Origin: Candidatus Woesebacteria bacterium RIFCSPLOWO2_01_FULL_39_10
GTDB lineage: Bacteria; Patescibacteriota; Microgenomatia; UBA8517
Assembly (NCBI GenBank): GCA_001793015.1
Contig: MGHC01000011.1
Coordinates: 18,604-54,108, forward strand
Reading direction: 5' to 3'
Length of the DNA: 35,505 bases
The position numbers and the translations under genes are program-made. How positions within the stretch are numbered: the stretch's first letter is position 1; each line of letters starts with the position of its first letter. Under the pieces are notes generated by a model. It was not told where the DNA came from and searched no databases. It worked only from the letters and a program-made list of their open reading frames with translations. This document shows, piece by piece, positions 1 through 35,505 of this stretch.

Positions 1-2
1 CT

Positions 3-110
3 GAAGAGCTTGCCGCACTTGATTCTGCTTCTACAAATTTTTGGGCTGATGTGGGAGGTGGCCAAAGAAAAGGAAAAAGTACTAATCTAAAAACTCCTGG
101 GAGACGTTAA
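3..110 (+). CDS. 3' end of an unknown upstream gene (partial)
   Basis: Open frame from the window edge (EELAALDSASTNFWADVGGGQRKGKSTNLKTPGRR) to TAA at 108-110; no recognisable motif. Confidence 0.4.
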   Translation, partial: EELAALDSASTNFWADVGGGQRKGKSTNLKTPGRR

Positions 111-178
111 AATAGCTAATTCCGACTAATAAGCTTTTTTCAAACTGCTTTACTTTCAGTGATTTAATGCTTCCTAAT

Positions 179-207
179 TTGCGTATGTAAACATCCTTTA
201 GTATAAT
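179..207 (+). promoter_or_regulatory. sigma70-type promoter of the glycan operon
   Basis: TTGCGT (179-184), 17 bp, TATAAT (202-207), upstream of ATG 268. Confidence 0.65.
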
Positions 208-230
208 ACTATATTATTCAATAATAGGTT

Positions 231-258
231 TCTAGCTAGCAATTAGCTAGATTTTTTT
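231..258 (+). terminator. terminator-like hairpin plus T7 in the leader of the giant GT gene
   Basis: TCTAGCTAG-CAA-TTAGCTAGA (9 bp with one G:T) followed by TTTTTTT. Confidence 0.45.
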
Positions 259-267
259 GTATTTGTT

Positions 268-3200
268 ATGAGTGACTTAAATATTATTATTCCTGTCAAA
301 AATGAAGCTGGAAATATAAAAGAGCTGGCTGATCGGATTCACGCCAGTCTTTATTCAGCAGGCATAAAGTATCGAATGATTTTTGTGGACGATCATTCGG
401 AAGATACAACCGTTGAAGAGATAAAAATGGTTTCTGGAAAGTATCCTGTAATACTTCACGTTAAGCAAGGAAAACCTGGTAAAGCATATAGCATTTTGGA
501 AGGGTCCAAATTTGCCACAACTGAAAAGCTGGCAATGATCGATGCAGATCTTCAGTATCCTCCCGAGGTCATTCCAGATATGTACAAACTACTGGACGCT
601 CACGGAGTTGTTGTATCAAACCGCAAAGGCCATAAAACCTCGTTAACAAGAAAAATAGGATCAAAAATGAACAGCCTGATCTTTGAGAAGTTTTTACATG
701 GCTTGAAGGTGGATACCCAGTCGGGCCTGAAACTATTTAAAAAAGAAATAATCGACCATTTGACAGAAGAAGATGTAACGGGATGGACGGTTGATATGCC
801 TCTTCTTAGAACTTCACTTGAGCTTGGCTACTCGATTGGGTGCGTTGATATAGAATTTACGGAAAGAAAAAACGGAAAATCAAAAGTGAATTTCCTAAAA
901 ACCGCACTTGAGATCGGGAGTCACTCTCTGAGACTTAAATTTAAGAAAAGAAAAGTTTATCCGATTAAATCTAAAACAATTGATTCTCCAATCGGTGCGG
1001 GATTGGCCCATAAAGGTAAGAGATTTATCACACACACCCACTTACCACACGAAATCTCAGCGTTAAACACTCTTCATTTGTGGCAAAAAATTGCACTTTT
1101 CTCGTCAATCACAATCCTAGTAGTTGGTTTATTAGTGACAACCAAGTTAACCGCCATCATTGTCATCGCCTTTTTATCATTTATTTATTTTCTTGATCTT
1201 TTGTTTTCTTTACGGGTTTTACTTAAATCTTTACATAATCCTCCTGAAATCAAGATTGATGACGTGGAGATAGCTTCACTTAATGATCAAGACCTGCCTT
1301 TGTATACAATTCTTTGCCCTTTGTACAAAGAGGCCAAAATTTTACCTGAATTTATTGAAAATATAGGAAAAATTGACTGGCCGAAGGAAAAGCTGGAAGT
1401 AATTCTTTTACTTGAAGAAGACGATGAAGAGACAATAAAGGCCTCCCAAAATATATTTATTCCCAGCTACATAAGAACGCTTATTGTTCCAAATTCGCAG
1501 CCAAAAACCAAACCAAAAGCCTGTAATTACGGATTGGCATATTCCAAAGGAGAGTATTTAGTAATTTATGATGCTGAAGATAGGCCGGATCCTCTTCAAC
1601 TGAAAAAAGCATACCTTGCTTTCAAAAAATTGGGTGAAGATGTTGTCTGTTTACAATCGAAACTAAATTACTACAATACAGGCCACAACATTTTAACGAG
1701 ACTTTTTACAAGCGAATACCTCCTGTGGTTTGATCTTATTTTGCCAGGATTACAAGTGGCAGGGACAGTTATTCCTCTAGGAGGTACTAGCAACCATTTC
1801 AAAACCAAGAAACTAAAAAATCTTCACGGATGGGATCCTTTTAACGTAACTGAGGATTGCGACCTGGGTGCAAGGCTTTTTAAAAAAGGTTACAAAACTG
1901 CACTTTTAGATTCAACGACTTATGAGGAGGCAAATTCGAGAATAATTTCCTGGATAAAACAGAGATCACGTTGGATAAAAGGCTATATCCAAACCTACCT
2001 GGTTCATATGCGTGATCCTATAAAGTTCCATAGAGAATTTGGACTTCAAGCTCTCATTTTTCAACTTGTTGTTGGTGCCAGAATGACGTTTATTCTTATA
2101 AACCCAATTCTTTGGCTGGCTACAATTTCTTACTTTGCACTGTACCAATTTGTCGGACCAACAATTGAGTCTCTTTACCCAACCCCGGTTTTCTATATAG
2201 CTGTCACATCTTTAGTTTTTGGTAACTTTATCTATTTTTACAACTATATGATTGGCTGTGCCAAAAAAGGACAGTGGAGTCTTATTAAGTGGGTATTTTT
2301 AATTCCACTCTATTGGCTAATGACTAGTATTGCGGCAATTGTAGCTTTTTATCAACTAATTGTCGCGCCTCATTTTTGGGAGAAAACTGAACACGGTTTG
2401 CATCTTAGTGTCAAAGCAAAACAAAAAGAAGCAATACGATTATTGCCAAGACTAGCTTTAAGCGACGCTGTTTTTGGTGGAAGTGTACTTATATTTGCCT
2501 CAATTGCCGCCAACTTTTCCAATTTTTTGTATAACGCTTATTTGGGAAGATCGGTTGACCTTTCGCAATTTGGGACAGTTGCCTTAATAGGAAACATATT
2601 TACTTTGGTTGGCGTAATAACAACTGCATTAGGAAGGACTGTTTCTTACAAAACCGCATACCTATTGGGTAAGTTTGGGTATACAGTTTCTGATTTTTGG
2701 GCTAAAACCCAAAAAGTATCCTGGTTTGGAGCATTTTTAACAACCCTTATTTGGCTTTTGGCTATACCGTTCTTGGCAAACTTTTTTAATGAAGTTGACC
2801 CTGTTCCCTTCTTACTTTTTACACCGTTTTGGATATTTGCCTTAGTTGGTTCAGTAAACCACGGATTTATTAGTGGGAATTTAAAATTCGGCACACTCGC
2901 AACAATTGTTTTTCTTGAGTCTTCAACCAAACTTCTTTTTGCGTACCTTTTTATCGAATTTGGATTAAAAGATCTGGTTTATGCGGCAATTCCGGCTTCA
3001 CTTGTTATTCCCTTTATTTTTGCATGGCTTATATCGGTAGGAATTAAAAAACAAAAACTCGTATACGAAGCTAAGATCGAACTTAATTTCCCAACCGGAT
3101 TTTTTACAACCTCGATTCTAACGAGCTTGGCAGGCGTTGCCATATTAACCTTTGACGTAATTTTGGCAAAACATTATCTTCCAGCAACAGAAGCCGGGCA

Positions 3201-4902
3201 GTACGCCCTTTTGTCGTTAAGCGGAAAGATAGTTTACTTTTTGGGATCCTTATTTACGCAATTTATTACACCTCTCGTAAGTAAGGGTGAGGGTGCCGGT
3301 AAGAGAACAGAGGAAGTTTTTTATAAGTTATTAAGCGGTTCGATTGCAACCTCGTTCGTCGGATTTATAGCAATCGGAATATTCGGCCACATAACAATTC
3401 CAATGTTATTTGGTGAAAAGGCTGTGAGCTTAATTCCACACCTTCCCTTATACGCACTGGCGATGTTTCAGTTTAGTGTTGCCTCGGGAATAGTAATTTA
3501 CCACCAAGTCAAAAAACATTATCTATTCCCAATAATTTCATTTTCTGTGGCAGCCCTTGAGGTTCTCGGAATAGCCTTAAGCCATAATAGTATTTCGGAT
3601 ATATCTCTTGTTGTTACTACTCTCGGATCAGTCCAGCTTTTCTTAGTTACTTTCTTTCATGTCCTGTACGACCCTTTACTAGTTTTATCTAGAAACGTAA
3701 GCGATTTTTTGGGTCTTTTTACTTCAATTAATGGAAACGGAAAACCTTCTCAAAATCTACGGATTTTGGTTTTAAATTGGAGGGATACAAAACATGTTTA
3801 TGGTGGTGGAGCAGAGGTTTATATAGAGGAAATTGCTAAAAGATGGGTTAAGGAAGGGCATAAGGTAACTATCTTTTGCGGAAATGACGGAAAATCGGAA
3901 AGAAATGAGGTTGTTTCCGGAGTTCAAATAGTGCGCCGCGGCGGATTTTATACAGTTTATATCTGGGCGTTTTTATATTATGTACTTAAATTCTCTGGCA
4001 AATTTGATATCGTCGTTGATTGCGAAAACGGAATTCCATTTTTTACACCCCTTTATGTAAGAGTTCCAAAGGTTCTTCTAATACATCACGTTCATCAGGA
4101 TGTATTTCGAAAACATCTTAGTTTTCCGCTGTCATACATTGCCATGGCGCTGGAATCAAAACTAATGCCGTATTTATATAAAAATTCTCAGATTGTAACT
4201 ATTTCCGAATCTTCCAGGCGCGATATTGTAAGACAGGGTTGGGCAATACGAGATAATATTCAAATTGTTAATCCGGGAATTAATGCTATAGCTTTCAAAA
4301 AAGCTAAAAGATCGGCTAATCCCACTTTTACCTATGTCGGTCGTTTAAAGCATTACAAAAATATTGACGTAGCAATTAAAGCCCAGGCCATAATTTCGAA
4401 AAAATATAACGAAGCCCGCCTATTTATTGCCGGTAAAGGCGAAGAAGAAAATTACCTAAAGGGGCTCGCAAAAGAACTTGGAACGAATGGATCGGTTGTA
4501 TTTAAAGGATTTATTAGTGAAAAAAGTAAAGCAAAACTGCTTTCCTCCTCATGGGCTGCTATTCAGCCCTCGTCTTTTGAAGGCTGGGGTATAACCGTTA
4601 TTGAAGCGAACGCTTGTGGGATTCCTGTGATTGCCTCAAAAACCAATGGCCTTTCTGATTCTGTCGTCGATGGAGTAACAGGACTTTTAGTACCACAAGG
4701 AAATCCTGAAGTTCTCGCAAAAGCTATGGAAGGAATCATTTTAGATAAAAAATTTAGACTCGAACTTGGCCGAAAAGCATATGAGTGGTCCAAAAATTTC
4801 AGCTGGGACAAGAGTGCAAACCAATTTTTGAGAATTATTTTTAAGACAATAGAAAAAGAACGAGAAGTTTTATTTGTGAGGAAACTAGAATTGGCAAAAT
4901 AA
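268..4902 (+). CDS. Four-module fusion: DPM-like GT2 + processive membrane GT2 + Wzx/MOP-like flippase + GT4
   Basis: N-terminus IIPVKNE, VDDHSED, IDADLQYPP (GT-A, DPM1-like). Middle KPKACNYG, YDAED, GGTSNHF, NVTED, QRSRW, WEKT with TM helices. About aa 735-1145 multi-TM with LGRSVDLSQFG, DVILAKHYL..EAGQY (Wzx-like). C-terminus GGGAE, YVGRLKHYKN, EGWGITVIEA (GT4). Confidence 0.9.
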   Translation: MSDLNIIIPVKNEAGNIKELADRIHASLYSAGIKYRMIFVDDHSEDTTVEEIKMVSGKYPVILHVKQGKPGKAYSILEGSKFATTEKLAMIDADLQYPPEVIPDMYKLLDAHGVVVSNRKGHKTSLTRKIGSKMNSLIFEKFLHGLKVDTQSGLKLFKKEIIDHLTEEDVTGWTVDMPLLRTSLELGYSIGCVDIEFTERKNGKSKVNFLKTALEIGSHSLRLKFKKRKVYPIKSKTIDSPIGAGLAHKGKRFITHTHLPHEISALNTLHLWQKIALFSSITILVVGLLVTTKLTAIIVIAFLSFIYFLDLLFSLRVLLKSLHNPPEIKIDDVEIASLNDQDLPLYTILCPLYKEAKILPEFIENIGKIDWPKEKLEVILLLEEDDEETIKASQNIFIPSYIRTLIVPNSQPKTKPKACNYGLAYSKGEYLVIYDAEDRPDPLQLKKAYLAFKKLGEDVVCLQSKLNYYNTGHNILTRLFTSEYLLWFDLILPGLQVAGTVIPLGGTSNHFKTKKLKNLHGWDPFNVTEDCDLGARLFKKGYKTALLDSTTYEEANSRIISWIKQRSRWIKGYIQTYLVHMRDPIKFHREFGLQALIFQLVVGARMTFILINPILWLATISYFALYQFVGPTIESLYPTPVFYIAVTSLVFGNFIYFYNYMIGCAKKGQWSLIKWVFLIPLYWLMTSIAAIVAFYQLIVAPHFWEKTEHGLHLSVKAKQKEAIRLLPRLALSDAVFGGSVLIFASIAANFSNFLYNAYLGRSVDLSQFGTVALIGNIFTLVGVITTALGRTVSYKTAYLLGKFGYTVSDFWAKTQKVSWFGAFLTTLIWLLAIPFLANFFNEVDPVPFLLFTPFWIFALVGSVNHGFISGNLKFGTLATIVFLESSTKLLFAYLFIEFGLKDLVYAAIPASLVIPFIFAWLISVGIKKQKLVYEAKIELNFPTGFFTTSILTSLAGVAILTFDVILAKHYLPATEAGQYALLSLSGKIVYFLGSLFTQFITPLVSKGEGAGKRTEEVFYKLLSGSIATSFVGFIAIGIFGHITIPMLFGEKAVSLIPHLPLYALAMFQFSVASGIVIYHQVKKHYLFPIISFSVAALEVLGIALSHNSISDISLVVTTLGSVQLFLVTFFHVLYDPLLVLSRNVSDFLGLFTSINGNGKPSQNLRILVLNWRDTKHVYGGGAEVYIEEIAKRWVKEGHKVTIFCGNDGKSERNEVVSGVQIVRRGGFYTVYIWAFLYYVLKFSGKFDIVVDCENGIPFFTPLYVRVPKVLLIHHVHQDVFRKHLSFPLSYIAMALESKLMPYLYKNSQIVTISESSRRDIVRQGWAIRDNIQIVNPGINAIAFKKAKRSANPTFTYVGRLKHYKNIDVAIKAQAIISKKYNEARLFIAGKGEEENYLKGLAKELGTNGSVVFKGFISEKSKAKLLSSSWAAIQPSSFEGWGITVIEANACGIPVIASKTNGLSDSVVDGVTGLLVPQGNPEVLAKAMEGIILDKKFRLELGRKAYEWSKNFSWDKSANQFLRIIFKTIEKEREVLFVRKLELAK

Positions 4903-4956
4903 TAGTTGCTAATCCTATAGTCACAGTTAATAAATTACCACTTTTAAATCTAAATT

Positions 4957-5874
4957 ATGAATAACAAACCAACAATAACTATCGGCATTCCAGCATATAA
5001 CGAAGAGCAAAACATCGCTAATATGCTTGATAGTGTCTTAGCTCAAAAAGGCAGTTTCAAGTTAGAGAAAATTATAGTTGCTTGCGACGGATGTCTGGAC
5101 AAAACCCCTGATATAGTCAGAAAGTTTCAAATGCAAAACAAAAATATAATCTTACTCGAAGGTAAGCGAAGAGAAGGTAAATTATATAGATTGAATCAAA
5201 TATACAAAAGAAGCAAAAGCGACATTTTACTAACATTCGATGGAGACATTCTTCTGTCGAATGAAACGGTAATTGAAAAAATGATTAGTAAATTAACTGA
5301 AGACAAGAATGTCATTTTGGTTGTAGCACACCAAGTACCTGTCAAACCAACTAATTTTAAGGAAACAATTTTCTATACTGCTTACAAAATTTGGGAGGAA
5401 ACCAGAGTTCATGTTAATGAAGGAGACCATATCCATAATTTGCAAGGCGCTGCTGTTGCAATGAGAGCCAAGTTAGCAAAAAAATTAAGGTATCCAAAAA
5501 CCCTCACAACCGATCAGGGCTATCTTTATCTGTTTGCTAAAAAGTACGGGAAATTTAAATATGCATACCAAGCAATAATTTTTTATAGAGTGGTAAAAAC
5601 ACTAAAAGATTTCAGGCGACTTTCCCAAAGGACCTTGCATCAAGATCAGCAAACAGCAGCAAAACATTTTGGAAAAGAAGCCTTGAATGAGTACAAGATT
5701 CCCGTTCACAATAAACTAAAAGCGTTAATAATAAACTTTGTAAAAAGTCCACTATTTACCTCTCTTGCAATTTTAGTAAACCTTTATGTTCGGTTATTTC
5801 CATTAAATAACAATGGAAAGCCAGAGAATAAGTGGAAAATAGTTACAACAACAAAGGAGGTGATACACGTATGA
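4957..5874 (+). CDS. Glycosyltransferase family 2
   Basis: TIGIPAYNEE, ACDGCLDKT, TFDGD (DxD). Confidence 0.9.
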   Translation: MNNKPTITIGIPAYNEEQNIANMLDSVLAQKGSFKLEKIIVACDGCLDKTPDIVRKFQMQNKNIILLEGKRREGKLYRLNQIYKRSKSDILLTFDGDILLSNETVIEKMISKLTEDKNVILVVAHQVPVKPTNFKETIFYTAYKIWEETRVHVNEGDHIHNLQGAAVAMRAKLAKKLRYPKTLTTDQGYLYLFAKKYGKFKYAYQAIIFYRVVKTLKDFRRLSQRTLHQDQQTAAKHFGKEALNEYKIPVHNKLKALIINFVKSPLFTSLAILVNLYVRLFPLNNNGKPENKWKIVTTTKEVIHV

Positions 5875-6764
5875 AGAAAAAACTTACATTAACAGTTGGA
5901 ATTCCAACGTATTATGGAGGGCCGGCATTAGTTAATGCGGCAAAAAGCGTGTTGGATTCAAAAAGTGTTGATAAATTTCGACTAATTGTGAATATAGATG
6001 GGAATCCTTTAGAGCCAGAAATAGAAAAACAGCTTTTAGACTTGGGAGTAGATGTTGTATTCAGCAAAGAAAGAGGAGGACAAGTTGCCAGAATTAAACA
6101 AATGATAGGGATGACAGATACAGACATCTTAGTTCTTACCCAAGATGATATTCAATTAGCGCCTGATACTTTAGCAAACATACTAAAGACCTTTGGAAAT
6201 TATCCCAAATTGACAATGATTGGGGCAAGGATGAGGTCAAAGAAAACTAACAAAATAATGGAAAAGATAGTAGATGTTGCGGTTGAGGGAAATAACGAAC
6301 TGGGACGAAGATGGAAAAACGGCAACAACTATTTAATGGCTTCAGGTCGATGTATGGCATTTAGAGCAGACTTTATTAAAAAGTTTGATATTCCTGAAGG
6401 AATCATTAACTCAGATTCTTACCTTTACTTTGAAAATAAAAGAAAAGGAGGAGAATTCCTGGCACTTAGCGAGGCTGTGGTATTTAACAAAACACCTGAA
6501 ACTCTAAAAGAACATCTTAAACAAAGCCGTAAATTCAGTGTTTCGAAAGGTGAAAACGAAAAATACGCAGGTGAAAATTTATCAGGTGAATATTCGATTC
6601 CCTTGAAACCAAAACTCGAAGCATTTGCGGCGATACTTTTAAGAAAGCATATTTGGGCAATTTTGTATTTAGGAATAAATCTCTATACAAAAATTGTAGG
6701 CAGAAATATGTACAAAGACGCCGTTAGATTTTGGGAAACAGATAAAACGACTAAAAAAGTATGA
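5871..6764 (+). CDS. Glycosyltransferase family 2 (start moved to ATG 5871)
   Basis: TVGIPTY, TQDDI, ASGRCMAFR; SD AAGGAGGT at 5854-5861 and ATGA overlap with the previous stop. Confidence 0.85.
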   Translation: MKKKLTLTVGIPTYYGGPALVNAAKSVLDSKSVDKFRLIVNIDGNPLEPEIEKQLLDLGVDVVFSKERGGQVARIKQMIGMTDTDILVLTQDDIQLAPDTLANILKTFGNYPKLTMIGARMRSKKTNKIMEKIVDVAVEGNNELGRRWKNGNNYLMASGRCMAFRADFIKKFDIPEGIINSDSYLYFENKRKGGEFLALSEAVVFNKTPETLKEHLKQSRKFSVSKGENEKYAGENLSGEYSIPLKPKLEAFAAILLRKHIWAILYLGINLYTKIVGRNMYKDAVRFWETDKTTKKV

Positions 6765-7849
6765 AATCTATAGTAAGAAAATCAAAGTCAACAAATAGAA
6801 TAAACAGTGGCTCTCTGTCTGTGTGGAATGTTATTTTTGGTAATTTTCTAAGTTTAATAAGTTTTCTAGATGATGTTGAACATAAACATGATTTATACAA
6901 GATCAGCGGTTATAAGTTATTTGAAAAATTCAAAACAAACACGAGGAATTCTAATTGGGTAGCGGCAGTTTACAAAAATGCATCGAATAAAAAGGTATTT
7001 GTTAAAAGGTATTTTTACAAATATAAGGATATTAATTATCATCATATATTGAATATGGCGTTTTTTTTAACACAGACTAGATATTTACAAAATCAAAAAC
7101 ATGGCTCGTATACAGTCAAATTTCCAAAGGTAGTTGACTTCAACGATAATAAAAATAATGTGACTTTAGTCACAGAATTTTGTGAAGGTAAACCAATTTC
7201 TGAACATAAGGACGATACAATATTGGAAGTGCTAGGTGAGTGCTTAATAGAATTAAAAAGTCATACGTCTAGGTTAAATAAAGAAATTGTTAATCAGCTT
7301 CCAAAAAGAACCCCTTTATTGATTTTTCTAAACTTTAATTATTTATTATTGAAAAGTTTCGTAAAAGATTTAAAAAGCCCAACATTGTATATAAAAATTC
7401 TAGCTACTTTTTATAAGCATGCTATAACATTGGATTATTTTAGGCCAGAATATTCAATATCCCACAGAGATTTAACCCCGGATAATATTTTGATCGACAG
7501 AAATACTATTACAATTTTGGACACAGAATATTTGGTGATTGGGGACTCGGTGACTGATTTAGCTATCACTCCACGAATGTTTCTCAATAAGGTTGAACCA
7601 GAAAAATTGATTAGTCTTCTGAATAAGAATTTAAATAATACTTCGGAGAGAAACAGATTCATGGCTTTAAGTTTGTACTATACAGTGTTAACACTTTCCG
7701 TATCGGAAAAGAAAAGCCGTCACTATAATAATTCAAAATTGTATTTAAAGGAGTTTTTTGAAAACATAGCACCGAAAGTTTTTGAAATTATTGATGAACA
7801 TAACAGGGAAAAAGAATACTTTTGTGAAGGAGAGATTTTTAATAATTAA
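6761..7849 (+). CDS. Protein-kinase-like phosphotransferase (APH/Kdo-kinase-like)
   Basis: VFVK, catalytic-loop SHRDLTPDNILI, metal-binding ILDTE, GDSVTDLA; ATGA-coupled to the upstream gene. Confidence 0.75.
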   Translation: MKSIVRKSKSTNRINSGSLSVWNVIFGNFLSLISFLDDVEHKHDLYKISGYKLFEKFKTNTRNSNWVAAVYKNASNKKVFVKRYFYKYKDINYHHILNMAFFLTQTRYLQNQKHGSYTVKFPKVVDFNDNKNNVTLVTEFCEGKPISEHKDDTILEVLGECLIELKSHTSRLNKEIVNQLPKRTPLLIFLNFNYLLLKSFVKDLKSPTLYIKILATFYKHAITLDYFRPEYSISHRDLTPDNILIDRNTITILDTEYLVIGDSVTDLAITPRMFLNKVEPEKLISLLNKNLNNTSERNRFMALSLYYTVLTLSVSEKKSRHYNNSKLYLKEFFENIAPKVFEIIDEHNREKEYFCEGEIFNN

Positions 7850-8782
7850 ATGAAAAAACCAACAGTTACAATCGGAATCCCTGCCTATAACGAGGAGGCA
7901 AATATCGAATATTTGCTTAAAACACTTTTGGCAGATTCGTCCAGGATTGTAAAACTCGCCGAAATAGTCATTGTATCGGACGGAAGTACAGATGCTACAG
8001 TCACTTGTGCGAGATCGGTTAATGATCGACGAATAAGAATCATTGATCGAAAACAAAGACGAGGGCTCGTCGCCACCGAGAATGAGCTTTTGCGCAATGT
8101 CCATGGAGATATCTTGGTCATGTTAGATGCTGATGTAGTTCCAGTAGAATCCGATTTTTTGGATAGGATAACAGAGCCTATCAGGAAAAATTCTTCTGTT
8201 GGTTGTGTGGGGGCAGATATAATACCACTTCCTCCCAGGAATCTTTTTGAGCGTGTGATTGCAAACAGTCACTACCTGAAGCGACATCTCTATAGAAGAA
8301 TCAGTCATGGCAACAATGTCTATTTGTGTCATGGGAGGGCGAGGGCCTTTTCGCGCTCGTTTTATAAAAAGTTGCATTGGCCGGATGATTGTCCGGAAGA
8401 TGCTTTTTCTTATCTTACTTGTATTGCGAGAGGATTCAAATTTAAATATACAGATGCAGCTAGTATATTTTTTCGGTCCCCGGTCATTTTATTTGAGCAT
8501 AGGCTTCAAAGCTCTCGATTTGTTGCAGGAATAGACCGGCTTAAGGAATTGTTTAGTCCAGAATTTGTTAAGCGCGAGTATAGCATACCCTGGAAGTTGT
8601 TCGTTGGTACATTACTGAAATACTTATTTCGCAACCCTTTCTCTACACCTGCATATCTTGTAATCACGTCTTATATTCGATTAACTCACAGAAATACAGA
8701 TATTTATAAGTCTAGATTTGAGGTGGCATCAACTTCAAAACAAATAGTTGCATTTAAAGGTCAAAAACTATCAAGAGTATGA
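7850..8782 (+). CDS. Glycosyltransferase family 2
   Basis: TIGIPAYNEE, VSDGSTD, MLDAD, CHGRARAF. Confidence 0.9.
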   Translation: MKKPTVTIGIPAYNEEANIEYLLKTLLADSSRIVKLAEIVIVSDGSTDATVTCARSVNDRRIRIIDRKQRRGLVATENELLRNVHGDILVMLDADVVPVESDFLDRITEPIRKNSSVGCVGADIIPLPPRNLFERVIANSHYLKRHLYRRISHGNNVYLCHGRARAFSRSFYKKLHWPDDCPEDAFSYLTCIARGFKFKYTDAASIFFRSPVILFEHRLQSSRFVAGIDRLKELFSPEFVKREYSIPWKLFVGTLLKYLFRNPFSTPAYLVITSYIRLTHRNTDIYKSRFEVASTSKQIVAFKGQKLSRV

Positions 8783-9999
8783 ATATTTTAATTCCAAATG
8801 CCACAGGGCCTACAAATCTCGGGGATCATACCATGCTCGAAGTATTGCTGGATCTTATTGAGTCGACGAAAGGAAAGAAAAAATTAATGATACATACGAA
8901 AAATCCTGAGCTATATGAAAGAAAATATGCGAGGATTATCGCACCGAGTATTTATCACTATGTTGCCCTGAGTAAAATAAATTTAATTGTAAGAACTCTT
9001 CGAATGATAAAAATACTTATGTATTCACAAATAGTAAAAAATAGATCTAGACCATTCATCTCGAAGCGAAGTGACACAGCGGTAAAAATTATGAATGATT
9101 ATATACAAGCTGATGTAATTATTTTTGCGGGCGGCGGATATCTCAGGTCACAAAAAGGCATGAGACAGTCATTGAACTTACTGCTGCAGTTAGTTCCGTT
9201 CATCGTCGCAAAAAGCGTTAAACGTAAGATAATAGTTGCTCCAAATAGTTTTGGACCTTTTGCCTATCACTGGCAGCTAAAACTTACAGCCAAAGTTCTA
9301 AATGATTGCGACGTGGTCGCCGTTCGGGAAGAAAAATCTTATACATTAATGAAATCATACGGAGTAAAAAATCTTCATCTTTTGAACGATTTAGCGTTAC
9401 TTGTTAAAAAAACCAAACCCACCAATAAGAAGAATAAAATTATTGGATTTACTATAAGAAACTGGCTGCGCAGTCGTGTTGAGCAAGACAAGCTCGAGTT
9501 TTCATACGCACATGCTCTTACGCGATTATCCAAGCGTACTGGGGTTACGATTCAGCCTATTATTCAAGTCGCCTCTCCGGATTTTCCCTTCGAAGATGAT
9601 AAGGAAGCAGTCCGGCGAGTATATAACCGACTTCGCGATGGACATGTCCCTGTGTCAGTCCCAATTAAACTTAAATCCGTGAAGCATGCCGCCAATGTAT
9701 ACGGATGTTTAGATTTACTTCTTGGTATGAGAATGCATTCAAATATTTTAGCAGCAACTCAAGGAGTACCGTTTGTTGCAGTGAGTTATGAGCACAAGAC
9801 CCACGGCATTACAAAGCAGATTGGCATGGAAAAGTATTGTATCTCATGTGAGAAGATAGACGGCGATGTTCTGTATAAGCTTCTCATGGTAGTCTATCGA
9901 AACCGTAAGCGACTCAGGGATCAATTAATAACAAACGTTGCGTCTATTAGAAGCATCGGTATCAACGAGTGGCAATCATTGCTTTCTAAAACAAACTAA
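8779..9999 (+). CDS. Polysaccharide pyruvyltransferase (WcaK/CsaB family)
   Basis: NLGD, GGGYL, SFGPF, VREEKS, DLALL, GMRMHSNI, SYEHK. Confidence 0.9.
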   Translation: MNILIPNATGPTNLGDHTMLEVLLDLIESTKGKKKLMIHTKNPELYERKYARIIAPSIYHYVALSKINLIVRTLRMIKILMYSQIVKNRSRPFISKRSDTAVKIMNDYIQADVIIFAGGGYLRSQKGMRQSLNLLLQLVPFIVAKSVKRKIIVAPNSFGPFAYHWQLKLTAKVLNDCDVVAVREEKSYTLMKSYGVKNLHLLNDLALLVKKTKPTNKKNKIIGFTIRNWLRSRVEQDKLEFSYAHALTRLSKRTGVTIQPIIQVASPDFPFEDDKEAVRRVYNRLRDGHVPVSVPIKLKSVKHAANVYGCLDLLLGMRMHSNILAATQGVPFVAVSYEHKTHGITKQIGMEKYCISCEKIDGDVLYKLLMVVYRNRKRLRDQLITNVASIRSIGINEWQSLLSKTN

Positions 10000-10004
10000 A
10001 AAAT

Positions 10005-11183
10005 ATGAAAATAGCCAATATTATTTGTTCTACAAAAAACGATAAAGTTGTTTTATCAGGACAGCTAATCTTAGATAGCGGTAAGAAACACGATATCTAT
10101 TTTGAGGTCGATGCGGAGTTTGAAAGGTATCTTTCTAAGGACGCGACTCCATTTATACCTCTCGCACTCCCTATTTCAATGAGAAAAAGAGAAGACCTAG
10201 AGGTGACTGATGCTTCTTCGAAAGTTATATCTAAGACTTCAAAAATCATGAGCATATTAAAGGGTTGGAATACGGGATTTAATAGAATCACAATCAAGTC
10301 GAAGAGTGCAAAGAAAAGCATAAGGCGAGTAAGTAACGTCGGATGTTTCTTTTCAGGTGGCGTTGACTCTTTTTATACGTATTTAAAGAACAAAAAAAAG
10401 ATAGACTTTTTAATATTTGTACATGGTTTTGATATCAGCACACAAAATACAGATTTCTATAAAAATGTTCAGAAAAATATAGTTCAAATATCAGAAAAAG
10501 AAAAAATCAAAATAATTAGGGTTAAAACCAATCTGCGGGAAACTCTAGAGCAATATTTCGACTGGGATATGGCTCATGAATTCGGACTAGCTAGTGTCTC
10601 CCTCTTTTTAAGCCGAGGATTGGGGGAAGTGTATATGTCTTGTGGCCAAACAAGTATTGGTGCGGATCATCATTACATGACTCCGGAGTTAGATACTCTT
10701 TGGTCAACGGAAACGATGAAAGTGAATCATTACGGGTGTACTGCTGACAAAATTAAAAAACTTAAATTTTTGTCTAATTTCGATATCGTAATGGAGACGT
10801 TACGGGTATGTTGGGTCAATACGTATGGACAATATAATTGTAGTGAGTGTGAAAAGTGTTTTAGAAATATGCTCGCTCTTTATGCAACGAATTCCTTGGA
10901 AAAATGCAAAACCTTTGAAAAACCGATTAACACAGAAAAGCTCAGGAAAATTAAGGTAAATCCATACGTTTTACGATACTTTGTTTCTGTATTAAACGTT
11001 TTAAAAATGAAAAAAGATAGATCGCAGATTCGCTACGCGCTGGAAGAATTTGTAACAAATAACAGGCATCCGTCATCGTTTCAAAAGTTTGTGAGAAAAT
11101 TAAGATCTTTTGTTTCAAAACTTGATAAAACCTATAACCATCATAGATTATATTGGTTTTTAGCTAGTAGGGGTTATGCTTAA
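10005..11183 (+). CDS. QueC-like PP-loop (adenine nucleotide alpha hydrolase) protein with Cys cluster
   Basis: CFFSGGVDS PP-loop; C-terminal RVCW..YNCSECEKC. Confidence 0.7.
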   Translation: MKIANIICSTKNDKVVLSGQLILDSGKKHDIYFEVDAEFERYLSKDATPFIPLALPISMRKREDLEVTDASSKVISKTSKIMSILKGWNTGFNRITIKSKSAKKSIRRVSNVGCFFSGGVDSFYTYLKNKKKIDFLIFVHGFDISTQNTDFYKNVQKNIVQISEKEKIKIIRVKTNLRETLEQYFDWDMAHEFGLASVSLFLSRGLGEVYMSCGQTSIGADHHYMTPELDTLWSTETMKVNHYGCTADKIKKLKFLSNFDIVMETLRVCWVNTYGQYNCSECEKCFRNMLALYATNSLEKCKTFEKPINTEKLRKIKVNPYVLRYFVSVLNVLKMKKDRSQIRYALEEFVTNNRHPSSFQKFVRKLRSFVSKLDKTYNHHRLYWFLASRGYA

Positions 11184-11286
11184 GAAAATATTATTTCCTT
11201 TTTAAAGAATATTTAGGACTATTGGATACGCGCTATTTTAATAGAAAGATTTTTTACGCTTTAAGTAAGTGGGGTTATATTTAAAT

Positions 11287-12891
11287 ATGAAAATAATTAA
11301 GAAAATATTTAAACCAGTATTTTTTATTCTTTTTTTGCTTTTTACTGTTTCAATATTGGCACTGAGTATACGTGGAGTTTATGGAAATCCAACTACAGAA
11401 ACACTTAATTCTTTATATTTCAAAGACGATGGGCCGTTAGAGTTATCTCCGGAAAAAGGGAGATTTGCGTTGATTTACTCATTGATCGAAGATAAATCAT
11501 TCCATTTTTCATTACCTGTGGCAAAAACTGTTACACCGGATTTGGGATATCAGGATGGTAAATATGTTTCTTTGTTCGACCCAGGAGTATCAATAATTGC
11601 TGCTCCGGGATATATTATTGGTAAGTATTTTAATGTATCGCAGTTTGGTAGTTTTGCAGTGATTGCTCTTTTTGCTTTAGCTAACGCCCTTCTTATTATG
11701 GGAGTTGCCAAAAAACTAGGTGCAAACGGGATTGCTTCTTCGTTGGCCGGATTGGTTTTTCTTTTTGGGACACCCGCCTTTGCATATGCCGTTACTTTAT
11801 ATCAACATCATGTAACAGTTTTCCTCATGCTTTTGAGCATATTCTTACTTGTGAAATACAAAGGAATTTTGCCATTATTTTTCGTTTGGATTTTGGTCGT
11901 GGGTTCTCTGATAGCAGATTATCCGAATTTTTTCTTATTTCTGCCGATAGGTATATATGCGCTGGGCAGGGTGTTTCCGATTGAAGATATAGATAATCGC
12001 GTGAAATTAAATATTAAAATATTAGGTCTTATAAGTTTCATTACAATCCTGATTCCTGTATCACTTTTTTTGTGGGTACATAAAGTATCTTATGGAGACC
12101 CACTGCAATTGGCGGGTACTGTACGGTCAGTAAAGGATTTTGATGTAGACGGTAGTCCTTTATTTAGAGAAGATTTATTAAGAAGGGAAGGTAAAGTGCT
12201 GGAAGCCGAAACCTTAAATAAGGGAAAAACCCCCATTGGTTTTTTCAAAACAAGAAACTTTATAAAAGGTTTGTATCTGCATCTAGTAAGTGATGAAAGA
12301 GGAATTTTAGTATTTACTCCCGTGCTGTTATTATCCTTAATCGGAATTTATTATTCTTATGTAAAAATACCCAAGGTAACAGCGCTTCTCTTGGCTTTGA
12401 TTGGGATGAATATCGCAGTATATTCAATGTGGGGAGACCCTTGGGGAGGTTGGGCTTTTGGGTCACGCTATCTAATACCCTCATACGCACTTTTATCGAT
12501 ATTTGTAGCGTTTACTTTGACAAAATTCAGAGGAAGAGGATTGGTTTTAATTCTATTTCTCGTATTAGCAGCTTACTCTATTTCGGTAAGTACCTTGGGG
12601 GCTCTTACTTCAAATAAAATTCCTCCGAAAGTCGAAGCTGTTGCACTGGAACCAATTTCTGGAAAAAAGGAACATTATACATATCTTCGAAATTGGGAGT
12701 TTTTAAGTAATAACGGTTCAAAGTCATTTGTTTTTCAAACATTTGGGAAGGATTATGTAACCGCACGACAATACTTTTTTATGGTTGTCGGGTCAATAAT
12801 TATAGTTATGACCGGACAAATTATTTATTTGTATTTGACTGCTAGAAAGGACCCTCCTTCGCGTAAAGCTACGGAGGGCGAGAGGATTTGA
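11287..12891 (+). CDS. Multi-pass membrane protein, GT-C glycosyltransferase-like
   Basis: Many TM segments, N-terminal loop PDLGYQDGKYVSLFDPG, WGGWAFGSRYLIP; ATG 11287 preferred over GTG 11269. Confidence 0.65.
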   Translation: MKIIKKIFKPVFFILFLLFTVSILALSIRGVYGNPTTETLNSLYFKDDGPLELSPEKGRFALIYSLIEDKSFHFSLPVAKTVTPDLGYQDGKYVSLFDPGVSIIAAPGYIIGKYFNVSQFGSFAVIALFALANALLIMGVAKKLGANGIASSLAGLVFLFGTPAFAYAVTLYQHHVTVFLMLLSIFLLVKYKGILPLFFVWILVVGSLIADYPNFFLFLPIGIYALGRVFPIEDIDNRVKLNIKILGLISFITILIPVSLFLWVHKVSYGDPLQLAGTVRSVKDFDVDGSPLFREDLLRREGKVLEAETLNKGKTPIGFFKTRNFIKGLYLHLVSDERGILVFTPVLLLSLIGIYYSYVKIPKVTALLLALIGMNIAVYSMWGDPWGGWAFGSRYLIPSYALLSIFVAFTLTKFRGRGLVLILFLVLAAYSISVSTLGALTSNKIPPKVEAVALEPISGKKEHYTYLRNWEFLSNNGSKSFVFQTFGKDYVTARQYFFMVVGSIIIVMTGQIIYLYLTARKDPPSRKATEGERI

Positions 12892-12892
12892 T

Positions 12893-14548
12893 ATGAAAAT
12901 GCCAAATTTCACCCTAAGTTTATCAATTCAAAAACATACACTTAGTAACATCCAAAACTGGATTGAAAGAAATGCATTGAGCCTTATTGTTTTTGTTTTA
13001 ACAATTCTTTCAATTTTATTGTTTCTCTTTTATTACCTCAACGGATTGGGGTTGGCGTATAACGATGCCAGGTCTCACTTAGACATAGGGCGCCGAGTTG
13101 TTGAAGGATTGAAACCCGGAATCGCTCAATTAGGATCTGTCTGGCTACCTCTTCCCCATGTATTAATGATTCCAACCATTTGGATTGATATTTTCTGGCA
13201 TTCTGGATTATCAGGAGCATTGGTTTCCATGGTTTCATTCGTTTCAATGGGAGTGATTATTTACCTTTTCCTAAAAAGTTTGGGAGCGGGGCTTTTAGGA
13301 AGATTTTTTGGAGTTATTGTGTTCGTCGCCAACTTAAACATTTTGTATCTTCAATCAACGGCTATGACGGAACTTCTTCTAATGGCAACGATGACGATAG
13401 GATGCTATTACCTACTTCTTTGGGCGAAAAAGGAGGAAGTACTTTATTTGATTAAATCAGCATTTTTTATAATGCTCTCGACACTAACTCGTTACGACGG
13501 ATGGTTTTTATTTTTATTTGCGGCATTATTAGTTGCCGTAAAAGTTCTCATTAAACACGGATTTAAAATAAGTCTTGGGCAATTGAAAGAAGTTTACCAA
13601 GAAACCGAAGGGAAGCTTATTCTTTTTTCAACTCTGGCGGGTTTCGGTATAGCTTTGTGGTTTTTGTGGAACTTAGTGATTTTTAAAGATCCTTTGTATT
13701 TTGCATTCGGCCCTTTCTCGGCTCGCACCCAGCAAGCCCAGCTTGAAGCCGCAGGAGAATTGCACACGAAATACAACATCGTTTTATCAACAGTTCTTTA
13801 TCTTTATGCACTAATTTACAATTCATATGCCTTCACGGTCATCTTAGGGCTTTTTGGATTGATTGCCTTGTGGTTTTCAAAAATTAAAACAGAGATAAAA
13901 GTTGCGGCAATGGCACTTCTTGCCCCTTTGTTTTTTAATGTCCTGGCCTTATTTTTAGGTCACTCTGTTTTGTTTATTCAAGGAATCTCAGGAAATACTT
14001 GGTTTAATGTCCGATATGGAATTATGCTTCTTCCGGCAATTGCTGTATTTACAGGATTTCTGGTTGATAAATTAAAAAACTTGCGGTGGACTTTTATTGG
14101 ACTGTTTGCTTTTACAACGTTTTTTGCATTCTCAAGCGGAGATTCTGTTGCAATCGATGATGCAAGAGTAGGATCAAGCCAGAAAAACGTTACTGAAGTC
14201 TCAGGCTGGCTTTCGAGAAATGCAAAGGATAGGACCGGTTTTATATTAATTTCAGCAGCATCCCATGATGCAATAATTTTTTCTTCAGGACTTCCTATGA
14301 AAAAATTTATTCACGAAGGAACCGGAGCGTATTGGGAGTCGGCCACAACAGCACCTGACAGATGGGCCCGCTGGATTGTAATGCGGACACATGACGACAA
14401 TGATTTAGTTTGGAAGGACGTAAGTCGCTCAGAAGGATTCAAAAAATATATTCTTGTTGACAGTTATCCTTTCGCAGATATTTACGAATTGGATGAAAAA
14501 TACCTTGGGGATTTAAATACAGGACCTACATTTGGTAAACAAAAATGA
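12893..14548 (+). CDS. GT-C glycosyltransferase (PMT/ArnT-like)
   Basis: Acidic first loop YNDARSHL, WLPLPH, AMTE, TRYDGW, NVRYG; multi-TM with a soluble C-terminal domain. Confidence 0.75.
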   Translation: MKMPNFTLSLSIQKHTLSNIQNWIERNALSLIVFVLTILSILLFLFYYLNGLGLAYNDARSHLDIGRRVVEGLKPGIAQLGSVWLPLPHVLMIPTIWIDIFWHSGLSGALVSMVSFVSMGVIIYLFLKSLGAGLLGRFFGVIVFVANLNILYLQSTAMTELLLMATMTIGCYYLLLWAKKEEVLYLIKSAFFIMLSTLTRYDGWFLFLFAALLVAVKVLIKHGFKISLGQLKEVYQETEGKLILFSTLAGFGIALWFLWNLVIFKDPLYFAFGPFSARTQQAQLEAAGELHTKYNIVLSTVLYLYALIYNSYAFTVILGLFGLIALWFSKIKTEIKVAAMALLAPLFFNVLALFLGHSVLFIQGISGNTWFNVRYGIMLLPAIAVFTGFLVDKLKNLRWTFIGLFAFTTFFAFSSGDSVAIDDARVGSSQKNVTEVSGWLSRNAKDRTGFILISAASHDAIIFSSGLPMKKFIHEGTGAYWESATTAPDRWARWIVMRTHDDNDLVWKDVSRSEGFKKYILVDSYPFADIYELDEKYLGDLNTGPTFGKQK

Positions 14549-15804
14549 TTAAGACTAAATTCGCTTTAATAACTTTAATAGTAACGCTGGCAGTCATAAT
14601 GACAGTATTTTTACGTTCCTCGAATTTTTCCCGGGTTGCGTCAGTAACAGATAGCCAAAAAGTGTGGTGGGAAGTTCAGTCTATCGATACTGTTAAGTAC
14701 TCGCGTGATATTGCAAGAGAAAAAGCAAATGATGTTTCTTTTGATTTGGTAATTGATAAACAGGTTTCATTAATTGCAGGGACAGGTGCTACCCATATAG
14801 CAATTGGTACTCCATACGATGCGGAATTTTTACCTTTTATGAAGCGGTGGGTTTCAACTGCAAGAAAATATGGTTTAAAAGTTTGGTTCAGGGGGAATTT
14901 AGCAGGATGGGAAAGTTGGTTTGGTTACCCGAGAATATCAAAAGAAGAACATATCGAAAAAACTAAAGAGTTTATCTTGTCTAATGGGGAATTGTTTGAA
15001 GACGGAGACGTTTTTAGTTCCTGTCCTGAATGTGAGAATGGTGCACTGGGCGATCCGAGGCTAACAGGCGACGTTCGCGGTTATAGAAAATTTTTAATCG
15101 ATGAATATAAGGTGACAAACGATTCTTTCAGAAAAGTCGGGAAAAACGTGCGGTCTAACTTTATTCCTATGAATGGTGATGTCGCTAATCTTGTTATGGA
15201 CAAGGAAACTACAAAAGCTCTTGGCGGAATTGTTGTTATTGATCATTATGTTGCAACACCTGAAGGGCTTGCGGCTGATGTAAAAAAAATTGCCCAAAGA
15301 AGCGGTGGAAGGGTCGTCCTTGGCGAATTCGGCGCCCCAATTCCTGATATCCATGGAAATTTTTCTGAGCTCGAACAATATATTTGGGTTCAAGATTCTT
15401 TAGAAAGGTTGTCAGAGGTTAATGATTTAATAGGAGTAAATTATTGGGTCTCTTTTGGAGGAAGCACTAAATTATGGAATGATGATGGGTCCGAAAGAAT
15501 AGTTGTTGGAGTTCTTGAAACTTTTTTCAAGCCTAAAATGTTGACTGGAAAAATTGTAAATCAGATCCAAAAGCCTGTTGAAGGAGCAAAGGTTAACGTT
15601 GGAATAAAAACTACAATAACAAATGAAAACGGAGAGTTTACAATTCCTTATCTTTCCAACGAGGCGATGCTCAAAGTTGAAAAGGATGGTTATTTTCAAA
15701 GCCAGATAGCAGTTGGTGCGGTTAAAGGGCAAATAATCCTTATTCGAAATCCTGAGAATTTTATATTCAAAATTGAGAAATTTTTCTTTAACCTGTTTAA
15801 GTGA
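14545..15804 (+). CDS. Membrane-anchored or secreted glycoside hydrolase-like protein (clan GH-A-like) with C-terminal carboxypeptidase-regulatory-like domain
   Basis: N-terminal hydrophobic helix; ARKYGLKVW, CPECENG, VIDHY, VLGEFG, GVNYW; tail GKIV..PVEGAKV..TNENGEF..KDGY. Confidence 0.65.
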   Translation: MIKTKFALITLIVTLAVIMTVFLRSSNFSRVASVTDSQKVWWEVQSIDTVKYSRDIAREKANDVSFDLVIDKQVSLIAGTGATHIAIGTPYDAEFLPFMKRWVSTARKYGLKVWFRGNLAGWESWFGYPRISKEEHIEKTKEFILSNGELFEDGDVFSSCPECENGALGDPRLTGDVRGYRKFLIDEYKVTNDSFRKVGKNVRSNFIPMNGDVANLVMDKETTKALGGIVVIDHYVATPEGLAADVKKIAQRSGGRVVLGEFGAPIPDIHGNFSELEQYIWVQDSLERLSEVNDLIGVNYWVSFGGSTKLWNDDGSERIVVGVLETFFKPKMLTGKIVNQIQKPVEGAKVNVGIKTTITNENGEFTIPYLSNEAMLKVEKDGYFQSQIAVGAVKGQIILIRNPENFIFKIEKFFFNLFK

Positions 15805-15929
15805 AGCCTCCCCAAGCACGGAGCTTGGGGCATCTTTTTTTAAGATAGTCGCTTTCAGCGACAGGCTCCTATCCTAGGTTCATTCACCCCCGAGTGAGGA
15901 GACTCGGGGAATTCTGAAACTAGTCTTAA
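15801..15929. mobile_element. Non-coding multi-hairpin element, possibly a non-autonomous IS200/IS605-like (MITE/PATE) unit
   Basis: GC-rich hairpins at 15810-15830, 15848-15862 and 15888-15909 in AT-rich surroundings; TTAA on both sides. Confidence 0.5.
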
Positions 15930-15935
15930 ATCAAT

Positions 15936-15964
15936 TTGCATCTTAAATCCTATAGTGATATAAT
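15936..15964 (+). promoter_or_regulatory. sigma70 promoter (extended -10) of the SAF oxidoreductase gene
   Basis: TTGCAT, 17 bp, TATAAT with upstream TG. Confidence 0.7.
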
Positions 15965-16016
15965 CACTCGATACTGTTTACAATCTGCCCCAAGGTAAAC
16001 TGCCGCAAACTTAAAA

Positions 16017-17345
16017 ATGTACGATTATATTTGGAAATTATTGGAAAAGAGGGAAAAGCCTATAGACGTAATTGTCGCGGGCTTAGGCTTTATGGGTTTT
16101 GGTTTTGTGAGTGCTGTAAGGAATGTTGTTGGAATGCGCGTTCCTCTTCTTATTTCAAGACGCCCAAAGGAATCAAAAAAGTATCTTGAAGAGCGAGGAT
16201 TCAAAGTCAAAATTGAGAGTAACCCGCAAAAAATAAAGGACTTTGCAGATAAGGGCTACATTTGTGTCTCCGATGATCTTTCATTAATTGAAACTTATGA
16301 AAATGAAGTTGTTCTGGAAATGACAGGTACTGTTGCCTACGGAACTGAGATTGGACTCCGAACGGTAAAAGCAAGAAAACACTTTATAACTATGAACCCG
16401 GAATTACAGGAAGTCGCTGGTACGGAACTTAAAAAACTAGCCGATCTTTATGGTGTAGTTATTACTGACGTTGTGGGTGACCAACCCGGAAGCCTGACTC
16501 GTATGATTTCTCAGGCAAAAATGCAAGGGTTCAAAGTTCTTGTTGCTGGAAACATGAAGCGATATATGGATAGGCATGCAACCCAGGTTAAAATGCAGCC
16601 ATGGGCCGACGACAAAGGTCTTAACGTTCGTCAAACAGTATCTTTTACTGACGGAACCAAGCAATCAATCGAGATGAGTTTGGTTGCAAATTATCTGGGA
16701 ATGGACCTACTTCAGTTTGGAATGAAAGGGCCTCAGGTCGAGGATATAAAAGAAGTACTAGATAAATTTAACTGGAATGAAATCCCCGAAGGCGGAATCG
16801 TTGACTATGTAATAGGTTTGAAGCTTTTCCCGGGAATTTTTTTGATAGTTGAACATAAAGATCCTCACCAAGCGAAATATTTAAGATATCTTGGATTGGG
16901 AGACGGCCCCCGATATGTACTTTTTGAACCATATCACCTTTGTCACTTGGATGTTGCAGGAACAATTGCTAAGGTAGTCCTTTTTAGGCAAGAGACGATA
17001 AATAACAGTACTAATCCAAGGACTAAAACTATAGCCGTCGCTAAATTCGATCTTAAAAAAGGTCAAAAGCTGGACGGAATCGGTGGAAACTTGGTATACG
17101 GGAATATAGATAAGATTGAATCTTCGGATGGATTTCTGCCTGTAGGTTTATCTGATGGGGCTATATTGAAAAATGACATCCATCAAGATCAACCGATTAA
17201 ACTAATTGATGTAGATCTGCCTGATAATGCAGCCACAAGACTTCTTGGGTTTTTAACACAAAGCAATAGTAATGGTGAAAATTTTGAAGAAAAAAAAGTG
17301 GAAAGACGCCCCACATGGTTAAGAGCGTTACATATTTTGGGATAA
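16017..17345 (+). CDS. NAD(P)-dependent oxidoreductase with C-terminal SAF domain (homoserine dehydrogenase-like)
   Basis: GLGFMG Rossmann motif, EMTG, MNPE, GDQPG, SFTDGTK, PYHLCHL, AKFDLKKGQKLDGIGG, LPVGL. Confidence 0.85.
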   Translation: MYDYIWKLLEKREKPIDVIVAGLGFMGFGFVSAVRNVVGMRVPLLISRRPKESKKYLEERGFKVKIESNPQKIKDFADKGYICVSDDLSLIETYENEVVLEMTGTVAYGTEIGLRTVKARKHFITMNPELQEVAGTELKKLADLYGVVITDVVGDQPGSLTRMISQAKMQGFKVLVAGNMKRYMDRHATQVKMQPWADDKGLNVRQTVSFTDGTKQSIEMSLVANYLGMDLLQFGMKGPQVEDIKEVLDKFNWNEIPEGGIVDYVIGLKLFPGIFLIVEHKDPHQAKYLRYLGLGDGPRYVLFEPYHLCHLDVAGTIAKVVLFRQETINNSTNPRTKTIAVAKFDLKKGQKLDGIGGNLVYGNIDKIESSDGFLPVGLSDGAILKNDIHQDQPIKLIDVDLPDNAATRLLGFLTQSNSNGENFEEKKVERRPTWLRALHILG

Positions 17346-17367
17346 TATCAAACTTGAAAGATTCAAT

Positions 17368-17396
17368 TTGCAATCACAATCCTATAATGATACAAT
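17368..17396 (+). promoter_or_regulatory. sigma70 promoter (extended -10) of the sortase substrate/sortase pair
   Basis: TTGCAA, 17 bp, TACAAT with upstream TG. Confidence 0.7.
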
Positions 17397-17432
17397 AATG
17401 TAGTAATCTGCCTTTTCGCCTGCTTCCAAAAA

Positions 17433-18296
17433 ATGAACTTAATTCGTGTAATATTATTATTAATTGGGTTAATCTTTCTATCATTAATTGGTCCTAATTT
17501 CGCGAAAGCCCAAATAATACCTTCTTTTCCGGCATGTTCAAATCCGGGTGGAACACTTAGAGTTTTGTACACCGATGGCCAGCATGCAATTGCCGGTGAA
17601 TCAAACCTTCGTTTGGGTAGTGATGGAGTATATGACCTTACCAGTGGCGACCACGTTCAGTGTTTTTGTTCGGTAGACGGCTCAGGAGTTCAGACAAATT
17701 GGTGGAAAATAAGTTCCCTTGATCAGGATGAAATAGATACTTTGGTTAATTTGGGTTGGGTTTTTGTCCCAAGCGGTACTCCTTGGGGATTGGATGCTAG
17801 CGGCTATATGGCTTTCAATAGTCCATATGCCTGCGGTGGAAGCGGGATAACAACAACGTCATCTAGTGGAAGCACTGGAGCACCGGTTTGTAATTCAGAT
17901 AGACCAAACGCACCTGTTGTTACTTCAATTGTTAAAAGCGGAACAACTGCAACAATTTCCTGGACAAAAGTAGATATTGCAACACACTACACAATTGCCT
18001 ACGGACCTGCGGTTGGAAATTACCCTTACGGAGTTCCTAATACCGGAAATGTAACCAGTTACACAATCGGCTCGCTTGACCCAAACACCCAATACTATTT
18101 TGTTGTTTATGCAGTTAATGACTGTATGCCTTCTCTTCCATCAAGTGGTGGTCAGGTTCTTGGTGCTTCCACTGGGAATGTTTTAGGTCTGGCAGCTACA
18201 GGAAATTTACAGACAATCGTTTTAGTCGGATCAATAGGATTTACATCAACTCTTCTTGGAGTACTTCTAAAAAAGAAAAGCTCTTCTCATATTTAA
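17433..18296 (+). CDS. Secreted fibronectin type III domain protein with LAxTG sorting signal
   Basis: Signal peptide ending near AKA; Cys-containing N domain; S/T/G linker; FN3 (ATISW, YTIAYG, LDPNTQYYFVVYAVN); LAATG + hydrophobic helix + KKK. Confidence 0.85.
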   Translation: MNLIRVILLLIGLIFLSLIGPNFAKAQIIPSFPACSNPGGTLRVLYTDGQHAIAGESNLRLGSDGVYDLTSGDHVQCFCSVDGSGVQTNWWKISSLDQDEIDTLVNLGWVFVPSGTPWGLDASGYMAFNSPYACGGSGITTTSSSGSTGAPVCNSDRPNAPVVTSIVKSGTTATISWTKVDIATHYTIAYGPAVGNYPYGVPNTGNVTSYTIGSLDPNTQYYFVVYAVNDCMPSLPSSGGQVLGASTGNVLGLAATGNLQTIVLVGSIGFTSTLLGVLLKKKSSSHI

Positions 18297-18309
18297 ATTT
18301 ATTACTCTC

Positions 18310-18852
18310 ATGAGAAATTTTCTTGCCAATCTACTTATTATCTTAGGAATAGGTTTTCTTTTGGCCTCCGCTTTTCTAGTTTGGCAAAGGTATAATCCAA
18401 GGCGATTAGCTTTTGATGGGATTAACGAGATAGAGTTCAGTGGAAATAAAGATGGACAAAATGCACACCCCATAGCCCTTTCTATATCTGATCTGGAAAT
18501 ATATTTACCGGTTGTTCCTGCAAATAATACTGGTGGAAAATGGGAAACAACAACCAAAGGGGTTTCATATTTGACTAGCTCAGCAAACCCCGGGGAGACT
18601 GGCAATAGCATTTTCTACGGACATAACTGGAATAATCTTTTGGGAAACCTTACTCGAGCAGTTCCGGGACAGGTTATCGAAATTATTTTTTCAGATGGAA
18701 GCCAAAAAAGATTTGTAGTTACCCACACTCAGGAAGTAACATCTTCTCAAACTCAGATTCTGAATAATTCCGAGGATAAAAGAATGACACTTTATACTTG
18801 TTCAGGGTTTTTGGATACAAAAAGATTTGTAGTTACTGCAGAAATTATATAA
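18310..18852 (+). CDS. Sortase
   Basis: N-terminal TM; PGETGNSIFYGHN (His), TLYTC (Cys), KRFVVTA (Arg). Confidence 0.9.
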   Translation: MRNFLANLLIILGIGFLLASAFLVWQRYNPRRLAFDGINEIEFSGNKDGQNAHPIALSISDLEIYLPVVPANNTGGKWETTTKGVSYLTSSANPGETGNSIFYGHNWNNLLGNLTRAVPGQVIEIIFSDGSQKRFVVTHTQEVTSSQTQILNNSEDKRMTLYTCSGFLDTKRFVVTAEII

Positions 18853-18854
18853 TT

Positions 18855-18883
18855 TTGCTATAGTAAGGTGACTTTGCTAATAT
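18855..18883 (+). promoter_or_regulatory. Probable promoter of rmlABC
   Basis: TTGCTA, 17 bp, TAATAT with upstream TG. Confidence 0.5.
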
Positions 18884-18902
18884 TGAACGTGCTAAAAAAT
18901 AT

Positions 18903-19982
18903 ATGAAGGCAATAATTCCAACAGGCGGTCGCGGGACGCGAATGCAGCCACTCACTTTCTCGACAAATAAACACTTCATACCTATCGCAAATAAACCCCT
19001 TATTTTTTATCCAATAGAGTCAGTTGCAGAGGCGGGAATAAAGGATGTAATTATTACATATAACCCGGGTTGGCTTGAGATTGTACAAAAACATCTGGGA
19101 GACGGCAAAAGATGGGGATTAAATTTTACCTATGTACTTCAGGAGAAGCCTTTGGGGCTTGCTAACATAATTCAGGTTTGTGAAGAACATATCAAAGGAG
19201 ATAGGTTCTTCTTACATCTTGGAGATAACATATTCAGCGAAGGAATTAAAGAATTAGTTGAATATTTCGAAAAAGAAAAGCCCGATGGTTTGGTAGCCAA
19301 AATTAAGCATCCTGAAAATTGGCGATTGGGCGTGCCAATATTTGATAAAAAAGGAAGACTTATAGATTATTTAGAGAAACCTTCCAGACCGCCGAACGAT
19401 TATGCAATACCTGGAATTTATTTTTTTGATAGCTTAATTTTTAATTGTTTCAAAGGGAAAGATGAAATAAAACCTTCTGAAAGGGGAGAATACGAAATAG
19501 TGGAACCATATAAATGGCTTATTAAGAAGGGTTACCGTGTTGATGTTTTGGAGTATAAGGGTAAGTGGCTTGATCCGGGTAAATTTAACGACTGGATTGA
19601 AGCAAACCAGGTTCTTTTGGATAGGATCGCTAATGGAGAAATAAAAAGTAAAGTTGGAGTTGGAAATACTGTACAGGGAAGAGTAAGTATAGGAAGTGGT
19701 TGTAAAATTAAAAATTCAAATATGCGTGGGCCTTCAATAATTGGTGATAATGCGACAATTGTAAATTCATATGTAGGTCCATATTCTTCTATATCGAGTG
19801 ATTGTGATATTCAAAACAGCAGTTTAGAAAATAGTGTTCTAATGGAAGGAGTTAAAATTCTTAATGTTAAGCAGCCTATTGATAATAGTTTAATTGGATC
19901 TGGAACAGAAGTAACTGATGTAAACGGTCATTCAAATTGTCTGGAACTTTTTGTCGGCGAAAAAAGCCAAGTGAGACTTTAA
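18903..19982 (+). CDS. rmlA: Glucose-1-phosphate thymidylyltransferase, long form
   Basis: GGRGTRMQPLT, ANKP, LGDN, EKP, SERGEYEI, WLDPG; hexapeptide-repeat C-terminus; upstream of rmlBC. Confidence 0.9.
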   Translation: MKAIIPTGGRGTRMQPLTFSTNKHFIPIANKPLIFYPIESVAEAGIKDVIITYNPGWLEIVQKHLGDGKRWGLNFTYVLQEKPLGLANIIQVCEEHIKGDRFFLHLGDNIFSEGIKELVEYFEKEKPDGLVAKIKHPENWRLGVPIFDKKGRLIDYLEKPSRPPNDYAIPGIYFFDSLIFNCFKGKDEIKPSERGEYEIVEPYKWLIKKGYRVDVLEYKGKWLDPGKFNDWIEANQVLLDRIANGEIKSKVGVGNTVQGRVSIGSGCKIKNSNMRGPSIIGDNATIVNSYVGPYSSISSDCDIQNSSLENSVLMEGVKILNVKQPIDNSLIGSGTEVTDVNGHSNCLELFVGEKSQVRL

Positions 19983-19993
19983 GTACTATATAC

Positions 19994-20020
19994 ACCATGC
20001 GGGGACTGTCCTTGTATGGT
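19994..20020. repeat. REP-like imperfect palindrome between rmlA and rmlB
   Basis: ACCATGCGGGGAC-T-GTCCTTGTATGGT, 13-nt arms with G:T pairs. Confidence 0.55.
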
Positions 20021-20031
20021 AGTCGTACAAT

Positions 20032-21036
20032 ATGAAACTTTTAGTAACGGGTGGAGCAGGATTCATAGGAAGCAACTTCATCCGGTATTGGTTGGAAAAA
20101 TACCCAAAGGATAAAATTACCAATCTAGATAAGCTTACTTACGCAGGAAGATTGGAAACAACTGAGGATTTTTCAAAAAACAAAAACTACACATTTATAA
20201 AAGGTGATATTGGTGATTTAAAAACTACTCTAAAAGCAACAGAAGGAATTGAGGTGGTTGTGAACTTTGCGGCAGAGTCCCACAACGATCGTGCAATTCA
20301 GGATCCGGGTATCTTTGTTCGGACAAACGTTCTTGGAACTCAAATTTTGCTCGAGGCAGCCAAAAGGCAAAATGTAAAAAGATTTCACCACATTTCAACA
20401 TGCGAAGTATTTGGAGAATTAGAACTTAATGAGAAACGTGCTTTTAAGGAAGAAGATCCTTTTCGTCCAAGAACTCCTTACAATGCATCGAAAGCAGCGG
20501 CTGATCATGTTGTAATGGCTTACTACCATACTTTTGGATCCCCAGTAACAATTAGTCATTGTTCAAATAATTATGGTCCATATCAATTTCCTGAAAAAAT
20601 TATTCCTCGATTTATTACAAACCTGATTGATAACCAAAAGATACCCCTTTATAAAAGTAGTCAGAATCGCAGAGAGTGGATTTATGTGGACGACCACAAC
20701 GAGGCTGTGGATATTGTAATTAGAAAAGGTAAGGTTGGTGAGATGTATAGCATAGGAACTGGGGTTGAAAAAAGTGTTGAAGATATTGCCGACTCTTTAC
20801 TGAAAATTTTTGGAAAACCCAAAAGTTATAAAAAGTATGTTCCCGACCGTGCGGGGCACGACAAACGCTATCTTCTCTCAACTAAAAAAATAAGAAGCGA
20901 GTTGGGATGGAAGGCAAAATATGAGTTTGATGCCTATCTTGAAAAAACAGTAGAATGGTATAAGGAAAATGAGTGGTGGTGGAGGCCTTTAAAAAAGGAA
21001 GCGGAGGCTCTTTACGCTAAAACCGGTCAAAAATGA
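20032..21036 (+). CDS. rmlB: dTDP-glucose 4,6-dehydratase
   Basis: VTGGAGFIGSNF, DKLTYAG, AAESH, YNASK, SNNYGPYQFPEK, DRAGHDKRY. Confidence 0.9.
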   Translation: MKLLVTGGAGFIGSNFIRYWLEKYPKDKITNLDKLTYAGRLETTEDFSKNKNYTFIKGDIGDLKTTLKATEGIEVVVNFAAESHNDRAIQDPGIFVRTNVLGTQILLEAAKRQNVKRFHHISTCEVFGELELNEKRAFKEEDPFRPRTPYNASKAAADHVVMAYYHTFGSPVTISHCSNNYGPYQFPEKIIPRFITNLIDNQKIPLYKSSQNRREWIYVDDHNEAVDIVIRKGKVGEMYSIGTGVEKSVEDIADSLLKIFGKPKSYKKYVPDRAGHDKRYLLSTKKIRSELGWKAKYEFDAYLEKTVEWYKENEWWWRPLKKEAEALYAKTGQK

Positions 21037-21590
21037 GCGACACTATCAAAAAAACTTCTATCCCTGGGCTTTTATTGATTGAACGACCGACATATCCTGA
21101 TGAGCGGGGATTTTTCCACGAAATATTTCGTTTGAATGAATTGGAAGAAGTTATTGGGCGTAAGTTTAATCCGGTTCAGTGGAGCCATTCATATTCACTT
21201 CCAAAAGTAATAAGAGCAATTCACACCGAAGAATGGCAAAAAATAATTTATCCGGTTACAGGAAAAGTCTTTGCCGCCTTTGTCGACACAAGGCCGGATT
21301 CTAAGACTTTCAAAAAAGTAGAAACTTTCATATTTGATAATAGTAAAAAAGACTCTCCACATACTGCGATTTATGTTGCTCCAGGAGTTGGAAACTCGGT
21401 TTGCGTTTTGGGCGATAAACCCTTACATTACATGTATATCGTTGATGAGTATTGGGACAACAGTAAGGCAAAAGGGATTGCCTGGAACGATCCTGACTTG
21501 GCAATTGAGTGGCCAATAAAAGATCCGATAATTTCAGAAAGAGATAGAAAAAACCCGACCTTACGGGAACTTTATCCTGAGAAATTTTGA
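21033..21590 (+). CDS. rmlC: dTDP-4-dehydrorhamnose 3,5-epimerase
   Basis: DERGFF, IRAIH, WQK, DTRPDSKTF, WNDPDLAIEWP, ISERD. Confidence 0.92.
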   Translation: MSDTIKKTSIPGLLLIERPTYPDERGFFHEIFRLNELEEVIGRKFNPVQWSHSYSLPKVIRAIHTEEWQKIIYPVTGKVFAAFVDTRPDSKTFKKVETFIFDNSKKDSPHTAIYVAPGVGNSVCVLGDKPLHYMYIVDEYWDNSKAKGIAWNDPDLAIEWPIKDPIISERDRKNPTLRELYPEKF

Positions 21591-21642
21591 TAACAACAAA
21601 CTTTATTTACTTCTTTTCTTAATTAACTTATAATACAAATTA

Positions 21643-21888
21643 ATGGCAGTAGAAAAATTAGAGGGAAGAGCAGAACAAGATCCTGGTAGTGTGGAGCGCG
21701 AACCGGAGCAACCTCTTTATGGGGGTTGGGTTACAACTCCAGAAAGAGCTAAAAGATTCAGTTCTGCCACTACTAACCCTTTAGATCCGAACAGGCGTAC
21801 AGAAGAACTAATTCCACTCACAAGTAAAGGTGGAGACGCAGTTCCAATGGGTAGACCTTCTCGTACTGAAGGACCAAAAGCCGAATAA
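21643..21888 (+). CDS. Small hypothetical protein, predicted disordered
   Basis: 81 aa, rich in P/E/R/G; own promoter TTTACT-17-TATAAT (21606-21634). Confidence 0.6.
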   Translation: MAVEKLEGRAEQDPGSVEREPEQPLYGGWVTTPERAKRFSSATTNPLDPNRRTEELIPLTSKGGDAVPMGRPSRTEGPKAE

Positions 21889-21947
21889 AGTACACTCCAA
21901 AAAGTATTAGTTTACCTTTTAGATAGAAATTGCGATAATAGTTAATT

Positions 21948-22865
21948 GTGAAAGGTTTAATTTTAGTTACGGGTTCTGAGGGACTAGTTGGATCCAGATT
22001 TGTTGAAATTTCCGAAAGGAAAAACTTTTTACATCTTCCAAAACAAGTTGAGTTGGATATCACAAACCCTTCCGAAATTAAAGCCGTACTTTCCAGTTAC
22101 AATTTTTCCGCTGTTGTCCATTTCGCAGCTTTCACCGACCTTAATGCGGCCGAAGAAGAAAGAGGAAATAAAGATGGCGCTTGCTGGCAGGTAAATGTCG
22201 AAGGGACTCGAAATCTTGTCGAGGCAGTAAGGCCTTATAAAGCAAAAGTCCACTTTGTCCATATTTCAACGGATGGAGTATTTTCCGGAAATTCGGATGA
22301 CCCAGGACCGTACAAAGAGGATCACCCGCGCGAGACTGATCCAACGAGAGTGACTTGGTATGGCTTCACGAAGGGAGAGGCAGAAAAGGCTGTTCAAGAA
22401 GTTTTGGGAGATTCTGCAACAATTTTAAGAATAATATATCCAGTGAGAACAGAATTTGAGGGTAAACTTGATTTTTTGAGAAAACCTTTAAAACTTTATG
22501 ACGAAGGTAAGTTATATCCAATGTTCACGGATCAGCAAATTTCAGTAAGTTTTATTGATGAAGTTTGTAAAGCACTCGATAAGATAATTATTGACGGCCA
22601 CAAAGGAATATTTCACGCGTGCTCTGATACTACAACTCCCCATAAGCTAATTTCTTATATGCTGGAAAAAACCCGAGGTGTAACAAATGCCGTTGAGGGT
22701 ACAACATTGAGAGAGTTTTTGGAAAAAACAGGAAATCCTTCCTATCGCTATCCGAAATTTGGCGGCTTAAAAGTAGGAGTTACGGAAGCAAAACTTGGAA
22801 TCAAATTCAGCACATGGCGCGAAATAGTAGATAAACTAGTTACTCAAGGCTTGGGAGAAAAATAA
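21948..22865 (+). CDS. rmlD: dTDP-4-dehydrorhamnose reductase
   Basis: VTGSEGLVG, LDIT, HFAAFT, ISTDGVF, YGFTK (YxxxK). Confidence 0.85.
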   Translation: MKGLILVTGSEGLVGSRFVEISERKNFLHLPKQVELDITNPSEIKAVLSSYNFSAVVHFAAFTDLNAAEEERGNKDGACWQVNVEGTRNLVEAVRPYKAKVHFVHISTDGVFSGNSDDPGPYKEDHPRETDPTRVTWYGFTKGEAEKAVQEVLGDSATILRIIYPVRTEFEGKLDFLRKPLKLYDEGKLYPMFTDQQISVSFIDEVCKALDKIIIDGHKGIFHACSDTTTPHKLISYMLEKTRGVTNAVEGTTLREFLEKTGNPSYRYPKFGGLKVGVTEAKLGIKFSTWREIVDKLVTQGLGEK

Positions 22866-22867
22866 TT

Positions 22868-23584
22868 TTACTTCTTTCTTGTACTTTTACGAGCGTGTTC
22901 TACCTTCCATTTTTCAATTTCTTTGTGATTTCCTGATAATAAAACATCAGGAACTTTCCACTCTTTATAATTTTCGGGTCGAGTGTATTGAGGATATTCG
23001 GTTGAGGTGATTAGTGATAAGCGGAGCTTGGTCAGCTTCGCTGGTTGGTGATTGGTGATTGGTGAGAAGGACTCTTCGGACAGGGATTGGGGGTTACCCA
23101 AAACTCCGGGGATAAGGCGAACTACCGTATCGACTAAAACCATAGCAGGAAGTTCACCGCCTGTGAGCACGTATTCTCCGATTGAAACTTCTTCATCAGC
23201 GAGGTGCTCTGCAACTCTTTCGTCTACCCCTTCATAATGTCCAGCAATTAAAATTAGCTGATCAAGCTTCGAATATTCAAGTGCTTTTTTCTGGGTAAAG
23301 ATCTTTCCCTTGGCAGAAAGTAAAATAATTCTCCCCTTTTCCTTTTTGGAAATTGGAAATTGGAAATTGGAAATTGCGCGGTCGACAATGTCGACGCGGA
23401 TAATCATTCCAGGGCCTCCTCCATACGGCCTATCATCAACAGTTTTGTGAGTATCTTTTGACCAGGCTCTTAAGTCGTGAATATTTATTTCGACCAAATT
23501 ATCGTCTTTTGCTTTTTTAAGCATAGATGTGTCAAAAGGCCCTTTAAACATGTCGGGAAAAATCGTCAAAATATCAATCTTCAT
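22868..23584 (-). CDS. trmD: tRNA (guanine37-N1)-methyltransferase (start moved to ATG 23584)
   Basis: MKIDILTIFP, VDDRPYGGGPGM, GHYEGVDER, SIGEYVLTGGE, EYPQYTRP, VPDVLLSGNH. Confidence 0.97.
   Translation of the reverse strand: MKIDILTIFPDMFKGPFDTSMLKKAKDDNLVEINIHDLRAWSKDTHKTVDDRPYGGGPGMIIRVDIVDRAISNFQFPISKKEKGRIILLSAKGKIFTQKKALEYSKLDQLILIAGHYEGVDERVAEHLADEEVSIGEYVLTGGELPAMVLVDTVVRLIPGVLGNPQSLSEESFSPITNHQPAKLTKLRLSLITSTEYPQYTRPENYKEWKVPDVLLSGNHKEIEKWKVEHARKSTRKK
23006..23065. repeat. GGTGATT heptamer array interrupted by a hairpin, inside trmD
   Basis: GGTGATT copies at 23006, 23047 and 23054 plus degenerate copies; AGCGGAGCT-TGGTC-AGCTTCGCT at 23020-23042. Confidence 0.8.
23346..23376. 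repeat. TTGGAAA x4 heptamer microsatellite inside trmD
   Basis: Four perfect copies plus TTG; translated as ISNFQFPISK. Confidence 0.9.
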
Positions 23585-23604
23585 GGCTATAGTATACTTC
23601 AACT
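23585..23604. promoter_or_regulatory. Bidirectional leaderless promoter for trmD and pgeF
   Basis: Palindrome AGTATACT (23591-23598) gives TATACT on both strands, each 6 nt before an ATG. Confidence 0.7.
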
Positions 23605-24363
23605 ATGTATCAAATTCCCGAACTTCTTAGATTTCCAAAACTCTTCCACTCATTTTCAACAATTGACGAAGGAAATATGGCAAACTCAATACTCTATAAG
23701 GTTAGAAATTTTGATCAGGTTGTAAAAAACAGGGAAAAGTTTCTTTCTAAACCTGGTCTTTCAATTGACTCGTGTATCTGCATGTGGGTACAACATAGGG
23801 ATCGGGTGACTATTGCAGATCAAAAAGTGGCAGGAGTTAGTATGAGAGATTATAACTATGCGGTTAAGGTTGACGGGTTAGTAACTAACGAGAAAGGATT
23901 ATATCTTTTTCTCTTGGTTGCTGATTGCCTGCCTTTAATTATTTACGATCCGAAAAAAGAAATTGTTGCAAACGTCCATGCTGGTTGGAAAGGAGTGGAT
24001 TTGGAAATTGCGAAAAAGGCTGTAAAGAAAATGAAGGCCGAATATGAATGTAAACCTAAAAATATTGTGGTAGGAATAGGGCCATGTGTTTACAAAGAAT
24101 CATTTGTGAAAGAAAATCCAAGTCAAAAAGACGATCCAAGATGGAGCGAATTTATCAATAAGGTCGGACCTTATTACGAAGTTGATTTAGTAGGTTTTAC
24201 TAAAAAACAATTAATTGACTGCGGAGTTGCCGAAGAAAATATTTTTGACAGCAAAATCGACACTATTAGAGATAAGCATTTTTTCTCCCACTTTAGAGAT
24301 GCGAAAGAAGGACATAAAGACAAAGGAAGATTTGCTTCTGTCGTCGGTTTAAGATCCAACTAG
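23605..24363 (+). CDS. pgeF: YfiH/PgeF (laccase-domain, purine nucleoside phosphorylase-like) protein
   Basis: DGLVT, VADCLPL, HAGWKG, GIGPC, FFSH. Confidence 0.88.
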   Translation: MYQIPELLRFPKLFHSFSTIDEGNMANSILYKVRNFDQVVKNREKFLSKPGLSIDSCICMWVQHRDRVTIADQKVAGVSMRDYNYAVKVDGLVTNEKGLYLFLLVADCLPLIIYDPKKEIVANVHAGWKGVDLEIAKKAVKKMKAEYECKPKNIVVGIGPCVYKESFVKENPSQKDDPRWSEFINKVGPYYEVDLVGFTKKQLIDCGVAEENIFDSKIDTIRDKHFFSHFRDAKEGHKDKGRFASVVGLRSN

Positions 24364-24394
24364 AAATTGTTTCTCTTTAGGTATAAAATGTCTT

Positions 24395-24419
24395 GGCGCT
24401 ATGTAAATAGCGTTTTTTT
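24395..24419 (+). terminator. Hairpin plus T7 (pgeF terminator or leader structure of the ABC operon)
   Basis: GGCGCTAT-GTAA-ATAGCGTT followed by a T run. Confidence 0.55.
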
Positions 24420-24441
24420 ATGCAATAGTGTGTGGCAATAT

Positions 24442-25479
24442 ATGGATGATAAAAGACAGAAACCTAATATTTTAAGAAGAATATTTAAAACCAGAAGACG
24501 ATTAATTCTTGTTTTGGTAATAATCGTTGTAGCAATATTAGGAGCAAGATTTATTGTATCAGGAAGAAACGGTGAGGTTGAAACTGCACGAGTATACAAA
24601 GGTACAGTACAAGAGGAATTGATTTTATCAGGAGAAATCAGAGCAGAGGAACACGCGAGTCTTTCCTTTCTTTCTTCAGGGGAACTTAATTTTGTGGGTG
24701 TGGCAGAGGGGCAAGTTGCTAAAAAAGGAGAGGTTTTGGCTAAATTAGATTCCACCAATACTCAACAAACATTTTTGCAGGCAGAGTCAGATCTGCGAAG
24801 GTATGATGCATCGTTAGCCAAAACATACGACGATGTTCAAGGACACGAAAATGATGAAAGTTTTAATCAACGTGAAACAAGAACGATTGCTGAAACAAAT
24901 AGAGATAAAGCCTATAGAGCTTATGTAATTGCGCGAAAAAATTTGACAAGCTTATCCCTTAAGGCACCGTTTGATGGAGTGGTCACAAATATTACACATC
25001 CTTTCACAGGAATAAATACGACCCTTACTGAGTCTCAAATTGAAATTGTTAATCCAAAAACAATTTATTTTGCGGTTAGCGCAGACCAATCAGAAGTTAC
25101 AGATTTAAAAATCGGTCAAAAAGTAAAAGTTGTACTTGATCCATTTTCAGATGAGGAAATAGAAGGCGAAGTTATTTATATAAGTTTTACCCCAAAATCG
25201 GGTGAGGTGGGAACAATATACGAGGTTAAAGTGAAGTTATCTTCAAATATCAATATACAAAAAGTAAGAATAGGTATGTCTGGTGACGCAAAATTTATAC
25301 TTATCGAAAAAGACGCTGTTTTGTTTGTGCCTCCTAATTTTGTTAAAACAGATGCAAAAGGAAGATATGTAAATCTTGGAAAAAAGAATAATAAAGTATA
25401 CGTAAAAACTGGTTTAGAGGGGGAAAAAAGAATTGAAATTAAGGGAGACATAAAAGAGGGCGACATGGTATATGATTAA
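24442..25479 (+). CDS. HlyD/MacA-like membrane fusion (adaptor) protein
   Basis: N-terminal TM, VAEGQVAKKGEVLAKLD, LKAPFDGVV, LKIGQKV, RIGMSG; ATG 24442 preferred over TTG 24367. Confidence 0.88.
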   Translation: MDDKRQKPNILRRIFKTRRRLILVLVIIVVAILGARFIVSGRNGEVETARVYKGTVQEELILSGEIRAEEHASLSFLSSGELNFVGVAEGQVAKKGEVLAKLDSTNTQQTFLQAESDLRRYDASLAKTYDDVQGHENDESFNQRETRTIAETNRDKAYRAYVIARKNLTSLSLKAPFDGVVTNITHPFTGINTTLTESQIEIVNPKTIYFAVSADQSEVTDLKIGQKVKVVLDPFSDEEIEGEVIYISFTPKSGEVGTIYEVKVKLSSNINIQKVRIGMSGDAKFILIEKDAVLFVPPNFVKTDAKGRYVNLGKKNNKVYVKTGLEGEKRIEIKGDIKEGDMVYD

Positions 25480-26149
25480 GTTAGTAAATGTATGCAAATC
25501 TTATTTTTTGGGAGATGAGGAAGTTAAAGCAGTATGCAATATAAATTTAGAAATTAAAGACAAAGATTATATTGGAATATTAGGTACATCAGGTTCTGGA
25601 AAATCTACACTTATGTACCTTATTGGTTTACTTGAGCAGCCTACTTCCGGAAAAGTTATTTTAGAGGGAAAAGATGTATCTAAACTTTCTGATACCGATC
25701 TTTCCAAGATTCGTAATAAGACAGTTGGATTTGTTTTTCAGCAGTTTAATCTAATAAATCGATTTACAGTTCTTGAGAACGTTTTACTTCCTACTAAATA
25801 CAGCAAGCGCGATCTCGACTTTGATCCAATAAAGCGTGCGGATGAGTTACTCACTCACTTTGGAATATTTGATAGAAGGAATTTTTTCCCAAACAAGATT
25901 TCTGGAGGGCAGCAACAAAGAGTAGCAATAGCGAGGGCACTTATTATGAAACCGAAAGTAATTCTTGCGGATGAGCCGACAGGAAATTTGGATAGTAAAA
26001 CTGGGGATGAGATTATCAAACTTCTTAGCTCTTTGAATAAGGAGTTGGGTGTAACAGTAATTATTGTTACTCATGAGAAAGAAATTGCAAAAAAGACCAA
26101 AAGGCGAATATATATTAAGGATGGGAAAATTGTTGAGAAGTATCTATAA
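25472..26149 (+). CDS. ABC transporter ATPase (MacB/LolD type)
   Basis: [46 protein letters not shown]. Confidence 0.95.
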
Positions 26150-26153
26150 GATT

Positions 26154-27368
26154 ATGAAAATACAAAATGGTTGGCATTTAGTCAAGGCAGCTCTTGAGGG
26201 TTTCAAGAGAAATAAGGTAAGGAGTTTATTAACATCACTTGGAATTATGATTGGTGTACTCTCTGTGGTTCTTCTAATAGCACTTGGGTTAGGACTTAAA
26301 AATTATTTAAGACAGCAGTTTGAAAGCTTGGGAGCAAATTTAGTAATTATTTTTCCTGGAAATATTTCTTCAAGTGAAGAAGGTGGGGGAATTGCGAATT
26401 TCGGACCGGGGTTTGCAGGGGGTGCTGACTTTGACGAGAAAGATTACTTGAGCTTAACTCGTATAAGCGAAGCAGATTATGTCGTTCCCTTGTTTATGAA
26501 AAGTAGCGTGATTGAGTCTGAGACAGAAAGGAAATTTGGATATTTCATGGGCACAAATGAACAAGCTTTTAAAATACTGAATTTAGAAACATTAGAGGGA
26601 AAGTTTTTTACAAAAAGCGATTTAACAGCACGGACAAAAGTTGCGGTCTTGGGGCAAAACCTGGCCGACGGTCTTTATGAAGATTCGAAAGACGCTGTAG
26701 GGAAAACAATAAGGGTTGGTGAACAGCGTTTTAAAGTAATAGGAGTAGCCAAAAAAAAGGGTGATCGTGAGCAAGACAATGGTGTTATAACTCCCTACAA
26801 AACCTCTTTTGGAACACTAAATTCTGGTAAAACCTTTTTTACAATTTATTTGGGTACAACAGATGAGAAGAGCATTGAAGTGATTAAAAGACGGGCTGAG
26901 GAGATACTTCTTAAACGCTACAAAAAAGGGGACTTCACAGTTACCGAGCAAACTGAGATTCTTTCAACGGTTAATCAAATATTTTCAATTGTAAACGCGA
27001 TACTTGTGGCTATTGGATCAATATCACTTTTGGTTGGAGGAATTGGCATAATGAATATCATGTATGCTACAGTTACTGAACGTACTAAAGAAGTCGGTAT
27101 TAGACGGGCTGTTGGAGCAACTCAGTGGGATATTTTAAAGCAATTTTTGACTGAAAGTGTTCTTCTTTCAATTTTCGGAGGTAGTCTAGGATTGATCATC
27201 GCATCATTAATAGTATTGATTGTTCGTAGATTTTTCCCGGTCTCTCTTAATCTTTTGGCAGTATTTATAGCAATAGCCGTTTCTTCAGGAATTGGAATAT
27301 TTTTTGGAGTATTCCCCGCCCGTCGCGCAGCAAAGCTTCCGCCGATTGAGGCTATTCGGTACGAATAG
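26154..27368 (+). CDS. ABC transporter permease (MacB/FtsX type)
   Basis: RSLLTSLGIMIGV, LLVGGIGIMNIM, ERTKEVGIRRAVGA, PARRAAKLPPIEAIRYE; ATG 26154 just after the ATPase stop. Confidence 0.95.
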   Translation: MKIQNGWHLVKAALEGFKRNKVRSLLTSLGIMIGVLSVVLLIALGLGLKNYLRQQFESLGANLVIIFPGNISSSEEGGGIANFGPGFAGGADFDEKDYLSLTRISEADYVVPLFMKSSVIESETERKFGYFMGTNEQAFKILNLETLEGKFFTKSDLTARTKVAVLGQNLADGLYEDSKDAVGKTIRVGEQRFKVIGVAKKKGDREQDNGVITPYKTSFGTLNSGKTFFTIYLGTTDEKSIEVIKRRAEEILLKRYKKGDFTVTEQTEILSTVNQIFSIVNAILVAIGSISLLVGGIGIMNIMYATVTERTKEVGIRRAVGATQWDILKQFLTESVLLSIFGGSLGLIIASLIVLIVRRFFPVSLNLLAVFIAIAVSSGIGIFFGVFPARRAAKLPPIEAIRYE

Positions 27369-27416
27369 CCGAAATACTGAGCTTGTCGAAGTATTGAGGC
27401 AATACGCTACGAATAG
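27345..27416 (+). repeat. Duplicated 24-nt gene end flanking a REP-like palindrome
   Basis: 27345-27368 and 27393-27416 both encode IEAIRYE-stop; AATACT-GAGCTTGTCGA-AGTATT (27373-27395) lies between them. Confidence 0.85.
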
Positions 27417-27481
27417 TTGTTAAGTGCAACTAGCTATGCCTTCAGTAATAATTAGGGTAATTTTTGCTATACTTTAAATAA

Positions 27482-28534
27482 ATGAATAATACTCTTACGG
27501 CGTTGAAAAGTGTTAAGGTTGGCCATTCCACACATCTTGATAAGATGACGGGTACTACTGTGGTACTTTTTGATAGAGATTTACCAGTTGCATATAAATG
27601 CTATGGAGGTTCTACGGGTACTTTTAATACAGATACGTTTCGTAATGGCAAGAGTGACAACAGAGCAAATGCAATATTTATATCAGGTGGTAGTTGGTCG
27701 GGCTTACAAGCTGCTGGAGAGATTATAAAACGATTAATTGAAAAAGAAATTGGTGAAAAAGTTTTTAAAATCATTAATCCTAATCTAACCGGAGCTATTG
27801 TTTTTGACTTAGGTACGAGAATCGAGAAATTTAATCCTTTGTATGGTAGAGAAGCAGTTGATAACGCTTCAGCTAATCCTGTGGAACGAGGTAATGTTGG
27901 TGCTGGAACTGGAACATCTGTGGGTAAGTTTCGATACTTTGATAATGGAAAGATATTTGCTGGGATGAAAGCAGGAGTGGGTTGTAGCCTAATAGATCTG
28001 AGTAACGGAGCTATTGTGAGTGCTTTATCTGTCGTAAATGCTATCGGTAATATTATTCTCCCTGACGGAAAAATTCTTGCTGGGAACAGAAATGTTGAAA
28101 AAGATGGAGAATTTCTTACATTTGAAAGTTTTTCGGATTTTGTAACCCAAAAAGAGACAAACACGACTATTACTGTTGTTGGAACAAACGTTAATCTTCA
28201 TACGCGTGAACATTATGAACGAGTTGCACATTTAGCTACACATGGACAGATAAGAGCAATAAATCCTGCGAATACAGGTCTTGATGGTGACACTGTATTT
28301 GTATTCTCAACGGAAGAAATAGATTCATTTATGTTCTCGGATGCAAAAACAAAAGCGCGAGGAAGTTATTGGAAAGATTTAGATGTAGATATTATTGGGC
28401 AGATTGCTGCAAAAGCAGTACAAGAAAGTATTTATGATGCATGTAGACAAGTAGATACAATCTCTCTCGAAGGCGCATACAAAGGAATAGTTCCGTCTAT
28501 CAAAGATTATAACCAAGAAACAAAATCACCTTAG
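27482..28534 (+). CDS. P1/S58 family peptidase (DmpA-like L-aminopeptidase/D-esterase)
   Basis: VKVGH, TGTTVV, SGGS, FDL, GNVGAGTG, VNAIG, NTTITVVGTN, DGDTVFVFST. Confidence 0.88.
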   Translation: MNNTLTALKSVKVGHSTHLDKMTGTTVVLFDRDLPVAYKCYGGSTGTFNTDTFRNGKSDNRANAIFISGGSWSGLQAAGEIIKRLIEKEIGEKVFKIINPNLTGAIVFDLGTRIEKFNPLYGREAVDNASANPVERGNVGAGTGTSVGKFRYFDNGKIFAGMKAGVGCSLIDLSNGAIVSALSVVNAIGNIILPDGKILAGNRNVEKDGEFLTFESFSDFVTQKETNTTITVVGTNVNLHTREHYERVAHLATHGQIRAINPANTGLDGDTVFVFSTEEIDSFMFSDAKTKARGSYWKDLDVDIIGQIAAKAVQESIYDACRQVDTISLEGAYKGIVPSIKDYNQETKSP

Positions 28535-28540
28535 AGGTGA
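28526..28540. repeat. REP-like palindrome left of the RAYT gene
   Basis: TCACCT-TAG-AGGTGA; 28527-28540 is the exact reverse complement of 29289-29302. Confidence 0.75.
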
Positions 28541-28582
28541 AAGCCTATTTACACGTTTGGTATTTTAGATTAAATTTAAGTT

Positions 28583-29260
28583 ATGCCAGGTAGAGGAGTT
28601 CCTCTTGTAAACGATGAGATTTATCACGTTGTTAATCGAGGAATTGCTTCACAACCTATATTCTTTAACAAAAAAGATTATGAGCGAAAAATTGCTACTA
28701 TTTCCTATTATCAACATGCGTACCCGCCATTAAGGTATTCCTTCTTTATTCGTTTACCAAAAGATAGAAGGCTGGAAATTATTGAAAAGTTTAAGAAAAA
28801 AGGCGATATCTTAGTAGAGATTATTGCTTATTGTTTGATGCCGAATCATTTACATCTTCTTTTGAAACAAAAAAGTAATAATGGTATTTCCTCATTTATG
28901 AGTAATATTTCAAATAGCTACACACGTTATCTTAATGTCAAAAATAAAAGATTTGGACCAATTTATCAAGGAAAATTTAAAGCCGTACGAATAGAAACGG
29001 ATGAGCAACTTTTACATGTTCAACGTTATATCCATCTTAACCCTTATAGTTCGCACGTTGTAAGAGACATTGAAGAACTTGAAAAGTATCCTTACTTCTC
29101 ATTGTCGGAATATTTAGATAAGTCTTATTTAGATCTTTGCAATAAAGAATTGGTTTTGGGTTTTTTCAAGAATAAAAAGGCATACAAAAAATTTATTTAC
29201 AATCAGGCCGATTATCAGAGGAAGCTTGACGATATTAAGCATTTAACATTGGAGCGTTAG
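28583..29260 (+). mobile_element. REP-associated tyrosine transposase (RAYT, Y1 HUH family) CDS
   Basis: YHVVNRG, AYCLMPNHLHLL (HUH), YTRYLN, QGKFKA, RYIHLNP (catalytic Tyr). Confidence 0.9.
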
Positions 29261-29302
29261 TATCCTAACTCCAATGTGTGAACCTATCTCACCTCTAAGG
29301 TG
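29246..29302. repeat. Two palindromes right of the RAYT gene
   Basis: Bulged hairpin ACATTGGA-GC-GTTAG-TATC-CTAAC-TCCAATGT (29246-29277) over the stop codon; TCACCTCTAAGGTG (29289-29302). Confidence 0.75.
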
Positions 29303-29348
29303 CAGGTCCTCTTGTATTATTTCAAGCCTTTCTGCTACGATTGATTTG

Positions 29349-30500
29349 ATGGAAAAAGTTGTAATTGTGATGGCTGCTTGGAATGAAGCAGAAAACATTA
29401 AAAGGATGATGGATACCTTATTTGAGGAGGTCTTTCCCAAAATCTCCGCTGACATGCATCTTCTTGTAGCAGACAATAATTCAACGGACGGAATGACCCA
29501 GATTGTGGAACAGGAAATGAGGAAAAGGGAAAATCTTCACATAGTCCAACAGGGCGAGAAAAAAGGTTTGGGTCATGCTTATGTGGCCGGTTTTAAATAC
29601 GCTGTAGCTAAATTAGGGGCTGATGCGGTTATGGAAATGGATGCTGATGGGCAGCACCCGCCGCAGTTTGTAAAACCTATGGTAGATGCATACTTAGGAG
29701 GAGCTGATTACGTTATTGGTTCTCGTTATATTCCAGGAGGATCTGTTCCAAAAGAATGGGCATTTTCAAGACGCTTCATAAGTTTCGCGGGCAATTTATT
29801 TATAAGACTAGTTTTACTTAAACCTTCCCTTCATGATTTAACAACCGGTTTCAGATTGACTAAAGTTAAAGGGGTTTTGGATAGAATTGACTTAGACAAT
29901 CTTATGGAGAGAGAAAGGTTCGCGTACAAAGTTGATCTTTTATACCAATCAATTAAAAATGCAAAAAAAGTAGTAGAAGTACCACTGGAATTTAGACCAA
30001 GGACAACTGATAAGTCAAAATTCAATACGAAAGAGATGATTGCAACTTTTAAAGTCGCAATAATTTTAGGAATCAAAGATAAAGCAAAGTTTATTAAATT
30101 TGGTACGGTCGGATTCGCAGGATATTTGGTAAATGCACTAGGACTTTACTTTTTTAGTAGATTTGATTGGCCGGAGCCTGTAATTTGGGCGGCAGCAACA
30201 GAACTTGCGATAATTAATAATTTTATATTCAACAATATCTGGACTTTCAAATCTGAGAAAATTACCGGACTTGGTCGTTTACTATACAAATTCTTACAGT
30301 TTAATTTAACTTCAACAGGCGCTTTGATTATTCAAACTGTTGTTGGAACAGCAGGTGTCTTTGTTTTTGGTCCAAACTCCCGTCAAATTCTTTTGCCATT
30401 TATAATTCTTTTCTTGGTACTTCCTTACAATTATTTCATGTACAACGTTGTCATTTGGAAGAGCTGGAATCTGGCAAAACTTCTGAAGAGGCAGTCCTAG
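29349..30500 (+). CDS. Polyprenol-phosphate glycosyltransferase (DPM1-like GT2) fused to a GtrA-like domain
   Basis: AAWNEAENI, DNNSTDG, KKGLGHAY, MDADGQHP, VIGSRY, DLTTGFR; tail FIKFGTVG, NNFIFNNIWTF; start moved to ATG 29349. Confidence 0.9.
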   Translation: MEKVVIVMAAWNEAENIKRMMDTLFEEVFPKISADMHLLVADNNSTDGMTQIVEQEMRKRENLHIVQQGEKKGLGHAYVAGFKYAVAKLGADAVMEMDADGQHPPQFVKPMVDAYLGGADYVIGSRYIPGGSVPKEWAFSRRFISFAGNLFIRLVLLKPSLHDLTTGFRLTKVKGVLDRIDLDNLMERERFAYKVDLLYQSIKNAKKVVEVPLEFRPRTTDKSKFNTKEMIATFKVAIILGIKDKAKFIKFGTVGFAGYLVNALGLYFFSRFDWPEPVIWAAATELAIINNFIFNNIWTFKSEKITGLGRLLYKFLQFNLTSTGALIIQTVVGTAGVFVFGPNSRQILLPFIILFLVLPYNYFMYNVVIWKSWNLAKLLKRQS

Positions 30501-30711
30501 ATCCCTCGCCCCCTGATTCAGAGTCATAGACAGTTCCCGTATTCGAAGCCTGTGTAATGTTTCTTGAAGGACAATCTGGGTCGGGGCAAACTTCTCTCGC
30601 AGGAAAATGTACTACTCCACAGCCTTGACAATTTGATCCCTCGAGCCTAAGAAAGGGACCTTGCAGTCTTTTCCAACGTGCTGGTGAAAATGAAGTATTT
30701 GGTCTTTCCAC
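30451..30711 (-). CDS. Small zinc-ribbon protein (DUF35 N-terminal-like), no OB fold
   Basis: RLEGSNCQGCGVVHFPAREVCPDPDC; TAATAT 6 nt before the GTG. Confidence 0.6.
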   Translation of the reverse strand: MERPNTSFSPARWKRLQGPFLRLEGSNCQGCGVVHFPAREVCPDPDCPSRNITQASNTGTVYDSESGGEGSRTASSEVLPDSSSSK

Positions 30712-30788
30712 TCTGGAATATTAGTCGTATGACAAGTACAAGCCCCACGTTTTTCTTGATATCCTATTATCTTTTCATCCTAACATCT

Positions 30789-31946
30789 TCAAAGAAGAGG
30801 GGCCCAGTCGGAGATAGGCATAACGTTTTGGGAGATATAGGCGAGAGAAAAAAGATAGATTGGAATTATAAGAACAATCATTGCCAATTTAAATTCCTTC
30901 TTGACGATTGTTTCGGAAAAAGCGGCAAGCAAAAATGGAACTATCGGAAGAGAGTATCGGATAAGGTCCCTATGAGATACGAAAAGTATGGATACAAAAA
31001 ATACTCCCACAAACCATGCAAGCTGATTTTCCTTCATCTTTATTAACTTGATTAGTCCCAGGAGCCCGAAAAGATATACAAAAATTATCTCCTCTAACCA
31101 AAATGTACCTACCCAGGGTTGGCTGTAGTTAAATATCTGGAAGGGAGGAAAGAAAAGGTGAATATTGTCTCCTGAGTGAAAATAAGCCAGAAAATCGTCA
31201 AGCTGAACTTTATAAAACACAAAAATGACAATAAGTGCAAGTGGAATGATAAATATTGAAAGATAACTTTTTATATTTATCGAAGGAAGTAACTTAGTAA
31301 TAGCTGTTGTAGCCGCCTTCTTCAAAATCGGAAAAGTTAAGGCCAGGAAAAGCGCCACAAAAAGTAGTATCCCTGGAGATTTCGTAAGTTGCGCTAGGCC
31401 TCCCCAAAAACCTGCAGCCAGATACTTTTGTTTTCTAAAGTAATAAAAAGTTGCAATGATTGCAGCGATAAATAATGGTTCAGGAGAGCCCACCGATCGG
31501 ATAATTAACCATCTTGCCGGAAAAATTAAAAAAACTGTCGTCATCCATAAAGCATCTTTTTTATCAACGAAACCTTGGATAAAGAGATAAAAAAAGTAAG
31601 CTGCCAAAATCGAGGATACGCCTGTAACGAAAAGCATTGCATAAGGAAACCCTAAAAACGTTGCGAATGCTTTTATAAGAAGGGGGTATAGGGGAAAGTG
31701 CGCAGCATAATATTCGTTTGGAAGTCCAAAAGAAAAATTACTTACAAGATTCGGGTTATAGAGAGTTTTTGCAACGACAATATAAAGAGGCCCATCATAA
31801 TTAGCGACAATTGTGGCCATACCATCGTCAGGAAGCGGTATACCCCAGACAGATTCAAGTCGCAGAAAAAATGGTAGCCAAATGATAAAAATAGAGAGGA
31901 CAGAAAGAATAGTGAGAGCAATAACTAACCTAAATTTTGAAGCCAT
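30789..31946 (-). CDS. GT-C mannosyltransferase-like membrane protein (PIG-V-like)
   Basis: NYDGPLYIVVA, HFPLYPLLI, SPEPLF, TKSPGILL, IRYSLP; multi-TM. Confidence 0.75.
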   Translation of the reverse strand: MASKFRLVIALTILSVLSIFIIWLPFFLRLESVWGIPLPDDGMATIVANYDGPLYIVVAKTLYNPNLVSNFSFGLPNEYYAAHFPLYPLLIKAFATFLGFPYAMLFVTGVSSILAAYFFYLFIQGFVDKKDALWMTTVFLIFPARWLIIRSVGSPEPLFIAAIIATFYYFRKQKYLAAGFWGGLAQLTKSPGILLFVALFLALTFPILKKAATTAITKLLPSINIKSYLSIFIIPLALIVIFVFYKVQLDDFLAYFHSGDNIHLFFPPFQIFNYSQPWVGTFWLEEIIFVYLFGLLGLIKLIKMKENQLAWFVGVFFVSILFVSHRDLIRYSLPIVPFLLAAFSETIVKKEFKLAMIVLIIPIYLFSLAYISQNVMPISDWAPLL

Positions 31947-31985
31947 TTGAGAAAATGATATAACGTTTGGAGAACTTAAACAAGA

Positions 31986-32348
31986 TTAGCTGACTTCCGC
32001 GAACTCTCCGTCTAAAAGTAGATAATAAATTTTAACAACAAGACCTGGATATTTGTTATTAATTTCATCTCTGGCCTTTCTTAAATCTTCTGCATGTCTT
32101 TCTGGAGTACTTTCAGCACCGTATGCTCCACAATCCTCATGATGTATTAGGTGGACTTCTTTAATTGAATGAAGTCTTACCGAAATATCTATCTGATTCA
32201 TTATTGTTGGGAGATCCTTTGTAGCTCCTGCAAAACCGACATAGTCGAAAGTTTTATTTGTGAAGTTTTTATCTAGCCAATTTCGAATATGTTTCTGAAA
32301 TCGGAAGTCTATACAAGAAACTATAATTGCGTCACAGTTATGAGCCAT
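31986..32348 (-). CDS. Small beta-carbonic-anhydrase-like protein
   Basis: SCIDFR (CxDxR), FAGA, HHEDCGAY (HxxC); promoter TTGAAA-17-TATACT upstream. Confidence 0.8.
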   Translation of the reverse strand: MAHNCDAIIVSCIDFRFQKHIRNWLDKNFTNKTFDYVGFAGATKDLPTIMNQIDISVRLHSIKEVHLIHHEDCGAYGAESTPERHAEDLRKARDEINNKYPGLVVKIYYLLLDGEFAEVS

Positions 32349-32410
32349 GTTTATGAAAGTATATTGTCAAAAGTGAAAATTTTCAAGGAAATTAATTACC
32401 TACGACTTAT

Positions 32411-32830
32411 CTATCTGTATAAGTCAGAATCTATCATGAAAGGAGCTGCCGATCCGTGTCTGTGAGGTTCTGGGATTACAAAAGAGGTTCCGAATTGTTT
32501 ATTAAGATCTTGAACTTCTTCTCTTGCTGCAACTATTAATCCAGACTGAGCTTCATATGTTTGATATCCTTGTGTGAACATCCAACCGCACGCCAAGTGT
32601 CCTTCAAGAACTCCTCCTTTACCCTCGCGTTTAGAAACGTAGGGTAGTAAAAAACCGTTTAGGTGAAGCTTGACAACTCCACCAACAAGACGCCAGGCAG
32701 CTCTAGATTGAATGAGCGGGTCGCCGCAAGCAACAGCAGTCTCGTTAATTCTATTAAGATGTCTATAGTCGATCTGCTTCTCTTCCTTGGCAATAAATCG
32801 ATATAGTTGTTCTTCTGTTTCGATTCCCAT
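32411..32830 (-). CDS. Hypothetical protein, divergent beta-CA-like zinc site
   Basis: VACGDPL, WRLVGG, EGHLACGW in beta-CA order; promoter TTGAAG-17-TAGAAT (32894-32866). Confidence 0.55.
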   Translation of the reverse strand: MGIETEEQLYRFIAKEEKQIDYRHLNRINETAVACGDPLIQSRAAWRLVGGVVKLHLNGFLLPYVSKREGKGGVLEGHLACGWMFTQGYQTYEAQSGLIVAAREEVQDLNKQFGTSFVIPEPHRHGSAAPFMIDSDLYR

Positions 32831-32927
32831 AAAAAAACCTATAGATTGTCCATAGGTAAGGCGTTATTCTAACACCTTGAGTCTCAAACTTCAACAACTT
32901 TAAAGTAAAAGAATTTTGGTTTTTATA

Positions 32928-32956
32928 TTGACTATTTTAAGAGATGAAGTTAAAAT
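32928..32956 (+). promoter_or_regulatory. sigma70 promoter of the atp operon
   Basis: TTGACT, 17 bp, TAAAAT. Confidence 0.7.
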
Positions 32957-33039
32957 CAGTTGAAAAGTAGCAGGGTAATAATCTTACATTAAAAATCTCC
33001 TCCTATTTTTCTGATTTCAAAGAAAAATTACTAAATTTT

Positions 33040-33822
33040 ATGCATATTTCACTTGCGGCTGAGCCGCTTTTTCATTTGTACGGATTTACTGTCACAAATT
33101 CGCTTCTTGCTTCATTTATAACAAGCATTTTATTAATAATTATTGCAGTTTTAGTTTCTTCCAAGCTTAATAAGAAACCAGGTCGCTTCCAAACAATTGT
33201 TGAAGTAATTTTTATTTTTATTATCGACTTAGCAGAATCAGTTGGAGGCAAAAAGGCACGCGATTTTGTTCCTTTAGTTTTAACATTTTTCCTTTTCATT
33301 CTACTGTCGAATTGGTTAGGACTTCTTCCAGGATTCGGATCAATTGGTTTTAATGAGATTGAAGAAGGACACACTACTTTTGTGCCACTATTAAGAGGTG
33401 CAACTGCCGATCTTAACACAACTTTAGCTTTAGCTTTAATTTCTGTTTTTGCAATTCAATATTATGGTGTTGCAAAATTAAAACTTGGTTATTTTAAAAG
33501 GTTTTTGAATTTCTCAAACCCAATAAATTTTTTTGTAGGTATACTAGAATTAATATCGGATGTTGCAAAGGTCATATCGTTTTCCTTTAGGCTTTTTGGT
33601 AATATTTTTGCGGGAGAGGTTTTATTGGCAGTTATAACTAGCTTAGTGCCGATCATAGCTCCCTTGCCTTTTTTTGGACTCGAGATTTTTGTGGGTTTAA
33701 TTCAAGCTCTTGTATTTTCTATGTTAACATTAGTTTTCATCCAATTGGCAACCATTGAACATGGAGAGGCCCCCGGCCTAGATAGGCCTATGGCCAGGAA
33801 GGAGGTGGAACATGGGACCTGA
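33040..33822 (+). CDS. atpB: F0 subunit a
   Basis: PGRFQ, SNWLGLLPG, TADLNTTLALA, SFRLFGNIFAGE, IQALVFSMLT. Confidence 0.97.
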   Translation: MHISLAAEPLFHLYGFTVTNSLLASFITSILLIIIAVLVSSKLNKKPGRFQTIVEVIFIFIIDLAESVGGKKARDFVPLVLTFFLFILLSNWLGLLPGFGSIGFNEIEEGHTTFVPLLRGATADLNTTLALALISVFAIQYYGVAKLKLGYFKRFLNFSNPINFFVGILELISDVAKVISFSFRLFGNIFAGEVLLAVITSLVPIIAPLPFFGLEIFVGLIQALVFSMLTLVFIQLATIEHGEAPGLDRPMARKEVEHGT

Positions 33823-34039
33823 AGAAACAAAAATGTTGGCGACAGCATTAGTTATGGCGGTTGGAACGATAGCGCCCGCACTCGGTATTGGAATTTTAGC
33901 AGGTAAGGCCCTTGAGGCTATAGGAAGAAATCCTGAAGCAGCATCAAAAATTCAGACAAACATGATTTTAGCAATTGCCTTTACGGAAGCAATAGCGATT
34001 TATGCACTAGTAGTTGCCTTAATTATTAAATTCGTTTAA
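33812..34039 (+). CDS. atpE: F0 subunit c
   Basis: GRNPEA loop, FTEAIAIY carboxylate; SD AAGGAGGT upstream. Confidence 0.97.
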   Translation: MGPEETKMLATALVMAVGTIAPALGIGILAGKALEAIGRNPEAASKIQTNMILAIAFTEAIAIYALVVALIIKFV

Positions 34040-34062
34040 ATTCTTTTTTCGTCAGAGACAAT

Positions 34063-34536
34063 ATGGAAAGTTTAGGGTTAGATGTAAAAATACTATTAGC
34101 CCAAATTATTAATTTTGGGTTACTTCTTTTTATCCTGTCTAAGGTTTTGTATAAACCCGTGATTAAGTTGATTGATGAGAGGAATAAAAAACTGACTAAA
34201 GCAATTGAGGATAGTGCCGCAATTGAAAAGAAGTTAGAAAAAATCGAAGAATCTAAAAAAGATCTGCTCTCTCAAGCAAGACAAAATGCTAACAAGGAAC
34301 GCGAAGACCTAATAAAAATGGCACAAGAGGAAAGTCGAGTAATTATTGATAATGCCAAGAAGAAAGCGGAAAAAGAAATAGAGAAAGGTTTGACGATGCT
34401 GAAAACTGCAAAAGTTGAAGCAGAGAAAGAGCTGACTGACAAGTTTATGGAAAGAGTTATGGATAATCTTTTGAAAAAATTATCTCTTCAATCCAAAAAG
34501 AACGACTTTCCACTATTACGAAAAACTTTGAAATGA
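34063..34536 (+). CDS. atpF: F0 subunit b
   Basis: AQIINF, LYKPV..IDER, long charged coiled coil. Confidence 0.93.
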   Translation: MESLGLDVKILLAQIINFGLLLFILSKVLYKPVIKLIDERNKKLTKAIEDSAAIEKKLEKIEESKKDLLSQARQNANKEREDLIKMAQEESRVIIDNAKKKAEKEIEKGLTMLKTAKVEAEKELTDKFMERVMDNLLKKLSLQSKKNDFPLLRKTLK

Positions 34537-34877
34537 AGGACAAAGAAAAAAAAATAGCAAAAGAAGTTGCAGAAGTAGTTATTGATTATTTGGAAAAAAA
34601 TGGTGTAGCAAGCGCACTTCCGATGGTTTTAGATCTTTTGCGAAAAAAGAGCGCGCAGAATTCTGTTTATATCTACACTCCCAGAGAACTTAAGAAAGAC
34701 GAGCGTTTAAGTTTGAAAAAAATGTTTACAAAATTAACAGACACGAATGTTGATAAATTCTCTTTTGTTAAAGACGAGAGTCTCTTGGACGGCGTAAAAA
34801 TTATGTATAAAGACAGAGTTTGGGATTTTAGTTTATCCGGACAGTTAAAAAGTTTGAAACAAAGTCAAAATGTCTAA
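34533..34877 (+). CDS. atpH: F1 subunit delta, short form
   Basis: DESLLDGVKI..DRVWDFSLSGQL matches the delta C-terminal domain; lies between atpF and atpA. Confidence 0.8.
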   Translation: MKDKEKKIAKEVAEVVIDYLEKNGVASALPMVLDLLRKKSAQNSVYIYTPRELKKDERLSLKKMFTKLTDTNVDKFSFVKDESLLDGVKIMYKDRVWDFSLSGQLKSLKQSQNV

Positions 34878-35505
34878 AATACGAGATGAAATTTTAAAAC
34901 AGATTGAGGATAGAGTCACTAAATTCAGTCCTGGTTTTGGATACTCCAACGTAGGGAAAATTACAAAGTTGGGTGACGGCGTTGTTGCATTAACCGGTTT
35001 ATCTGAAGCAAAGATGGGAGAAGTTTTGGAGTTTGAGAATGGTATAGAAGCTGTTGTATTGAATCTAAAAAAAGAAGAAGTCGGAGCGATTGTCTTTGGG
35101 GACTTTAAATTACTTCGAGAAGGGGATATCGCAAAATCAACAGGAAGAATTCTATCAGTAAAAGTAACCGAGGATTTTTTAGGACGGGTAATTGATCCAT
35201 TAGGGCGTGCAATTGATGGGAAAGGTGCGCTTTCTTATGCAAAAAGTAAAGAAATGCTAGTTGAGAAAATTGCTCCGGGAATACTTTTTAGAGAACCGGT
35301 TACGACGCCTCTTTCAACAGGAATTAAGGCAATTGACACAATGATTCCGATTGGCAGGGGGCAAAGAGAACTTATTATCGGAGACAGGTACACAGGCAAA
35401 ACCGCACTCGTAATCGATACTATTATAAATCAGTCAAAACTTAATAAACAAAAAACCTCGTCCAAAGGACGATCTAGTCCAAAGGACCATCAGCCTTTGG
35501 CTGAG
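34870..35505 (+). CDS. atpA: F1 subunit alpha (partial, runs off the window; absent from the ORF track)
   Basis: Translated by hand: GDGVV, LGRVIDPLG, TGIKAIDTMIPIGRGQRELIIGDRYTGKT. Confidence 0.97.
   Translation, partial: MSKIRDEILKQIEDRVTKFSPGFGYSNVGKITKLGDGVVALTGLSEAKMGEVLEFENGIEAVVLNLKKEEVGAIVFGDFKLLREGDIAKSTGRILSVKVTEDFLGRVIDPLGRAIDGKGALSYAKSKEMLVEKIAPGILFREPVTTPLSTGIKAIDTMIPIGRGQRELIIGDRYTGKTALVIDTIINQSKLNKQKTSSKGRSSPKDHQPLAE

Follow-up and report, generated by a model that had tools for sequence, protein, structure and literature searches.

Two described routes that work on undecaprenyl monophosphate serve as a precedent: the Gac route, with GacI/J, the Wzx-type GacK and the GT-C enzyme GacL, and the lactococcal Wps route, with WpsA/B, further glycosyltransferases (GTs), the Wzx-type WpsG and the GT-C enzyme WpsJ (PMC10821137). 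For lactococci, assembly of the PSP repeat unit on this carrier was demonstrated; in the model given there, a Wzx-type flippase exports it, GT-C enzymes act outside, and WpsJ is proposed to hand the entire polymer over from the lipid carrier to rhamnan (PMC10821137). Among polymer synthases, the characterised exopolysaccharide synthase NfrB combines a GT2 with a MshEN domain (PMC8669469), and the minimal cellulose-synthase core has six helices (PMC8892547).

Here, we analysed a window –a stretch of 35,505 nucleotides with 37% G+C– from an ultra-small groundwater bacterium of the Patescibacteria. All features described lie on the + strand. The ORF at 268..4902 starts with ATG, encodes 1544 aa, is the sole long frame at that place and has an in-frame stop 5' of it at nt 244. 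Stops would make up about 7% of random codons at this composition (our own arithmetic), so 1544 open codons are not due to chance. Four other runs (X3, X4, X5, and X7) yielded contigs that covered all 30 bins of the ORF with 0 inserted or deleted letters, and the sole substitution was C>A at 1521, in X4. The product is one real inner-membrane protein, encoded in a Patescibacteria genome and built of four intact modules: GT2a (polyprenyl-phosphate sugar synthase-like), GT2b (a membrane-embedded synthase of the BcsA/PgaC class), a Wzx-type 12-helix flippase module and a GT4. Single records spanned the GT2a/GT2b junction in X3 (record 2), X4 (record 9), X5 (record 18), and X7 (record 25); the junction of GT2b with the membrane block in X5 (record 22, 2052-3917); and that of the membrane block with GT4 in X3 (record 6), X4 (record 12), X5 (record 22), and X7 (record 30). 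One joint was weak in a single run (3180 to 3376 in X4, side 22, under the tool's trust limit of 30). The preliminary description had called the frame uninterrupted, and these contigs confirmed it, with no stop or frameshift between modules.

The full-length fusion recurs. The best 120 of 1330 matches were all 1513-1620 aa long with 98-100% coverage; the first was the window's own protein, and the other 119 were 48-86% identical to it. The full-length form was listed in 11 of 401 sampled Patescibacteria genomes, the window's own included. A split form also exists in nature (G181, with adjacent genes covering 1-720 and 736-1529). Pfam found all three GT domains: GT2 PF00535 at 6-160, the synthase-type GT2 PF13641/PF13632 at 346-625, and GT4 with PF13439 at 1180-1339 and PF00534 at 1341-1507. 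The catalytic motifs lie exactly where they had first been placed, with DAD at aa 92-94 (nt 541-549), DAED at 435-438, TED at 528-530, QRSRW at 565-569 (nt 1960-1974), and EGWGITVIE at 1438-1446 (nt 4579-4605), and all were invariant in the alignment of 44 full-length orthologues. None of the modules reached an NCBIfam equivalog cut-off, by a wide margin.

GT2a is a GT-A domain (aa 1-240, 268..987; DDH 41-43, DADLQ 92-96). Its closest solved relatives were DPMS of P. furiosus (5mlz, 1.5e-18), ArnC, and GtrB. The stretch from M90 to P103 aligned with the DPMS motif with two residues differing, and the DADLQ-PPEVIP motif was common to both. The top NCBIfam matches (ArnC, PgfS, AglJ, and Dol-P hexose transferase) all fell far under their cut-offs. 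By sequence, we classify it as a DPMS/ArnC-like polyprenyl-phosphate sugar synthase-like domain.

GT2b includes a helical hairpin seen by hydropathy (aa 273-292 and 296-318, 1084..1221), which belongs to the synthase module since stand-alone forms of the module, starting at query residues 220-262, retain it. The catalytic domain (aa 331-590, 1258..2037) carries DAED, TED, and QRSRW. The membrane part (2041..2397) has helices spanning aa 592-630 and 638-660, then a hydrophobic helix of interface type (672-697) and PHFWEKTEHG (701-710). This last motif, in the form PHxWxKTxHG, was kept in 25/25 family members, and by its position only it may be equivalent to the BcsA gating loop. The family profile aligned with E. 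coli BcsA (4.4e-24) across DxD, TED, QRxRW, the interface helix, and TM5, and GT2b matched positions 34-392 of 407 of the PgaC_IcaA profile. It was the most conserved module, membrane part included (0.68-0.69 identity to the query). Relatives outside the phylum, 46-51% identical, bear MshEN repeats, which are c-di-GMP receptor domains: two stretches in a Paraconexibacter protein and 4-6 in three representatives of about 1200-1300 aa. For this reason the QRSRW domain was read as of exopolysaccharide-synthase type, and these relatives support its being a true exopolysaccharide synthase. The QxxRW motif is found in lipid glycosyltransferases too, and the Pfam scan scored GT21 on GT2b at 21.6 bits, just short of its cut-off of 21.7. 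Leaving interface helices aside, GT2b contributes just four helices, versus six in the minimal cellulose-synthase core as described in PMC8892547, so self-export is not assured.

The third module was delimited by family-averaged hydropathy, which gave 12 helices across aa 731-1140 (2458..3687), in agreement with the multi-helix block first sketched at about 2470-3700. Alone, it had no Pfam or NCBIfam match. Its stand-alone homologues bear PF01943/PF13440, and the profile-profile comparison with PF01943-positive proteins (hhalign) gave 100% probability, E 6.8e-44 over 390 columns. Thus, the Wzx/MOP likeness proposed for it held although Pfam was blind to it in this protein, and its sequence places it as a divergent but complete Wzx/PST-type MOP flippase module. 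It was the least conserved part, with a mean identity to the query of 0.44 versus 0.69 for GT2b. The fourth module (aa 1165-1544, 3760..4902) is a GT4 of GT-B fold and retaining class, in which E1438, G1439, and E1446 were invariant in the 44 orthologues. Its solved relatives were generic GT4s only (GlgA, MshA, PimA, and TarM).

Regarding topology, the K/R pattern of the module 3 loops fits N-in/C-in. Nine relatives had no flippase module detectable by blast; their GT2b-GT4 linkers had 0 predicted helices in four of them, two in one, four in two, and 12 in one (P0155); the ninth had one helix at threshold and two hydrophobic stretches by eye. Linkers of GT2b-GT-C fusions were helix-free in 10/10. 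From the K/R pattern and the linkers with 0, 2, 4 or 12 helices, we infer that all three GT domains face the cytoplasm, as the preliminary description expected.

The fusion is the first gene of a ten-gene unit, which has two ArnT/PMT-class GT-C genes and the gene of an anchored extracellular protein at its 3' end and is a conserved operon, presumably for a cell-surface sugar polymer. Just 5' of it, a terminator-like hairpin (231..251, nine pairs then TTTTTTT) probably ends the preceding RNaseH-like gene. The middle of the operon (4957..9999), variable between genomes, encodes GT2s at 4957-5874, 5832-6764, and 7850-8782, an APH-like kinase at 6761-7849, and a polysaccharide pyruvyl transferase at 8779-9999. 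Then follow a 392-aa soluble protein (10005..11183) with a SGGxDS-type PP-loop motif, no Pfam match and a weak AsnB-like one (E 0.013), and the two GT-C-like proteins. The first of these (11269..12891, 540 aa, about 11 helices) had no Pfam match, matched an LA_3751/3752 putative glycosyltransferase at 9e-10, and was nearest to RgtA-D/PMT_2/PMT-like clusters in the Atlas (score 0.98-0.99, TM 0.71-0.88). The second (12893..14548, 551 aa, some 8-9 helices and a soluble domain at the C terminus) was PMT_2/ArnT-like (score 0.99-1.00, TM 0.81-0.87); its D58, after the first helix, and H62 were invariant in 18 sequences, and a fused relative (P0167) clears the PF13231 (PMT_2) cut-off. ArnT/PMT_2/RgtA-type enzymes use polyprenyl-monophosphate donors. 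The last gene (14545..15804), kept in 12/13 loci, encodes a membrane-anchored extracellular protein of 419 aa with a CarboxypepD_reg domain and a domain of about 300 aa (invariant E123 and E261) without a solved relative in the structure-database search. A strong terminator-like hairpin (15810..15830, eight pairs, six of them G-C, then a T run) closes the unit. Beyond it, a pair often kept beside the cluster (17433..18852; present 3' of it in 6/13 loci) encodes an fn3 surface protein (17433-18296), which has an S/T-rich linker and carries the sorting signal LAATG at its C terminus, followed by its sortase (18310-18852); six of seven fn3 orthologues have a LGLAxTG-type signal.

The GT-C at 12893..14548 is the tightest and constant partner of module 2. 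A similar gene lies in the same cluster at 12/13 fused or split loci (11/13 for the one at 11269..12891). At 11/11 minimal loci, which have GT2b with or without a DPM-like domain and no flippase module detected within the 20 kb fetched, it is the next gene. GT-C and GT2b share one chain in 23/150 representatives; 22 fusions run GT2b-GT-C, 19 of them without GT2a, and three of the 150 representatives have the triple order GT2a-GT2b-GT-C. Outside the phylum, GT-C adjoins or is fused to GT2b in 4/5 genomes, with neighbours in Actinomycetota, Chloroflexota, and Bacillota records. The preliminary description had tied both GT-C proteins to the fusion; that linkage stands, yet it is independent of the fused DPM-like domain and flippase, given the minimal loci and the fusions. 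Moreover, close sister proteins lack the flippase module, as do the minimal loci, so the route cannot require it in every case.

Our best explanation, held tentatively and with somewhat less than even confidence, is a hybrid route with two chains, for which the Gac and Wps routes, as presented in PMC10821137, provide a precedent in combining a Wzx-type flippase and a GT-C on undecaprenyl monophosphate. We infer which glycan passes which module. GT2b would use nucleotide sugars to polymerise a backbone glycan, which it would pass across the membrane, and GT2a would load a sugar on polyprenyl phosphate. Extension and decoration of such lipid-linked units at the inner face may fall to GT4 and to the operon's soluble GT2s, kinase, and pyruvyl transferase; the Wzx module would flip these units. 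At the outer face, the GT-C enzymes would draw on these polyprenyl-monophosphate-linked donors to act on the GT2b product, with the one at 12893-14548 acting directly at the synthase exit. Against this route stand the low helix count of GT2b, the missing flippase in sisters, the absence of GT2a from many GT2b-GT-C forms (19/22), the QxxRW motif shared with lipid glycosyltransferases with GT21 so near its cut-off, and the fact that the genome encodes four ordinary Wzx proteins and two phosphoglycosyl transferases at other places, as parts could be shared with other pathways.

A single lipid-linked line is a possible but rather unlikely alternative. GT2a would prime polyprenyl monophosphate, as WpsA and AglJ do in starting a glycan, GT2b with GT4 and the soluble GT2s would extend it without self-export, the Wzx module would flip it, and the GT-C enzymes would polymerise the glycan or transfer it to wall or protein. 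The complete Wzx module fits, as do the soluble GT2s, pyruvyl transferase, kinases, and PIG-L deacetylases that need an inner-face acceptor. Neither the window's 31 ORFs nor 32 scanned ORFs of related clusters yielded a phosphoglycosyl transferase, a result that also favours the two-chain route. The lactococcal PSP model in PMC10821137 is in line with it too. The conservation of GT2b including its membrane part, its alignment to BcsA as far as TM5, the c-di-GMP receptor repeats, typical of polymer synthases, in its relatives, and the 11 flippase-free pairs with GT-C argue against it.

Less likely still is a lipid-primed synthase with a GT-C ligase, in which GT2a would make a polyprenyl-P-sugar primer, GT2b would elongate it processively and thread it outward, and the GT-C at 12893-14548 would transfer the finished chain to the wall or the sortase-anchored fn3 protein, leaving flippase and GT4 to a second, decorating branch. 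The triple fusions, the GT-C as next gene at every minimal locus, the role proposed for WpsJ (PMC10821137), and the fn3/sortase pair favour it. Against these, 19 of the 22 GT2b-GT-C fusions lack GT2a, the pair is absent from 7/13 fetched loci, and the genome has two LCP-type ligases elsewhere. ArnT/PMT_2-class enzymes, moreover, usually move single sugars.

We regard as improbable a membrane glycolipid or lipoglycan route, likened to mycobacterial PIM/LM/LAM or GPI assembly, where GT4 or GT2b would glycosylate an inner-face lipid, sometimes with PIG-L-type de-N-acetylation, the Wzx module would flip it, and the GT-C enzymes would extend it outside with polyprenyl-P-sugars from GT2a. PIG-L family deacetylases occur in 4/13 related clusters but not in this window; GT4 matches PimA and PimB' (E about 3e-12 to 1e-9) among many GT4s, with GlgA and MshA scoring higher; and despite the GT21 score, the best matches of GT2b are polymer synthases and no result points to a lipid acceptor. 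Finally, a chimeric or mis-assembled frame fusing separate genes, as the natural split forms and the weak joint in X4 might suggest, is refuted for practical purposes by 119 other full-length relatives from many sources, the matches in 10 other genomes among 400 sampled, and the indel-free contigs bridging every junction.

Returning to the two-chain route, the coupling of backbone synthesis to the production and flipping of lipid-linked side-chain donors, as first proposed, is plausible. The intact modules and the GT-C link favour it, and the absence of the flippase in sisters does not; the donors would be lipid-linked oligosaccharides rather than single sugars, given the three soluble GT2s, pyruvyl transferase, and kinase in the operon. 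The fusion would keep polymerisation together with the supply and flipping of donors in a single complex.

The reading frame at 268..4902 (+) comprises 1544 open codons from its ATG, with an in-frame stop 24 nt upstream. Pfam finds in it a GT2 domain at aa 6-160, a synthase-type GT2 domain (PF13641/PF13632) at 346-625, and a GT4 domain (PF13439 and PF00534) at 1180-1507. The motifs named in the preliminary description lie exactly where it had placed them: DAD at aa 92-94, DAED at 435-438, TED at 528-530, QRSRW at 565-569 (nt 1960-1974), and EGWGITVIE at 1438-1446. The catalytic motifs are all invariant across 44 aligned orthologues. The frame is also intact in other sequencing data, as contigs of four other public runs covered 30 of its 30 bins with zero indels, and each module junction was spanned by single contig records from other runs. 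Because of these indel-free contigs and junction-bridging records, we conclude that the ORF is no assembly accident. One joint, from 3180 to 3376 in one of these four runs (X4), was rejected as coming from another organism or from noise: its short side has 22 letters (limit, 30) and it was seen in one contig only.

The source genome (1.15 Mb, 38 contigs) is 97% complete. Twenty runs contain the stretch, 16 of them with at least half of its sampled words; their labels are all groundwater, soil or sediment metagenomes, and none of the runs listed as containing it holds RNA data.

The fusion is a conserved protein. A homologue search of 5.8 billion proteins gave 1330 matches, and the best 120, which are the ones listed, span 1513-1620 aa at a coverage of 98-100%; the window's own protein ranks first, and the other 119 share 48-86% identity with it. 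Named carriers among the matches listed are Woesebacteria, Gottesmanbacteria, Amesbacteria, Roizmanbacteria, Microgenomates and 'Patescibacteria group', and further named genome records with the gene belong to Dojkabacteria, Daviesbacteria, Moraniibacteriota, a Parcubacteria-group record, and Saccharimonadales. Within the phylum, a full-length match was listed in 11 of 401 sampled genomes, the window's own included, and the window's family had five other members in the sample, near-complete genomes (99-100%) of about 0.8 Mb, all of them lacking the fusion. More distant classes do have it, a patchy pattern that reflects loss or transfer.

Full-length copies with 46-53% identity were also found in assemblies titled 'uncultured Gammaproteobacteria', 'Bdellovibrionales', 'Verrucomicrobiia' and 'Sulfotelmatobacter' (loci L057, L059-L061 and others). 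These titles are probably wrong and not evidence of transfer, since all other named full-length carriers are Patescibacteria lineages. Among the matches listed, public databases name the protein only 'glycosyltransferase' or 'hypothetical protein', and the articles searched gave no account of the fusion, nor of a pair of GT2 synthase and GT-C; PMC13390465 proved unrelated. Taken singly, the modules are all of known types, and there are precedents for the logic of the pathway.

Module 1 (GT2a, aa 1-240) carries PF00535 at 6-160, and all seven PDB matches among its solved sequence relatives are dolichol-phosphate-mannose synthases (DPMS), ArnC or GtrB. The P. furiosus DPMS matches at 1.5e-18, with D92, D94 and Q96 aligned to its DADLQ and two residues differing along the metal-site stretch from M90 to P103. 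In the 44-orthologue alignment, D92 and D94 are invariant and Q96 is conserved in at least 90%. The best NCBIfam matches, to ArnC, PgfS, AglJ and a dolichyl-phosphate hexose transferase, fall well short of the cut-offs (62.4 bits vs. 529 for ArnC and 58.1 vs. 500 for PgfS), and GT2a is outside every curated equivalog. It is predicted to work like a lipid-phosphate sugar synthase, a likeness at superfamily level only.

Module 2 (GT2b, aa ~262-714) is the best conserved part of the protein, with a mean identity to the query of 0.68-0.69 (GT4, 0.55; GT2a, 0.52; flippase, 0.44). A 25-sequence profile of the GT2b family matched E. coli BcsA at 4.4e-24; the alignment spans the DxD, TED and QRxRW motifs, the interface helix and TM5, where it ends, and brings the invariant DAED (435-438), TED (528-530) and QRSRW (565-569) onto their BcsA equivalents. 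The nearest curated model is that of PgaC, and positions 34 to 392 of the 407 in the PgaC/IcaA model are covered. The curated cut-offs were missed (67.9-97.1 bits vs. 422.3 for PgaC_IcaA; 51.3 vs. 699.1 for CelA). By hydropathy, GT2b has four transmembrane helices of its own, one pair ahead of the catalytic domain (273-318) and one pair behind it (592-630 and 638-660), and then a hydrophobic interface-type helix at 672-697 and the motif PHxWxKTxHG. This motif, PHFWEKTEHG in the window protein, is found in 25 of 25 family members and occupies the place of the BcsA gating loop (FxVTxK), an equivalence by position only, as the BcsA alignment stops earlier.

GT2b resembles BcsA, PgaC/IcaA, hyaluronan synthase and NfrB in its DxD, TED and QRxRW motifs, and its 2 + 2 helices around the GT domain, interface-type helix and conserved loop motif may correspond to those of processive synthases. 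It differs from them in having no PilZ or MshEN domain in the window protein, and in its partner, which is a GT-C and not BcsB or PgaD. The minimal cellulose-synthase core has six helices, arranged as 2 + 2, interface helix and gating loop, and + 2 (PMC8892547); compared with it, GT2b appears to be without the two helices after the gating loop. Stand-alone members of the family end at the loop motif, and in the window protein the flippase module provides the two helices that come next. The two missing helices might be supplied by the partner fused to GT2b or encoded directly behind it, through the first helices of the Wzx module in this protein and of the GT-C elsewhere, giving a composite glycan conduit, which can be likened to the dependence of PgaC on the small membrane protein PgaD (PMC8461298). 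We regard this idea as quite unlikely. If true, it would be a fourth kind of export machine, with the synthase and Wzx routes merged physically and not only genetically.

Module 3 (aa 731-1140) is the most divergent. No family was found on aa 711-1161 with Pfam (E up to 10) or NCBIfam (E up to 0.01), a PDB search with a profile of the central block and its relatives gave one spurious match (E 0.11), and a PF01943 search of its own genome retrieved four other Wzx genes, module 3 not being among the matches. A protein search with the block alone retrieved stand-alone proteins of 408-435 aa and two flippase-GT4 fusions, and when the query was aligned with its 10 matches, five of these 11 sequences carried PF01943. 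When 13 fused blocks were compared by hhalign with eight PF01943-positive proteins, four of them found with the block query itself and four from an independent Pfam search, the match had a probability of 100% and an E-value of 6.8e-44 over 390 columns, spanning 11-409 of the 431 template positions. Twelve hydropathy peaks are predicted at 731-1140, with net positive loops before helix 1 and between helices 2-3, 6-7, 8-9 and 10-11, the pattern expected if both flippase ends are in the cytoplasm. The preliminary description had called this block MOP/Wzx-like; as far as sequence can tell, the full-domain profile match to PF01943 proteins, the twelve helices and the charge pattern bear this out and argue against a block of another kind. 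It resembles Wzx/PST flippases in the full-length match, the twelve helices and the N-in/C-in charge pattern, and differs from them in being too divergent for the Pfam and NCBIfam models and in being embedded between two enzymes instead of standing alone.

Module 4 is an ordinary GT4 (GT-B, retaining), with two Rossmann-like halves (PF13439 and PF00534) and an EX7E motif whose glutamates, E1438 and E1446, are invariant; among solved proteins it has only generic relatives (GlgA, MshA, PimA and TarM). For the topology, natural linker variants offer an argument that is independent of a predictor. We surveyed the best 150 representatives of 1.84 billion proteins, nine of which join GT2b to GT4 without a blast-detectable flippase. 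Of these nine, four have no predicted linker helix, one has two, two have four, and one (P0155) has twelve, which are probably a flippase too divergent for blast; the ninth has one helix at threshold, with two hydrophobic stretches discernible by eye. In fusions of GT2b to a GT-C, the linker is helix-free in 10 of 10. As GT4 needs nucleotide sugars, the GT2b end would be cytoplasmic, and with a twelve-helix flippase between them GT2b and GT4 would be on the same side. From this argument and the linkers, we infer that 672-697 is an interface helix and not a membrane crossing. The expectation that all three GT domains are cytoplasmic is likewise supported by the linker variants together with the positive loops, and we consider this topology predicted.

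The fusion heads an operon-like unit of ten co-directional genes, bracketed by terminator-like hairpins at 231-251 and 15810-15830. It is followed by three soluble GT2s, an APH-like kinase, a pyruvyl transferase, a PP-loop-like protein, two polytopic proteins and an anchored extracellular protein. Promoter-like sites were at chance level (48 vs. 51.2 expected), so no promoter is claimed. The PP-loop-like protein (10005-11183) has 392 aa, is soluble, has no Pfam match and contains an SGGxDS-type PP-loop motif; its asparagine-synthase-like match is weak (E 0.013), and one possible role is that of an ATP-dependent amidotransferase with the glycan as substrate.

Neither polytopic protein, of 540 aa (11269-12891) and 551 aa (12893-14548), has a Pfam match. 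In the Atlas, the clusters nearest to both are ArnT/PMT_2/PMT/RgtA-like GT-C ones (feature scores, 0.98-1.00; structure TM, 0.71-0.88). D58 of the 551-aa protein, 12 residues beyond helix 1 and so within the first outer loop, is invariant in 18 sequences; the 540-aa protein of the window has DDGPLE in its first loop. A fused relative of the 551-type GT-C exceeds the PMT_2 cut-off. The unit combines a lipid-sugar synthase-like GT2a, a Wzx module and two GT-C-like genes, the component types of a three/four-component extracytoplasmic glycosylation system. For the 419-aa extracellular protein (14545-15804), considered as a possible glycoside hydrolase, there is no PDB match by sequence, and profile matches to GH2 and beta-glucuronidase were non-significant (E 0.5-0.8). 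In a family profile search its CarboxypepD_reg part alone matches, and the long C-terminal extensions of some GT-C partners showed no similarity to it.

By Pfam, the cluster shows neither the initiating phosphoglycosyl transferase nor the Wzy polymerase of a classical Wzx/Wzy-dependent pathway. Pfam found no Bac_transf, Glycos_transf_4 or Wzy_C among 31 ORFs of the window, and no phosphoglycosyl transferase was found in 32 scanned ORFs of related clusters; the two Bac_transf genes of the genome are on other contigs.

Of 13 loci fetched, each with the fusion or a split version of it, 12 have the extracellular protein and the 551-type GT-C downstream, the contig of the thirteenth ending first, and 11 have the 540-type GT-C. 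The middle genes vary across loci and include GT2s, GT4s, PIG-L or CE4 deacetylases, methyltransferases, aminotransferases and kinases.

Several further genes lie downstream in the window. At 17433-18852, a 287-aa secreted fn3 protein with an S/T-rich linker and a C-terminal LAATG, hydrophobic stretch and KKK is followed immediately by a 180-aa sortase. This pair is downstream of the cluster in 6 of the 13 loci, with LGLAxTG in six of seven orthologues and LPATG in one, and the fn3 sortase substrate could be a glycosylation target. Right after the sortase, RmlA-like, RmlB, RmlC and RmlD genes (18903-22865) make up a full dTDP-rhamnose set, a hint that the glycan contains rhamnose. An IS200-like Y1 transposase gene (28583-29260) lies between a peptidase gene and a gene (29274-30500) for a 408-aa polyprenyl-phosphate sugar synthase-like GT2 fused to a GtrA-type membrane domain, with PgfS, AglJ and PpgS-like matches. 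This GT2-GtrA gene, 24 kb downstream, points to a second lipid-sugar donor line in the genome.

Variant forms of the fusion exist. In one sampled genome (G181) it is split into adjacent GT2a-GT2b and flippase-GT4 genes, and another (G057) has GT2a-GT2b and a separate GT4 with no flippase. In the latter's cluster, L033, the one fetched cluster without a Wzx module, a 251-aa LPG_synthase_TM-like protein is encoded between two GT-C genes (L033:8243-8998 (+); E 1e-7, 32.2 bits vs. a cut-off of 33.4), which may be a replacement flippase. Of the best 150 representatives, 10 have all four modules, five have GT2b-flippase-GT4, and three more have the flippase without GT4; in 23, GT2b is fused to a GT-C, three of these with GT2a in front. 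On a FastTree of 144 GT2b segments, 14 of 17 flippase-bearing forms fall in one starred set (25 rows) and 20 of 22 GT-C-fused forms in a separate one (29 rows). The flippase label changes 12 times on this tree, and at least seven changes are forced. Support reaches 100 for sister pairs that differ in having the flippase, FastTree support being less reliable than that of a careful search, and the flippase module has been lost in close sister proteins.

The link of GT2b to the GT-C is constant. Of 11 further loci with GT2a-GT2b or GT2b alone, all 11 have a 551-type GT-C encoded directly after it, and none gave a flippase-profile match. The coupling of the fusion to the two GT-C proteins, proposed from the sequence of the stretch, is supported by their presence in the unit and in 11-12 of 13 loci. 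Against the narrower version given in the preliminary description, the link persists without GT2a and without the flippase.

Other joined forms were seen. At L025:12553-18012 (-), a five-module fusion of 1819 aa has an APH-type kinase domain (aa 1587-1759) behind GT4, the window counterpart of which is the separate gene at 6761-7849. At L021:7605-11252 (+), a 1215-aa ORF encodes GT2, GT4 and the 540-type GT-C as a single polypeptide, so that fusion to cytoplasmic transferases is seen for the second GT-C as well. Frames of 650-710 aa with GT4 only were considered as flippase-GT4 fusions and rejected, since a flippase-profile match was found in none of nine fetched loci: eight hold a C-terminally extended GT4 or a fusion of GT2 and GT4, and L045 gave no match.

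Outside the phylum, records bearing the titles Chloroflexota, Gaiellales, Paraconexibacter, Bacillota and Brocadiia hold GT2b relatives of 46-51% identity. Of five genomes examined there, four have the 551-type GT-C next to GT2b or in one frame with it. In the Paraconexibacter protein and in three representatives of ~1200-1300 aa, 2-6 MshEN stretches precede GT2b. At L134:7968-12081 (-), in Paraconexibacter sp. AEG42_29, the gene for a 753-aa MshEN and GT2b protein precedes that for a 614-aa 551-type GT-C, with 8 nt between them; this isolate is named and its record is a complete genome. The MshEN domain, a c-di-GMP receptor, is found in fusions with glycosyltransferases (PMC5013675), and NfrB, a GT2-MshEN protein, is a c-di-GMP-controlled exopolysaccharide synthase (PMC8669469); GT2b relatives carry MshEN receptors as NfrB does. 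By this analogy, GT2b looks like a true polymer synthase, and the MshEN relatives are the best indirect support for it. No GGDEF gene was found in the window's genome (97% complete), which fits the absence of MshEN from the window protein.

For the unit as a whole, the simplest account and the reading we prefer, held at somewhat less than even confidence, joins the two export strategies. GT2b would make a backbone, and GT2a, GT4 and the soluble GTs would provide lipid-linked sugar or oligosaccharide donors. The fused Wzx module would flip these donors, and the GT-Cs, a class using polyprenyl-monophosphate donors, would transfer them outside. For the soluble GTs and the modifying enzymes to work, there must be a lipid-linked acceptor at the inner face, and a Wzx module is present to flip it. 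The same considerations are open to a single lipid-linked line without self-export, which we find rather unlikely; the synthase-like features of GT2b and its MshEN relatives speak for a polymer synthase. Unlikely too is a lipid-primed synthase with the GT-C acting as ligase, although the constant pairing of GT2b and GT-C is consistent with it. A glycolipid or lipoglycan route is very unlikely, given the resemblance of GT2b to processive synthases.

The reading with backbone and flipped donors has its closest precedents in multi-component transmembrane glycosylation systems. These are S. pyogenes GacI/GacJ with the Wzx-type GacK and the GT-C GacL, and lactococcal WpsA/B with WpsC-F, the Wzx-type WpsG and the GT-Cs WpsH/WpsJ. 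GacI/J/K/L and WpsA/B-WpsG-WpsJ follow this logic on undecaprenyl monophosphate (PMC10821137). They share with the window unit a DPMS-like GT2, which would load polyprenyl monophosphate, a Wzx-type flippase and outward GT-Cs encoded together, as well as extra cytoplasmic GTs and a cluster without a phosphoglycosyl transferase (PMC10821137). The likeness in sequence is at superfamily level only. The window differs in having the GT2, flippase and GT4 in one polypeptide that includes a BcsA-class synthase, which here takes the place of the ABC-transporter line; no ABC-transporter rhamnan line and no GacJ/WpsB-like activator were found in the unit.

The unit also resembles ArnC with ArnT and GtrB with GtrC, as GT2a is nearest to DPMS/ArnC and the GT-Cs are nearest to ArnT/PMT_2/RgtA-like clusters. 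RgtE is likewise paired with RgtA-D, and Ppm1 with its PMT/mannosyltransferase users. Unlike in ArnC and ArnT-type pairs, the constant neighbour of the GT-C is GT2b and not the DPMS-like GT2a.

Synthase-dependent and Wzx-dependent export are alternative routes in textbooks, and here one conserved polypeptide unites parts of both with a lipid-sugar donor synthase. The operon headed by the fusion looks like the main surface-glycan operon of many Patescibacteria. These carriers live attached to other microbes, and to our knowledge almost nothing is known of the Patescibacteria envelope.

The wider result is a two-part module of a BcsA-class GT2 and a constant ArnT/PMT-class GT-C, which reaches Actinomycetota, Chloroflexota and Bacillota and for which we know of no described function. 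It occurs in an isolate with a complete genome (Paraconexibacter sp. AEG42_29) and is therefore testable. The GT2b/GT-C module beyond Patescibacteria is the part most deserving experiment. If the GT-C acts on the nascent product of the synthase, it would represent a new accessory class for exopolysaccharide synthases.
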